In this document: piece after piece, positions 1 through 64,000 of the stretch
Numbering within the stretch: the first letter of the stretch is position 1
Layout: each line of letters starts with the position of its first letter
Source: Thermoanaerobaculia bacterium
GTDB lineage: Bacteria; Acidobacteriota; Thermoanaerobaculia; Multivoradales; Multivoraceae
Assembly (NCBI GenBank): GCA_965116955.1
Contig: OZ220742.1
Span: forward strand, 4,303,079-4,367,078
Length of the DNA stretch: 64,000 nucleotides
Direction: 5' to 3'
The notes under the pieces: generated by a model
What the model was told of the DNA's origin: nothing
Database searches by the model: none
The model's input: the letters and a program-made list of their open reading frames with translations, nothing else
Program-made: the position numbers and the translations under genes

Positions 1-941
1 CCGAAACCGAAATGCCCGCCGCGGGCGAAGGCCAGGCGCTGGTCCGCAACGTCTACATGTCGGTCGACCCGTACATGCGGGGCCGCATGCGGGACATCAA
101 GTCCTACACGCCGCCATTCGCCATCGGCAAGGCGCTCGACGGCGGCGCCGTGGGGGTCGTCGAGGAGTCGAACACGGACGCCCTCTCGCCGGGCGACCTG
201 GTATCGAGCCGCTTCGGCTGGCGCAGCCACTTCGCCGCCCACGCGACGGAACTGCAGAAGCTCGACACCCACGGCGCGCCGCTGTCCGCGTTCCTCGGCG
301 TGCTCGGCATGCCGGGAATGACCGCCTACGTCGGCCTGCTCGACCTCGGCGAGCCGAAGGAAGGCGAGACGGTGTTCGTGTCCGCCGCGGCGGGCGCGGT
401 CGGCAGCCTGGTCGGGCAGATCGCGAGGATCAAGGGCTGCCGCGCGGTCGGCAGCGCCGGATCGCAGGACAAGGTCGACCACCTGGTCTCCGACCTCGGC
501 TACGACGCCGCCTTCGACTACCACGACGACCTGAACCACTGTCTGGGCGAGACCTGCCCCGACGGCGTCGACGTCTACTTCGAGAACGTCGGCGGAGCGA
601 CGCTCGAGGCCGTGCTGCTGCACATGAACATGTTCGGCCGCATTCCGGTGTGCGGGATGATCGCCCACTACAACGACGAGGAGCCCCGCCCGGGACCGCG
701 GACCCTCATCTCGATCATTCCGAAACGCCTCAGGATGCAGGGCTTCATCGTCTCCGACCACATGGACCGCCGCGCCGACTTCGTCCGCGACGTTGCCGGC
801 TGGATCGCGGAAGGCAAGGTCGTCTACCGCGAAACGATCGTCTCCGGCCTCGAGAACGCCCCGGAGGCGTTCATGGGCCTCTTCCGCGGCGAGAACACCG
901 GCAAGATGGTGGTCCAGATCAGCGACGACCCGACGCGGTAG
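1..941 (+). CDS. NADP-dependent oxidoreductase, medium-chain reductase family (YncB/PTGR-like); 5' end cut by window edge
   Basis: ORF 12..941. The frame stays open back to base 3 (ETE-MPAAGEGQALVRNVYMSVDPYMRGRM), so the N-terminus lies upstream of the window. AAAGAVGSLVGQ nucleotide-binding loop. Confidence 0.85.
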   Translation, partial: ETEMPAAGEGQALVRNVYMSVDPYMRGRMRDIKSYTPPFAIGKALDGGAVGVVEESNTDALSPGDLVSSRFGWRSHFAAHATELQKLDTHGAPLSAFLGVLGMPGMTAYVGLLDLGEPKEGETVFVSAAAGAVGSLVGQIARIKGCRAVGSAGSQDKVDHLVSDLGYDAAFDYHDDLNHCLGETCPDGVDVYFENVGGATLEAVLLHMNMFGRIPVCGMIAHYNDEEPRPGPRTLISIIPKRLRMQGFIVSDHMDRRADFVRDVAGWIAEGKVVYRETIVSGLENAPEAFMGLFRGENTGKMVVQISDDPTR

Positions 942-992
942 CGACCGCGCCGGATCCTGGGTTGCACCCGCCCGCCGGGGAGGGCGCGACGC

Positions 993-1859
993 TTACACCC
1001 GGAACCGCGCCCTGAACTCCGCGTAGCCTTCCTCGAACGTGCACGGGTAGCCCTTCAGCGCGTACGCCATGGTCTCCAGTGCCATCCGGCGAAAGTACAA
1101 CTGTGCCCGGCACAGCCGCCTCTCATCCTTCGGTCCGCGATACTGGTCCACGACGCGTTGGGCGAACTGCCGCCCGTTGGCGAGCAGTCCGCTGAAGTCG
1201 AGGGCGGGGTCTCCGATGGAGCGGTCGCTGAAGTCGATGATGTTGACCCGTTGCCGGTCCGCGTCCCAGAGGATGTGCTCGCCGGCCAGATCGCCGTGGA
1301 CGAGCGCCATCGGGCGGGTCGGTTTCACTTCGGCGGCCAGCTCGGTCAGGAAGGCACGGATGACCTCGACCTCGTGCGATGCGAGGCGCGGCAGCACGAG
1401 CGTTTCGAGGTCACGAACGAGTTCCTCGTGGTCCTTCCGCGGGTCCTGCTCGGACACGCCGCACTCGCGGGCGACCGACTTCGGGGTCTCGTGGACCGCG
1501 GCGAGGAACGTGGCGAGCTGTTCCGCTATCCCTTCCCTTGCCGCAGCGGAGAGCCGACCGAACGTGGCGACGTCCAGCGCCTGGCCGGCGAGAAATCTGT
1601 AGCCGGCGAACGAGCCGTCGGCGGACTCGTAGACGTAGTCGGGAATGCCGACGCCGACTCTCGGCTGTAGGTAGCGAAGCAGCCTCGCTTCGTTCGCCAG
1701 CGCCTCCCGGTTCGCCTGTGCCCTGGGAGCCCGGAAAACGAGCGCCTCGTCGAGGATCAGGACGGCATGGTCCCAACCGTGCGTCAGGTACCGGTGCGAC
1801 GTCCACGTGACGTCGGGAAACTCCTCCCGTATCCGCCGCAGGAGCAGGGCTTCTTCCAT
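993..1859 (-). CDS. Aminoglycoside/choline-kinase-type phosphotransferase (APH family)
   Basis: Start set at MEEALLLRRI (ATG 1859..1857) inside the 383-aa ORF. Motifs LVHGDLAGEHILWD and NIIDFSDRSIGDPALDF are typical of the APH kinase fold. The upstream 95 codons are Pro/Ser/Ala-rich and overlap the next gene. Confidence 0.8.
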   Translation of the reverse strand: MEEALLLRRIREEFPDVTWTSHRYLTHGWDHAVLILDEALVFRAPRAQANREALANEARLLRYLQPRVGVGIPDYVYESADGSFAGYRFLAGQALDVATFGRLSAAAREGIAEQLATFLAAVHETPKSVARECGVSEQDPRKDHEELVRDLETLVLPRLASHEVEVIRAFLTELAAEVKPTRPMALVHGDLAGEHILWDADRQRVNIIDFSDRSIGDPALDFSGLLANGRQFAQRVVDQYRGPKDERRLCRAQLYFRRMALETMAYALKGYPCTFEEGYAEFRARFRV

Positions 1860-1872
1860 GCGCGGCGCGCGC

Positions 1873-3021
1873 TCAGGGATACGGGTAGTCCAGGTCCAGG
1901 AACGGAATGGCGCCGAGGACGTCCGGAGGATCGACCGGCAGGGCGCGGTGGAGGTAGGAGGCGTCGAGTTCGTCCCAGCCGGTGACGCCGAGCAGGCCCA
2001 GGCAGGTGACGGTCTCGTGCTCGAGGATCCTGAGCATGCGGACGACGCCTTCGCGGCCGCCGGCGGCCATGGCGATGGCCTCGAGGCGGCCGATGCCGAC
2101 CGCGTCGGCGCCCAGAACCCTGGCCTTGACCACGTCCGTGCCACGCATGAAGCCGCCGTCGACGACGACCTCGCTGCGGCCGTCGACTTCCTTCACGACC
2201 TCCGGCAGGGTGTCGAGGGTGCCGCGGCAGTGGTCGAGCTGGCGGCCGCCGTGGTTCGACACGTAGACGACGTCGACGCCGTGCTCGCAGGCCAGCCCCG
2301 CGTCCTCCGCGGTGGCGATGCCCTTGAGAATCAACGGAATGTCGAACTCGTCCTTGATCCGCTTGACCAGGTCCCAGGTCATCCGGGCCTGGTAGTTGAG
2401 CGGTGCGACGCGGGTGGTCGCCTCGCCGACCGAGGGCGGGCGCCAGCGCTTGAGCAGGTCCCGCTCGCGACGGCTGTAGACCTGGGTGTCGACGGTCAGG
2501 CAGAAGCCGTTGTAGCCGGCGGCGACCGCCCGGCGGATCAATCCCCGCATCCAGTCCTCGTCGTCGGCCAGGTAGAGCTGGTACACCTTGGCCGAGTCGG
2601 ACGCTTCGGCCGTACCCTCGAGTCCCGGCAGGCACACCGAACTGACGAAGTTCATGATCCCGAAGTCCTCGGCCGCCTTCCCCGCCGTGGCGCCGCCGCC
2701 TTCTTCGAACAGTTGCAGCGAGCCGATCGGTGCCAGGATCACGGGAATGCGGAGGTCGTGGCCGAGCAGCGACCCGCCGGCGCGGACCTCCGAGACGTCG
2801 GTCAGCACGCGCGGCCGGAAGGCGACGGAGTCCAGCGCCTGCCGGTTGCGCTTGACGCTCGTCTCGGTCTCGGCGCCGCCAACCAGGTAGTCCCAGACGT
2901 TGCCGTCCAGGTTGCGTCGCGCGGCCACGACCAGTTCGTGAAGGGTCAGGGCGTTCCTGGCCGCTTCTCCCGGCGCCAGCGGATCGGCGCTCATGTTGGG
3001 GCGTCGTCTGGGATCGGTCAC
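1873..3021 (-). CDS. FMN-dependent alpha-hydroxy acid dehydrogenase/oxidase (LldD / glycolate oxidase family)
   Basis: 382-aa ORF with the family pattern across its length: VWDYLVGGAETETS, SVAFRPRVL, ILKGI, VSNHGGRQLD, GGFMRGTDVVKA. Confidence 0.85.
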   Translation of the reverse strand: MTDPRRRPNMSADPLAPGEAARNALTLHELVVAARRNLDGNVWDYLVGGAETETSVKRNRQALDSVAFRPRVLTDVSEVRAGGSLLGHDLRIPVILAPIGSLQLFEEGGGATAGKAAEDFGIMNFVSSVCLPGLEGTAEASDSAKVYQLYLADDEDWMRGLIRRAVAAGYNGFCLTVDTQVYSRRERDLLKRWRPPSVGEATTRVAPLNYQARMTWDLVKRIKDEFDIPLILKGIATAEDAGLACEHGVDVVYVSNHGGRQLDHCRGTLDTLPEVVKEVDGRSEVVVDGGFMRGTDVVKARVLGADAVGIGRLEAIAMAAGGREGVVRMLRILEHETVTCLGLLGVTGWDELDASYLHRALPVDPPDVLGAIPFLDLDYPYP

Positions 3022-3090
3022 TGAAGCGCTCGGTCTCTTTCCGGCGGGACCCTAGCAGTCCGGGACGACGCCTGACAGGCTAGCCGCCCC

Positions 3091-3456
3091 ATGATCGAGG
3101 TCGACCTGCCGCGGTTCGAGTACCTGCTGTCGCGTGCCCTGGACACGCTGCCGCCGGCGTTCGCCGAGCTGATCGACAACGTCGCCGTGGTCGTGGAAGA
3201 GGAACCGAGCGAGGAGGACCTGCGCCTGGTCGGACTCGACCCGGAGGAGGACGATCTGCTGGGTCTCTACCACGGCGTGCCGCTCGACGAACGGGGCAGC
3301 GGCTACAGCTCGCTGCCCGATCGGGTCGTGATCTACCGCCTGCCGATCCTCTGGATCTGCAACACGGAGGCGGACGTCGTGCGCGAGGTGCGCGACACCC
3401 TGGTGCACGAACTCGGACACCACTTCGGACTCGGCGACGACGACATGCCGTACTAG
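3091..3456 (+). CDS. Small zincin-like metallopeptidase family protein (DUF1025-like)
   Basis: 121-aa ORF with an HExxH site (LVHELGHHFGL) close to the C-terminus and an acidic N-terminal half, as in the minimal metallopeptidase family. Confidence 0.7.
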   Translation: MIEVDLPRFEYLLSRALDTLPPAFAELIDNVAVVVEEEPSEEDLRLVGLDPEEDDLLGLYHGVPLDERGSGYSSLPDRVVIYRLPILWICNTEADVVREVRDTLVHELGHHFGLGDDDMPY

Positions 3457-3462
3457 GGCGGA

Positions 3463-3482
3463 CGCCGGCCTCCCGGCCGGCG
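3463..3482 (+). terminator. GC-rich hairpin downstream of the metallopeptidase gene (candidate intrinsic terminator, no U-tract)
   Basis: CGCCGGCC-UCCC-GGCCGGCG, an 8-bp stem starting 7 nt after the stop. A second hairpin GCGGGTC-AGAA-GACCCGC lies at 3509..3526. Confidence 0.3.
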
Positions 3483-3556
3483 CGTTCTCCCGGTCGCCTG
3501 CGGCGGCAGCGGGTCAGAAGACCCGCGCACCCGGCGTTGGCTGCTAGGTTCCCTTC

Positions 3557-4429
3557 GTGCCGAAGTCCCTTCCCTACCTGGGCATCGCCGGGGCGCTCGT
3601 TGCCGGAGCGCTGATGGCGGCGGCCGGCGGCAGTCGCGGCGTGGAGGTGGGCGGCGTGCCGGCCTTCGCGGTCGTGGTCGCGGCGGCCTTCACCGTCCAG
3701 TGGATCGCGTTCGTCCCGGCCTGGTTCCTCCAGACGGAGCGCTTCTTCGACCTCACCGGGAGCATCACCTTCCTGGTCCTGACCGCCGGCGCCCTGTTGA
3801 TCCGCGGCGGCTTCGACCCGCGATCGCTCGTCATCGCCGCGGCCATCGCGGTCTGGGCGTTGCGGCTTGGTCCGTTCCTCTTCCTGCGGGTCCGCCGGGA
3901 CGGCGAGGATCGCCGCTTCCGCCAGATCAAGCCGAACTTCCCCGTCTTCCTGATGACCTGGACGCTGCAGGGCCTCTGGGTGTCGCTGACCGCCGCCCCG
4001 GCGCTGGCGGCGCTGCTCGCGAGCGAAGGCACGCCGCCGGACTGGACCCTCGCGGCCGGACTGGTCCTGTGGATTCTCGGCTTCGCGGTCGAGGTGACCG
4101 CCGACGCCCAGAAGACCCGCTTCCGAGCCGTACCCGGGAACCGGGACCGCTACATCACGTCGGGGCTCTGGGCCTGGTCGCGCCACCCGAACTACTTCGG
4201 CGAGATCGTGCTCTGGATCGGTATCGCGGTGATCGCGGCGCCGGCGCTCCAGGGCTGGCAACTGGCGACACTGGTTTCGCCAGTCTTCGTCTGGCTGCTC
4301 CTGACCCGGATCAGCGGCGTCCGCATGCTCGAGGCGCGGGCCAACCGGAAATGGCGTGACGATTCCGGCTACCGGGACTACGTCCGCCGCACGAACACGC
4401 TGCTGCCCTGGCCGCCGCGCAGGACTTGA
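3557..4429 (+). CDS. DUF1295 membrane protein (steroid 5-alpha-reductase / ICMT-like fold)
   Basis: GTG start. Multi-TM 290-aa ORF with C-terminal WAWSRHPNYFGEIVLWIG, characteristic of DUF1295. Confidence 0.75.
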   Translation: MPKSLPYLGIAGALVAGALMAAAGGSRGVEVGGVPAFAVVVAAAFTVQWIAFVPAWFLQTERFFDLTGSITFLVLTAGALLIRGGFDPRSLVIAAAIAVWALRLGPFLFLRVRRDGEDRRFRQIKPNFPVFLMTWTLQGLWVSLTAAPALAALLASEGTPPDWTLAAGLVLWILGFAVEVTADAQKTRFRAVPGNRDRYITSGLWAWSRHPNYFGEIVLWIGIAVIAAPALQGWQLATLVSPVFVWLLLTRISGVRMLEARANRKWRDDSGYRDYVRRTNTLLPWPPRRT

Positions 4430-5298
4430 CGGCTCCGCAGCACCTGAGGGCGGCGATCTGCCTCGCCGCCATCACGCTGAACCTCACCTTCTGGGCGCTG
4501 CTGCTGCTTGTCCTGCTGCCCGCCAAGGCGGCGCCGCGGACGCGACCGTGGTTCCGGCGAGCCGCCGCGCGCATCTACCGCGCCGCCGTGCGCGTCGACA
4601 ACGTGCTGCTGCGGCGCATCTCCTGCGCCTGCTGGCGCGGCCAAGCACTGAGCCTCGACCCGACACGACCTCACATCGTCCTCTCGAACCACCGGTCCTG
4701 GGCCGACATCTTCCTGGTCCAGAGTCTGATCGCCACCCGCGGTCCCATCGTCACGTTCCTGTGCAAGCGCGAACTCCTCTACCTGCCGATCGTCGGCCTG
4801 ATCATCCTTGCCTTCGACTTCCCCGTCCTCCGTCGCCGCGCCCAGCGCGGGACCGGCGCTCGGCCCCGTCGCGGCGACGACCGCCGCCGGGTGACCGAAG
4901 CCGCCGCCGCCCTGCTCGAGTCCCCCGCGGCCATCCTCTCGTTCGCCGAGGGCACGCGCTTTACCGTCGCCAAGCGGGATGCGAACAGGCGCGACGCCCG
5001 CGACAGGCACGCAGCGTCCGGGATTGCTCCGCAATACGAACACCTGCTGCCACCCCGCGCCGGCGGTCTCGCCGCCATGATCGAAGCGCTCGCTCCGGGC
5101 GGCGGCTCGATCGTGGACCTGACGCTCACCTACCCGCGCCCCTGCAGCTTCTGGGAGTTCCTCGGCGGCGCCGCGGGGTTGGTAGAGATGGCGTGGGAGA
5201 CGATTCCGATAGCTACAGTGGAGTCGGAGGAGGCGACGAAGTGGCTGAACGACCGCTGGCGCCGCAAGGAGGAGTTGCTGGATCGCCGATCTTTATGA
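4426..5298 (+). CDS. Lysophospholipid / 1-acyl-glycerol-3-phosphate acyltransferase family protein (YihG-like)
   Basis: TTG start overlapping the upstream stop (TTGA at 4426..4429). HX4D motif NHRSWAD and FAEGTRF block. N-terminal TM helix. Confidence 0.75.
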   Translation: MTAPQHLRAAICLAAITLNLTFWALLLLVLLPAKAAPRTRPWFRRAAARIYRAAVRVDNVLLRRISCACWRGQALSLDPTRPHIVLSNHRSWADIFLVQSLIATRGPIVTFLCKRELLYLPIVGLIILAFDFPVLRRRAQRGTGARPRRGDDRRRVTEAAAALLESPAAILSFAEGTRFTVAKRDANRRDARDRHAASGIAPQYEHLLPPRAGGLAAMIEALAPGGGSIVDLTLTYPRPCSFWEFLGGAAGLVEMAWETIPIATVESEEATKWLNDRWRRKEELLDRRSL

Positions 5299-5409
5299 AG
5301 CAACACTAAGATCTGTACAACCTAAGCGAAATGGAATAAGATCCTTCGCTGGCTCCGTTCCGGCGGACACAGGACCGACAATCGCCCCGAACCGCGAGGC
5401 AATCGACTC

Positions 5410-7977
<2,568 letters not shown>

Positions 7978-8307
7978 TCAGCCGAGGGCCTGGGTAAGCG
8001 CCTCTTCGTGGTAGCCCACGATCAGCGTCCGCCCCACCCTGACCACCGGCGCCCGCAGGTTGCCCGTCGGGCCGAGCATCAGGTCGGGCGCGGCCGGGTC
8101 AGAGGCCGGCAGCTCCGTGTGCTTGCGGCCCTTGGCCACGTAGAGAGTCTGCGCGTCGGCGAGTAGCGCCTCCGCGTCGGCTCTCCCCAGCTTCCGGCTC
8201 GCCGGGGTTCTGTCCGCTATCTCCGTGCCGCGTGCGTCCATCAACTTGGACGTTCTCTTGCAGCTCGTTCAGCCGTTGCGGTGGTAGTACCAGTCGACTT
8301 TGCTCAT
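7978..8307 (-). CDS. ArsC/Spx-family thiol oxidoreductase, putative selenoprotein (in-frame TGA at 8271..8269 read as Sec)
   Basis: The track ORF 7978..8244 lacks the N-terminus. Reading the same frame upstream gives ATG(8307)-SKVDWYYHRNG-TGA-TSCKRTSKL-MDARG. This aligns by eye with the ArsC N-terminus (YHNPACGTSRNTLEMI) with the TGA at the catalytic Cys. AAGGAG lies 6 nt upstream of the ATG. The C-terminus NLRAPVVRVGRTLIVGY matches the ArsC RPIV block. Confidence 0.65.
8227..8264 (-). promoter_or_regulatory. bSECIS-like stem-loop immediately downstream of the in-frame UGA
   Basis: Minus-strand RNA has an upper stem CGUCCA(8252..8247)/UGGACG(8240..8235) and an apical loop AGUUGA containing GU. 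The lower stem is GCUGC(8264..8260)/GCGGC(8231..8227) with one G-U pair. The structure starts 4 nt after the UGA. Confidence 0.45.
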
Positions 8308-8372
8308 CTGTCTCTCCTTGAGGTGGGTTCGGCCACTCTAGCGCGGCAGAGGTGGGTGCGCCGGCGTCCCCG

Positions 8373-9851
8373 TCATGCTGGTGGTGCGTCGACCTCCCAG
8401 TCCTCGTTCACTCTCCGGCCGTAGTAGGGGTAGTAGTCCCAGGGCGCGGGCAGGCCCAAGGCCCGAGGATCGCCGGTCGCCGCGAGGTGGTTCATCAGGC
8501 GGTCCCGCAACTGCTCCAGGATCGGCCGTGACGACGAGTCGCTCGCGAGGTTGTTCAACTGGCCCGGATCGCTTCGCAGGTCGTAGAGCTCGTGCTCGGG
8601 CCGTGTCCCGAAGGAGAGCTCCGCCAGATGGTCGATCCCGGGCTCGTCTCGCGACTCCATCATCAGTGTCTTGGTCGGCGACGAATCGATCTCGCCATAG
8701 CGGATGCCCCTGGCGCAGTCCTTCGCGTTCGGCGAGCCTGAAGGCCAACGCGTCGGTTCGAAGTTCCGGATGTAGAGATGGCTCTCGGTACGAATCGCGC
8801 GGCAGGGATAGCCCTTGCCGCCGCGGCGGCAGCCGTCGTGCCGCTCCATCGCGATGAAGGCGGCGTCGCGGTCCGGCTCCACGCGGCCGCCTGCCGAAGT
8901 GGTGAGTAGCGGCAACAGACTGCCCGCCGTCATCTCCGCGGCCGGCTCGAGTCCGGCCGCCTCGAGGAAGGTCGGAGCCAGGTCGCTCAGGCTGACGAAG
9001 TCGTCGACGACCCGACCGCCGGGGATCGCCTCGCCCCAGCGAACCGCCAGCGGCACTCGGCTGCCGTAGTCGTACAGGCTGGCCTTGGCCCGCGGGAACG
9101 GCATGCCGTGATCGCTGGTGACGACGACCAGGGTGTTCTCGAGCTCCCCCGCCTGCTCGAGAAGCTCGAGCGCGGCCTCGACCCTGCCGTCGAAGCGCTC
9201 CACCTCGACGTAGTAGTCGAGAATGTCGTCGCGCACGATCGGATGGTCCGGGAGGTGCGGCGGGACGTCGACCTTCGCCGGATCCTTGCCCGACTCCTGC
9301 CCCGATCCCGCCGTGTAGGGACGGTGCGGGTCGTAGCTGCCGAGCCAGAAGCAGAACGGCTGGTCCCCATCCCGCGCATCGAGGAACTCCTCGAAGCCCC
9401 CGAACCTGTCTCCGGCCGGGTTCCGCGTTCTGCCGCCCGGCTCCAGCCGTCCCGGACCCCAACCCTTCAGGGTGTGGCCGATGGCGTAGCCCACCTGTTC
9501 CAGCATCTCCGTGTAGGTGGCGAACTTCGCCGGAAGGGTGCTGTGGATGTTCCCGGCCTCCTCGAGCCGCCAGATCGGCTGACCGGTTACGAGCGCGCTC
9601 CGCGAGGGCCCGCAGGTCGGTGCGTCGCAGAAGGCGTGCGGGAAGAGGACCCCCTCCGTCGCCACCCGGTCGAAGCCCGGAGTGCGCACGACGGGATCGC
9701 CTCCGGCGCCGGTGTGCAGCCAGGACTGGTCATCCGAGATGCAGAGCAGGATGTTCGGCGCTCTGCCTGCCTGCGGACGTCTCGCGGACAGCGCCGCCGC
9801 GCTCAGAATCGAAGCGGAAGAGGCCAGGAATGTACGACGGGTCTGCTTCAC
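8373..9851 (-). CDS. Sulfatase (Cys-type, formylglycine-dependent), secreted
   Basis: 492 aa. Signal MKQTRRTFLASSASILSAAAL, sulfatase signature CGPSRSALVTGQ, and blocks NILLCISDDQS and VVTSDHG. Confidence 0.9.
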   Translation of the reverse strand: MKQTRRTFLASSASILSAAALSARRPQAGRAPNILLCISDDQSWLHTGAGGDPVVRTPGFDRVATEGVLFPHAFCDAPTCGPSRSALVTGQPIWRLEEAGNIHSTLPAKFATYTEMLEQVGYAIGHTLKGWGPGRLEPGGRTRNPAGDRFGGFEEFLDARDGDQPFCFWLGSYDPHRPYTAGSGQESGKDPAKVDVPPHLPDHPIVRDDILDYYVEVERFDGRVEAALELLEQAGELENTLVVVTSDHGMPFPRAKASLYDYGSRVPLAVRWGEAIPGGRVVDDFVSLSDLAPTFLEAAGLEPAAEMTAGSLLPLLTTSAGGRVEPDRDAAFIAMERHDGCRRGGKGYPCRAIRTESHLYIRNFEPTRWPSGSPNAKDCARGIRYGEIDSSPTKTLMMESRDEPGIDHLAELSFGTRPEHELYDLRSDPGQLNNLASDSSSRPILEQLRDRLMNHLAATGDPRALGLPAPWDYYPYYGRRVNEDWEVDAPPA

Positions 9852-9916
9852 GCCATGACTCTAGCGGCTCGATCCAGCCCTATAGTAGGGCGGGTTCTCG
9901 AACGTCGGGAGGCAGC

Positions 9917-11320
9917 ATGCACAGGTTCCCAGTCGCTGCATCGCTCATCGCTCTGTCGGTGCTCGTCGCCGCGCCCGCTCCCGCGCAGGACCGGCCTCCC
10001 AACATTCTCTTCATCGCCGTCGACGACCTGAACGACTGGGTCGGCCACCTGGCCGGCCACCCGCAGGCGAGCACGCCGAACATCGATCGCCTGGCGCGCC
10101 GCGGCGTGTCGTTCACCAGGGCCTATGCGCCCGCGCCCCTCTGCAACCCCTCCCGCGTCAGTCTGCTGTCGGGCGTCCTGCCATCGAAGTCCGGCGTCTA
10201 CGGCAACGGCGAGCGGTTTCGCGAGAAGTTGCCCGACGCGGTGACCCTGATGCAGCACCTGAAGGCGCACGGCTACTCCACGCAGGGCGGCGGCAAGATC
10301 TTCCACGGAAGAACCGCCGGTGACCCGGACTCCTGGGACGAGTACTACACACCCGCCCGGCCGAGGGGCGCCCGGCAGATCGGCGAACGGCAGGAACACG
10401 TCCCGGCGTCCGCGTGGGCGCCCTGGGGACCACTCGACGTGGACGACGCCGAGATGTTCGACGTCAAGGTCGTGGACTGGACGATCGGCGAACTGAACAA
10501 GCCGCACGAGAAGCCCTTCTTCCTGGCCTGCGGCTTCACCAAGCCTCACCTGCCCTGGTACGTCCCGAGGAAGTACTTCGACCTGCACCCACTCGAGGAG
10601 ATCGAGCTGCCGGCGACCCTGGAGGACGACCGGGACGACCTTCCCGCGTTCGGGAAGAAACTCGCGGCGGAGGTCTACGCGGTCTCGGACTCCCGCAACT
10701 TCAGCAGGCACGGCGAGGACCACGCCATGGTCCTGAAGCACGACCAGTGGCACCGGGCGGTGCAGAGCTACCTGGCCACGATCAGCTTCGTCGACGCCCA
10801 CGTCGGCCGCCTGCTGGACGCCCTGGACGCGAGCGAGCACGCCGGCAACACGATCGTCGTGCTCTGGGGCGACCACGGCTGGCATCTCGGCCAAAAGCAG
10901 CACTGGCGGAAGCACGCACTCTGGGAGGTGGCCACCCGCACGACGCTCATCATCTCGTCGCCGGCGGCAACCCGGCGTGGCGCCACGAGTCCACGCCCGG
11001 TCAGCCTGATCGACCTCTACCCCACCCTGGTCGAGCTTTCCGGAGTCCCCGGCCGCAGCGGACTGGACGGCCAGAGCCTCGTGCCCCTGCTCGAGAACCC
11101 CGCGTCGGAGTGGCCGCGACCGGTACTGACGACCTACGGCTACGGAAACCACTCCGTCCGCACGGAACGCTGGCGCTACATCGAGTACCACGACGGCGGC
11201 CAGGAGCTGTACGACCACGATGCCGACCCGAACGAGTGGACCAACCTGGCTTCGCGGGCGGAGTACGCCGCCGTAGTCGAGGAACTCGCGGCCTTCGTGC
11301 CCAGGACGAGCGCCCGCTAG
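9917..11320 (+). CDS. Sulfatase (Cys-type; iduronate-2-sulfatase-like), secreted
   Basis: Start placed at ATG 9917 (MHRFPVAASLIALSVLVAAPAPAQ signal peptide, GGGAGG 5 nt upstream), in frame with ORF 9620..11320. CNPSRVSLLSG signature, NILFIAVDDLNDW, LWGDHGWHLG. Confidence 0.9.
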   Translation: MHRFPVAASLIALSVLVAAPAPAQDRPPNILFIAVDDLNDWVGHLAGHPQASTPNIDRLARRGVSFTRAYAPAPLCNPSRVSLLSGVLPSKSGVYGNGERFREKLPDAVTLMQHLKAHGYSTQGGGKIFHGRTAGDPDSWDEYYTPARPRGARQIGERQEHVPASAWAPWGPLDVDDAEMFDVKVVDWTIGELNKPHEKPFFLACGFTKPHLPWYVPRKYFDLHPLEEIELPATLEDDRDDLPAFGKKLAAEVYAVSDSRNFSRHGEDHAMVLKHDQWHRAVQSYLATISFVDAHVGRLLDALDASEHAGNTIVVLWGDHGWHLGQKQHWRKHALWEVATRTTLIISSPAATRRGATSPRPVSLIDLYPTLVELSGVPGRSGLDGQSLVPLLENPASEWPRPVLTTYGYGNHSVRTERWRYIEYHDGGQELYDHDADPNEWTNLASRAEYAAVVEELAAFVPRTSAR

Positions 11321-11358
11321 CGCCGCCCGCCGGGGCCCTGTGACATCATCGTTCCTTC

Positions 11359-12264
11359 ATGGCTGCAGGCGACTCCGAAGGCGTTCTCAATGAGACCGCC
11401 AAGCCGGCGCAGCGCTACCTGGTGCCCGAGAGCACGAAGCGCTTCGACCCCCGCCAGTGGCCCACGGCGCCGCCGCCAGACGCTCCCCGCCACAACGAAC
11501 TGCGCAAGCTGCGGCGGCGAGCCGTGCGCGACATCAGCCGCCTTCAGAGGCTGCTCTACGCGGAGAACCGCTACGCCCTGCTGCTCCTCTTCCAGGCCAT
11601 GGACGCCGCCGGCAAGGACAGCACGATCAACGCCCTGCTCACCGGCGTCAACCCGGCCGGCTGCCAGGTGTTCAACTTCAAGCAACCCTCCAGCGAAGAG
11701 CTCGATCACGACTTCCTCTGGCGCACCGCCCGCAGCCTCCCCGAGCGCGGCCGCATCGGCGTCTTCAACCGCAGCTACTACGAGGAGGTCCTGGTGGTGC
11801 GGGTCCATCCCGAGCTGCTGCAGAAGCAGAACCTGCCCCACGTGGACCCGAACGGTCTGTGGCAGCAACGCATGGAGTCGATCGTCGAACACGAGCGGCA
11901 CCTGGCGCGCAACGGCACCGTGATTCTCAAGTTCTTCCTCAACATCTCCCGCGACGAGCAGAAGGCGCGCTTCCTGCGCCGGCTCGACCGGCCGGACAAG
12001 CACTGGAAGTTCGCGATCAGCGATGTGCGCGAACGGGGCTTCTGGAGCGAGTACATGAGCGCGTACGGCGAGGCGATCAGGTCCACCACCAGGAGCCACG
12101 CGCCGTGGTACGCGATTCCCGCCGACAGCAAGCCGTACATGCGCTGGGCGGTCGCCGACATCGTGCGCGACACGCTCGCGAGCCTCGACCTGCACAACCC
12201 GGAACCATCGCTGGCCGACCTCGCCATGTTCGACGACATGCGCCGCCAGTTGGAGAACGAGTAG
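11359..12264 (+). CDS. ppk2: Polyphosphate kinase 2 family protein (polyphosphate:nucleotide phosphotransferase)
   Basis: 301 aa. PPK2 pattern LLLLFQAMDAAGKDSTI (Walker A-like), FNRSYYEEV, WYAIPADSK. Confidence 0.85.
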   Translation: MAAGDSEGVLNETAKPAQRYLVPESTKRFDPRQWPTAPPPDAPRHNELRKLRRRAVRDISRLQRLLYAENRYALLLLFQAMDAAGKDSTINALLTGVNPAGCQVFNFKQPSSEELDHDFLWRTARSLPERGRIGVFNRSYYEEVLVVRVHPELLQKQNLPHVDPNGLWQQRMESIVEHERHLARNGTVILKFFLNISRDEQKARFLRRLDRPDKHWKFAISDVRERGFWSEYMSAYGEAIRSTTRSHAPWYAIPADSKPYMRWAVADIVRDTLASLDLHNPEPSLADLAMFDDMRRQLENE

Positions 12265-12380
12265 AAAGCCCGTTCCTCGGCTATCATTCGCCGCCTACGC
12301 GACCCTGACTACGGGGCGATCCGACGCTCCAGACAACGCTTCGAACGACACGGGTCCCGACGGGGACCGGAAAGGCCACC

Positions 12381-12785
12381 ATGACCCCCGAAACTGGGAA
12401 ACTCCGCAACACCCTGCTCCTGGCCCTCGTCGCCGCCCTGCTTACGTTCGCCTGCAGCGGCTACGGCGCGCCGGCGCTGCCCGCCGCCGTCGGTTCGTGG
12501 AACATGACGATCGAGACTCCGCTCGGCACCCAGGAACCCACGCTGATCGTGTCCGGCGACGCCAGCGGCCTGATGGGAACGATGAGTTCGCCTCAGGGTG
12601 ACGTCGAACTCGCCGACGTGACCTGGAACGACGACGGCACGCTCGGCTTCACCATGGACATCGACGCCGGCGGCCAGTCGCTCAGCCTGACGTTCTCCGG
12701 CACCGTCGCCGGCGACAGCCTCACGGGCAGTTTCGCCAGCGACTTCGGTGACATGGAAGCGAACGCCACCCGCGTCGTCGAGTAG
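12381..12785 (+). CDS. Small secreted protein / probable lipoprotein, function unknown
   Basis: 134 aa. Hydrophobic N-terminus ending in LLTFAC-SG (lipobox-like), then a Gly/Thr/Ser-rich beta-type sequence. No family recognised. Confidence 0.6.
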   Translation: MTPETGKLRNTLLLALVAALLTFACSGYGAPALPAAVGSWNMTIETPLGTQEPTLIVSGDASGLMGTMSSPQGDVELADVTWNDDGTLGFTMDIDAGGQSLSLTFSGTVAGDSLTGSFASDFGDMEANATRVVE

Positions 12786-12823
12786 CTCTCTCCTTACGCC
12801 GGCACCGGTGCGCGGGTCCGTAG

Positions 12824-12845
12824 CCGGGGGTCTTCTGACCCCCGG
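12824..12845 (+). terminator. Perfect 9-bp hairpin downstream of the small lipoprotein gene (candidate terminator, no U-tract)
   Basis: CCGGGGGTC-TTCT-GACCCCCGG, 39 nt after the stop at 12785. Confidence 0.3.
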
Positions 12846-13006
12846 TAGACGCGCGCCGGAGGCGGCCAGAAAAGCGGGCCGCGAAGCGGCCACGATTCTC
12901 AGCGCCTGCCCGGTCCTTGACAAATAGGACCAATACGATCCACTATCGCCGGACTCGCCGAAAGGCAACGTCGTCGACTGGCGAAACTGGAGGGTGGGCG
13001 AAGCGA

Positions 13007-14398
13007 ATGAAGACGAACGCTCGAAAGATCGGAACCTGGCCGCTGGTGCTGCTCGTGGCATTGGCGGCCCTCGTCCTGCCGGCCGGCACCGCGGCCGCGC
13101 AGGACTCCGCGGAGGAGCGCATCGCGACGCTCGAGGAGCAGATCGAGACCCTGCGCCGGGCCATCGCCGAACTCGCCGCCCAGCCGCCTGACGAGCGCGT
13201 GACCGAGCTGGAACGACAGATCGAAGTCCTCGCCGAGGGAATCGAGAAGCTCAACCTCGGCTCCGCGGCGGCCGAGGGAACCGAAGCCGATGAAGGCCTC
13301 TACGGCCTGGGCATCGCCGCCTCGAAGGTCTACCGCGTGGAGGAAGGCCTGTCGATCGGCGGCTACGGTGAGATGGTCTTCGAGAGCTACGCCAGCAAGC
13401 GCGAAGGCGGCGAACCGACCGGCTTTGCCGACACGATCGACTTCCTGCGCGCCATCGTCTACGTCGGTTACAAGTTCGACGACCGGTGGGTGTTCAACTC
13501 GGAGATCGAGTTCGAGCACGCCTCGACGTCGAAATCCGGCAGCGCCTCGGTCGAGTTCGCGTACGTCGACTACCTGTGGAAGCCCCAGTTGAACTTCCGC
13601 ACGGGGATCCTGCTGCTCCCCATGGGCTGGCTCAACGAACTGCACGAGCCAACCCTCTTCCCGAGCGCGGAGCGCCCCTACGTGGAACAGGTCCTGATCC
13701 CCAGTACCTGGCGCGAGAACGGCGCCGGCATCTTCGGCGACGTCGGGCCCTTCTCCTACCGGAGCTACGTGGTCAACGGCCTGAAGGGCGCCGGCTTCAC
13801 GTCCAATGGCCTCCGCGGCGGGCGCCAGAAGGGCGCCAAGGCCCAGGCCGAGGACTTCGCCTGGACCGGGCGACTGGACTACACCGCGACGCCCGGACTG
13901 ATCGTCGGTGTCTCCGCCTACGTCGGCAACTCCGGCCAGGGACTCCACGACCCCGCCGGCGCCACGATCGACGCCCGCACCGAGATCCTCGACTTCCACT
14001 TCGACTGGAGCCACCGGGGCTTCCGGTTGCGCGGCCTGTGGACACAGGGCGACGTCGGCGACGCGGCCCGCCTGAACGCGGCTCTGGGCATCACCGGCAG
14101 CGACTCGATCGGCGAACGGCTGGAGGGGCACTACGTCGAGCTGGCCTACGACGTGCTCGCCCGTCGCGGCGGGCGAGCTTCGCTGTCGCCCTTCGTCCGG
14201 GTCGAGGCGATCGACACCCAGGTTCGCGTGCCGGCCGGATTCGAGAGCGACCCGATCTTCGATCGCGAGATCCTGACCTGGGGCGCCGCCTGGCAACCCA
14301 TCGACCGGCTGGTCTTCAAGGTCGGCTATCAGGACTGGACCAACCCCGGCGGCACCGGGTTCGACGAGTGGAACCTGGCCATGGGCTACCTGTTCTAG
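13007..14398 (+). CDS. Porin-like outer-membrane beta-barrel with N-terminal coiled coil
   Basis: Start set at ATG 13007 (MKTNARKIGTWPLVLLVALAALVLPAGTAAAQ signal). Heptad segment ERIATLEEQIETLRRAIAELA..LERQIEVLAEGIEKL. Alternating beta-strand pattern. C-terminal MGYLF (terminal Phe). Confidence 0.7.
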   Translation: MKTNARKIGTWPLVLLVALAALVLPAGTAAAQDSAEERIATLEEQIETLRRAIAELAAQPPDERVTELERQIEVLAEGIEKLNLGSAAAEGTEADEGLYGLGIAASKVYRVEEGLSIGGYGEMVFESYASKREGGEPTGFADTIDFLRAIVYVGYKFDDRWVFNSEIEFEHASTSKSGSASVEFAYVDYLWKPQLNFRTGILLLPMGWLNELHEPTLFPSAERPYVEQVLIPSTWRENGAGIFGDVGPFSYRSYVVNGLKGAGFTSNGLRGGRQKGAKAQAEDFAWTGRLDYTATPGLIVGVSAYVGNSGQGLHDPAGATIDARTEILDFHFDWSHRGFRLRGLWTQGDVGDAARLNAALGITGSDSIGERLEGHYVELAYDVLARRGGRASLSPFVRVEAIDTQVRVPAGFESDPIFDREILTWGAAWQPIDRLVFKVGYQDWTNPGGTGFDEWNLAMGYLF

Positions 14399-14425
14399 GG
14401 GTCCGCGAGGCAGAGACGCAACGTC

Positions 14426-15004
14426 GTGAGCTTCGACGCGACCAGCCGCCGCGCCTCGCTCGCGGCCGCGGCAGCCGGCGCCCTCGTGCTCTCGCTGTGG
14501 GTGCCGCAGCCCGCGGCCGGCGGCGTGTTCCTGACCCGCGACGAAGCGCTGGAACTCGCCTTCCCAGGCTGCGAGGTCGATCGCCAGACCCGGTATCTAA
14601 CGCAGGACGAACGACGGCGCGCCGCCGATCTCGCCGGCGCCAGGATCGACTCACGGCTCGTCGTTCGCTACCGCTCCGATTGCGGAGGCGTCGCCTACTT
14701 CGATGCCCACCGGGTCCGCACCCTGGCCGAAACGGTGATGGTCGTGGTGGACGCCGAAGGCCACGTCGCGCGCCTGGAGGTCCTGTCCTTCCTCGAACCG
14801 GAGGAGTACATCCCCCGCCGAAGCTGGTACGACCAGTTCCTCAGGCTGAGGCTCGACTCGAGGCTGCGCCTGAAACGGTCGATCCACGCGGTAACGGGCG
14901 CCACCCTGACCGCCCGCGCCACAACCGACGCGGTACGGAGGATCCTCGCGCTCGACCAGGTGCTCCGGAAGAACACGTTCCGGGACGGCGAACTAGTGCC
15001 ATGA
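14426..15004 (+). CDS. Periplasmic FMN-binding domain protein
   Basis: GTG start, signal-like N-terminus (SRRASLAAAAAGALVLSL). C-terminal SIHAVTGATLTARATTDAV matches the flavinylation motif (S/T-G-A-T) of FMN_bind domains (NqrC/RnfG/NosR type). Confidence 0.75.
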   Translation: MSFDATSRRASLAAAAAGALVLSLWVPQPAAGGVFLTRDEALELAFPGCEVDRQTRYLTQDERRRAADLAGARIDSRLVVRYRSDCGGVAYFDAHRVRTLAETVMVVVDAEGHVARLEVLSFLEPEEYIPRRSWYDQFLRLRLDSRLRLKRSIHAVTGATLTARATTDAVRRILALDQVLRKNTFRDGELVP

Positions 15005-15441
15005 ACCGCCTGACCGCCTGGACCGTTCACACGTCGACCGTCCTCGTAGGCGGCACGGGCCTCATCTACGCCTGGATGCGCTACTTCACCGCGCCGGCCG
15101 ACGAGTTCGCGGTCGTCGGCCATCCCTGGCAGCCGCACGTCCAGCACCTGCACCTGTGGACAGCGCCCCTGCTCGTCTTCGCCGTCGGCCTGATCTGGCG
15201 GGACCACGCCTGGCGGCACTACCGGCGCCGGGTCCGCGACCGCCGGCGGAGCGGCCTGTCCCTGCTGCTGGGCTGCGCCCCGATGATCGTCTCCGGCTAC
15301 CTGATCCAGACCGCCGTGGGCGATGTCTGGCGGCAAACCTGGATCGCGATGCACCTGATCGCGTCGGCGCTGTTTCTCGTCGGCTACGGCACCCACATGG
15401 TCAAGCCGCTCCGGGTCGCGCTTGGCGGCCGGCGAGCGTAG
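15001..15441 (+). CDS. Small 4-TM His-rich membrane protein (possible haem-b/cytochrome-b-like), function unknown
   Basis: ATG 15001 overlaps the FMN-binding gene stop (ATGA). 146 aa in frame with track ORF 13486..15441. Four hydrophobic helices with His in or near them (TVHTST, HLHLWTA, AMHLIASALF, GYGTH). Confidence 0.6.
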   Translation: MNRLTAWTVHTSTVLVGGTGLIYAWMRYFTAPADEFAVVGHPWQPHVQHLHLWTAPLLVFAVGLIWRDHAWRHYRRRVRDRRRSGLSLLLGCAPMIVSGYLIQTAVGDVWRQTWIAMHLIASALFLVGYGTHMVKPLRVALGGRRA

Positions 15442-15996
15442 CTAGCCCGCCGGACCGCTATCGCCGCCGGCGTCTTCCGCCGTGACCGCGTGCTCGGTGG
15501 ACTCGCCGTGGCCGCCGCCCGGCGGCCCGGGATGCGGCGTGTTCGTCGTGATCAGAATGACCGAAACCAGCATGCCGGCGATGCCGACCCAGAGCAGAGG
15601 GCTCACCTCGAGCTGGCCCCGGCCGCGGTACAGCGTGAAAAGCGCGGTCACCGTGACCGCGCCGCCGAACACGACCGGCATGACGGCGTACGGAATCCGC
15701 GCCCCGCCGCTGAACATGGCCAGCGTCAGCGAGAGCGCTCCGAGCGCGCCGAGGGTGCCGGCGTAGAGACCCCATATGCCCGACGGTCCGGTCGGTTCGA
15801 AGCTGTCGCCCATCACTCTCATGCCGATCAGTCCGCCGACGATCGCGATGACGAGATAGGCGATGCCGATGCCGACATAGGGCTTGAACGGCGACATGGA
15901 CTCGTCCACCAGACGCGCCCTGCCGAGGACCGGGCCGTAGAGGCCCCAGCAGAGCGCCGTGCCGAGCGCGAACACGAAGGGAAGGAAGTTCTTCAT
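15442..15996 (-). CDS. Multi-TM membrane protein (single EamA/DMT-like half-domain?), function unknown
   Basis: 184 aa with about 5 hydrophobic helices and a Gly/Pro-rich acidic tail. The stop abuts the stop of the convergent gene (TAGCTA). Confidence 0.55.
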   Translation of the reverse strand: MKNFLPFVFALGTALCWGLYGPVLGRARLVDESMSPFKPYVGIGIAYLVIAIVGGLIGMRVMGDSFEPTGPSGIWGLYAGTLGALGALSLTLAMFSGGARIPYAVMPVVFGGAVTVTALFTLYRGRGQLEVSPLLWVGIAGMLVSVILITTNTPHPGPPGGGHGESTEHAVTAEDAGGDSGPAG

Positions 15997-16026
15997 CGAT
16001 GATCTCCAGGTAAGAGTCGCGCGAGG

Positions 16027-17541
16027 CTATCGCCTGAGCAGGGATACCGCAGCGATCATTCCCGGCAAGCCGGTCAGACCGCCGCCGGGATGGCAACCGG
16101 CGCCGCCCAGCCACAGGCCGTCGACGGGCAGCGGCTCGCCCGCCCAGGCCGACGCCGTCGGTCGAAGCCACAGGCTCTGGGACGGGTTCATCTCGCCGTG
16201 ATGGAGCCCGCCGGCGGTAGCGCCGTAGTCGGCCTCGAAGTCCGTGGGCAACAGCAGCGCGTGCTCCCGGACCAGGCCGCCGATGCCGGGCGCCCACCGC
16301 TCGAGTTCGGCCGCCACCCGGGCCAGGAGCTCCGGACGGCCCGCGTCCCAGCCGCCCTCGAACTCGAACGGCAGGTGGTGAACCGTCGCCAGCAGCAGGT
16401 GCCGGCCCGCGGGCGCGAGCGACGGATCAAGCGCCGTCGGCAACGCCGCCTCGATCCACGGACGGTCCGGCAGCCGGCCGTACTTCGCCGCGTCGGCCGC
16501 CCGCTCGATGTCGTCCGGCTGCTCCGCCAGCACGATCCGGCCGGTCAGGGCCGGCCGCTCCAGCCCGCGGAACTTCGGCAGCCCGTCAAGCGACAGGGCC
16601 AGTCTCGCCGCGGCGCCGCGGTACTTCACGTTGAGCAAGCGCCGCACGAAGCGCGGTTCGAGGAGCGGCGCGCCGATCAGATCGAGGAAGGTGACGGATG
16701 GAGTCCCGGTCGAGATGACGGCCCCGGCCTCGATCCGCTCGCCGCCCGCCAACCGCACGCCGGCGACGCGGCCCGAATCCACCAGAATTCGGGAGACGGC
16801 AGAGCCGGTCCGGATCTCCGCACCCGACGCCGCGGCCGAAGCGGCGAGGGCAGAGGCCAGAGCCCCGGCGCCGCCCTGCGCGCGCACCACCGGCGCCAAC
16901 CGGTCGGAACCGCCCAAAGCGCAGTGGTAGAGCAACGGCCAGCCGGTGCCGTTGGCGCGGGGCCCCAGACCGGTCGCGGGGAGCGCCACTCCGCAAAGAC
17001 CCGCCAGCAGCGACGGACTCTCGAAGCGCTCGCGCAGCGACTCGTCGAGCGGCGAGGACAACGCCCGCAGCACTTCCGGTGCGATGAGGAGACCCCCCAT
17101 GTCGGCGAGCTCCAACGGCCTGGAGAGAAGCGGCTCCAGCGCCGCCGCGCGCTCGGCCAGCTCGAACACGAAGCCGGGCCAGGCAGCCGCGTCCCGGCGG
17201 CTGACCCGGCCCAGCCCCTCCACAGTGCGCGCGACCTCGGGCCAGAGCACGACGGCGCCCGAGTCGGCAGTCGTCGGAACCGCGGCTACCGCGGGCGCTT
17301 CGATCAACTCCAGTCCATGCTCGCCAAGCTCCAGCTCCGCCATCACGGAACGGCGGAACATCCCCAGGTCGTGGCTGCCCGCATCGACCCGGTGGCCGGG
17401 GATGAGCTCCCGCGTGGACGCCAGGCCGCCGAGCTCCGGGCGCGCCTCGAGCAGAACGACATCGCGCCCCGAACGCGCCAGGAGCGCCGCGGCGACCAGT
17501 CCGTTGTGGCCGCCGCCGACGATCGCTACCCGTCCGTTCAA
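16027..17541 (-). CDS. NAD(P)/FAD-dependent oxidoreductase, phytoene desaturase (CrtI)-like family
   Basis: Start proposed at TTG 17541..17539, overlapping the upstream stop (TTGA). This gives MNGRVAIVGGGHNGLVAAALLARSGRDVVLLE (GxGxxG). The remaining 213 upstream codons of the 717-aa ORF overlap the preceding gene out of frame. Confidence 0.8.
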   Translation of the reverse strand: MNGRVAIVGGGHNGLVAAALLARSGRDVVLLEARPELGGLASTRELIPGHRVDAGSHDLGMFRRSVMAELELGEHGLELIEAPAVAAVPTTADSGAVVLWPEVARTVEGLGRVSRRDAAAWPGFVFELAERAAALEPLLSRPLELADMGGLLIAPEVLRALSSPLDESLRERFESPSLLAGLCGVALPATGLGPRANGTGWPLLYHCALGGSDRLAPVVRAQGGAGALASALAASAAASGAEIRTGSAVSRILVDSGRVAGVRLAGGERIEAGAVISTGTPSVTFLDLIGAPLLEPRFVRRLLNVKYRGAAARLALSLDGLPKFRGLERPALTGRIVLAEQPDDIERAADAAKYGRLPDRPWIEAALPTALDPSLAPAGRHLLLATVHHLPFEFEGGWDAGRPELLARVAAELERWAPGIGGLVREHALLLPTDFEADYGATAGGLHHGEMNPSQSLWLRPTASAWAGEPLPVDGLWLGGAGCHPGGGLTGLPGMIAAVSLLRR

Positions 17542-19199
17542 GGCGTTTCCCCACCGCCGACGGCGGCCGCGTCGGCATCGCGCAGATCGTCCAGCACCCG
17601 GAGCGCGGCCAACCGGGCCGGGCCGCCGGAAATGCCGCCGCCGAACTGCGTCGACGAGCCGCAGAGGTAGTAGCCGGGCAACGGCGTCCGGAAGGCCGCC
17701 GCGGCCGGGTCGGGCCGCAGCAGGAACAACTGCGACAGCCGCAACTCGCCGTGGAAGATGTTGCCGCCCGGGATGCCGGCGATCGCCTCGATGTCCGGCG
17801 GCACGAGCACCTGCCGGTGCAGGATCTGGTCCTCGATGCCGGGCGCGTACTCGGCGAGGGTGCGCACCACAGCATCGCCGAACGCCTCGCGCTGGCCGTC
17901 GTCCCAGGAGCCGGCCGCCAGTTCGTACGGCGCGTACTGGACGAAGCATGACAGGACATGCTTGCCCGGCGGGGCCATGTCCGGATCGAGGACGGACGGG
18001 ATGATCATGTCGATGAACGGCCGCTCCGAGAAGCCGCCGTACTTCGCGTCGTCGTAGGCGCGGTCTACGTAGTCGAGACCCGGGGCGATCGTGATCCCGC
18101 CCGAGAGGTGGGGTCCGGGCGCCGGCATGCACTCGAAGCGCGGCAGCCCGGAGATGGCGAGGTTCACCTTGCCGGCGCAACCGCCGCTCTGCCAGCGCGC
18201 CGCCCGTTCGACGAGTCCGGCGCCGGCGCCGCCGGGGACGTCCTCCGGGTCGAGCAGGCGGCCGAGGCTGATCTGCGGCGCCGCCGACGACAGGACGACG
18301 CCGGCACGCAACTCGTCGCCGTTCGCCAGCACCACGCCGGCCGCCCGGCCGTCACTGGCCAGCACGCGCGCCACCGGGCTGTGGGTCCGGATCTCGGCGC
18401 CGTGGCTTTGCGCCGCCCTGGCGATCGTCGCCGCCACCGCGCCGGTGCCGCCCTTCTGGAAGCCCCACTCCCGGTAGACCCCGTCGACCTCGCCCATGTA
18501 GTGGTGCAGCAGCACGTACGCCGAGCCCGGGGTGCGGGGCGACAGCATGGAGCCGATGATGCTGGAACTCGAGAGCGCGGACTTCAGCACGTCGGACTCG
18601 AACCACTGGCCGAGGAAGTCGGCGGAACTCATCGTCAGCATCTGCACGAAGGTGCGCAACCGGGCCGCCGGCAGGTCGAGGAAGTAGCGCGCGATGTCGG
18701 CGACCTCGGCCGACACCTCGACGTCCAGGTGCTCCGCGCTCTCGGCGACGCGATCACCGATCGCCGCGGCCAGTTCGTCGGGCGCCGCCCGCTGCAGCCG
18801 GTACATCAGGTGGCCCATGCGGCGCATCTCGAGCTTGTACTCGAACAGCGCCTCGGCATCGCGCCGCGAGTGGCGGGCGATGTGCCGGTAGGTCCGCTGC
18901 GGATCCGCCTCGCGGAACAGGCAGTCGCCCCCCGGCAGCGGGTTCAGGGTGCTCGCGGTGGGAACGAGGAACAGGCCGTGGCGCACCAGGTCGAGTTCGT
19001 GGATGACCTCCGGTCGCAACAGCGAAACGAGGTAGGAGAACACGCTGAACCGGAAGCCCGGGAAGGCCTCCTCGCTACGCGTGGCGCCGCCGATCTCGGG
19101 AGAGGACTCCAGCACAACGACGTCGAGGCCGGCTCGGGCGAGGTAGGCCGCGGCCACCAGGCCGTTGTGGCCGGCGCCGACAACGATCGCATCGGTCAT
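17538..19199 (-). CDS. NAD(P)/FAD-dependent oxidoreductase, phytoene desaturase (CrtI)-like family (paralogue)
   Basis: Start ATG 19199..19197 (MTDAIVVGAGHNGLVAAAYLARAGLDVVVLE) overlaps the upstream stop (ATGA). C-terminal YLCGSSTQFGGGISG is typical of the family. Confidence 0.85.
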   Translation of the reverse strand: MTDAIVVGAGHNGLVAAAYLARAGLDVVVLESSPEIGGATRSEEAFPGFRFSVFSYLVSLLRPEVIHELDLVRHGLFLVPTASTLNPLPGGDCLFREADPQRTYRHIARHSRRDAEALFEYKLEMRRMGHLMYRLQRAAPDELAAAIGDRVAESAEHLDVEVSAEVADIARYFLDLPAARLRTFVQMLTMSSADFLGQWFESDVLKSALSSSSIIGSMLSPRTPGSAYVLLHHYMGEVDGVYREWGFQKGGTGAVAATIARAAQSHGAEIRTHSPVARVLASDGRAAGVVLANGDELRAGVVLSSAAPQISLGRLLDPEDVPGGAGAGLVERAARWQSGGCAGKVNLAISGLPRFECMPAPGPHLSGGITIAPGLDYVDRAYDDAKYGGFSERPFIDMIIPSVLDPDMAPPGKHVLSCFVQYAPYELAAGSWDDGQREAFGDAVVRTLAEYAPGIEDQILHRQVLVPPDIEAIAGIPGGNIFHGELRLSQLFLLRPDPAAAAFRTPLPGYYLCGSSTQFGGGISGGPARLAALRVLDDLRDADAAAVGGGETP

Positions 19200-20707
19200 C
19201 CGTCGATTCCCGGCATCGGATCCACCGCCGTCTTGCGCGCCGGATTGAAGAACGGCCGCCGGACGACTCGCGCCCGTGCCCGGCGCCGGCCGTAGCCGAC
19301 GGCGATCTCGAGATCGAGTTCCGTCCCCAGGGCGGCCGCGTCCGCGTGCACGGTGGCGAGGCCGATGTACTTCTTGAGCAATGGCGAGAAGAACCGGCTC
19401 GTGCACTGGCCGACCTGCCATCCTCCGGGCGCGAACACCGGCGTCGGCTCCCGACACGCCGGCTGGCCCACGACCTGCGGGCGGAGGTCGATCTCGGACC
19501 ACAGCCGCTCCAGCTCGAACCAGTCGACCTCGAGGCCGACCATGGCCCAGGCCGGTCCGCGGTCACGCTCCAGCTCGAGCGCGCGGCGGCCCACGAAGTC
19601 GGCCTGCTTGTCGAGCTTGACGGTGAATCCGAGTCCCGCCTCGGCCGGCGTGACCTTCAGCACCTCGATCTCGGCGTGCGCCGCGGACACGTAGTCCACG
19701 TCGATCAGCACCAGGCCGGCTTCGACCCGCACCATGTCGAGCACAAGCAGCCCCGCGGGCAGCAGCCCGTGATCCCGGCCGGCCTCGACGAGAGCGTCCC
19801 ACAGCGCCTCCGCGTGCTCGGCGGCCACCCAGAACTCGTAGCCGAGGTCGCCCGTGTAGCCGGTGCGGGTCACCGTCACCGGGCAGCCTCCGGCGCCTGA
19901 GCCGACCTCGCCGGCCGCGAGATCGAAGTAGCGCATCGCGCCGAAGTCGATACCCGTCGTGGCCGCCTCGGCTATCGCGCGCGCCCGCGGCCCCTGGAGC
20001 GCCAGCACGCCGATCTCTTCCGACACGTCCCGCACCTCGACGTCCATGCCCCAGCCGCAGTCCTCGAGCCAGCGCAGGCAGGGTTCCGCCGCGCTGACCA
20101 GAAAGCGCTCGGGCGCCAGGCGCTGCACGTTACCGTCCTGCAGCAGGTGGCCCTCCTCGTTGCACCAGGACGCGTACATCACCCGGCCCGTGCGGCTCTT
20201 CGAGAAGTCCCGGGTCATCACCCGGTCCAGCAACCGCCCGGCGTCCGCGCCCGCGATCTCGTACTTGAACAGCGGCGACACGTCGATCAGGGCGGCCGCG
20301 TTACGGACCGCCCAGTACTCGCGCTCGGGCGTCGGCTCGTAGGTTTCGACGCACGTGTAGCCCGACCAGTCGCGCCAAGCCTCGCTCTCGCACAGTGCCG
20401 CCGTGCGGCGATGGAACGGCGTCCGCAACGGTTCGAGCGGCCGCAGGCCGTTGTGTCGCGGTGACGGCCCGGCATCTCCGGCGCCGTGGGCGCCCGGCAG
20501 CCACCGGTAGGCCTGGCTGTCCGGACTGCGTCCGATCAGACCCTCCGCCTCCAGTACGCCGAGCAACCGATGCGTCGTCGACGGATGGAGCCCGTGCGCC
20601 GCCGCGAGTTCCGACAGGCGGTGCTCCGGCGCCTCGGGCGTGAATGAGCGGAGCAGGGCCAGCGCCCGCTGGACGGCCTGCGTTCCCTGCGGAGCCCGGC
20701 GCGGCAC
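19196..20707 (-). CDS. Fusion protein: N-terminal IclR-type winged HTH + GcvT-like aminomethyltransferase (folate-binding) domain
   Basis: Single 503-aa ORF with one Met, beginning 12 nt after the TonB-receptor stop. Residues ~12-65 (VQRALALLRSFTPEAPEHRLSELAAAHGLHPSTTHRLLGVLEAEGLI) look like the IclR N-terminal HTH. The rest has GcvT blocks (AALIDVSPLFKYEI, VTRTGYTGDLGYEFWV, GLEVDW). Confidence 0.75.
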   Translation of the reverse strand: MPRRAPQGTQAVQRALALLRSFTPEAPEHRLSELAAAHGLHPSTTHRLLGVLEAEGLIGRSPDSQAYRWLPGAHGAGDAGPSPRHNGLRPLEPLRTPFHRRTAALCESEAWRDWSGYTCVETYEPTPEREYWAVRNAAALIDVSPLFKYEIAGADAGRLLDRVMTRDFSKSRTGRVMYASWCNEEGHLLQDGNVQRLAPERFLVSAAEPCLRWLEDCGWGMDVEVRDVSEEIGVLALQGPRARAIAEAATTGIDFGAMRYFDLAAGEVGSGAGGCPVTVTRTGYTGDLGYEFWVAAEHAEALWDALVEAGRDHGLLPAGLLVLDMVRVEAGLVLIDVDYVSAAHAEIEVLKVTPAEAGLGFTVKLDKQADFVGRRALELERDRGPAWAMVGLEVDWFELERLWSEIDLRPQVVGQPACREPTPVFAPGGWQVGQCTSRFFSPLLKKYIGLATVHADAAALGTELDLEIAVGYGRRRARARVVRRPFFNPARKTAVDPMPGIDG

Positions 20708-20719
20708 CGAACGCCGCTC

Positions 20720-23281
20720 CTATCTGCCCCAGCGGTAGTTGAGGCGAGCGTAGTAGTAGCCGCCGCCCAGGCCCCAGGGTGTGAACTGGCTGTAGGGCAG
20801 GCCGAACTGCGCGGCGAACAGGTCCATTCGGTCCGAAAACGTGTCGAAGACGTTCTGGCCACCGATCGAAAGCGTGGTGTCGGGCACCAGGGGGACGCTG
20901 ACCTCCAGGTCGAGGATGTACCGCCCGCCGAGAACCGGCGCATCGGCGCGGCGCACGGAGCGGGCGTCGAGGTGGTCGACCCACGAGCCGAAGTAGTGGA
21001 GGCGTCCGAGCAGGTCGACCCGCCCTATGCCATGGCTAACGGCCAGGTTCCACCGCGTCTCCGGCACGCCCCGTTCCAGGGCGAGCACGTCGCCGGGACC
21101 GAGCAGTTCGGAGTCCTTCGTGATCTCCGTCTCCGTGTGGTTCAGCGCCAGGCTGAACACCGTGTTACCGCCCAGCGCCAGCGGCGTCCAGGTCGAAACG
21201 ATGTCGATCCCCCGGGTGCGCGACGAGAAGTCGTTGATGAAGAACCGGAACGAGGACAGCGTCCGCGCCGAGGTGATGCCTTCCGAGAGCAGCAGGGCGC
21301 GCTCTTCGTCGGCCAGCGTGAAGAACTGCGACAGGGCGAGCCGCCGGTCGACGTCGATGTGGTAGGTGTCCGCCGTCAACGTGAACGGCCCGGTGTCGAC
21401 CACCAGCCCGGCCGTCACGTTGCTCGAAGTCTCGGGTTCGAGCGGCTGGCCGCCGCGGAACTGCGCGGCGCGGAAGGTCGACGGCACGGTGGCGCTGTCA
21501 ACCAGATCGAGCGTCTCCGGGTTGATCGTCGACTGCACGTTGAACACGTTCTGCTGACCCGGCGTCGGCGCCCGGAAGCCGGTGCTGACGCCGCCGCGCA
21601 GGGAGACCGTGTCCGTCAGCGCGTAGCGGGCGGAGAGCTTCCCGTTCGTCGTGTCGCCGAAGACGTCGAAATACTCGAATCGCAGCGCGCCGCCGAGCGT
21701 CCATCGGCCGTCTGGATCCCGCAACTCCAGGTCGCCGTACACCGCGGTGTTGGCGCGGGTCCAGGTCCCGGCCGTGTAGTCGGGGAATCCCGGGAAACCG
21801 TTGGAGCCGGAAACGAAACCCTGCGCCGCGTACGGTCCCACCTGCCACGACGGCAGCTCCCCGGAGCGGATGGTGAAGCGCTCGTCGCGCCACTCGGCGC
21901 CCCCGGCCAGGTGAACGAGCTCGGAGACCGCGTAGGAGACGTCGAAGTTCAGGTTGAGTTCGGCCTGCCGGTAGACGCCCGGATCGAAGTCGCGCGGACT
22001 CGCCGGCCCCAGCGAAGCGTTCACCGTGTTGAACAGGAGGAAGTCCGCCTCGTGAGAGCCGTAGCTGGCGCTGGCGTCCCAGGTGAAACCGCTCTTCGTG
22101 CTCCGGCGCACCCCGGCCACGGCCGACATGTCGGTCATCACGCCGCTGAAGTACGGCGTGAAGCCGCCCGGAGCGATCTCCTGGAAGGAGAAGCAGTTCG
22201 GATCGGCGAAGACCTGCGCCAGCGCGTCCTGGTCCGGCCGGTCGTCGGTGATCGTCACCGTAGGACAGCCCGCCGATCCGTCCCGCACGCCGTCCTGCGC
22301 GTCGAGGACGTCGCCGATGAGCAGCGTGCGGCCGCCGTCCAGGCTGAAGATGTTGGCCCGCGTGTTCGGATTGCGGTAGTAGAAACCCTGCGTCGCCGTC
22401 TTGTCGGCGTAGTTGGCGTGCCCGTAGACCTGCGCGCCGCTCGCCAGCAGCTTGCCGAAGTTGCCGAACAGCTTCAGGTCGTCCTCGTACTCCGAGTCAC
22501 CCCAGATCTGCGCCGGGTCGCGGACGTGCGTGTTGCCGGCGGCGATCAATGCCGCCGCGTCGGCGCGTTGCACGCTGCGGCTGGTCGGGTCGGCATTGCC
22601 GTACTCCATGCTCAGATGGGCGAAGCCGTTCTCCCCCAGCGGCAGTCCTACGTCGCCGGCGATCGCGTAGGACTGGCCGTCGCCCGCGCCGTAGACGCCG
22701 CTCTTGACCTCCAGGCTGCCGCCCGACGGAGCGTCCTTGAGCAGGAAGTTCATCACTCCGGCGATCGCGTCGGAGCCGTACTGCGCCGAGGCGCCGTCGC
22801 GCAGCACCTCGACCTGGCGCAGCGCGGTCGCCGGGATGGTCGAGATATCCGGGCCCTGCGTGCCGTCGGTCACGCCCCCGAACCAGACCAGGATCGCCGA
22901 GCGGTGCCGGCGCTTGCCGTTCACCAGCACCAGCGTGTGGTCGTGGGCGAGGTTCCGCAGGCTGGCCGGTCGCACCAGCGACGCGGCGCCGCTGATCGGA
23001 TGCGTCGCGACATTGAACGAGGGCACCAGGTTCCGCAACTGGTAGTCCAGCGTGCTGGCGCCCTGGCTGACGACATCGTCGACCGGGATGGCGTCGATCG
23101 GGACGGACGATTCGGTCACCGACCGCGGCCGTGCGCGGCTGCCGACCACCACCAGCTCTTCGTCGAATTCCGTGACCGGCTCCTCCTCAAGCGGCGTCGT
23201 CGCTTCGGCCTCCTGGGCGTGGATCGCAACGGGGGCGGTGGACGCGCCGAGCAGGAAGGCGAGCAGGAAGAGACGCGGCAC
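20720..23281 (-). CDS. TonB-dependent receptor
   Basis: Start proposed at GTG 23281 (MPRLFLLAFLLGASTAPVAIHA-QE signal); TTG alternatives lie at 23299..23305. Plug motifs (ELVVVGSRA, IDAIPVDD, VLVNGKRR, VEVLRDGASAQYGSDAIAGVMNF) followed by a long beta-barrel. Confidence 0.85.
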   Translation of the reverse strand: MPRLFLLAFLLGASTAPVAIHAQEAEATTPLEEEPVTEFDEELVVVGSRARPRSVTESSVPIDAIPVDDVVSQGASTLDYQLRNLVPSFNVATHPISGAASLVRPASLRNLAHDHTLVLVNGKRRHRSAILVWFGGVTDGTQGPDISTIPATALRQVEVLRDGASAQYGSDAIAGVMNFLLKDAPSGGSLEVKSGVYGAGDGQSYAIAGDVGLPLGENGFAHLSMEYGNADPTSRSVQRADAAALIAAGNTHVRDPAQIWGDSEYEDDLKLFGNFGKLLASGAQVYGHANYADKTATQGFYYRNPNTRANIFSLDGGRTLLIGDVLDAQDGVRDGSAGCPTVTITDDRPDQDALAQVFADPNCFSFQEIAPGGFTPYFSGVMTDMSAVAGVRRSTKSGFTWDASASYGSHEADFLLFNTVNASLGPASPRDFDPGVYRQAELNLNFDVSYAVSELVHLAGGAEWRDERFTIRSGELPSWQVGPYAAQGFVSGSNGFPGFPDYTAGTWTRANTAVYGDLELRDPDGRWTLGGALRFEYFDVFGDTTNGKLSARYALTDTVSLRGGVSTGFRAPTPGQQNVFNVQSTINPETLDLVDSATVPSTFRAAQFRGGQPLEPETSSNVTAGLVVDTGPFTLTADTYHIDVDRRLALSQFFTLADEERALLLSEGITSARTLSSFRFFINDFSSRTRGIDIVSTWTPLALGGNTVFSLALNHTETEITKDSELLGPGDVLALERGVPETRWNLAVSHGIGRVDLLGRLHYFGSWVDHLDARSVRRADAPVLGGRYILDLEVSVPLVPDTTLSIGGQNVFDTFSDRMDLFAAQFGLPYSQFTPWGLGGGYYYARLNYRWGR

Positions 23282-23320
23282 GGCCGGATGATGGCACAAC
23301 AACAACGCTAGGATTCGCCC

Positions 23321-24406
23321 ATGACGCCCCGCAAGGCTTCCCGGCCCCTGGACGGCCGCCTCTACACCGACCGCGCCGTCTTCGACGACGAGATGGAGCG
23401 CATCTTCTCGCGCATGTGGGTGTGCGGCGGACGGCTCGAGGAACTGGACGAACCGGGGCGCTTCGTGACCCGCGAGATCGGCGGCGAGTCGGTGATCGTG
23501 GTGCGGACCGCGGCAGAAGCCGGTCTGGCCGCCTTCTTCAACGTCTGCCGCCACCGGGGGTCGCGCGTCGTCGACGAGTGCGCCGGCCGGACCAGGGTCT
23601 TCCAGTGCCCCTACCACGCCTGGACCTACGGCCTCGACGGCCGGCTGGTCGGCGCGCCGCACATGGGGAACGACTTCGACGCGGGAAGCGCCGGCCTGGT
23701 GCCGGTGCGGATCGACGCGATGGACGGCTTCTTCTTCCTGTCCCTGGCGGCCGACGGGCCGCCGCTCGCCGAAGTCGCCGCCGACCTGCCGGACCTGTCC
23801 CGGTTCACCCTCGGCCGGCTGGTCCGCGGCGACCGGCACGAGTACGAGGCGCAGGCGAACTGGAAGATCCTGTGCGAGAACTACAACGAGTGCTACCACT
23901 GCGCCGTCGTCCACCCGGAGTTGAACCGGGTGTCGGACTACCGGAACGGCGGCAACCTGGAGACCGGCCGCTTCTTCGTCGGCGGTCCGATGACACTGAA
24001 CGACGGCTGCAACTCGATGACGACGACCGGGCGCAGCAACCGGCCCGACCTTCCGGCGATCGAAGTCTCCGACCGGACCTCGGTTCAGTACTACAACGTG
24101 TACCCCAACCTGCTGATCAGCCTGCACCGCGACTACGTCGTGACCCACACTCTCTGGCCGATCGCCGCCGATCGCACGCGAGTCGTCTGCGAGTGGCTGT
24201 TCGACCCCGAGGCGGTCGCGGCCCCCGACTTCGACCCAAGCGACGCCGTGGACTTCTGGCACCTCGTCAACAGCCAGGACTGGGAGATCTGCGCGCGCAC
24301 CCAGTTGGGCGTCTCGTCGCGCGGCTACCGCCCCACGGCCTTCGAAGAGAGCGAAGCCTGCATCCAGGTGTTCGACGGCTGGTACCTGGACCAGATGGGC
24401 CTGTGA
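23321..24406 (+). CDS. Rieske [2Fe-2S] non-haem iron oxygenase, alpha subunit (GbcA/Stc2-like demethylase-type)
   Basis: 361 aa. Rieske CRHRGSRV..CPYHAWTY. Mononuclear iron block NWKILCENYNECYHCAVVHPEL. No beta subunit or reductase gene adjacent. Confidence 0.88.
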   Translation: MTPRKASRPLDGRLYTDRAVFDDEMERIFSRMWVCGGRLEELDEPGRFVTREIGGESVIVVRTAAEAGLAAFFNVCRHRGSRVVDECAGRTRVFQCPYHAWTYGLDGRLVGAPHMGNDFDAGSAGLVPVRIDAMDGFFFLSLAADGPPLAEVAADLPDLSRFTLGRLVRGDRHEYEAQANWKILCENYNECYHCAVVHPELNRVSDYRNGGNLETGRFFVGGPMTLNDGCNSMTTTGRSNRPDLPAIEVSDRTSVQYYNVYPNLLISLHRDYVVTHTLWPIAADRTRVVCEWLFDPEAVAAPDFDPSDAVDFWHLVNSQDWEICARTQLGVSSRGYRPTAFEESEACIQVFDGWYLDQMGL

Positions 24407-24465
24407 GCCGGCGCCCCCGGCCGCGCTCCACTCCTCCGCGCGAGCATCGAGGCTGACGAACGCCC

Positions 24466-25899
24466 ATGTGGCTCCGTGAACACGCGCTGATCCTCGTCCT
24501 GTTCGCCCTCTACACGGGCGTCCTGGTGCACCACGCCCTGATCGGCCAGCGCCGGACCCGCGACCTGGCCGACTTCCTGGTCGGCGGCCGCTCCCTCGGC
24601 GGCATCATCCTCGGCGTCTCCTTCTTCGCCACCTACGCCAGCACGAACAGCTTCATCGGCTTCGCCGGCAGGGCATACGGCTCCGGCATCGCCTGGCTGC
24701 TGATCATCCCCACCGCGGTCATCCTCTCCTTCGTCGCCTGGGCATGGCTGGCGCCGCGCCTCCGCGGCGTGACCGAGACCCTCGGCTCGGTGACGATCCC
24801 GGACTACATCGGCTTCCGCTTCAATAGCCGGCCCGCCCGCTTCGCCGCCGCCCTGATCGTCATCTTCTCGAGCTTCCTGTACATGACCGCGGTGTTCAAG
24901 GGCATCGGCTCGCTGCTTGTCGAGCTACTCGACCTGAGCTACGGCCTGTCGCTCTTCGTCGTCGTCCTGATCGTCTGCCTCTACACGATGATCGGCGGCT
25001 TCCACTCCGTGGCGCGCACCGACTTCGTCCAGGGCCTGTTGATGACGATGGCGGCGGCGCTCATGTTCTTCCTCATCACCCGAGCCGCCGGCGGAATCGG
25101 CCGGCTCGCCGACCTGGCCCAGATCGGCGACGGCTCGCTCGCCCGCTGGGATACGGCGCAGCCGTTGGGGATGCTGATCGGGGTCGTCTTCGCTTCCACG
25201 GTCAAACTGATCGTCGAGCCGCGGCAGCTCTCCCGGTTCTACGCCCTGGAGACCGAGGGCGCCGCGAGGAGCGGCCTGGTCGTGTCGACCCTGAGCTTCC
25301 TCGTCGTGTTCAGCCTGCTGGCGCCGCTCGGGCTCTACGCCCACTTCGTCGTCGGCCAGGGCATTGCCGACACCGACCAGGTCATCCCGATGATGCTGAG
25401 CGACCCGGCGATCTTCCCGCCGGTGGTCCAGGCCCTCCTGTTCCTCGCCCTGGTGTCCGCCGCCATGTCCTCGCTCGACAGCGTCCTCCTCGTCATGGCG
25501 TCGACCTTCCAGCGCGACCTGCTCGGCCTGCTGGTTCCGGCCGACGACCGTCACGCCGTGCGCAACACCCGTGTCTGCGTCGTGCTGTTCGCGGCCATCA
25601 CCGCCGTGCTCGCCATCGACCCGCCGGGCGGCATCGTCGAGCTGACGTCGTTCTCGGGGGCCCTCTACGCCGCCTGCTTCCTGCCTTCGCTCGCCCTCGG
25701 CCTGACCTGGCGCCGCGGCAACGGCGCGGCGGCCTTGTGTTCGTTCGCCGCCGGCGGCGCAACGCTGGGACTGTGGATGCTGCTCGACATCCAGGGCATG
25801 CACGCGGTGTTCCCGGCGATGGCGATCTCCTTTGCCGCCTATTGCGTCGCCGCTCTGATGGCGCCGGAGGCGAAGGCGGCGAAGGGGTTGTTTGGGTAA
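24466..25899 (+). CDS. Sodium:solute symporter family transporter
   Basis: 477 aa, about 12-13 TM helices, SSF-type N-terminus (DFLVGGRSLGGIILGVSFFATYASTNSFIG). Confidence 0.85.
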   Translation: MWLREHALILVLFALYTGVLVHHALIGQRRTRDLADFLVGGRSLGGIILGVSFFATYASTNSFIGFAGRAYGSGIAWLLIIPTAVILSFVAWAWLAPRLRGVTETLGSVTIPDYIGFRFNSRPARFAAALIVIFSSFLYMTAVFKGIGSLLVELLDLSYGLSLFVVVLIVCLYTMIGGFHSVARTDFVQGLLMTMAAALMFFLITRAAGGIGRLADLAQIGDGSLARWDTAQPLGMLIGVVFASTVKLIVEPRQLSRFYALETEGAARSGLVVSTLSFLVVFSLLAPLGLYAHFVVGQGIADTDQVIPMMLSDPAIFPPVVQALLFLALVSAAMSSLDSVLLVMASTFQRDLLGLLVPADDRHAVRNTRVCVVLFAAITAVLAIDPPGGIVELTSFSGALYAACFLPSLALGLTWRRGNGAAALCSFAAGGATLGLWMLLDIQGMHAVFPAMAISFAAYCVAALMAPEAKAAKGLFG

Positions 25900-25921
25900 G
25901 ACCGTCCGAGCGCTCAGACGG

Positions 25922-26659
25922 ATGAGCCAGTCGCCCTTGAATCCCCTCGGCCAGCCGGTAGGGCGCGCCCTCGACGCCTGGACCGCCCCGCCGCTCCCTC
26001 CGCGCCGGTCGCTTGCTGGACGCCACTGTCGCGTTGAGCCTCTGGATCCCAGGCGCCACGCCGAAGACCTGTACGAGGTGACCGCGGCCGACGTTGAAGG
26101 GCGGATCTGGACCTATCTCAGCTACGGTCCGTTCGCCGCACGCGCCGACCTCCGGGCATGGGCCGAAGCCGCGGCGGCAAGCGAAGACCCGCTCTTCTTC
26201 GCCATCGTGGACGAGGCGGACGGGCGAGCGGCCGGCCTCGCGTCGTATCTGCGGACCAACCCCGCCGTGGGCTCGGTCGAGGTCGGGAACATCTGCTATC
26301 CGCCTCGGATGCAGCGGACCACGGCCGCCACGGAGGCGATGGTATTGATGATGCGAAACGCCTTCGAGCTCGGCTATCGCCGCTACGAATGGAAGTGTGA
26401 CCGCCTGAACGCGGCCTCCATCGCCGCCGCCGAGCGGCTCGGCTTCACCTTCGAAGGCGTCTTCCGGCAAGCCACGATCTTCCGCGGACGGAACCGCGAC
26501 ACGGCGTGGTTCGCGATCATCGACCGGGACTGGGAAGAACTGCGATCCCGCTACGAGCGCTGGCTGGCGCCGGACAACTTCGACGCGGACGGCGTGCAGA
26601 GGGAGTCCCTGTCCACGCTGACCGCGCCCCTCGTGCGCCGGCGCTTCGCGTCCTGGTAG
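25922..26659 (+). CDS. GNAT family N-acetyltransferase (RimJ/RimL-like)
   Basis: ATG 25922 preferred over TTG 25892, which would overlap the symporter. Pattern VGSVEVGNICY..TEAMVLMMRNAFELGYRRYEWKCD..N..S..AAERLGFTFEG. Confidence 0.8.
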   Translation: MSQSPLNPLGQPVGRALDAWTAPPLPPRRSLAGRHCRVEPLDPRRHAEDLYEVTAADVEGRIWTYLSYGPFAARADLRAWAEAAAASEDPLFFAIVDEADGRAAGLASYLRTNPAVGSVEVGNICYPPRMQRTTAATEAMVLMMRNAFELGYRRYEWKCDRLNAASIAAAERLGFTFEGVFRQATIFRGRNRDTAWFAIIDRDWEELRSRYERWLAPDNFDADGVQRESLSTLTAPLVRRRFASW

Positions 26660-26673
26660 CCAAGCCGGCGGCG

Positions 26674-27765
26674 CTACCAGCGGCGGTTCTTCTTCGCCTG
26701 CTGGACCGACTTGTAGAAGGCGCCCAGCTTTCGCTCCCCGGCGCGGCGGGACGCTTCGTCGCGGCGCTGGTCAAGCCGGCGCTGTTCTTCGAGGAGGTCG
26801 TTGTAGTTGCGAAGCCGGGCCGGGTCGAGCGAGCCGTCACCGATCGCCGCCTGGACCGCGCAGCCGGGCTCCCGGCCGTGGCCGCAATCGCGGAACCGGC
26901 AGCGGAGGGCGAGTTCCTCGATGTCGTCGAACGTCTCCTCGAGGCTGCCCTCATCGTCCGCCCACAGCTGGAGCTCGCGGATTCCGGGGTTGTCGATCAA
27001 CAGACCGCCACCGGGCAACTGAACCAGTCGACGATGGGTCGTCGTGTGGCGACCGCGGTCGTCGCTTTCCCTCACCGGGGCGGTGTGCATCACCACCTCG
27101 CCGCAAAGCGCGTTGAGCAGCGTCGATTTACCCGCGCCCGAGGAGCCCACCATGGCCACGGTGCTGCCGGCCGCCAGATGCTCCGCGAGCGGTTCCAGGT
27201 TCTCGCCCGCGAGCGCGTTGACCGCGACGACCGTCGTTCCCGGCGCCGCCTGCTCGGCCTGCGCGCGACTGGTTTTCGGGTCGGCGCAAAGGTCCGCCTT
27301 GGTCAGCACGACGACGGGCTCGGCGCCGCTCTCCCTGACCATGGCGACGAAGCGCTCGAGGCGCCGGGGGTTGAAATCACCGTCGAGGCCCATCACCAGG
27401 AACACGGCGTCGACGTTCGCCGCCACGACCTGCTCCTGTGTCCGCGCGCCCGCCGCCTTGCGTGACAGCCGGCTCCTCCGGTCCAGCACGTGGACGATCC
27501 TCGGGTCGACGCCCGGAACGGAGGAAGACTCCACCACCACCCAGTCGCCGACCGCCGGCGCGCCAGTGTCCGAAGTCCGCACGCGCTTCAATACGCGCGC
27601 GCCGATCTCACCCTCCGCCGCGGCGACCTGGAACACGCCGCGCGCAATCGAGACCACGCGCGCCGGGAACAGATGCTCGGGCGAGACCGCCGACTCCAGG
27701 AACCGGCCGCAGGACTCGGCGAAGTCAGGCGTCCAGCCCCAGGCTTCCAGTCCGGCTTCGTTCAC
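26674..27765 (-). CDS. rsgA: Ribosome small-subunit-dependent GTPase A
   Basis: Circularly permuted GTPase motifs VVLTKADL, GSSGAGKSTLLNAL and DNPGIRE. C-terminal zinc knuckle CRFRDCGHGREPGCAV. Start uncertain: GTG 27765 (VNEAGLEAWGW) avoids overlap with the permease gene that ends at 27774. Confidence 0.85.
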   Translation of the reverse strand: MNEAGLEAWGWTPDFAESCGRFLESAVSPEHLFPARVVSIARGVFQVAAAEGEIGARVLKRVRTSDTGAPAVGDWVVVESSSVPGVDPRIVHVLDRRSRLSRKAAGARTQEQVVAANVDAVFLVMGLDGDFNPRRLERFVAMVRESGAEPVVVLTKADLCADPKTSRAQAEQAAPGTTVVAVNALAGENLEPLAEHLAAGSTVAMVGSSGAGKSTLLNALCGEVVMHTAPVRESDDRGRHTTTHRRLVQLPGGGLLIDNPGIRELQLWADDEGSLEETFDDIEELALRCRFRDCGHGREPGCAVQAAIGDGSLDPARLRNYNDLLEEQRRLDQRRDEASRRAGERKLGAFYKSVQQAKKNRRW

Positions 27766-27773
27766 ACGGCCCA

Positions 27774-28646
27774 CTACGTCAGCCGCCGTTTCGGGTCGAA
27801 CGTGTCCCGCAACCAGTCGCCCAACAGGTTCGAGGCCAGACACGAAGCCATGATCGCAAGACCCGGCATCGTGATCAGCCACCAGGCGACCTCGATGAAG
27901 TTGCGGCCGTCGGCAAGCATCCCGCCCCACGACACCTGGGGCGGCTGGATGCCGAGCCCAAGGAAGCTCAGCCCCGCCTCGAAGACGATCACACTGCCGA
28001 ACTGGAGCGTGGCCAGCACGAGCAGCGTGTTCAGGACGTTCGGGGTCAGATGCCGGATCAGGATCATCGGGTTGGAGATGCCGGCCACTCGGGCCACGGT
28101 GATGAAGTCCCGCTCACGCAGGCTGAGCACTTCGCCGCGGACGATCCGCGCATACCAGGTCCAGTAGGTCAGCACGATGATCGTGATCACCATGCCCTCG
28201 CCCGGCGGCAGCACGGCGGCGAACAGCATGGCGAGCGGGATCGCCGGGATCGACATCTGGATGTCGATCAGCCGCGAGATCACGGCGTCGGCGATGCCAC
28301 CGAAGTAGCCCGCCGAGATGCCCAGCGCCGCGCCGATGCCGCCGGAGAGGGCGATGGCGTAGACCGCCACCGTCACCGAGACGCGGGCGCCGGCGATGAT
28401 CCGGCTCAGGATGTCGCGTCCCAGCATGTCCGTTCCGAGCGGGTAGTCGAAGCTGCCGCCGGCCCGCCAGAACGGCGGCGTCATCGACTCGGCAAGCGCG
28501 ATCTCGGAGGCTTCGTGGGGCGCGAACCACGGCCCCGCGACGGCGCACAGCAGGACCAGGCCGAGGACCGCGCAGGAGACGACGGGCAGCCGCCGCTCGT
28601 GGACCGCCCGCGCCCCTCCCGGGTTCCCGGCGGGCCGCTCAGCCAT
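27774..28646 (-). CDS. ABC transporter permease (DppC/OppC-like)
   Basis: 290 aa, 6 TM, EAA-type loop (ARVAGISNPMILIRHLTPNV). Confidence 0.9.
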   Translation of the reverse strand: MAERPAGNPGGARAVHERRLPVVSCAVLGLVLLCAVAGPWFAPHEASEIALAESMTPPFWRAGGSFDYPLGTDMLGRDILSRIIAGARVSVTVAVYAIALSGGIGAALGISAGYFGGIADAVISRLIDIQMSIPAIPLAMLFAAVLPPGEGMVITIIVLTYWTWYARIVRGEVLSLRERDFITVARVAGISNPMILIRHLTPNVLNTLLVLATLQFGSVIVFEAGLSFLGLGIQPPQVSWGGMLADGRNFIEVAWWLITMPGLAIMASCLASNLLGDWLRDTFDPKRRLT

Positions 28647-29556
28647 GGCGGATCCTCGGATCGATCAGCCCGTAGCTCAGGTCGACCAGCAGGTTCACGA
28701 CGACGAAGATGACCGCCGACAGCAGCACGCCGGCCTGCACCACCGGAAAGTCGCGCGCGAAGACGGCGTCGACCACCGCCCGCCCGACGCCCGGCCAGGC
28801 GAACACGACCTCGATGACGAAGGCGCCGCCGAGCATGTTCGCGAAGTAGACGCCGATCATCGTCGCCAGGGGCACGGCGGCATTGCGCAGCGCGTAGCGC
28901 CAGATGACCGTGCGTTCGGGCAGTCCCATCACCCGGCCGGTGCGGATGTAGTCGCTGTCCAGGATGTCGAGCATCGACGAGCGGAGGGTGCGCGTCATCG
29001 CGGCGACCGGGTACCAGCCGAGAGCGATCGCGGGCAGCACGAGGTGAAGCGGCCCCTCGCGGCCGAAGGCGGGCAGCCACTGGAGCCTCACGGCCAGGAA
29101 CAGGATGAGCAGGAGGCCGACCCAGAACCCCGGCATCGCCTGCCCCAGGAGCGCCAGCACCTTCGCCAGACGGTCGACCCACCGGCCGCGGTAGACGGCG
29201 GACATCACGCCCAGGGGCACGGCGAGGAGCAACGCGAAGGCGAGACCGGCCAGCGCCAGTTCCAGGGTCGCCGGCAGGCGCTCGAGCAGCAGCGGCATAG
29301 CCGGCGCCTGCCACTGGTACGACTCGCCGAAGTCGCCGGTGAACGCATCGCGGAGGAAGACGAGGAACTGGACCGGCAGCGGCCGGTCGAGACCGAGGGC
29401 CTCGCGCATCGCCGCGAAGTCCTCTTCCGAAGCGTCCATCGGCAACAGCAGGGCGACCGGATCGCCGGCCAGCCGCTGCGCCACGAAGACGATGACGAGG
29501 GCGCCGAGCACCGCCACCGCGCCCTGCCAGAGACGGCGGATCAGGTAGGCGCGCAT
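28639..29556 (-). CDS. ABC transporter permease (DppB/OppB-like)
   Basis: 305 aa. MRAYLIRRL N-terminus and DYIRTGRVMGLPERTVIWRYALRNA EAA loop are typical of DppB/OppB. Confidence 0.9.
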   Translation of the reverse strand: MRAYLIRRLWQGAVAVLGALVIVFVAQRLAGDPVALLLPMDASEEDFAAMREALGLDRPLPVQFLVFLRDAFTGDFGESYQWQAPAMPLLLERLPATLELALAGLAFALLLAVPLGVMSAVYRGRWVDRLAKVLALLGQAMPGFWVGLLLILFLAVRLQWLPAFGREGPLHLVLPAIALGWYPVAAMTRTLRSSMLDILDSDYIRTGRVMGLPERTVIWRYALRNAAVPLATMIGVYFANMLGGAFVIEVVFAWPGVGRAVVDAVFARDFPVVQAGVLLSAVIFVVVNLLVDLSYGLIDPRIRHG

Positions 29557-29569
29557 TGCTTCGCCTGGC

Positions 29570-31144
29570 TCAAGGGACCGGCGCGTCCGCCAGGCCGATG
29601 TCCCGCATCATCCGCCAATTGGCCTGTGGCCAGGGCTCGAAGCGCAGCGTGTCGCGCCAAGCCAGCGTCACGAGCGGCCGGTAGGTCGGCACGCCGCCGG
29701 CCACCCGCTCGTGCTTGAGCCGGGCGATCTTGCGGATCAGCGCCTCCTTCTCCTCCGGCTCGACCGTCACGCGCAACGTCTCGACCATCTCGTCCAGCTC
29801 CGGGTCGTCGTGGTACGAGTACCAGCCCCAGCCATCGCCGTACGAGTGGAGGTGGCCACCCCACGGGTCGGTCGGATCGCCGAGGGCGCCGTGGCCCCAC
29901 ATCCAGCTCGCGATGCCGTCCATCTCGGGACGGGCGTCCCGGCGGCCGAGGTTGATCCAGGCGCCGTACTCGAGCTGAACGATCCGGCAGCGGATGCCGG
30001 CGGCTGTCAGGTAGGCGAACATCGCCTCGCCCACTTCCTTGAGGTACGGCTCGCGCGGCGTGGTGAGGTTGTAGCAGTTCACGTTGATGCCGCGGCCGTA
30101 GCCGGCCTGCCGCAGCAGCTCCCGGGAGCGATCCGGATCGAAGACGTACGGCTTCAGCGCGGGATCGTGTCCGGGCGCCCCCGGCGTCACCTGGACCGTC
30201 CGGATGCCCTGCCCGTGGAGGATGTACCGAATGATCGCGTCGAAGTCGATCGCGTGCGCCACGGCCTGTCGCACGCGGACATCTCCCAGCGGACTTCGCG
30301 GGTCGAGAGCGTTCAAGGCGAGGAACAGGTTGTTGCTGGTCGGCAGCGAGGCGACCTTCACGCCGGTCGTGCGCTCGAAGTCGGCGACCTGGGCCGGAGG
30401 CACCGCGTCGATCCAGTCGACCGCGCCGGTCTTGAAGGCGGCGACACGGGTCGTGTCCTCGGGGATGATCTTGATCGTCAGCCGGCGGATGCCCGGCAGC
30501 GAGTCGGGGTCCCAGTAGTCGTCGAACCGTTCGACAACTATCTCCTCGCGCACGCTGCGCGACACGAACTTCCAGGGCCCGGTGCCGATCGGGTGCGCCT
30601 GCACCCCTTCGTTCCCGACCTCTTCGTAGTACCGGCGCGGGATCGCCCAGAGGTCCAGGTTGAGCGGCAGCAGCGCGGAGTCCGGCAGCCCCTTGAAGAC
30701 GATCTCCAGTTCGTGGTCGCCGAGCACACGCACGTCGGCCACGTGCCGCCAGCGCCCGGCCTGGCGCGACAGGCCCGGATCCCGCTGGCGGAGGTAGCTG
30801 TACCGGAGATCGTGCGCCGTCAGTTCGTCGCCGTTGTGGAACCGGACGCCCCGCCGCAACTCGACGCCGATCAGCCACACCCCGTCGCGCTCGAACAGCC
30901 GCCAGGACTCGGCCAGCCAGTTCCGCTGCCTTAGATCCGGCCCCGCCGTCAGCAACTGCTCGTAGAACAGCGCCATGAAGTACTGGTCGACGCCGGCCGA
31001 CGTCCGGGTGGGGTCGATCTGGGTCGGCTCGGCGGCGAACGCGACCACGACGTGGGCGTCCTCGGCGCCGTCGGCGGCCGCGACCGGCAGCGGCAGCAGG
31101 CAGACACTGCACAGGCAGACCGCCGCTACAACCCCACGCCGCAT
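29570..31144 (-). CDS. ABC transporter substrate-binding protein, family 5 (peptide/nickel type)
   Basis: 524 aa, signal peptide, SBP_bac_5 pattern (GTGPWKFV, LAESW, FHNGDELTAHD). Confidence 0.9.
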   Translation of the reverse strand: MRRGVVAAVCLCSVCLLPLPVAAADGAEDAHVVVAFAAEPTQIDPTRTSAGVDQYFMALFYEQLLTAGPDLRQRNWLAESWRLFERDGVWLIGVELRRGVRFHNGDELTAHDLRYSYLRQRDPGLSRQAGRWRHVADVRVLGDHELEIVFKGLPDSALLPLNLDLWAIPRRYYEEVGNEGVQAHPIGTGPWKFVSRSVREEIVVERFDDYWDPDSLPGIRRLTIKIIPEDTTRVAAFKTGAVDWIDAVPPAQVADFERTTGVKVASLPTSNNLFLALNALDPRSPLGDVRVRQAVAHAIDFDAIIRYILHGQGIRTVQVTPGAPGHDPALKPYVFDPDRSRELLRQAGYGRGINVNCYNLTTPREPYLKEVGEAMFAYLTAAGIRCRIVQLEYGAWINLGRRDARPEMDGIASWMWGHGALGDPTDPWGGHLHSYGDGWGWYSYHDDPELDEMVETLRVTVEPEEKEALIRKIARLKHERVAGGVPTYRPLVTLAWRDTLRFEPWPQANWRMMRDIGLADAPVP

Positions 31145-31384
31145 GAAGGGAACCTACCGTAGCGTGCTACTTTCGGGACGGCGCAGCTTCCAAATGCCCC
31201 TTGCGGGCAGCCCTCGCGTCTGCCCGGGGAAGGCGCGCCACTGCCTTGGTAGCCGAGTCGGGTCACCGCGCAGGTGAACGGAGTACGCTCGCAGGCTCCG
31301 AGCCCGGCTTTCGCGACGAGGCAACACACGCACTTCCACAGTCTGTTGACCGGAAACCGACCTCACGGCACGGATTGCTGAGAC

Positions 31385-32233
31385 ATGCTCACCGGCGCCT
31401 GTCTCTGCGGAGATGTCGCATTCGAGGTCGAGGGCGACCTGATGGAGATCGCCCACTGCCACTGCTCCGTGTGCAGGAAGTTCCACGGCTCGGCCTACGC
31501 CAGCTTCGGCGCCGTCGATCCGAAGCTCTTCCGCTGGACCCGCGGGGCTGGGCAGATCGTCCACTACCAGTCGTCAGAGCACGGGTTCCGCCACTTCTGC
31601 CCGCGCTGCGGCGCCGCGGTGCCGGCCAACCCGGAAGGTGGCCCGGTCGCCCTCGTCACCATGGGCAGCGTCGCCGGGGACCCCGGCATCCGGCCCACGC
31701 TGCACATCTTCGCCGGTTCGAAGGCGCCCTGGCACACGATCGCCGATGATCTGCCCCAGTACGAGGAGTACCCGCCCGACTGGGGTGCTCCGCCCGGAGT
31801 CGAGCGGCCGGTCCCGGAGGCCGCCACGCCAGGCGCCACGTCGGGAAGCTGCCTCTGCGGCGTCGTCACCTACGAGTTCGACGGCCCACCGGATCGCATG
31901 GTGAACTGCCACTGCTCCAGGTGCCGACGTCAGACGAGCGCCGCTTACGGCACGTTCGTCTTCGTCGCGGAGGACGCATTCCGGTGGTTGACCGGGAGCG
32001 AGTCGCTCGTGGACTACAAGATGCCGGAAGCGGACATCAAGGGCACCGCCTTCTGCCGGCACTGCGGCAGCCTGGTTCCCCGGCTCCGGGATCCCGGCGG
32101 GATGCAGATTCCGGCCGGTTCGCTGGACGCCGACCCGGGGGTCAAGCCGGCCGTGAACATCTTCGTCGGCTCCAGGGCGCCGTGGAGCGCACTCGACGAG
32201 AGCATCGCCTGCTTCGCCGAGTATCCGAAGTAG
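31385..32233 (+). CDS. GFA (glutathione-dependent formaldehyde-activating / CENP-V) family protein with two tandem GFA domains
   Basis: Two repeats of the Cys pattern: CLCGDVAFEV..CHCSVCRKFHGSAY..FCPRCG and CLCGVVTYEF..CHCSRCRRQTSAAY..FCRHCG. Confidence 0.85.
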   Translation: MLTGACLCGDVAFEVEGDLMEIAHCHCSVCRKFHGSAYASFGAVDPKLFRWTRGAGQIVHYQSSEHGFRHFCPRCGAAVPANPEGGPVALVTMGSVAGDPGIRPTLHIFAGSKAPWHTIADDLPQYEEYPPDWGAPPGVERPVPEAATPGATSGSCLCGVVTYEFDGPPDRMVNCHCSRCRRQTSAAYGTFVFVAEDAFRWLTGSESLVDYKMPEADIKGTAFCRHCGSLVPRLRDPGGMQIPAGSLDADPGVKPAVNIFVGSRAPWSALDESIACFAEYPK

Positions 32234-32238
32234 CCTTC

Positions 32239-33018
32239 TCAGCGCGCGGCGCGGAGGCCCGCCGGCAGGCCGCCGGTCGGGTTCGCGTTCTTGTAGAACC
32301 GCGACTCCAGCACGCGCATCCGGCGCTTGTAGAGGTCCTTCTGGTCGGCGGCCGTCAGGTCGAAGGCGCGGACGAAGAAACGGCACCCCCGCTCGACGCT
32401 CCACTCGTACACCGGACGGGTCTGGCGGAGGAACTGGGCCTGGGTGACCACGCTTCCGGTCTGCACGAGGTCCAGGGGAAGCAGAGCGCGCTCGGCCTCA
32501 TGCTGGGGAGCCCGAGCCAGGTCCACCACGAAACCACTGGCCAGGAGAGCCACATCGAAGAGGTAGGCGACCGTGCCGTCGCGGTCGTACCAGCAGCTCG
32601 GATAGTCCGAGCCGCCACCGACCTGTCGGCTTTCGATCGCCTCCCGGACCTCCGCCGGCGACATGCCCGCGCGCGCGGCCGCGTTCATCGCTTCGGCCAT
32701 CTCCCGCAGCGCGCCCGGGGTCGTCTCGATCTCGCGCACGAGCTCCCGCCAACTGTCGGCGTCCCTGTGTTTATCCACCCGCTCCCGCAGCGCTGCCTTG
32801 AGCGCCACCGGGTCCTCCGGCAGCGCCTCTTCCTCGAACAGGGCGGCGATCTGCTCGAAGCGCACGAGTTCCCGCTCGGCGTCCTGGCGCCTGTCCGACT
32901 CGCGCGCGAGCAGGGCCGCCAGGGCGAGCAGCAGGACGAAGATGATCAGGATGGCGATCTCGGCCATCGTCAGGCCGAGGACGAGGCCGCGCGGGAACGT
33001 CCGGCCACGCTCCGTCAT
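32239..33018 (-). CDS. Cluster gene D: MotB/ExbD-like single-pass membrane protein with coiled coil and Cys-containing C-terminal domain, function unknown
   Basis: 259 aa. The ATG overlaps the gene C stop (ATGA at 33016..33020). The N-terminus GLTMAEIAILIIFVLLLALAALL has an acidic residue at the start of the TM helix, as in MotB/ExbD/TolR. No OmpA-like peptidoglycan-binding motif recognised. Confidence 0.6.
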   Translation of the reverse strand: MTERGRTFPRGLVLGLTMAEIAILIIFVLLLALAALLARESDRRQDAERELVRFEQIAALFEEEALPEDPVALKAALRERVDKHRDADSWRELVREIETTPGALREMAEAMNAAARAGMSPAEVREAIESRQVGGGSDYPSCWYDRDGTVAYLFDVALLASGFVVDLARAPQHEAERALLPLDLVQTGSVVTQAQFLRQTRPVYEWSVERGCRFFVRAFDLTAADQKDLYKRRMRVLESRFYKNANPTGGLPAGLRAAR

Positions 33019-34211
33019 CAGAGACCCCAGCGCTGCAACTCGCGCCGCCGGCCACTCTCCTCCGCGACGGTGTCGAGTCTGTCCGCCATGCGCAGCAGCG
33101 CCCTGTTCATCGCTTCCATCCGCTCCGGCGCGTCGTGCAACTGCCGCCGCGCCGCCGCCAGTTCGCCGGCGACCGCCCGCGTGCCCTCGCTGTACCGGTC
33201 GATGTGCGCCCGCAACGAGACCAGGGCGTCGGTCGCATTGCGGAAGCCGTTTGCCGCGCGTGCGTTCGCCTGGGAGAAGCGGCGGTTCTCGTCGAGGATC
33301 TCCGTCAACCGCGCCACCGCGCCCTGGTTCTGCTCCATGACCCGCAACTGGCTCGCCTCGATGCGCCGCAGACCCTCCGCGACGGACAGGAACTCCCGCG
33401 TCAATCCCCGGAACTGCTCCGACGTCGGCTCGATCAACTCCTCGATGAACTCCCGCCGGAAGTCGACCGAGCGGAAGTTCGCGAGCAGTTGCTGAAGAGA
33501 ATCGCTCACAGCCTGCGACTCGGAGACGAAGCGCTCCCGTTGCGCCTGAATGTCGCGGACCGCCCCGGCTGCGGCTTCATCGACCTCGCCGACCCGCTGC
33601 CGGAGCGCCCCAAACCGGGCAGCGCCGCCCTCCAGGTGTTCGAGCTGCCGTTCCAGCGCGGCGCCCGCGGCCCCCACGCCCCGATCGAGCTGCTCGAAAA
33701 CCCGCTTCGCTTCCGCGCGGAACTGCTGGAACTCGTCGATCGAGTACTCCATCTCGGCCCGCAGGCGGCGGTTCGCCCGGGCCAGGTCTTCACGCGCCCT
33801 CGCTTCCGCCTCCTCCTCGTCCTGCGGCTGGTTCAGGAGGATGCGCCCGGCCAGGCCGAGGATCGTGCTGGTCAGCGCCAGGCCGAAGTTCGTGATGATG
33901 GAGCTGGTCGCCCCCTCGGTGTTGAACTGGTACAGCGAGATGGCCAGCGAGATCAGCGTGTAGAGGAAGCCCAGGTAGTAGAAGTTGTCGCCCGCGAAGT
34001 CGACCTTCGGCCGCAGTTCCGGCCACTCCACGAGCAGGCAGGCGTAGCTGCCCATCAGGACGACCGGCAGCACCACGGCCAGAAGCGGGCTCGCCGTCAA
34101 CGACTTCATCAGCAGGATGAGGAGGCCCCCGCCGACGAAGAAGGTCAGGAACAGCCCGCGGCCGCTCCGCGGCTCGGCATCCGTCGACCGTTGCCGCAGT
34201 ACGACGGGCAT
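33018..34211 (-). CDS. Cluster gene C: MotA/ExbB/TolQ-like 4-TM protein with ~270-aa C-terminal coiled-coil tail, function unknown
   Basis: Start ATG 34211 (MPVVLRQRS) overlaps the gene B stop (ATGA). The last two TM helices are YYLGFLYTLISLAISLYQF and IITNFGLALTSTILGLAGRILL. They resemble the ExbB/MotA channel helices (LGxxGT.. and ALxTTxxGL). A heptad-rich Ala/Arg/Glu tail follows. Confidence 0.6.
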   Translation of the reverse strand: MPVVLRQRSTDAEPRSGRGLFLTFFVGGGLLILLMKSLTASPLLAVVLPVVLMGSYACLLVEWPELRPKVDFAGDNFYYLGFLYTLISLAISLYQFNTEGATSSIITNFGLALTSTILGLAGRILLNQPQDEEEAEARAREDLARANRRLRAEMEYSIDEFQQFRAEAKRVFEQLDRGVGAAGAALERQLEHLEGGAARFGALRQRVGEVDEAAAGAVRDIQAQRERFVSESQAVSDSLQQLLANFRSVDFRREFIEELIEPTSEQFRGLTREFLSVAEGLRRIEASQLRVMEQNQGAVARLTEILDENRRFSQANARAANGFRNATDALVSLRAHIDRYSEGTRAVAGELAAARRQLHDAPERMEAMNRALLRMADRLDTVAEESGRRRELQRWGL

Positions 34212-35080
34212 CAGTTCACGCCGTCGACACGCACGACCCGGTTCAGGGTGCCTCCCTGGTCTTCGATCCACAGCTGCCAGAAGTCGATCAGGCCGCGGGT
34301 GCCGTCCAGACGCTGGTGGGCGGCGCGCTGCACGAACAGGACCTCGACCGCGGTTCCCCGCAGGTCCGTGCCCAGCGCGCCGGCGCCGTTCGTCGCGGCG
34401 AAGGCGTCGTAGTCGACCGCCTGGCGAAAGAAGGAGAGGTTGCGGGTGTTCTGCATCAGGTCGGAGACCAGGATCAGACGTTTCGGAAGGTCCGCGTACT
34501 CGTACCGGCCAAGCACGGATACCGCCACACTCTGCACACTCTCCATGAGCGGCGAGGTCGGCGCCGCGTCCCGGCCGAGCAACTCGGCGAAGAGACGATC
34601 GAGCGGCCGCTCGAAGCGCTCCTCCAGGCGTCGCCGGATGAGCCGGGGGTTCTCCGTCCACTCGCTGGCCTGGTCGGGATCGCCGGGATGGCAGACCGAG
34701 AGCAGCGGGGCCCCGATCTCGTCCCCCACCGGCTTCGCCTCGTAGGCCAGGACCATCTCGTCCTCCCGGCTGCCTGCTATGTACTCGTCGAGGTGCGAAA
34801 GCACGTCGGCGCGGCTGATCGCACCGATCTGGTCCGTCACATCGATCAGGATCGCGGTCAGGGCCGCGGGGCCGGCCTCTGGACAACCCGTCTCGGGGTT
34901 TCGATCCGGCGGCTTCGGGGCGAAGATCGTCAGACGCGCGCCCACGACCAGCAGTACGAGCGCGGCGACCGCGACGCCTCCGCCGATCGCCAGATCCCGC
35001 GGCGAAAGGTCGCCCCGCCGCGAACGGCGGCGCCGCCGTCTACGCGCCGCCGCCATCCGCAGGAACGGGCTCCGCCGCAT
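34211..35080 (-). CDS. Cluster gene B: single-pass membrane protein with vWA-like domain (degenerate MIDAS), function unknown
   Basis: 289 aa (alternative ATG at 35056). Arg-rich N-terminus, TM helix LAIGGGVAVAALVLLVVGA, then a beta-alpha-beta pattern: TAILIDVTDQI .. SPLMESV .. KRLILVSDLMQN, reminiscent of vWA DxSxS..T..D. Confidence 0.55.
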   Translation of the reverse strand: MRRSPFLRMAAARRRRRRRSRRGDLSPRDLAIGGGVAVAALVLLVVGARLTIFAPKPPDRNPETGCPEAGPAALTAILIDVTDQIGAISRADVLSHLDEYIAGSREDEMVLAYEAKPVGDEIGAPLLSVCHPGDPDQASEWTENPRLIRRRLEERFERPLDRLFAELLGRDAAPTSPLMESVQSVAVSVLGRYEYADLPKRLILVSDLMQNTRNLSFFRQAVDYDAFAATNGAGALGTDLRGTAVEVLFVQRAAHQRLDGTRGLIDFWQLWIEDQGGTLNRVVRVDGVN

Positions 35081-36422
35081 CGGACATCGAGCCCTCGAGG
35101 TCCAGCCGCGCCCGGGTCTGTTCCCACTCCCCGTGTACGCGGCCCAGCGCCGACTCGTACTGTTCGTTCAACCCGTCCATATCCACGTCTTCAACGGCAA
35201 CTGGCTCGCGGCGCCGCCGGTGCGGCGCCGCCGGGTCCATCCTCCAGGGCCTGCTGTACGCCTCGGGCACACCGCGGTCGAAACGCACCGAGCGGTTCGC
35301 CTCCCGGTACTCCTCGATCAGCATCGTCCCGAAGCGCTGCAACTGTTCGACATGGGCGTCGAATCCGGCCAGCAGCTTGGTCTCGCTCTCGAGTGCGCGC
35401 CGCCGCTCGACTGGCTGGCTCTTCGCCTGGTGCGCCGTTCGTCCGATCGCGTCCAGACCGTCTTCCCGGATGGTGCGCAACTGCTCCACCACGTCCTGCC
35501 AGAGGTCGTCGTAGTCGGCCCGCGCGTCCTCCATCTTGCGGTGCTTCCGGGAGTAGCCCGGATAGGAATCGCCGAATAGCTTGCGGCCGTCGAAGAAGGC
35601 GACGCCGGAGAAGAAGAAACCGAGCACGAACAGAAGCCACGATTCCGCGTCTTGCAGCCCCAAGGGCGAAGCCTGGAAGCGGCTCAGCGCCTCGGCGCCG
35701 ATGTTCTCGACCAGATCGGCCGAGGCATCCCGGAAGTGCGCGAGCCCCAGGTTCAGCACGAGGGCGGTTCCAAGCCACCCCAGGATTGCCAGCACTCCCA
35801 CGGCCTTCAGGAGCACTTGGATGTGGCTCACGTAGCGGCTGACCGGGCCGAAGAACAGAGCCGGCAGCACGAGGTTCACGACGCTGAAGCCCAACGCCAG
35901 ACCCCATCCGCCAACCAGACCGCCCTCGCTGCCGACCGCCAGAAAGGCGCCGTTCAGCCCGCTCTCGATCACGAACAGCAGGACGATCAGACTCACCAGC
36001 AACAGCGTGGTCCGCTGGCTCACGTAGTCCGGCTCGCGGTCCAGTCCGTTGCGGTGCTTGAAGTCGAAGAAGTCGCGCCGTTTGCGCTCGAACTCGTGCA
36101 GGCTCGCCTTGAGCGCCTGCAGTTCGCTCTGCTCGACTTCCCTGAACTCGGTCGCGGCCTTGCGCGCCGCCGACTCCAGGTCTCCCGCGAGCACCGCCTG
36201 GTCGAGCTGATCGAGGTGACGGTCGACCTGCTCGAGCTGCTCGTCGCGGATCCTCACCGCGTCGTTCTTCTTCGCCTCGATGAACTCTTCGATCTCCGTC
36301 TGGCCGGGGTCGTCCGTCGCGTTCAGCGGCGGCATGCCACGCTCTCCCGCCCGGCGTCCCAGCCGCTCCGGCTCGATCTCCGCCCGCAGATCCTCGATCA
36401 GCAGTTCCGGGAAGACCTTCAT
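35040..36422 (-). CDS. Cluster gene A: membrane protein with N-terminal coiled coil, 4 predicted TM helices and C-terminal helical domain, function unknown
   Basis: 460 aa. Starts 18 nt after the PQQ-ADH stop. TM candidates: TTLLLVSLIVLLFVIESGL, WGLALGFSVVNLVLPALFF, VLLKAVGVLAILGWLGTALVLNLGL, WLLFVLGFFFSGVAFF. No catalytic motif recognised. Confidence 0.6.
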   Translation of the reverse strand: MKVFPELLIEDLRAEIEPERLGRRAGERGMPPLNATDDPGQTEIEEFIEAKKNDAVRIRDEQLEQVDRHLDQLDQAVLAGDLESAARKAATEFREVEQSELQALKASLHEFERKRRDFFDFKHRNGLDREPDYVSQRTTLLLVSLIVLLFVIESGLNGAFLAVGSEGGLVGGWGLALGFSVVNLVLPALFFGPVSRYVSHIQVLLKAVGVLAILGWLGTALVLNLGLAHFRDASADLVENIGAEALSRFQASPLGLQDAESWLLFVLGFFFSGVAFFDGRKLFGDSYPGYSRKHRKMEDARADYDDLWQDVVEQLRTIREDGLDAIGRTAHQAKSQPVERRRALESETKLLAGFDAHVEQLQRFGTMLIEEYREANRSVRFDRGVPEAYSRPWRMDPAAPHRRRREPVAVEDVDMDGLNEQYESALGRVHGEWEQTRARLDLEGSMSDAAEPVPADGGGA

Positions 36423-36440
36423 CGCCGGCTGGAAGGGTCC

Positions 36441-38111
36441 CTACTCCGCGGGCAACGCGAACGTGAACAGCGCCCGGCCGGCGGCGATCGTCACGTGCTG
36501 CTGACCGCCCGCTTCGTAGCTGATCGGCGCCGCGAAGACGTTGCCGCCAAGACGACGGTGCCAGAGTTCCTCGCCCGTCTCGGCGTCGAGGGCGTAGAAG
36601 ATGCCCGCCACGCTGCCGCCGAACACCAGGCCGCCCTTCGTGGCGAGGAGGCCGGACGTGGACCGGGGCTGCACGTGGTACTCCCACTTCCGGTCGCCGG
36701 ACAGCGGATCGATCGCCCGCACCGCGCTGACGTACTGGTCGCCGGGTCCGGCCGGCTTGCCGTAGCCGCCGACGAAGAGTTCACCCTCTTCGTACTCGGC
36801 CTCGGCCATGTAGTAGAGCATCTCGGCGTCGTAGGCCTGGATGTAGAAGAGGCCGGTGTCGGGGCTGTAGGTCGGCGAGAACCAGTTCGCGGCGCCGCCG
36901 ATCGTCGGCGCGACGAGGGTGCCCTCCTCGCTGGGGAACATGTTCGGCACCCGGATCGGGCGGCCGGTGTCCTGGTCGATCCCCTCGGCCCAGGTTTGCC
37001 GTGCGAACTCGCGCGCGAACAGGAACTCTCCGGTCTCGCGGTCCAGCAGATAGAAGAAGGCGTTCCGGTTGGCGAAGGCCATCAGCTTGCGCTTCTCGCC
37101 CTGGTACTCGGCGTCGAACAGAATCGGAACCTGGCAGGCGTCCCAGTCGTGGACGTCGTGGGGCGTGAACTGGAAGGCCCAGACGATCTCGCCCGTGTCC
37201 GGACGGATCGCCAGCACGGAGTCCGAGTGCAGGTTGTCGCCCTCGCGGACCTCGCCGTTCCAGTCCGGCCCCGGATTGCCCGTGCCCCAGTAAAGGAGAT
37301 CGAGCTCGGGGTCGTAGGAGCCCGTCATCCAGGTCGGCGCACCGCCCGTCTTCCAGGAATCGCCCTCCCAGGTCTCGTTCCCGGGTTCGCCCGGTCCCGG
37401 GATCGTGTAGGTACGCCAGCGGAGTTCGCCGGTGTCCGCGTCGTAGGCATCGAGGAAGCCCCGGATGCCGTACTCGCCGCCGCCGATCCCGGTGATCACG
37501 AGATCACGGACGATCATCGGTGCCGCCGTGATCGACTGCCCCTTGCGCGGCTCGCCCACCTCCGTGTCCCAGATCACGGCGCCGGTCTTGGCGTCCAGGG
37601 AGATCAGGTGCGCGTCGATCGTGCCCATGTAGAGCCGGTCGCCGCGAACGGCAACGCCCCGGTTCTGCTTGCCGCAGCAGAGGGCGAGCTGATCCGGCAG
37701 CTCGTGAGCGTAGGACCAGTACTGCTGGCCGGTGCGGGCATCCAGCGCGATGACGACGTTGTCCGGCGTCGTCGCGTACATCACTTCGTCGATCACCAGC
37801 GGCGTCGTTTCCACGCGCCCGAGTGTGGGAAGCTGACGAACCCAGCGAAGCTCCAGGTCCGCCGCGTTCGAACCGTCGATCTCGTCGAGGCGGCTGAAAC
37901 GCTGGCTGCTGTACTCACCCGAGTACATGAGCCAGTTGCCCGGGTCGTCCGACGCCGCCTTCAACTGTTCGTAGGAAACCCCGCGCTGAGCGGACGCGCC
38001 CGTGGCCGCGAACAGGAACGCCAGGAAAGCGACCGCGCCGACCGGCCTCTTCAGAGCCGGCGCTGCGCGCCGGATGCCGGCGGGGATGCCGGCGCACCCA
38101 GTGTTTGTCAT
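36441..38111 (-). CDS. PQQ-dependent dehydrogenase, methanol/ethanol (quinoprotein alcohol dehydrogenase) family
   Basis: Start ATG 38111, 2 nt after the cytochrome stop; an alternative CTG at 38054 gives MKRPVGAVAFLAFLFAATGASA. Motifs: NWLMYSGEYSSQRFS, vicinal Cys LALCCGKQNRGVA, W-repeat propeller, HDVHDWD. Confidence 0.9.
   Translation of the reverse strand: MTNTGCAGIPAGIRRAAPALKRPVGAVAFLAFLFAATGASAQRGVSYEQLKAASDDPGNWLMYSGEYSSQRFSRLDEIDGSNAADLELRWVRQLPTLGRVETTPLVIDEVMYATTPDNVVIALDARTGQQYWSYAHELPDQLALCCGKQNRGVAVRGDRLYMGTIDAHLISLDAKTGAVIWDTEVGEPRKGQSITAAPMIVRDLVITGIGGGEYGIRGFLDAYDADTGELRWRTYTIPGPGEPGNETWEGDSWKTGGAPTWMTGSYDPELDLLYWGTGNPGPDWNGEVREGDNLHSDSVLAIRPDTGEIVWAFQFTPHDVHDWDACQVPILFDAEYQGEKRKLMAFANRNAFFYLLDRETGEFLFAREFARQTWAEGIDQDTGRPIRVPNMFPSEEGTLVAPTIGGAANWFSPTYSPDTGLFYIQAYDAEMLYYMAEAEYEEGELFVGGYGKPAGPGDQYVSAVRAIDPLSGDRKWEYHVQPRSTSGLLATKGGLVFGGSVAGIFYALDAETGEELWHRRLGGNVFAAPISYEAGGQQHVTIAAGRALFTFALPAE
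38071..38103 (+). repeat. 33-nt GC-rich hairpin-forming repeat, copy 1
   Basis: cggatgccggcggggatgccggcgcacccagtg. It matches 43035..43070 apart from one substitution, a 3-nt indel and the terminal base. It contains GCCGGC-N6-GCCGGC. Confidence 0.7.
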
Positions 38112-38113
38112 CG

Positions 38114-38944
38114 TCACTCCGGCCGCAGTGAGTAGAGGTAAGCGACGAGATCGTCGAGATCCCGACCGCGGAAGAAGCTGGCGAGGGGCGGCATCAACGA
38201 CTCCTCCGGTTTGTCGATGGCTGCCAGATCCGTCTTCTGGAAGGACCTGAGGTTCTCGAACTCGTCGAAGAGCTGGATCGAAAAGCGGTCCTCGTTCCGC
38301 AACAGACCGCGCACGACGTTGCCGTCGTCCGTCCTGACCTCGACCGTCCGGTAGTCCGCGTCCATCGCCGCGGAAGGATCGGTAATCGATGCGCTGATGT
38401 GGTCCGGCGCCCGCCGCCAGCCCAGGTCGGACAGATCGGGACCGAGCCGGCCGCCCGAGCCGTTCAGGCGGTGGCAGTCGGAGCAGGAGCCGCGGCTCAT
38501 GTACAGCATCCGTCCACGTCGCGGATCGCCCGGCACCTCTTCCTCGCCGCCGCCGCGGCTGAGCGACCGCACGTAGGACACGACCTGCCAGATCGACTTG
38601 TCCGGCTGGTAGATGCCGCCCATGCCGGTGTTCGGGATGCCGGTCAGGATGTTGCGGAACAGTGCCGCATCGCTGCTGCCGTGACGGAACACGCCGCGCG
38701 TCAGGTCCGGGCCGTCGCCACCGGTGCCGTCCGCGCCGTGGCAGAGCGAGCAACTGCGGCGGAACACCTTGGCTCCGGCCTCGACGTCCGCTTCGGTCGT
38801 GTGCGGATTCTCCTGAACACGTTCCTGGAGCGCCCTGGAGAGCACGTTCTGGGCGCCCAGGCCGTCGGCCAACCAGAGGCTCGACGCGAGGAGAACCGCC
38901 GTTGGAAAGAAGCCTCGCCTGCGTATCGATCCAACCGGAAACAT
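38114..38944 (-). CDS. Dihaem c-type cytochrome (second domain of the Planctomycete/Verrucomicrobia haem-binding type)
   Basis: Start ATG 38944 (MFPVGSIRRRGFFPTAVLLASSLWLA). Two CxxCH sites (CSLCH, CSDCH). C-terminal LVAYLYSL. Confidence 0.85.
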   Translation of the reverse strand: MFPVGSIRRRGFFPTAVLLASSLWLADGLGAQNVLSRALQERVQENPHTTEADVEAGAKVFRRSCSLCHGADGTGGDGPDLTRGVFRHGSSDAALFRNILTGIPNTGMGGIYQPDKSIWQVVSYVRSLSRGGGEEEVPGDPRRGRMLYMSRGSCSDCHRLNGSGGRLGPDLSDLGWRRAPDHISASITDPSAAMDADYRTVEVRTDDGNVVRGLLRNEDRFSIQLFDEFENLRSFQKTDLAAIDKPEESLMPPLASFFRGRDLDDLVAYLYSLRPE

Positions 38945-39123
38945 GCCGCCGAGCGTAGCACTGCGATCTGGCCCGCAGCCGCAACCCGAAGCCCCTTGCG
39001 CCGTATAGTCGGGTACTGTCGAAACCATCGCGGTCACCGAGTGCAACGCCCTGAGCTGTAAACGCATCCGGCGGGCGCAGTGTTTCCACGAACACGACTC
39101 AACCCGCTCTCAAGGACCTGGAT

Positions 39124-40701
39124 ATGAACCGGATTCCCCTGCTCCGCCCCGCGACCACGGTCGTCGCCGCCGCGGTGCTCGCCATCCCCGCAGCGAGCCA
39201 CGCCCTGAACCTGGACCAGCCCACGTTCGTCGACGACATCGCGCCGATCCTCCACGAGAACTGCGCTTCCTGCCACCAGCCGGATGAGATAGCGCCGATG
39301 TCGCTGCGCACCTACCGCGAGGTGCGCCCCTGGGCGCGCTCGATCGCCCGGGCGGTCGAGAACCGCGACATGCCGCCCTGGGACGCCGACCCGGGCTACG
39401 GCCCCTTCACGAACGACATCTCCCTGAGCGACGCCGAGATCGAGGCGATCACGAACTGGGCCGGTAGCGGCGCTCCCCGCGGCGACGGTGACGAACCCGT
39501 CTACGAACCGCCGGCAAGTGCCCGTCAGGGTGAGTGGGCCTTCGGCGAACCGGACTGGGTCTACGAGTTCGATCCCTTCAAGGTCGCGGCCGACGGACCC
39601 GACGAGTTCGCCATCATCCCGGTCGACACCGGTTGGGATCAGGACCGCTGGATTCGCGCCGTCGAGGTTCAGCCCGGCGACCGCGAAGTCGTCCACCACT
39701 TCATCCTCTGGCGCGCCGCCCCGGGCGGCGAGGTCCAGGACGCCTGGATCGACGCCTGGGCCGCCGGTGCCACGGCCAACGAGTTCCCTTCCGGCACAGC
39801 GCGCCTGGTGCCCAAGGGCCAGAACCTGCTCGGCGACTTCCACTACCACCCGAACGGCACCGCCGCGACCGACAAGACGCGCATCGGCATCTGGTTCGCC
39901 GAGCCTGAGGAGGTCGAGAAGGAGTTGATCAATCTCTGGGTCATGAACTCCACGTTCAGGATCCCCGCCGGCGACCCGAACTACCAGGCGCGCGCCAACC
40001 ACGTCTTCACCGAGGACGTCGTCATCCGCTCCCTGGCTCCCCACATGCACTACCGCGGCAAGGACATGAAGTACACCGCGCACCTGCCCGACGGCGGCGA
40101 AAAGGACCTGCTCAGCGTCAGCCGCTACGACTTCAACTGGCAGACCGGCTACAACTTCGTCGAACCTGTCGCCCTGCCGGCCGGCACCCGAATCGAGGTC
40201 ACCGCGCACTGGGACAACTCGGCCGACAACCCTCACAACCCCGACCCGACGATCGACGTCACCTGGGGCACCGACTCGACCGACGAAATGCTGATCGGAT
40301 TCGTCGACTTCGTGGCCGCCGAGGGCGTCAGTCCCAAACCGGCCAGCCCGGTGCTCGCGAAGCTGGCCGAGCTCGCCAAGACCCATCCGGGCCAGGCGTG
40401 GCGCTTCGACGTACAACGCCAGCCCGGCAAGGGACCCGAGCCGACCGCCATGCTCCTGCCCCGCGGCGGCGTCCCCGGCGGCTGGTTCGTCCAGTTCGGC
40501 ACCCTCGTGCTGCCGGCGCCGATCGTCGACATCGTCTGGGACGGCAACGACGTGACCGCCACCGCGCAGACGCCCGGCAACACGATGCAGCTCAAGGGTT
40601 CCATCCAGGAGGACGGCACCCTGCGAATGGACATGGGACCGGGCGAGATGGTCGGCACGCCGGCCGCGAACGAGACCCCGGCCACCCTGCCGACCGGATA
40701 G
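39124..40701 (+). CDS. Haem-c domain fused to PHM/DBH-like type II copper monooxygenase fold (paralogue 1, with ~115-aa C-terminal extension)
   Basis: 525 aa, signal peptide, CASCH haem site in DDIAPILHENCASCH. Putative Cu ligands VHHFILW, GDFHYHPNG, APHMHYRGK and STDEMLIGF parallel the PHM HH..H / HxH..M sites. Confidence 0.7.
   Translation: MNRIPLLRPATTVVAAAVLAIPAASHALNLDQPTFVDDIAPILHENCASCHQPDEIAPMSLRTYREVRPWARSIARAVENRDMPPWDADPGYGPFTNDISLSDAEIEAITNWAGSGAPRGDGDEPVYEPPASARQGEWAFGEPDWVYEFDPFKVAADGPDEFAIIPVDTGWDQDRWIRAVEVQPGDREVVHHFILWRAAPGGEVQDAWIDAWAAGATANEFPSGTARLVPKGQNLLGDFHYHPNGTAATDKTRIGIWFAEPEEVEKELINLWVMNSTFRIPAGDPNYQARANHVFTEDVVIRSLAPHMHYRGKDMKYTAHLPDGGEKDLLSVSRYDFNWQTGYNFVEPVALPAGTRIEVTAHWDNSADNPHNPDPTIDVTWGTDSTDEMLIGFVDFVAAEGVSPKPASPVLAKLAELAKTHPGQAWRFDVQRQPGKGPEPTAMLLPRGGVPGGWFVQFGTLVLPAPIVDIVWDGNDVTATAQTPGNTMQLKGSIQEDGTLRMDMGPGEMVGTPAANETPATLPTG
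39211..40330 (+). repeat. Tandem gene-duplication unit, copy 1 (approximate bounds)
   Basis: About 90% nucleotide identity by eye to 40868.. over the first ~270 nt (gaccagccca at 39214 vs 40871), lower afterwards. It also explains the repeated antisense peptide MRSDIGAISSGWWQEAQFSWRIGAMSST in the track. Confidence 0.8.
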
Positions 40702-40780
40702 GAGCGGCCAGGAAGAGGGCGGGGGGGCGTCCCGGCTACAATCCGAACCACATTTCGACCAGTCCCCGGAGAGCACCCAA

Positions 40781-42022
40781 ATGGACCGAGCCTCCCGCCT
40801 GATTCGCCTCGCTGCCGCCTCGGCGGCCGTCCTCCTGCTGGCGCCAACCATCGCCGCCGGCGTGAACATCGACCAGCCCACCTTCGTCGACGACATCGCG
40901 CCGATCCTCCATGAGAACTGCGCCTCCTGCCACCAGCCGGAGGAGATCGCGCCAATGTCGCTTCGCACCTACCGCGAGGCGCGGCCATGGGCGCGATCGA
41001 TCGCCCGCGCGGTCGAGAACCGGGACATGCCGCCCTGGGACGCCGATCCGGGCTACGGGCCGTGGGCCAACGACATCAGCCTGAGCGACGACGAGATCGC
41101 GGCCATCACCCGCTGGGCGGCGAACGGCGCGCCCCGCGGCGACGGCGACGAGCCCGTCTACGAAGAGCCGGAGAAGGACAGCGAGTGGACGTTCGGCGAA
41201 CCGGACTGGGTGTACGAGTTCGATCCCCACGAGGTCGCCGCCGACGGACCGGACGAGTTCCTCGACATCCCGATCAGGACCGGGTTCGAAGAGGATCGCT
41301 GGATCCGTGCGATCGAGGTCCAGGCCGGCGATCGCTCGGTGCTTCACCACTTCATCCTGTGGCGGGGCGACGACGACAACCCCGGTCAGGAAGGCTGGGT
41401 CGGCGCCTGGGCCGCGGGCTTCGCGCCGCAACACTTCCCGCCCGGCACCGGCCGCCTGCTGCCCAAGGGGCAGAACCTGCTCGGCGACTTCCACTATCAC
41501 CCGAACGGCAAGGCGGCGACCGACCGGACCCGCGTCGCCCTCTGGTTCGCCGAGCCCGAGGAAGTCGAAAGGGAGCTGGTCAACCTCTGGATCCTGAACA
41601 CGACGTTCCACATCCCCGCCGGTGAAGCGGACTACCGGGCGCAGGCGACCCACGTCTTCGACGAGGACGTCGTGGTCCGTTCGTTCACGCCCCACATGCA
41701 CTACCGCGGGAAGTCGATGAGCTACACGGCCTTCCTGCCCAACGGCGAGCAGAGGGAACTGTTGAGCGTCAGCCGCTACGACTTCAACTGGCAGACGTCC
41801 TACGACCTGGCCGAGCCGCTCCGCCTGCCGGCCGGGACCCGGATCGAAGTCTCGGCTTCGTTCGACAACTCGGCCGACAACCCGCACAACCCGGACCCGA
41901 CGGTCAACGTCACCTGGGGCGCCGAATCGACGGACGAGATGCTGATCGGCTTCATCGACTACGTCGCCGCCGACAGTGGCGCCGCCAAGGCGGCGACCCC
42001 GGCGGGTCCCGCCGGGCAGTGA
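40781..42022 (+). CDS. Haem-c domain fused to PHM/DBH-like type II copper monooxygenase fold (paralogue 2)
   Basis: 413 aa with the same motif set: CASCH, VLHHFILW, GDFHYHPNG, TPHMHYRGK, STDEMLIGF. Confidence 0.7.
   Translation: MDRASRLIRLAAASAAVLLLAPTIAAGVNIDQPTFVDDIAPILHENCASCHQPEEIAPMSLRTYREARPWARSIARAVENRDMPPWDADPGYGPWANDISLSDDEIAAITRWAANGAPRGDGDEPVYEEPEKDSEWTFGEPDWVYEFDPHEVAADGPDEFLDIPIRTGFEEDRWIRAIEVQAGDRSVLHHFILWRGDDDNPGQEGWVGAWAAGFAPQHFPPGTGRLLPKGQNLLGDFHYHPNGKAATDRTRVALWFAEPEEVERELVNLWILNTTFHIPAGEADYRAQATHVFDEDVVVRSFTPHMHYRGKSMSYTAFLPNGEQRELLSVSRYDFNWQTSYDLAEPLRLPAGTRIEVSASFDNSADNPHNPDPTVNVTWGAESTDEMLIGFIDYVAADSGAAKAATPAGPAGQ
40862..41970 (+). repeat. Tandem gene-duplication unit, copy 2 (approximate bounds)
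   Basis: See copy 1. The offset is about 1657 nt. Confidence 0.8.
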
Positions 42023-43029
42023 GCCGTTCGCCGGCCGCCGTCGCCGCGTCTCTGACGCTCGCGGCGGCGGCGCTCGGCTGCGGCACCAACGGGTCGCCTC
42101 CATCGGCTGAGGATCCCGGCGCTTCGCCACCGGCGGCTGCCCCGGAGTTCACCGCGCCGATCGTCTTCCAGCGTTTCGCGAACACCGGCGCCACGCCGAC
42201 CGTTCCCGGCTTCTACGGCGGCGCCGACATCTGGATCATGGAAGGGGACGGCAGCGGCGTGCGCCTGGTCCGCAAGGGCGTTCCGCAGCACCTGGACCAT
42301 CCGTCCCTGACCTTCGACCTCAGGAGCGTCGTCTACGCCGAGTTCACCGACGCCGACGCTGGCGTCGAGGCCGGCGCCCGGATCTTCCGCGAAGATCTCG
42401 CGACCGGCGAGCGCGAGGTGCTGCGCGAAGTCGAAGGCTGCGCCGTTCACCACGCCAGCATCTCGCCGATCACCCGGCAGCTCGTCTACGCGCGGAACTG
42501 TCCCGACGGCGACGGCTTCAACCAGGGCCTGATCCTCGAGCTGAGCGACCGCCGCCAGCTCGACGCCGCGAGTACGACGGCGCTCCGGGTCGGCAACGGC
42601 GTCGGCCTCCGGCGTGGCATCCTGTTCCAGGCCGAAGGCGACAGCGTCGACGGCGAGCGCCGGATGGAGATCGCGACCATCCGCTTCGACGGCTACGGCC
42701 AGGGCACCTACACCGCGCTCACCGATCGCGAGCATCGCCATCGCCGCCCCGCCGTCTCACCCGACGGTCGAACGATCGCCTGGCAGACGAACCGGACCGG
42801 CCCGACGGACGACATCCTCCTGGCCGACATCGACGGCTCGAACCAGCTCCGCCTCACCATGTCCGACGCCAACGACGGCCACCCCTGGTTCTCCCGCGAC
42901 GGCCGCTGGATCGTCTTCGAGTCGGACCGCTCCGGGAACTGGGAGATCTGGAAGATCGAGATCGAGACCGGCCAGGTCGTCCAACTGACGGACGACCCGG
43001 CCTACGTCAGCACGCGGCCGCGCTGGTAG
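42019..43029 (+). CDS. TolB-like beta-propeller lipoprotein (PD40/WD40-like repeats)
   Basis: The GTG start overlaps the upstream stop (GTGA). Lipobox LAAAALGC. Repeats such as PAVSPDGRTIAWQTNRTG and PWFSRDGRWIVFESDRSGNWEIW. Confidence 0.8.
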   Translation: MSRSPAAVAASLTLAAAALGCGTNGSPPSAEDPGASPPAAAPEFTAPIVFQRFANTGATPTVPGFYGGADIWIMEGDGSGVRLVRKGVPQHLDHPSLTFDLRSVVYAEFTDADAGVEAGARIFREDLATGEREVLREVEGCAVHHASISPITRQLVYARNCPDGDGFNQGLILELSDRRQLDAASTTALRVGNGVGLRRGILFQAEGDSVDGERRMEIATIRFDGYGQGTYTALTDREHRHRRPAVSPDGRTIAWQTNRTGPTDDILLADIDGSNQLRLTMSDANDGHPWFSRDGRWIVFESDRSGNWEIWKIEIETGQVVQLTDDPAYVSTRPRW

Positions 43030-43034
43030 GACGG

Positions 43035-43070
43035 ACGGATGCCGGCGGGGACGCCGGCGGCGCACCCAGT
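43035..43070 (+). repeat. 36-nt GC-rich hairpin-forming repeat, copy 2; possible bidirectional terminator between convergent genes
   Basis: cggatgccggcggggacgccggcggcgcacccagtc. The hairpin GCCGGCG-GGGA-CGCCGGC lies at 43040..43057. Confidence 0.6.
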
Positions 43071-43084
43071 CCCGGAGGCCGCTC

Positions 43085-44092
43085 CTACTCCACCCGCGAC
43101 AGCAGCCACCACTTCATCGTCGTCGAGACGAGGTCCGCCGCGTCCTCCTGCACGAAGTGGTTCGCGCCCGGCACGGTGACGAGGGTCAGGTCGCTGTCCA
43201 GCCAGTCCCAGGTGTTGTTCAGGCCGTCCGAGTGCAGCGCCGTGTCGTCCAGGCCGTGGAACTGGAGCACCGGCATGCCGACGCGGGGCGTTTCCTGGCC
43301 CTCCGCCTGGCCGATGCCGCCACCGCCCTCGCGCGGGTAGTTCCGCTTGTAGTAGGCGAGCATGGCGTCGAAGTCGGAGCGTTCGAACGCCTCGACGTAG
43401 TGCTTCCTCGCCTCCTGGTCCCGTACCCAGCCGGAGAGCGTCTGCGGCGTCATCGGCATGCCGAAGAAGATGTCCGGGTCGCTGGGGCTGCCCTCCTGGA
43501 ACTTGCGGGCATAGCCGCTGTTCTGCTGCTGCTCCTGGTTGTTCGCCAGTTCCCGGCCCATGCCGTTCGGGTGCGGGAGGTTCAGGATGATCAGCCGCTC
43601 GGTCATCTGGGGCACGTGGAACGCGAACTGCCAGGCGACCGCGCCGCCCCAGTCATGGCCGACGATCGTCGCCTTGTCGCGGCCGAGGTGACGGATCACG
43701 GCCGCCACGTCGCCAACCAGGTAGCGCATGTCGTAGTTCTCGTCGCCGTCGGGCGAGTCGCTCTTGTTGTAGCCGCGCTGGTCGATCGCGACGACCTGGA
43801 AGTCGCTCGACAGCTCCTCCATCTGGTGCCGCCACGAGTACCAGAAGTCCGGGAAGCCGTGGATCATCACGACCAGCGGTCCTTCGCCGATCGTGGCGTA
43901 GTGGATCTTCACGCCGTTCGAGTCGGCGTAGCCGTGCTCCACGCGATCCATCAGGTCACTGCCCATCGCCGCTCCCCCTACCGATGCCAGCAGGAACGCG
44001 CAGGCGGCAACCGCCGCCAAGCGCCGTCGGTTCGTCCGTTCGCCAGCTCGCCACATCTTCGTTCTCCTTCGTTGCTCGGTGCGGAAAGGCAC
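43085..44092 (-). CDS. Alpha/beta hydrolase (epoxide hydrolase / haloalkane dehalogenase-like), secreted
   Basis: 335 aa. [16 protein letters not shown], nucleophile elbow GHDWGG, signal-like N-terminus. The start may be the internal MWRAG. Confidence 0.8.
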
Positions 44093-44116
44093 CCGCGAGA
44101 TTGTACGCGCCGAAAC

Positions 44117-46195
<2,079 letters not shown>

Positions 46196-47194
46196 CTAGG
46201 CGTTCACGTCGATGACCACCCTGCCGCGCGTCTGGCCCGCAAGGATCGAGGCCGCCAGTTCCTCGATCCGGCTCATCGGCTCGACCGACGTCATCTCGGC
46301 CAAGAGGTCGGCAGGCAGCTCCGCCGCCAGCCGCCGCCAGGCCTCCCGGCGCAGGTCCTTGGGCGCCATGACCGAATCGACGCCAGCGAGAACGACGCCG
46401 CGCAGAATGAAGGGATAGACGCTCGACGGCAGGTCCATGCCGCCAGCGAGTCCGCAGGCGGCCACGCAGCCGCCGTAGCGGGTCTGCGCGATCAGGTTCG
46501 CCAGCGTCGCCGAGCCGACGACGTCGACCGCGCCGGCCCAGCTCTCCCGGCCGATCGGCCGCGGCTTCGCGGCCAGCGTGTCGCGGGCGATGAAGTCGGC
46601 GGCGCCCAGACTGCGCAGATAGTCGTGTTCGGCGTCGCGGCCGGTGGAGGCGATCACCCGGTAGCCGGCCCGCGCCAGTAGCGCCACCGCCACCGAGCCC
46701 ACGCCACCGGCGGCGCCGGTCACTACGACGTCGCCACTCTCCGGCGTCACCCCGTGATCCTGCAGCGCCATCACGCACAGCATCGCCGTGTACCCGGCGG
46801 TGCCGATCGCCATCGCCTGCTGGTTGGTGAAGGCGTCCGGCACCGGCACGAGCCATTCCGACTTCATCCGCGCCTTCTGGGAGTAGCCGCCCCAGTGGCT
46901 CTCGCTCAGGCCGTAACCGTTGACCAGCACGCGGTCGCCCGGGGAGAACGAGTCCGAATCGGACTCCGCCACCGTGCCCGCGAGGTCGACGCCGCAGACC
47001 ATCGGCACCGAACGGCAGATCGGCGCCGCGCCCGTGATCGCCAGTCCGTCCTTGTAGTTCAGGGTGGAGTACTCGACGTCGACCAGCACGTCGTGTTCCG
47101 GCAGGTCGCCCAGCGTCAGGTCGCGCGGGCCGGCCGTGTGCTGATCGTCGACCCTGTCGACGACGACCGCTCGAAAGGTGTCGCTCATTTCCAT
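46196..47194 (-). CDS. YhdH/AcuI-like NADPH-dependent oxidoreductase (MDR family, acrylyl-CoA reductase-like)
   Basis: Start ATG 47194 (MEMSDTFRAVVV, GGGAG 5 nt upstream). VEYSTLNYKDGLAITG and VVVTGAAGGVGSVAV are typical of the YhdH/YhfP subfamily. Confidence 0.8.
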   Translation of the reverse strand: MEMSDTFRAVVVDRVDDQHTAGPRDLTLGDLPEHDVLVDVEYSTLNYKDGLAITGAAPICRSVPMVCGVDLAGTVAESDSDSFSPGDRVLVNGYGLSESHWGGYSQKARMKSEWLVPVPDAFTNQQAMAIGTAGYTAMLCVMALQDHGVTPESGDVVVTGAAGGVGSVAVALLARAGYRVIASTGRDAEHDYLRSLGAADFIARDTLAAKPRPIGRESWAGAVDVVGSATLANLIAQTRYGGCVAACGLAGGMDLPSSVYPFILRGVVLAGVDSVMAPKDLRREAWRRLAAELPADLLAEMTSVEPMSRIEELAASILAGQTRGRVVIDVNA

Positions 47195-47241
47195 GCTGCT
47201 CCCGGTGGGTTCCGATTCGCGGCAGGTTCTATCATTCCGCC

Positions 47242-48546
47242 ATGACTTCCACGACACTTACTCGACTCTCCGTCGCCGCCTTCCTCCTGGCAGGGCTCGC
47301 CGCTGGCTCTGTCGCCGCCAACGAGCTGGCGCGGATGACGCCGGCCGATGCCGACCCCGCCACCACCTGGCCGCAGTGGCGCGGCCCGAGCGGCCAGGGC
47401 GAAGTTGCGGGCAGCGGCTACGTCGACCGCTGGGGGCCGGAGGAGAACGTGCGCTGGAAGGTCGCCGTCCCCGGCAACGGCAACTCCTCGCCGATCGTCT
47501 GGGGCGACCACATCTTCCTGACCACCGCCGAGGCAGCCGGCGCCAAGCGCTCGGTGCTCGCCTTCGACCGGGCAACCGGTAAGAGCCTCTGGACTACCGC
47601 GGCGCCCGCCGCGAATCCGGAGCGCGCCTACCCGAAGAACGGCCACGCCTCGTCGACACCCACCACCGACGGCGAGCGCGTCTACGCCTACTTCGGCAAC
47701 CACGGGCTTCTCGCCGTCGACTTCAGCGGTGAGGTCGTCTGGCACAAGTCCTTCGGCGAGTTGAACGCCTTCCACGGCACCGCCTCGTCACCCCTGCTGC
47801 ACGGCGATCGTCTGATCGTCGTCCAGGAGCAACAGCGTTCCGCGTCCTTCATCGCCGCTTTCGACCGCCGTACGGGCGAGGAGCTGTGGCGCACCGAACG
47901 GGACACGCAGGTCGGCTGGAGCTCGCCGGCAGCGATCTCGGTGACGACGGATAACGGCGAAGAGCGCGACGAGATCGTCGTCAACAGCCAGCATCACGTG
48001 ATCGCCTACGCGCCCGAGGACGGCCGCGAGCTGTGGCGCGCCGGCGGCACGACCTTCGAGGTCATCCCGAGCCCGGTGGTCGGCCACGACCTCCTGTTCA
48101 GCACCTCCGGCCGCGCCGGCCCGACCCTGGCGATCCGCCCCGGCGGCGACGGCGACGTGACGGACAGCCGGATCGTCTGGAGCGCGGCCAAGGGCTCGCC
48201 CTTCGTCGTCGCGCCGATGCTGGTCGGCGACTACCTCTACATGGTCAACGACATGGCGAGCGTGATCACCGTCTACGAAGCGAAAACCGGCGAGGTCCTC
48301 TGGCAGGAACGCCTGGGAGAGCGGATGCGCGAGGGCTTCTCCGCCGCGCCGGTCGCCTTCGGCGGCAAGATCTTCTTCACCAACGACAACGGCGAGACCT
48401 TCGTCATCAAGGAAGGGCCGGACTTCGAGCTTCTCCACGTCAACCGGATCGGCGAACGGACGATCGCCTCGCCCGCCCTCGTCGGCGGCGTCTGGTACAT
48501 CCGTACCGACGGTCACCTGTGGGCCATCGCGGGCGAGGCGGGCTAG
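47242..48546 (+). CDS. PQQ-like beta-propeller repeat protein (BamB-like fold), secreted
   Basis: 434 aa, signal peptide. WPQWRGPSGQG, NSSPIVWGDHIFLTT and repeated blade motifs. Confidence 0.8.
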   Translation: MTSTTLTRLSVAAFLLAGLAAGSVAANELARMTPADADPATTWPQWRGPSGQGEVAGSGYVDRWGPEENVRWKVAVPGNGNSSPIVWGDHIFLTTAEAAGAKRSVLAFDRATGKSLWTTAAPAANPERAYPKNGHASSTPTTDGERVYAYFGNHGLLAVDFSGEVVWHKSFGELNAFHGTASSPLLHGDRLIVVQEQQRSASFIAAFDRRTGEELWRTERDTQVGWSSPAAISVTTDNGEERDEIVVNSQHHVIAYAPEDGRELWRAGGTTFEVIPSPVVGHDLLFSTSGRAGPTLAIRPGGDGDVTDSRIVWSAAKGSPFVVAPMLVGDYLYMVNDMASVITVYEAKTGEVLWQERLGERMREGFSAAPVAFGGKIFFTNDNGETFVIKEGPDFELLHVNRIGERTIASPALVGGVWYIRTDGHLWAIAGEAG

Positions 48547-49289
48547 GGACTCAGCTCGCGGTGTACCCGCGCCACCTCGACCATGTAGCCGCGGTTGGGT
48601 AAGGACGCGGCGCGCTCGATCGCGGCTGCGGCCTTCTCTTCCTCGCCCACGAGTTCGTAGTAGAGCCCCAGGTACAGATCGGCGTAGAAGCGCGCGCCGG
48701 AACCCTCTTCCCGCACGGCGGCCTCGACCTCGGCGACGCTCCCCTTGCCCCGGAACAGAGCGTCGATCTCCTTCATCGGCCGGCGAGCATCCGGGCCGAC
48801 CGGCAACATCGACTCCTGTGCAGCCTCCAGGCCCTCCTCGGCCGCGACGCAGAGCAGGTGCCACACCGCGTTCTCCACGTCGTTCGGATTGACCAGCCGG
48901 TGCCGCTCGAACTGGCCCCGGCAATCGGCGAAGCGGCCGGCGTAGTAGTACGAGATGCCGCGCTGCCACAGGTAGGGGTCCTGTGAAGGCTCCAGAACCA
49001 CGACCTGGTCGAAGTCCTCGATCGACGCCTCGATCTGCCCGGCCTTGAACCGCGCCGATCCCCGGAGGAGATAGAGCTGCCAATTGCGCGGCTCGACCTC
49101 GATCGCCCGGTCGTAGCCGGAGATGGCCGCCTCGTAGTCGCCACGAGACTCGTGGAGACTCGCCTGCCGCAGCAGCACCGCCGCGCTCCGCTCGTCGTGG
49201 TGTTGCTGCGTCGAAGCGTCTCCCACTGACGAGAACGCCAGCAAGCTGGCGGTCGCAAGAAGGAACCGCCCGTGCCTTGCAGTCCTCAT
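48543..49289 (-). CDS. Tetratricopeptide repeat protein (NlpI-like), secreted
   Basis: 248 aa, signal peptide. TPR units such as GDYEAAISGYDRAIEVEPRNWQLYLLRGSARFKAGQIEASIEDFDQVVVLEP. Confidence 0.75.
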   Translation of the reverse strand: MRTARHGRFLLATASLLAFSSVGDASTQQHHDERSAAVLLRQASLHESRGDYEAAISGYDRAIEVEPRNWQLYLLRGSARFKAGQIEASIEDFDQVVVLEPSQDPYLWQRGISYYYAGRFADCRGQFERHRLVNPNDVENAVWHLLCVAAEEGLEAAQESMLPVGPDARRPMKEIDALFRGKGSVAEVEAAVREEGSGARFYADLYLGLYYELVGEEEKAAAAIERAASLPNRGYMVEVARVHRELSP

Positions 49290-49385
49290 TCTGGCGGCAC
49301 TCTAGCTGGCAAGCACTATGGAACTGGAGAACCGCAACCCGGGGGCCCAGTTCCCAAGAGCGCCCGAGTAAGCGGTGACATCCAG

Positions 49386-49560
49386 CCTCCGGTGTCGTCG
49401 GGGAGGAGGGTCCCTGCGGGCTGGAGGCAAGCGTCTCCCGAGATCGTCCCGCTGACCAACGACCCCCCGCAGCGCAGCCGACCGAAGCGAGCGCCGACTT
49501 CCCATCCACCAAGACAGCGCGAGCGGCCGCAGGGACCCTCCTCCCCGACGACGCCGGAGG
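49386..49560. repeat. 175-nt element bounded by 34-bp inverted repeats (33/34 complementary; the mismatch is G-U compatible on the plus-strand transcript)
   Basis: Arm 1 is 49386..49419 (cctccggtgtcgtcggggaggagggtccctgcgg). Arm 2 is 49527..49560 (ccgcagggaccctcctccccgacgacgccggagg). The 107-nt spacer contains smaller hairpins. It lies in the divergent intergenic region between the TPR and SDR genes. Confidence 0.8.
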
Positions 49561-49663
49561 CGGCAGCAACCGAGGCCCAATCGGGCTAGACTTCGCGCGC
49601 TTCGGCAAGGACCAAAAGACGGAAACGAACCGACTCGGACGACGAAGAGAAGGGGATAAGAAC

Positions 49664-50542
49664 ATGGGTCTGCTCGATGGAAAGGTCGCACTCGTTACCG
49701 GCGCCGGCGGCGGCCTCGGCCGCACTCACGCGTTGCTCGCGGCGCAGGAAGGGGCCGCGGTCGTGGTCAACGATCTGGGCGGAGCGCGGGACGGCACCGG
49801 CGCCGGCACCACGATGGCTGACCAGGTAGCCCAGGAGATCCGCGACGCCGGCGGTCAGGCCGTCGCCGACTACGGCTCGGTCTCGGACGGCGACGCCGCC
49901 CGGGCAATGGTCCAGCGCGCCGTCGACGAGTTCGGCAAGCTCGACATCGCGATCAACAACGCCGGCATCCTGCGCGACAAGTCGTTCAAGAACATGACCG
50001 ACGAGCTGTGGGACATCGTCCTCGACGTCCACCTGCGCGGCACCTACCTGGTCACGAAGGCCGCCTACGACCAGATGATCGAGCAGGAGTCCGGTGGCCG
50101 GATCATCATGACCAGCTCGACCTCCGGCCTGCTCGGCAACTTCGGCCAGACGAACTACGGCGCCGCCAAGGCCGGAATGGCCGGCTTCATGCGCTGCCTG
50201 GCGCTTGAGGGCGCCAAGTACGGCGTGACGGTGAACCTCCTCGCTCCCGCGGCCTGGTCCCGCCTGACTGAGGACATCATGCCCGAGACGACCGCAGAGC
50301 CGCTGGCGCCCGAGAAGGTGTCGCCGGCCGTTGTCTGGCTGTGCACCGACGACGCCGCCGACATCACGGGCCGCATCTTCGCGGTCGGCGGCAACAAGGT
50401 GTCGCTCCTGGCCTGGCAGTCGCTCGAGATCGCCAGCCGGCCGAACGACCAGGGACCGTGGGACGTGGCGACGATCGGCGAGAAGATCCGCGCCGCAGCC
50501 GCCGACTTCCCCAAGCCGGTCCACTTCAGCGATTTGATGTAG
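49664..50542 (+). CDS. SDR family oxidoreductase (MFE-2 / 3-hydroxyacyl-CoA dehydrogenase-like)
   Basis: 292 aa. GKVALVTGAGGGLGR, NNAGI, NYGAAKAG catalytic YxxxK. Confidence 0.88.
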   Translation: MGLLDGKVALVTGAGGGLGRTHALLAAQEGAAVVVNDLGGARDGTGAGTTMADQVAQEIRDAGGQAVADYGSVSDGDAARAMVQRAVDEFGKLDIAINNAGILRDKSFKNMTDELWDIVLDVHLRGTYLVTKAAYDQMIEQESGGRIIMTSSTSGLLGNFGQTNYGAAKAGMAGFMRCLALEGAKYGVTVNLLAPAAWSRLTEDIMPETTAEPLAPEKVSPAVVWLCTDDAADITGRIFAVGGNKVSLLAWQSLEIASRPNDQGPWDVATIGEKIRAAAADFPKPVHFSDLM

Positions 50543-50548
50543 CCGGAT

Positions 50549-50569
50549 CGTCCGCCGAACGGGCGGTCG
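50549..50569 (+). terminator. Weak GC hairpin after the SDR gene
   Basis: CG-t-CCGCC-GAACG-GGCGG-t-CG, 7 nt after the stop. No U-tract. Confidence 0.2.
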
Positions 50570-50623
50570 CCCTCGAACCCCTGTCCCGGCGCGCAACGTT
50601 CGTCGCCGGTCTTGCGTAGAATG

Positions 50624-50649
50624 TTGACTAATGTGACTATTATGGTCAC
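50624..50649 (+). promoter_or_regulatory. AT-rich segment with TTGACT hexamer and near-palindrome GTGACTA-TTA-TGGTCAC upstream of the sulfite/nitrite reductase gene (candidate promoter/operator)
   Basis: TTGACT lies at 50624..50629 and the inverted repeat at 50633..50649 (6 of 7 arm positions). The locally low GC stands out from the surroundings. It lies 67 nt upstream of ATG 50716. Confidence 0.3.
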
Positions 50650-50715
50650 GAATACGACGAGCCGCACCGCAGCCAGGCTGAACGCCTCGCCCACAGGACC
50701 TGACGAGAACACGCC

Positions 50716-53015
<2,300 letters not shown>

Positions 53016-53016
<1 letters not shown>

Positions 53017-53618
53017 TGACGGCTGACCTTCCGGAGGGGGAAAGCGCACAGCTCCCCGACCTCGACGCGCTGGTCAAGTTCGACCTGAAGGTGATGGCGG
53101 CAGAAGCCGCGGACGTGGAGGCAGAGGAGTTCATCCCGGTCTTCCACCGCTGGATCACCGAGCGCGCTCTTCCGGAACTCCTGATCGACGTCGCCGACTA
53201 CAGCCACGTCCACGAAGGACCGGGCGTGTTGCTCGTTGGCCACGACGCGATCTACGCCTACGACCTCAGCCGGGGCGAGCCGGGCCTGCTCTACAGCCGG
53301 CGCCACGAGTCGGGCGCGGAGCTCGCGGGAATCGACAGCCTCGACCGCAGGCTGAGGTCCCTGCTCGACTGCGCCTACCGCGCCTGCGACCTGATCGAAG
53401 CCGAGGACCAGCTGGGCGGCCGGGTCGTCTTCGACCGCCACAGGCTGGAGTTGCGCGTCAACGACCGGCTGTTTCCCTCCGACGAGCAGACGGCCCTGGC
53501 GCTAGCCGGCACCTTCCAGCGGGCGCTGGTCGAAGCGGGCGTCCGTGACGGCGATGCGTCGGTCGAGGTGAAGCGGATCGGGGAGCCTCGCGAGCGGCTG
53601 ACCCTCTCGACCGGCTAG
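53016..53618 (+). CDS. Conserved-looking hypothetical protein, translationally coupled to the reductase
   Basis: ATG 53016 overlaps the stop by 1 nt (TGATG). 200 aa in frame with track ORF 51804..53618 (MTADLPEGESAQLPDLDALVKFDLKV...). Acidic and soluble. No family recognised. Confidence 0.6.
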
Positions 53619-54226
53619 GAGCGGCGGGCCGCCTGCGCGCGCTCGACGAGTGACCGCAGCTCCGGCTCCAGCTCCAGAGCCGCCGCGGCTTCGCGGCCGG
53701 CGATCGACATCTTGGGCCAGGTCCTGGTGAGCACATCCACCGTCTTGTCCGGTCCCAAGCGGCCGGCCAGCGCCTCCAGGTCGTGTTCCAGGAACACCAG
53801 GCAGGCCGCGTCCTCCAGGGTCTGCGCCTCCGCCGCCGCGCTCCGGCCCGCGCGCTTCAGCACGAGGTTCTGGACCCGCTCCATCTGCTCCCGGCGGTAG
53901 CCCGCATCGCGCAGCACCGCGCCCGCAAGCCTGGCGTGTTCCAGCGCGGCCGCGCGCCGCCAGGCGAGGTAGCCCTTGCGTCCCTCGGGATAGTCCGTCC
54001 GCGGCAGGCTGAAACGGCGCAGGTGCTGGCAGTGGGCCGCGAGCAGCAGGATCTCACCGGCCTCCGGATCGAGCCGCTCGACCCACGCCGCCATCCGGCG
54101 CGAATAGGCCAGTTCCCGCGGCACCTGCTCGCCGTCCATCGTCGCCGTTGCCGGGTCCTCCCGGTGAAACAGATCGAACCCCGCCACCGCGTTCTGAAAA
54201 CGCGGCATCAACTCGAAGCTCTTCAC
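53615..54226 (-). CDS. DUF4202-like conserved hypothetical protein
   Basis: 203 aa. The pattern AYSRRMAAWVERL..LLLAAHCQHLRRFSLPRTDYPEGRKGYLAWRR..HA matches my recollection of DUF4202. Not verified. Confidence 0.55.
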   Translation of the reverse strand: MKSFELMPRFQNAVAGFDLFHREDPATATMDGEQVPRELAYSRRMAAWVERLDPEAGEILLLAAHCQHLRRFSLPRTDYPEGRKGYLAWRRAAALEHARLAGAVLRDAGYRREQMERVQNLVLKRAGRSAAAEAQTLEDAACLVFLEHDLEALAGRLGPDKTVDVLTRTWPKMSIAGREAAAALELEPELRSLVERAQAARRS

Positions 54227-55195
54227 CTACTCGCCGGCCAGCTCTCGTTCGACAACCAGCTTGTGCTCGGCGTTTCGCTGCAGCTCCGCCAGCCAGTCGA
54301 GAAAGCCCTGCGGATCGACGAAGGGGTGGGGATCCGAGGGCCCCCGCGACGCCAACTGCTCCGCACGCTCGAAGACCCGCCCCATCCCGGCGTGGTTCGT
54401 GATGTTGACCTCGACCGGATTCCCCTCCTCGCCGGCGAGTCTCCGGATCCGGGCCACGCTGTCCAGGTAGAGGTTCGTCCGGTGGACTCCCTCGAAGTTC
54501 AGGCCCACACCCCCGAAGACGAACGCCCGGTGCTCCTCCCCGCCGTCACGCACCGGGAACTCCATCGAGAGGACGCCTTCGGTGTGACCGGGAGTGACGT
54601 AGAAGCGGATCTCCGTGTCGCCCAACTGCAGGGTGTCGCCGTCCGCGATCACCATGTCGTGCACCGGAACGTCGATCTCGTAGCGGGGGTCGCTCGGCGG
54701 CTGTTCCGCCAGCTCCCAGTCGGCCTCGGTCATGCCGACCCGTGCGCCGTAGGCCTCCTGGAACCTCGCCGCCCCGCCGACATGGTCGAAGTGGCCGTGG
54801 GTCACCAGGACGTACTTCAGGTCCGACGGATCGAATCCCACGGCGCGGATGCCGTCGGTCACGTTGTCGATGAAGTCGCCGTACAGCGAGCCGATCAGGA
54901 TCAGGCCGTCCGTCGTCACCAGGAGATAGGACGACACCCACTCGATGCCGACGTAGTAGAGGTTGTCGAAAATCTGGAACGGCTCGACCCGTTGCGCTAC
55001 GGGATCGTTCCGGAGTCCCCAACCGTCGTCCTCAGCGTCCGCGGAGGCCGCGACGTCAGCTTCAGGAGCCTCGTCCGGCGCCGGCGCCGCGCTATCGCCA
55101 CCGCAGGCCGCGGCGCCAAGAACGATCAGGAGTGCGCTCAGGAGAGCCAGGGCAGAACGTGTCATGTGCCGGTCCAAGTTACCACGGCGGTCCAA
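54227..55195 (-). CDS. Metallo-beta-lactamase fold hydrolase (subclass B3-like), lipoprotein
   Basis: 322 aa. Lipobox-like LGAAAC. HxHxDH motif VTHGHFDHVGG. Downstream His in TPGHTEG. Confidence 0.8.
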   Translation of the reverse strand: MDRRGNLDRHMTRSALALLSALLIVLGAAACGGDSAAPAPDEAPEADVAASADAEDDGWGLRNDPVAQRVEPFQIFDNLYYVGIEWVSSYLLVTTDGLILIGSLYGDFIDNVTDGIRAVGFDPSDLKYVLVTHGHFDHVGGAARFQEAYGARVGMTEADWELAEQPPSDPRYEIDVPVHDMVIADGDTLQLGDTEIRFYVTPGHTEGVLSMEFPVRDGGEEHRAFVFGGVGLNFEGVHRTNLYLDSVARIRRLAGEEGNPVEVNITNHAGMGRVFERAEQLASRGPSDPHPFVDPQGFLDWLAELQRNAEHKLVVERELAGE

Positions 55196-55207
55196 CCCGA
55201 CCGGCCG

Positions 55208-55909
55208 CTACCAGCGCTCGCCGTAGGGCCTGAGTTCGACCTCGAAACTCCATGCCGACGGATCCTGGTGGGCCACGTACCAGACGTTCTCCGCAATCGC
55301 TTCCGGCTTGATGAAGAAGTCGTCCGGCTGGTCGGGCATCCGGCGCCGCGTCCATTCCAGATCGATCACCGCGTCGATCACGAAGTACGCGACGTGAACG
55401 CCCTGGGGCCCCAGGCTCCGCGCCATCGACTCCGCCAGGATGCGCTGTCCCGCCTTGGTCGGCGCGAAGCCGGCGAAGCGCGGCATGCCACGGCGCGCGG
55501 AGGTGTTCCCGGTGACCATGATCGCGCCGCGCCCCGCTTCGATCATCGCCGGCGCCAGCGCGCGGGCCAGGTACAGGAGCCCCATCACGTTGACCTCGAA
55601 GTTCGCGCGCAGCTGCTCGGGCTCGATCTCCAGGAAGTCGCCGAAGGCGCCGCTTACGGCGTTGTGGACGAGGACGGTGGGCGCGCCGAGATTGCCACGG
55701 ACCCGAGCGACGGTCGTGCGCACGGCTTCAGGGTCCGAGACGTCGCAGACGTAGCCGCGCGAGCCACCGATCCCCGTCTCCAGGGCGCGGAGCCGGTCCT
55801 CGTCGCGGGCCAGCATCGCCACCCGGTAGCCGCCGGAGGCGAACCGCCGCGCGAGCGCAGCCCCGGTGCCGGGGCCGACGCCGGAGATCAGGCACACCGG
55901 ATCGCTCAT
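55208..55909 (-). CDS. SDR family NAD(P)-dependent oxidoreductase
   Basis: 233 aa. ISGVGPGTGAALARRFA cofactor loop. HNAV and YxxxK-type region (FAPTKAG). Confidence 0.8.
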   Translation of the reverse strand: MSDPVCLISGVGPGTGAALARRFASGGYRVAMLARDEDRLRALETGIGGSRGYVCDVSDPEAVRTTVARVRGNLGAPTVLVHNAVSGAFGDFLEIEPEQLRANFEVNVMGLLYLARALAPAMIEAGRGAIMVTGNTSARRGMPRFAGFAPTKAGQRILAESMARSLGPQGVHVAYFVIDAVIDLEWTRRRMPDQPDDFFIKPEAIAENVWYVAHQDPSAWSFEVELRPYGERW

Positions 55910-56029
55910 CGGCCGCCGACGCTACTGCATTCCATCCGACAGAAGAGCGCCCCGCCGCTGAACAGAGCTATAGCTATTCCTGTATGCTTTCCCGGCACGA
56001 CTTCCGTGCCGTCTTCCCGGGAGGCCACG

Positions 56030-56638
56030 ATGATGGAACGCCGTTCTTCGATGCCCCGTTTCCTGCTCGCGGCGGCGCCCGGCGCTCTCGCGTTCGCGAT
56101 GTTGCTGACCGCGGCCCCGGCAGCCGCCGAACGCGAGTTCTACGTCGGCTTCCACCTCGGCCGGACGGATGTCGAAGTCAACGCCGACGATGCTCTCGAC
56201 CAGATCCTCGATGGCGACGGAAACTCGCAGGCCTACGAAATCGGCTTCAAGTTCAACGACAACTTCGCCGTGGAGGCCACCTATCACGACCTGTCGGAAG
56301 TCGACGGCGCGATCCGCCCCTGCGCCGAGGGCGTGCCGTGCTCCGACATTCCGATTCGCGGCAAGATCAACGTCCTGTCGCTGGCCATCGTGCCCCAATA
56401 CCCGATCACGAGCCGGATCTCCATCTTCGCGAAGATCGGCGTCGTGTCGTGGGGCGCCGACCTGGAGGACGCGCTGGACGACTTCGATGTCGCCCTCGAC
56501 GACCTGGACGAAGAAGACCTGGTCTACGGCGTCGGCGCGGAGTTCCAGCTCCTTGGCCGTCTCAGTCTCGTCGGGCGCTTCGAGTCGATCGGCGGCGACA
56601 TCGAGACCGTCTCCGTCGGAGCCCGCCTCGGGTTCTGA
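56030..56638 (+). CDS. Small outer-membrane beta-barrel protein (OmpA-like transmembrane / OmpW-like)
   Basis: Start ATG 56030 (MMERRSSMPRFLLAAAPGALAFAMLLTAAPAAA), in frame with track ORF 53783..56638. Alternating strands. C-terminal VGARLGF. Confidence 0.75.
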   Translation: MMERRSSMPRFLLAAAPGALAFAMLLTAAPAAAEREFYVGFHLGRTDVEVNADDALDQILDGDGNSQAYEIGFKFNDNFAVEATYHDLSEVDGAIRPCAEGVPCSDIPIRGKINVLSLAIVPQYPITSRISIFAKIGVVSWGADLEDALDDFDVALDDLDEEDLVYGVGAEFQLLGRLSLVGRFESIGGDIETVSVGARLGF

Positions 56639-56687
56639 CGGCGTACGGCCGAACGCGTCCCGGAAACGGGAGTGCTAGCGTCCGCGC

Positions 56688-57827
56688 ATGACCGACATCA
56701 CGCCCTACCGCATCGAGATCGACGAAGAGGAACTGACCGACCTTCGCCGCCGGCTGGCTGCCACCCGCTGGCCCGAGCGCGAGACGGTCGACGACTGGAC
56801 CCAGGGCATCCCGCTCGCCTACACGAAGGAGGTGTGCGAGTACTGGGCATCCTCCTACGACTGGCGCCGCCTGGAGAGCCGCCTGAACGATCTCGACCAG
56901 TTCAGGACCGAGATCGACGGGCTGGGCATCCACTTCCTCCACCTGCGCTCGAAGCACCGGGGGGCGGCGCCGCTGGTCATGACCCACGGCTGGCCGGGCT
57001 CGATCGTCGAGTTCCTCGAGGTGCTTGAGCCATTACTCGATCCGACCGCTCACGGCGGCTCGGAAGAGGACGCCTTCCACCTCGTGGTTCCCGCCCTGCC
57101 GGGCTTCGGCTTCTCGGACAAACCGACCAGTGCCGGCTGGAGCGTCGAGAAGATCGCCGACGCCTGGGCCGAACTCATGTCGCGACTCGGCTACGAGTGG
57201 TACTTCGCCCAGGGCGGCGACTGGGGCGCGGCGGTGAGCACGGCGATCGCGATCCAGGACCACGAGCACTGCCACGGCATCCACCTGAACATGCCGACCT
57301 CGGGCGTGGACCGGAGCACGATGGACGACCTGACGGACATCGAGAAGGACGCGCTCGCCGGGCTCCAGCACTACCAGGACTGGGACTCCGGCTATTCCAA
57401 GCAGCAGTCGACCCGGCCGCAGACCCTCGGCTACGGCCTGGTCGACTCGCCGGCCGGCCAGGCAGCCTGGATCATCGAGAAGTTCTGGTCCTGGATGGAC
57501 TGCGACGGCCACCCGGAGAACGTGCTGACGCGCGACCAGTTGCTCGACAACGTGATGATGTACTGGCTGCCGGCCTGCGGCGCTTCTTCGGGGCGCCTCT
57601 ACTGGGAGAGCTTCGGCAAGGGCGGTGGTGATCCGGTCGAGATCCCGGTCGGCTGCAGCATCTTCCCCAAGGAGATCTTCCGCTCCTCCCGGCGCTGGGC
57701 GGAACGACGGTACCGCCAGCTCGTCTACTGGAACCGGCTCGAGAAGGGCGGGCATTTCGCCGCCTTCGAGGTGCCGGACGTCTTCGTCGACGAACTGCGG
57801 AAGTGCTACCGCGCGATGCGGGCCTAG
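56688..57827 (+). CDS. Epoxide hydrolase (microsomal type, EHN N-terminal domain + alpha/beta hydrolase)
   Basis: 379 aa. ITPYRIEIDEEELTDLRRRLAATRWPE, HGWPGSIVEF, GGDWGA nucleophile elbow. Confidence 0.88.
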   Translation: MTDITPYRIEIDEEELTDLRRRLAATRWPERETVDDWTQGIPLAYTKEVCEYWASSYDWRRLESRLNDLDQFRTEIDGLGIHFLHLRSKHRGAAPLVMTHGWPGSIVEFLEVLEPLLDPTAHGGSEEDAFHLVVPALPGFGFSDKPTSAGWSVEKIADAWAELMSRLGYEWYFAQGGDWGAAVSTAIAIQDHEHCHGIHLNMPTSGVDRSTMDDLTDIEKDALAGLQHYQDWDSGYSKQQSTRPQTLGYGLVDSPAGQAAWIIEKFWSWMDCDGHPENVLTRDQLLDNVMMYWLPACGASSGRLYWESFGKGGGDPVEIPVGCSIFPKEIFRSSRRWAERRYRQLVYWNRLEKGGHFAAFEVPDVFVDELRKCYRAMRA

Positions 57828-57834
57828 CGCGCGT

Positions 57835-59487
57835 TCAGGCTTCGTCCACGGTGGCGCGGAACCGTGGCGGCCGGCGGTGCGGCGCCGCCTGTTCGAAGGC
57901 CCAGGCGATGCGAATCAGCGTCGGCTCGCTCCAGGCGGCGCCGAAGAAGGAGACACCGACCGGCAGGCCGTGAACGTGGCCGGCCGGGACCGTGACGTTC
58001 GGGTAGCCAGCGACCGCGGCAGCGCCGGAGCTGCCGACCGAGAAGGTGTCGCCGTGGACCAGGTCGGTCACCCAGGCCGGGCCGCCGCTCGGGCCCAGGA
58101 TGGCGTCGAGACGATGCTGGCCGAGCGCCGCGTCGAGGCCCTCCGCGCGTGACAGCCGGCTCGCCTCGTCTCGCGCTGTCCGGTAGGCAGCCTCCGTCAG
58201 CGGCCCCTTCGCTTCCGCTTCGATCAGGATCTCCTGGCCGAAGTACGGCATTTCGCGCTCCGCGTGCGCCTCGTTGAACGCGATGACGTCCGCGAGCGTT
58301 CTCGCCGGGGCTTCGTCCCCCAGTCCGGCCAGGTACTCGTTCAGACCGGCCTTGAACTCGTAGAGCATCGCCTCGTACTCGTGCCGCCCGACCTCCTGGC
58401 GATGGGCGATCTCGACCGGGTCGACGATCTCGGCGCCCAGGCTCTTGAGGGTCTCGATCGCCTCTTCCATGACCGCGTCGACGCGGCCGTCCCGGTCGAA
58501 GAACTGGCGGCCGATGCCGATCCGGAGGCTGCTCAGGTCGGCGGCATCCGGCTCCCCGAGGTGGCGTGTCAGTTCGGTGGGAACCGGCGAACGGGCGGTG
58601 GCTTCGTCCAGCGGATCCCGACCCGTCATGCCGCTGAGCAGTGCCGCGGCGTCGGCAACCGTACGCGCCATCGGACCGGCGGTGTCCTGCACCGCGGAGA
58701 TCGGAATGATGCCGCTCCGGCTGACCAGGCCCACGGTCGGCTTGATTCCGACCAGGCCGTTCGCCGACGACGGACAGATGATCGAGCCGTCGGTCTCGGT
58801 GCCCACCGCCGCGGCGCAGAGGTTCGCGGACGTGGCGGCGCCCGAACCGGAGCTCGAACCGCACGGATTCCGGCTGAGAACGTAGGGATTCCGGCACTGC
58901 CCGCCGCGGGCGCTCCAGCCCGAGCTCGACCGGTTCGAGCGGAAGTTGGCCCACTCGCTCAGGTTCGCCTTGCCGAGCAGCACCGCCCCGGCCTGACGGA
59001 GTCGGGCCGCCACGAACGCATCCCGCGGCGGGATCGACCCCTCCAGCGCCAGGGAACCGGCGGTGGTCGTCGTCCGGTCGGCGGTGGCGACGTTGTCCTT
59101 CAGCAGGATCGGAACACCGTGCAGCGGGCCGCGCACGTTCCCGGCGGCCCGCTCATGGTCGAGTTCTCCCGCGATCTCGAGGGCGTCCGGGTTCGTCTCG
59201 ATGACGGAGCGCAGCGCCGGACCCTGGCGATCCAGGGCCTCGATGCGGGCGAGGTAGAGCCCGGTGATCTCCCGGCTCGTCCGCTCCCCCTCGGCCATCT
59301 GCCGCCCCAGTTCGGCGATCGTCACCTCTTCGAGTTGGAAGCCGCCCACCTCGGTCGGCGCGGCTCCCGGCGGCGCGTCCCGATCACCGTCCGAGCGGGC
59401 GCATGCCGTTCCCGCCACGGCCGCGGCGCCGAGAGTGCCCACGACAGCCATCACGTCGCGGCGAGTCGCTCCGTCCGGGTCGGCCAC
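57835..59487 (-). CDS. Amidase (amidase-signature family), Tat-exported
   Basis: 550 aa. Twin-arginine TRRDVMAVVGTLGAAAVAG. AS motif NPCGSSSGSGAATSA and GTETDGSI. Confidence 0.85.
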   Translation of the reverse strand: MADPDGATRRDVMAVVGTLGAAAVAGTACARSDGDRDAPPGAAPTEVGGFQLEEVTIAELGRQMAEGERTSREITGLYLARIEALDRQGPALRSVIETNPDALEIAGELDHERAAGNVRGPLHGVPILLKDNVATADRTTTTAGSLALEGSIPPRDAFVAARLRQAGAVLLGKANLSEWANFRSNRSSSGWSARGGQCRNPYVLSRNPCGSSSGSGAATSANLCAAAVGTETDGSIICPSSANGLVGIKPTVGLVSRSGIIPISAVQDTAGPMARTVADAAALLSGMTGRDPLDEATARSPVPTELTRHLGEPDAADLSSLRIGIGRQFFDRDGRVDAVMEEAIETLKSLGAEIVDPVEIAHRQEVGRHEYEAMLYEFKAGLNEYLAGLGDEAPARTLADVIAFNEAHAEREMPYFGQEILIEAEAKGPLTEAAYRTARDEASRLSRAEGLDAALGQHRLDAILGPSGGPAWVTDLVHGDTFSVGSSGAAAVAGYPNVTVPAGHVHGLPVGVSFFGAAWSEPTLIRIAWAFEQAAPHRRPPRFRATVDEA

Positions 59488-61148
59488 CGTTCGACGCTAG
59501 CACTCAAACCCAGCCCCCACACCCACGCCACCAGAGCGCCCAGCGGCACGTACCACGGCCAGGCCAGAACCTCGCCGCCGGGCCCCTCCGCCCAACGCCA
59601 CAGGGCCAGCACACCGCCGGCGCCCAGGGCCAGGAAGAGGCTGGCGCCCACGCGGCCGCGGCCGTCCATGCGCAACCAGGTCCAAAGCAGCGCGACGACG
59701 GCGGCCAGGCAGATCCAGCCCGCCGCCGGCTGATGCCAGACCGCGGCGAACACGGCGAGCGCCGAGAGTGGCCCCGACCAGAGGAAGCCCCGCCCGTCGC
59801 GGCCGAACGGCGCCAAGGCCAGAGCCACCGCCGCCAGCAGCGCGCCCCCGGTGTATCCGGCCATCGCCAGGGCGAGGTCGAGCAGCGCGTCGTAGCGGGC
59901 CGCCACCGTGTCCATCGCGAGCGAAGTCAGCCCGAGCACCAGACCCCAGCCAAGCACGAGGAGCCGCGGCAGGCGCACGCCGTTGCCGGGGCGGGCGTGC
60001 GAGCGAAGCAGCGCCGACGTCGTCTGGGCGAGCGCCGCGAGGATCGAGTCCAGGCTGGACACCGCCGCCGCCAGCGCGCCGGCGACGACGAGCGCCTTCA
60101 GGCCGACCGCCACCGCCTCGACCGCGAAGACGGCGAAGATCCGGTCCGGCTGCTCGGCCACGATCTCGGCCGCGACCCCTGCGAGGGGCGCCTGCTCGTA
60201 GTAGGCCCACAAACCGATCCCGACGAAAGCGAACGAGAGGGAGACGAGGACGGAAACCCCGCTGGTCGCCACCGCCAGTTGAGCGTCCCGCGCGCTGCGG
60301 CAACAGAAGAGGCGTTGCGCCATCAACTGGTCGGTGCCGAAGGCGGCCACGCCGCCAATCGTGGCGCCGATCAGCGCGGCCCAGAGCGTGTAGGGAGCGG
60401 TCAGGGACGGCGACAGGTCGAACAACGTGAACTTCCCCTCGCTCCACGCGGCGGCGAGCGCCGGCGCCATGCCCGCCTCGAGTTCCCACGCCACGACGCC
60501 GAGGCTGACCGCGACGCCGGCCACGAACAGCAGGAAGAGGACGACGTCCGTCCAGACCACGGCGGCGATGCCCCCGAGCCAGGTCCAGACCACGGCGAGG
60601 ACAACCACCGCCGCCACCGCCGCCACGTGGGGCGGCACCCCAGTCGTCCGTTCCAGCCATCCCAGTTCCCGGTGGAGCAGGACGCCCAGAACGACCGCGG
60701 ACAGATAGACCCGGGCCGACTGGGCCAGAACGCCTCCCAGCCAGAACATGCCGGTCGCCGTCCGTCGTACGGAGGTTCCCGCGGTGCCGAGCCGCCGCTC
60801 GATCAGGTCGTACGGACTCATCACGTCGTAGCGGTAGTAGGCCGGGACGAGCAGCCACGCCACCAGCAGCCGCGCGGCGAGGTAGCCGAACAGCCCGATC
60901 TGCAGGTAGGTCAGGTCGCCGCCCGGCCGATGGACGATCGAGGGCAGGCTGATGTAGGTGACCGCGCTGATCTCGGTCGCGACCAAAGATGCCGCCACGG
61001 CGTACCAGGGGAGGCTCCTGGCGCCGCCGAAGTAATCGCGCTCGGTCTTCTGCCGCCGCGACAGCGAGCGCGCCATCACCGTGATGGCGGCGAACAGCGC
61101 CAGCAGAATCAGCCAGTCGGCAAGGCCGAAGCTGCCGCCAAGGCCCAT
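59451..61148 (-). CDS. Sodium:solute symporter family transporter with C-terminal TM extension
   Basis: 565 aa. DYFGGARSLPWYAVAASLVATEISAVTYI is SSF-like. More than 13 TM helices. Confidence 0.8.
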   Translation of the reverse strand: MGLGGSFGLADWLILLALFAAITVMARSLSRRQKTERDYFGGARSLPWYAVAASLVATEISAVTYISLPSIVHRPGGDLTYLQIGLFGYLAARLLVAWLLVPAYYRYDVMSPYDLIERRLGTAGTSVRRTATGMFWLGGVLAQSARVYLSAVVLGVLLHRELGWLERTTGVPPHVAAVAAVVVLAVVWTWLGGIAAVVWTDVVLFLLFVAGVAVSLGVVAWELEAGMAPALAAAWSEGKFTLFDLSPSLTAPYTLWAALIGATIGGVAAFGTDQLMAQRLFCCRSARDAQLAVATSGVSVLVSLSFAFVGIGLWAYYEQAPLAGVAAEIVAEQPDRIFAVFAVEAVAVGLKALVVAGALAAAVSSLDSILAALAQTTSALLRSHARPGNGVRLPRLLVLGWGLVLGLTSLAMDTVAARYDALLDLALAMAGYTGGALLAAVALALAPFGRDGRGFLWSGPLSALAVFAAVWHQPAAGWICLAAVVALLWTWLRMDGRGRVGASLFLALGAGGVLALWRWAEGPGGEVLAWPWYVPLGALVAWVWGLGLSASVERWPTRTERLAAT

Positions 61149-61165
61149 GCCGGCCTACGAGTGAA

Positions 61166-62212
61166 TCACTCGCCCCGGTAAACGAGACCCCGGGTCCTCG
61201 TGGTGACGCGATAGAGCCCGGAGCGCGCCGTCATGTAGAGCGTGCTGCCGTCGCCGCCGAAAGCGGTATTCGCGGGCAGCTCGGCCGGCGCGATGGTGCC
61301 CAGGTGACGGCCGTCGGGCGCGAAGACCATCACGCCGCCCGGCCCGGTCGCGAAGACGTTGCCTTCTGTGTCGACGGCCAGACCGTCCGGCGCGCCGGGC
61401 GCCTCCATGCCGCTGGCGTCGAAGAACATCTCGCCTTCGCCCAGGGTGAGGTCGTCGTTCACCGCGTACTTCTTCCAGTAGCGGTTGGGCGGCGCGTCGG
61501 AGTTCGCCACGTAGAGCGTCTTCTCGTCCGGCGACAGGCCGAGGCCGTTCGGACGGGTCTGGCCGGTCTCGAGCAGGGTCACCGTGCCGTCCGGGTCCAG
61601 CCGGTAGATGCCGTTGTGGTCCTGCTCCTTGTTCTCGGACTGGTTCGGAAGGCCATAGGGCGGATCGGTAAAGAACGCGGCTCCGCTCGAGTGAAAGACG
61701 ATGTCGTTCGGACTGTTGAGCCGCTTGCCGTCGTAACGGTCGGCCAGGTTCACCCGCTCGCCCTCCAGCGCCATCGCGGACACCACGCGGTTGCCGTGCT
61801 CGCAGAGAACGAGGCGGCCGTCCGGGTGAAGCGCCAGGCCGTTCGATCCGCCTGTGCCGCCGGTGCCGGCGTCGTCGGGCAGGACCGGATCGAGGAACAC
61901 GACCGCTCCCTCACCTTCGGACCAGCGGTAGACCTTGTTCTCCGGGATGTCGCTGAAGTACAGGCGGTCGGGGTCACCGGGAACCCATACCGGGCCCTCG
62001 GTGAAGGTGAAGCCGTCCGCCACCTTCTCCACCACCGCGTCGGCGGGCACCAGGTCATCCATTGCGGGGTCGTTGCGCAGCACCGTGCCGTCACTCTCCA
62101 TCGCTTCCGTCGCCTCCTCCGCCATCGGTTCCGCTTCCTCGCTGTCGCCGCCGTAGCCACATCCCGCGACCAGCGTCACACTCAACACGATCCACGCCAG
62201 AGAACCTCTCAT
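61166..62212 (-). CDS. SMP-30/gluconolactonase/LRE family beta-propeller, lipoprotein
   Basis: 348 aa. Lipobox LVAGC. FTEGPVW, SNGLALHPDG, PNGLGLSPDEKTLYV, PDGLAVD. Confidence 0.85.
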   Translation of the reverse strand: MRGSLAWIVLSVTLVAGCGYGGDSEEAEPMAEEATEAMESDGTVLRNDPAMDDLVPADAVVEKVADGFTFTEGPVWVPGDPDRLYFSDIPENKVYRWSEGEGAVVFLDPVLPDDAGTGGTGGSNGLALHPDGRLVLCEHGNRVVSAMALEGERVNLADRYDGKRLNSPNDIVFHSSGAAFFTDPPYGLPNQSENKEQDHNGIYRLDPDGTVTLLETGQTRPNGLGLSPDEKTLYVANSDAPPNRYWKKYAVNDDLTLGEGEMFFDASGMEAPGAPDGLAVDTEGNVFATGPGGVMVFAPDGRHLGTIAPAELPANTAFGGDGSTLYMTARSGLYRVTTRTRGLVYRGE

Positions 62213-62292
62213 CGCCGACTCTCCTCCTCCAACTTGCTCTTCACTCCCACGAAAGGCGTCAGGATAGCAACCGCCACCACCGTGTCCCTTCG

Positions 62293-62321
62293 TTGCGTTC
62301 GACGGTCCAAGCTCCTATTCT
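62293..62321 (+). promoter_or_regulatory. Candidate sigma70-type promoter (TTGCGT-17 nt-TATTCT) for the serine hydrolase gene
   Basis: The hexamers lie at 62293..62298 and 62316..62321 with a 17-nt spacer, 25 nt upstream of ATG 62347. Confidence 0.3.
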
Positions 62322-62346
62322 GGCCGCGTTGCCTTCATCACCCGCC

Positions 62347-63636
62347 ATGGAAGCCGTGCCGGGACTCGCCACCGCACGGTCCGCTCCGCTCCTGGCGGCC
62401 GTCTTCCTGCTCGCGACCACCACCGCCTGTCAATCGTCCCGACCAACGGCGCCCTTGTCTCCACCGATGTCGGCCCACCCGCCACAGGCCGCCGCCGCGC
62501 TTCGCGCCGCTCCGCCCGACACGGCCGGTTTCGACGCCGTTCGGCTGGAGCGTGCCGCTGATCTGCTGGAGGAAGCTGTCGCGGCCGGCGTCACGCCCGG
62601 TGGCGTGCTTGTGGTCGCCCGCCGCGGCACGATCGTCCTCGAACAGACCGCCGGCCGCCTGACCTACGACGACGACGCCCGCGCCGTCACTCCATCGACG
62701 ATCTACGATCTGGCCTCCCTGACCAAGGTCATCGCGACGACGACCCTGATGATGCGCCGGGTCGAGTCCGGCGCGCTCGACCTGGACGCCACCGCCGCCT
62801 CCCGCCTGCCGGAACTCGAAGGGTCGCCGGTCGGCGGGGCAACGCTGCGGGACCTCCTCGCCCACTCGAGCGGCCTGCCTTGCTGCAGCGAACTGTTCCG
62901 GGAGCTCGGGGAAGGGCTCGACCGCGACGAGGCCCGCGCGCGCTACCTGGAACACATTGCCGCCACCGAACTGGAGGTCGGGCCCCGCGAACGGGCGATC
63001 TACTCCGACCTCGGCGTGCTGCTTCTCGGAGAGATCCTGGAGCGCCACTCGGGCCGGGGTTTCGCCGAACTGGTCCAGGACGAGATCCTCGGTCCGCTGG
63101 GGCTGGCCGACACCGGCTACCTGCCCGCGGATTCCCTGCGCAAACGGATCGCTCCGACCGAGTTCGACTCCTGGCGCGGCCGTCTGCCCCACGGCGAAGT
63201 CCACGACGAGAACACTCATGCCCTGGGCGGCATCGCGCCCCACGCCGGCCTGTTCGGCACCGCGCGAAACGTGGCCGCGTTCGCCCAGACGATGCTGAAC
63301 GGCGGCGCCTACGGCGGCCTTCGGCTCGCGGACGACGACACGGTTGCCCTGTTCACGCGCCGCGCGGACCTCGTGCCCGGCAGCAGCCGGGCGCTGGGCT
63401 GGGACACGCCGTCCGACCCCAGCTCCGCCGGCCGCTACTTCTCGGCCCGCTCCTACGGCCACACCGGCTTCACGGGGACCTCGCTCTGGATCGACCCGGA
63501 ACTCGAGCTGATCGTCGTCCTGCTGACCAACCGCGTCCACCCGACCCGCGAGAACATCGCGATCCGCAGACTCCGGCCGGCGATTCACGACGCCGTGGTC
63601 CTGGCGATCGAGGACACGACAGTCGAGCCACGCTAG
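62347..63636 (+). CDS. Serine hydrolase, beta-lactamase class C / esterase family, lipoprotein-like
   Basis: Start ATG 62347 (MEAVPGLATARSAPLLAAVFLLATTTAC). SxxK ASLTKV, YSD (Y-x-N position), GHTGFTG. Confidence 0.85.
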   Translation: MEAVPGLATARSAPLLAAVFLLATTTACQSSRPTAPLSPPMSAHPPQAAAALRAAPPDTAGFDAVRLERAADLLEEAVAAGVTPGGVLVVARRGTIVLEQTAGRLTYDDDARAVTPSTIYDLASLTKVIATTTLMMRRVESGALDLDATAASRLPELEGSPVGGATLRDLLAHSSGLPCCSELFRELGEGLDRDEARARYLEHIAATELEVGPRERAIYSDLGVLLLGEILERHSGRGFAELVQDEILGPLGLADTGYLPADSLRKRIAPTEFDSWRGRLPHGEVHDENTHALGGIAPHAGLFGTARNVAAFAQTMLNGGAYGGLRLADDDTVALFTRRADLVPGSSRALGWDTPSDPSSAGRYFSARSYGHTGFTGTSLWIDPELELIVVLLTNRVHPTRENIAIRRLRPAIHDAVVLAIEDTTVEPR

Positions 63637-64000
63637 AACTTCACACCCAGCCCTCGCAGATCCCGTTCCGCCTGCTCTTCCCAACCGCGGTTCGCGGCCG
63701 GACTGGCCGGGCTCGGATGGAGCATCCGGCCAAACGGCACGTCGAGGTCCCCGAGCGCACGCCGCGCCCGGCCTTCCGCGAAAGCACCGACACCGACCAC
63801 GAGCCGCGCCTCCAACGCCTCCACCGTCCTCCTCAACGCCCGATCGCATGCAGCGAACAATGGTGTCTTCTCACGCGACGGTAGCCGGTCCGGCGTCAGG
63901 TTCGCGCCGCCTTCCAACAGGAACGCCAGCGGACAGTAGTTCCAGATCAGAAATCGATCGAAGAACGCCCGCGGAGTTCCGAATCGGCGCTCCGCCCAAC
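63633..64000 (-). CDS. Uracil-DNA glycosylase family protein (SMUG1-like); 5' part of gene beyond window end
   Basis: The track ORF 63633..63917 begins at a TTG, but the frame stays open to base 64000 (..FFDRFLIWNYCPLAFLLEGGANLTP). HPSPASPAANRGW matches the SMUG1 HPSPRNP motif. Confidence 0.75.
   Translation of the reverse strand, partial: WAERRFGTPRAFFDRFLIWNYCPLAFLLEGGANLTPDRLPSREKTPLFAACDRALRRTVEALEARLVVGVGAFAEGRARRALGDLDVPFGRMLHPSPASPAANRGWEEQAERDLRGLGVKF

Follow-up and report, generated by a model that had tools for sequence, protein, structure and literature searches.

An in-frame UGA in an ArsC-like gene

The DNA analyzed here is a 64-kb stretch (referred to below as the window) that forms part of a 4,580,080-bp contig (ENA ERZ25072196) from a member of the Thermoanaerobaculia. 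Its reverse strand carries a small gene for an ArsC-like protein, which is flanked by a convergent lon gene and by a gene encoding a sulfatase. In the mechanical list of open reading frames (ORFs), this gene appears as an 88-aa ORF with a TTG start (7978..8244), while the gene call of the source record, expressed in window coordinates, extends from 7978 to 8241 and yields a product of 87 aa. Direct reading and translation of the reverse strand revealed a longer frame that begins with an ATG at 8307..8305, passes through a TGA at 8271..8269, and terminates with the stop codon at 7980..7978. The conceptual product comprises 109 codons, the TGA being codon 13, and its translation is MSKVDWYYHRNG*TSCKRTSKLMDARG... 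A previous sequence-only reading of the window had proposed precisely this arrangement, and when the sequence was re-read and translated, the coordinates, the frame, the ATG at 8307, the AAGGAG located 6 nt upstream of it, and the internal TGA were all found exactly as described. We therefore consider the reading frame to be established. The features of the gene are collected in Table 1.

Table 1. Positions of the features of the ArsC-like gene in window coordinates
Feature	Position	Strand	Basis
Shine-Dalgarno-like AAGGAG	8314..8319	-	Direct reading; 6 nt separate AAGGAG from the ATG
Full CDS of the predicted ArsC-like selenoprotein (109 codons, UGA-13 among them), followed by its terminating TGA	7978..8307	-	Translation; NF041106 score
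In-frame UGA, predicted Sec residue 13, first position of U-T-S-C	8269..8271	-	Comparative
Cys16 codon, proposed resolving Cys of UxxC	8260..8262	-	Cys in 80/80 loci (best 80 of 599); aligns with Spx C13
Signature G-P-T-G-N-L-R-A-P, residues 79-87	8047..8073	-	Columns invariant or nearly so in the family alignment
TTG (8244) and ATG (8241), false starts of gene callers	8239..8244	-	ORF list; public record
Putative apical SECIS hairpin, loop AGUUGA at 8246..8241	8234..8253	-	MFE fold, covariation, RNAalifold
Extended two-tier stem-loop	8227..8264	-	MFE fold; lower stem 66% paired across the family

The sequence-only reading had also anticipated that standard gene callers would truncate this gene, which is borne out well beyond the 87-aa call of the source record: among the best 120 of 626 homologues retrieved by a protein search, most are fragments of 87-92 aa that start just past the UGA. 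The public calls lose the active site because the selenocysteine (Sec) codon resembles a stop codon. Both of the start codons chosen in the window, TTG 8244 and ATG 8241, fall inside the putative SECIS hairpin described below, in its loop and its 3' arm. Inspection of the surrounding genes revealed that the convergent lon neighbor is kept only among 12 close relatives, and no neighboring gene conserved across phyla recurs among the related loci. An apparent cluster of neighbors from 59 loci was discarded, as it proved to be an antisense translation of the ArsC-like gene itself.

Conservation of the UGA and its cysteine counterpart

A genome scan using one genome per species returned 599 confirmed matches, of which the best 80 were analyzed. 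In every one of these 80 loci, a TGA is present at exactly codon 13 and is flanked by D-W-Y-Y-H-R-N/K-G on its 5' side and by T-S-C on its 3' side. The TGA-containing loci span Acidobacteriota, Myxococcota, Gammaproteobacteria, Spirochaetes, "Entotheonella", Binatia, and Gemmatimonadota, among others. As judged by the loci closest to it, the window probably derives from a MAG of a sponge-associated acidobacterium. The 27 nt located 5' of the TGA exhibit codon periodicity, with entropies of 0.45, 0.19, and 0.91 at the first, second, and third codon positions, respectively. In 65 of 81 loci, a Shine-Dalgarno-like motif accompanies a start codon located 11-15 codons before the TGA; 57 of these have an ATG at a distance of 12-13 codons.

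Full-length homologues are few among the best 120 of the 626, and the residue that they carry at the Sec site is C, W, or R. Inspection of the corresponding DNA clarified each of these classes. The Cys forms have genuine cysteine codons at the site, TGT in locus L086 and TGC in L089-L091; the DNA of the homologue P0040 has TGT. The "W" forms from JGI have TGA in their DNA, that of P0039 having been translated with code 4, while P0010 (L084) has CGA at the Sec codon. The full-length alignment of the ArsC-like protein takes in the Cys forms, and the Cys-containing orthologues that the sequence-only reading had suggested looking for do exist, with TGT or TGC at the Sec site. The same position aligns with C10 of Spx, with the Cys of YffB, and with Cys12 of E. 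coli ArsC, although this last alignment is weak (E = 0.14). As judged from the aligned sequences, the UGA at 8271..8269 corresponds to the redox Cys of the homologues, a correspondence that we regard as established, and the proposal that the UGA replaces a redox-active Cys to yield a UxxC motif is thus upheld.

These comparisons bear directly upon the existing annotation. Were the public record correct, the product would be the 87/88-aa protein translated from ATG 8241 or TTG 8244, the TGA at 8271 would be a true stop, and the 12 codons upstream of it would be untranslated or a dead remnant. This is indeed the model that automatic calling produced for the source record and for most of the homologues listed, and the Sec machinery was not found within the 64-kb window. 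However, a true stop is difficult to reconcile with a TGA and a preceding DWYYHRN/KG segment that are conserved across phyla in 80/80 loci (the best 80 of 599), nor would it account for the coding periodicity of the upstream stretch, its own ATG and Shine-Dalgarno motif, or the existence of uninterrupted, full-length Cys forms. In addition, the bases just 5' of 8244 and 8241 contain no Shine-Dalgarno-like motif, both of these starts fall within the conserved hairpin, and, as judged from the structural model described below, an 87/88-aa fragment would be devoid of the active-site helix and of beta-1, the central strand of the fold. We therefore consider the public gene model to be very improbable.

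A second concern is that the TGA could have arisen from a TGT or TGC codon of a Cys-type gene, either through an assembly or sequencing error or as a pseudogene mutation. A single base change would suffice, and point variants at this site do occur, as illustrated by the CGA of P0010. Arguing against such an origin, the same TGA is present in 12/12 independently assembled close relatives as well as in 68 more distant loci (together the best 80 of 599), and the reading frame is unbroken both before and after it. The probability of an error or a pseudogene is accordingly close to negligible.

A conserved hairpin downstream of the UGA

Bacterial Sec codons are described by a SECIS model with a loop of 3-9 nt, a stem of 4-16 bp, a G in one of the first two loop positions, a UGA-to-loop distance of 16-37 nt, and an MFE of ≤ -7.5 kcal/mol (PMC13188914). 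The MFE fold of 8275..8215 contains an apical stem in which CGUCCA (8252..8247) pairs with UGGACG (8240..8235) and a lower stem in which GCUGC (8264..8260) pairs with GCGGC (8231..8227). The loop is 6 nt in length with a G at its second position followed by a U, the stem has 6 bp in the window (6-7 in the family), 22 nt separate the UGA from the loop, and the energy is -8.4 kcal/mol for the apical hairpin alone or -12.8 kcal/mol for the two-tier form, all of which fall within the limits of the model. A seventh apical pair (8253/8234) is an A.C mismatch in the window, whereas it is G-C in the relatives, which have a 7-bp stem. As a single sequence, the hairpin is only weakly unusual in its stability (z = -2.0, with 7/200 shuffles folding as well), and consequently the case for a SECIS rests upon comparative data.

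These data were derived from an ungapped 63-nt alignment around the UGA containing 81 sequences, 76 of them distinct. Across the 76 distinct sequences, pairing in the 7-bp apical stem (columns 22-28 against 35-41) reaches 97.2%, in comparison to 25-37% for controls with slid partner columns. Compensatory changes occur in four of the seven apical pairs, and the observed covariation score was reached by 0/500 shuffles. The RNAalifold consensus consists of the same 7-bp apical stem and no other structure. Most informative is the pair between the third position of an Ala codon, where changes are synonymous, and that of an Asp/Glu codon; this pair is found as G-C (43), C-G (12), G-U (5), U-G (5), and A-U (2). 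Two loop positions, G30 and U32, never vary, and U31 reaches at least 90% conservation. The spacing between the TGA and the hairpin is also constant across the family; in the window, the hairpin starts at +15 nt and its loop at +22 nt. The conservation of the apical hairpin in homologous genes, by which the sequence-only reading had proposed to judge it, is thus established, and the aligned sequences support its identification as a putative bacterial SECIS-type element. The two-tier description fared less well. Both tiers were reproduced by the MFE fold, but pairing in the lower one amounts to only 66% over the family, and therefore its role is uncertain and the two-tier form is weakly supported; we take the lower tier to be lineage-specific, if with some uncertainty.

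The hairpin was also compared with four Cys-form homologues, a small sample in which it decays, in line with expectation, to 7, 6, 5, and 2 of the seven pairs. The AGUU at the start of the loop is gone in three of the four, two of which have lost the loop G itself. The closest Cys form still has all seven stem pairs. It should be noted that the stem sequence is partly fixed by the conserved peptide A-S-K-F-[LM]-[DE]-A, which imposes a coding constraint. When compared with the E. coli fdhF-type SECIS and the bSECISearch consensus, the hairpin shares the location within the coding sequence just 3' of the UGA, the 6-nt loop, the G-U at loop positions 2-3, the 6-7-bp upper stem, the 22-nt spacing, and an MFE below -7.5 kcal/mol, while its sequence is unrelated to that of fdhF and no bulged U is evident. 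No Rfam family matched the window at the gathering threshold or the surroundings of the site at E ≤ 10.

The Sec decoding machinery was sought in the window and in the related loci. ARAGORN detected no tRNA genes in the 64-kb window, Pfam searches of ~40 ORFs identified no SelA, SelB, or SelD, tblastn with the E. coli SelA, SelB, and SelD yielded no match to the window or to the 81 related loci, and the machinery was not found in the flanks of those 81 loci. Two scans of the window for a second TGA-interrupted gene with coding-like GC3 on both sides also found none. The candidate from the first scan, at 32241, was rejected as an antisense shadow frame, and that from the second (43088..44116 plus 44120..46195) as two separate genes that share a frame by chance. 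The second scan did recover the ArsC-like gene itself.

If the UGA is read through, it might nonetheless be decoded as something other than Sec, for example by a near-cognate or suppressor tRNA inserting Trp, Cys, or Gly or through a reassigned UGA, with the hairpin serving solely to stimulate read-through. The lack of detectable Sec machinery in the window is compatible with such a scenario, as is the fact that JGI pipelines translated the TGA of some homologues as Trp. However, TGA is the ordinary stop codon for 20/43 ORFs in the window, including lon and the ArsC-like gene itself, and therefore a global reassignment of UGA can be rejected and any recoding at 8271..8269 must be site-specific. 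Read-through without Sec is also at odds with the occurrence of a redox-active Cys at this site in the homologues, which is the classic Sec/Cys pairing, with a hairpin that fits the SelB-type SECIS model including its loop G-U, and with the curation of NF041106 (see below) as a selenoprotein family. We consider it quite improbable. Thus, the product of the gene at 8307..7978 on the reverse strand is very probably a selenoprotein of 109 residues that belongs to the ArsC/Spx/YffB superfamily, a member of NF041106 with Sec at the UGA 8271..8269, and, by analogy with characterized systems, the Thermoanaerobaculia host would be expected to insert selenocysteine.

The decoding steps can be proposed from the established bacterial Sec mechanism. 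Translation would start at ATG 8307, and the hairpin at 8253..8234 would recruit the SelB-GTP-Sec-tRNA(Sec) complex while the UGA at 8271..8269 occupies the ribosomal A site, so that Sec13 would be inserted instead of termination. The terminal UGA at 7980..7978, which is without such a hairpin, would then end the protein.

Family, fold, and proposed redox function

With U read as C, the protein matches the NCBIfam model NF041106, "ArsC family (seleno)protein", with 95.7 bits (E = 2.2e-27, cutoff 85), residues 4-103 aligning with positions 1-106 of the 107 in the model. The match to Pfam PF03960 (ArsC) is borderline at 24.3 bits versus a cutoff of 24, and that to TIGR01617 (Spx/MgsR), at 19.6 bits, is below the cutoff of 75. 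A profile search of the PDB using the family ranked Spx first (E = 7e-9), followed by a putative S. aureus ArsC, YffB (3e-4), and glutaredoxins. The protein chosen for structure prediction was the true Cys homologue P0040, which is 50% identical to the window protein. Its AlphaFold model (pLDDT 92, pTM 0.84) contains a beta-alpha-beta core of the glutaredoxin type, and the CxxC lies where helix 1 begins, at its N-terminus. Foldseek searches with this model retrieved Spx, YffB, and ArsC-related proteins first and then glutaredoxins, with TM-scores of 0.5-0.58. The insert of the P0040 model contains a beta-hairpin (residues 55-68), and in the structures of Spx and ArsC the same insert is helical; this difference would explain the moderate TM-scores. 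The final Pro of the GPTGNLRAP signature occupies the place where proteins of the thioredoxin fold usually have their cis-Pro and may serve that role. Membership in this family and fold is established, and the earlier assignment to an ArsC/Spx-fold family therefore stands on the NF041106 and PF03960 scores, except that the nearest solved relatives are of the Spx type and not arsenate reductases.

Comparison with the named members of this group places the protein more precisely. It has the UxxC motif of NF041106 (ArsC_rel_Se_1) and, like that family, occurs in both Sec and Cys forms, and nothing of substance sets the window copy apart, its peculiarities being the A.C in place of G-C at the seventh SECIS pair and a Thr in place of Ala at residue 19. 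Spx, the redox-sensing regulator of B. subtilis that binds RNA polymerase (PDB 1Z3E, 3GFK, 6GHO), ranks first among the solved relatives in the profile search and is also the top Foldseek match; its C10-T-S-C13 aligns with U13-T-S-C16, and G-x-L-R-x-P is found in both proteins. Nevertheless, the TIGR01617 score is far below its cutoff, the TM-score is only 0.5-0.58, and the comparison with Spx gave no sign of RNA polymerase binding. YffB, a member of the ArsC family and putative glutathione-dependent thiol reductase (E. coli b2471; P. aeruginosa PA3664, PDB 1RW1), was a Foldseek hit as well, and the E. coli protein aligns over its whole length (hhalign E = 6e-5) with its single N-terminal Cys on the Sec position. 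It differs in having CxxI/K in place of UxxC, and thus has no resolving Cys, and in the absence of the GPTGNLRAP signature. The glutaredoxin-coupled arsenate reductase ArsC (R773; E. coli b3503) belongs to the same Pfam superfamily, PF03960, and its catalytic Cys12 is surrounded by an Arg60/Arg94/Arg107 triad. The hhalign match to E. coli ArsC is very weak (E = 0.14, probability 0.4%); only Cys12 aligns, the alignment stops before the Arg94 region, and the C-G-T-S of ArsC lacks the second Cys. Furthermore, the ars operon context of ArsC genes (arsR, arsB, acr3) was not encountered here, the neighbors in the window being lon and the sulfatase gene.

The placement of UxxC at the start of helix 1 in a thioredoxin-type fold suggests a redox cycle. 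Within the glutaredoxin-like core, Sec13 would be positioned at the start of the first helix with Cys16 one turn later, as is the case for C10-x-x-C13 in Spx. Sec13 would act as the nucleophile that attacks an oxidized substrate, and the resulting adduct would be resolved by Cys16, giving a selenenylsulfide. By analogy with its relatives, the chemistry is likely to be thiol/selenol-based oxidoreduction; both the catalytic cycle and any physiological role of the ArsC-like protein are extrapolated from these resemblances.

The family itself is not new, having been reported in 2008 and again in recent reviews. The GOS ocean metagenome study of 2008 listed "Arsenate reductase 2, cd03032, UxxC" with 42 sequences from 21 samples and 238 Cys homologues (PMC2398784), and the sequence-only reading was thus right in stating that marine metagenomes had yielded ArsC-like selenoproteins. 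A 2022 review, citing the GOS study, includes an "arsenate reductase-like protein, COG1393, UxxC" (PMC9312934), and a 2026 review ties the UxxC arsenate reductase-like family to NF041106 (PMC13188914). Judging from the UxxC motif and the Spx-type domain, the "Arsenate reductase 2" entry of the GOS study probably represents the NF041106 family. A search of the literature for selenocysteine in Acidobacteria from sponges, or in "Candidatus Multivorans", returned nothing useful. The window gene is a real, ordinary member of a catalogued and already curated family.

A more speculative reading, which we regard as unlikely but worth stating, is that the NF041106 proteins are neither arsenate reductases nor Spx-type regulators, but a structurally distinct branch that combines the glutaredoxin core with the beta-hairpin insert and has its own Sec-dependent redox substrate or sensing role. 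On this reading, many marine and sponge-associated lineages encode the branch almost always with Sec. If the proteins do form such a branch, the ArsC-like gene would open the way to a redox activity that is new. Irrespective of this reading, the corrected gene model has 109 aa with the predicted Sec at residue 13, in place of calls of 87-92 aa that are without the active site, and inventories of the redox proteins or the selenium use of this organism that rely upon the existing calls miss the ArsC-like selenoprotein. From its sequence, the gene would also predict a Sec-decoding trait in the source organism.

Gene neighbourhood of the ArsC-like gene

The stop codons of lon and the ArsC-like gene abut within the palindrome TGATCA (window 7975..7980). 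A convergent lon lies beside the ArsC-like gene in all 12 of the close Acidobacteriota relatives, at a distance of 4-234 nt, but is absent beside the other 68, more distant members of the 80 loci examined (the best 80 of 599 matches). Sulfatase genes, two of which lie on the other side here, also border the ArsC-like gene in a handful of unrelated lineages (5 lineage groups), without a common arrangement.

Features of the window
Feature	Position	Strand	Remark
lon	5410..7977	+	convergent with ArsC-like gene
ArsC-like gene	8307..7978	-	convergent with lon
Sulfatase gene	8373..9851	-	divergent pair, just upstream of selenoprotein gene
Sulfatase gene	about 9900..11320	+	divergent pair, just upstream of selenoprotein gene
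PQQ-type beta-propeller dehydrogenase gene cluster	36444..39095, 44120..46195, 47038..48543	-, -, +	
Long ORFs, coding-like GC3, no Pfam match	12839..14395, 16090..17667, 39055..40698, 40556..42019	+	
Long ORFs, coding-like GC3, no Pfam match	33021..34886, 35043..36440	-	

Other coding regions of the window

The PQQ-type dehydrogenase cluster is accompanied by zinc alcohol dehydrogenase, alpha/beta-hydrolase, and short-chain dehydrogenase genes, and looks like an alcohol/aldehyde oxidation region. Here, one PQQ dehydrogenase gene runs in the same frame as the alpha/beta-hydrolase gene that follows it, with a single TGA between them (43088..46195, minus strand), an arrangement that resembles a selenoprotein signature. 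We rejected a single selenoprotein gene and judged these to be two genes, because the hydrolase forms a Pfam domain of its own and no Cys/Sec context is seen at the junction. At E <= 1e-5, Pfam gave no match for six long ORFs between 12839 and 42019; part of this set may consist of shadow frames in the 69% G+C sequence, and part of uncharacterised genes.

Homologues of the ArsC-like protein

In the confident AlphaFold model (m50964afa8218) of the Cys-form homologue P0040, residues 55-68 form a beta-hairpin within the insert that splits the glutaredoxin core into two halves, a place occupied by helices in Spx and ArsC. Foldseek TM-scores of the model against Spx and ArsC were only 0.5-0.58. At the Sec/Cys codon, the full-length, 66% identical homologue P0010 (L084:433-762, JGI 3300007134) carries CGA (Arg), and its locus retains the 7-bp stem of the apical SECIS hairpin with a CGUGGC loop rather than AGUUNN. 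P0010 could be a decaying copy, a genuine Arg variant, or a sequencing error. P0039 (L085:1501-1848, JGI 3300002734) has Trp at the Sec position in the database protein and TGA in the DNA, an artefact that arises when TGA is translated with genetic code 4. The Trp residues at this position in P0041, P0090, and P0092 probably have the same origin. Such Trp-form database entries could mislead alignments of the NF041106 family, to which the ArsC-like protein belongs.
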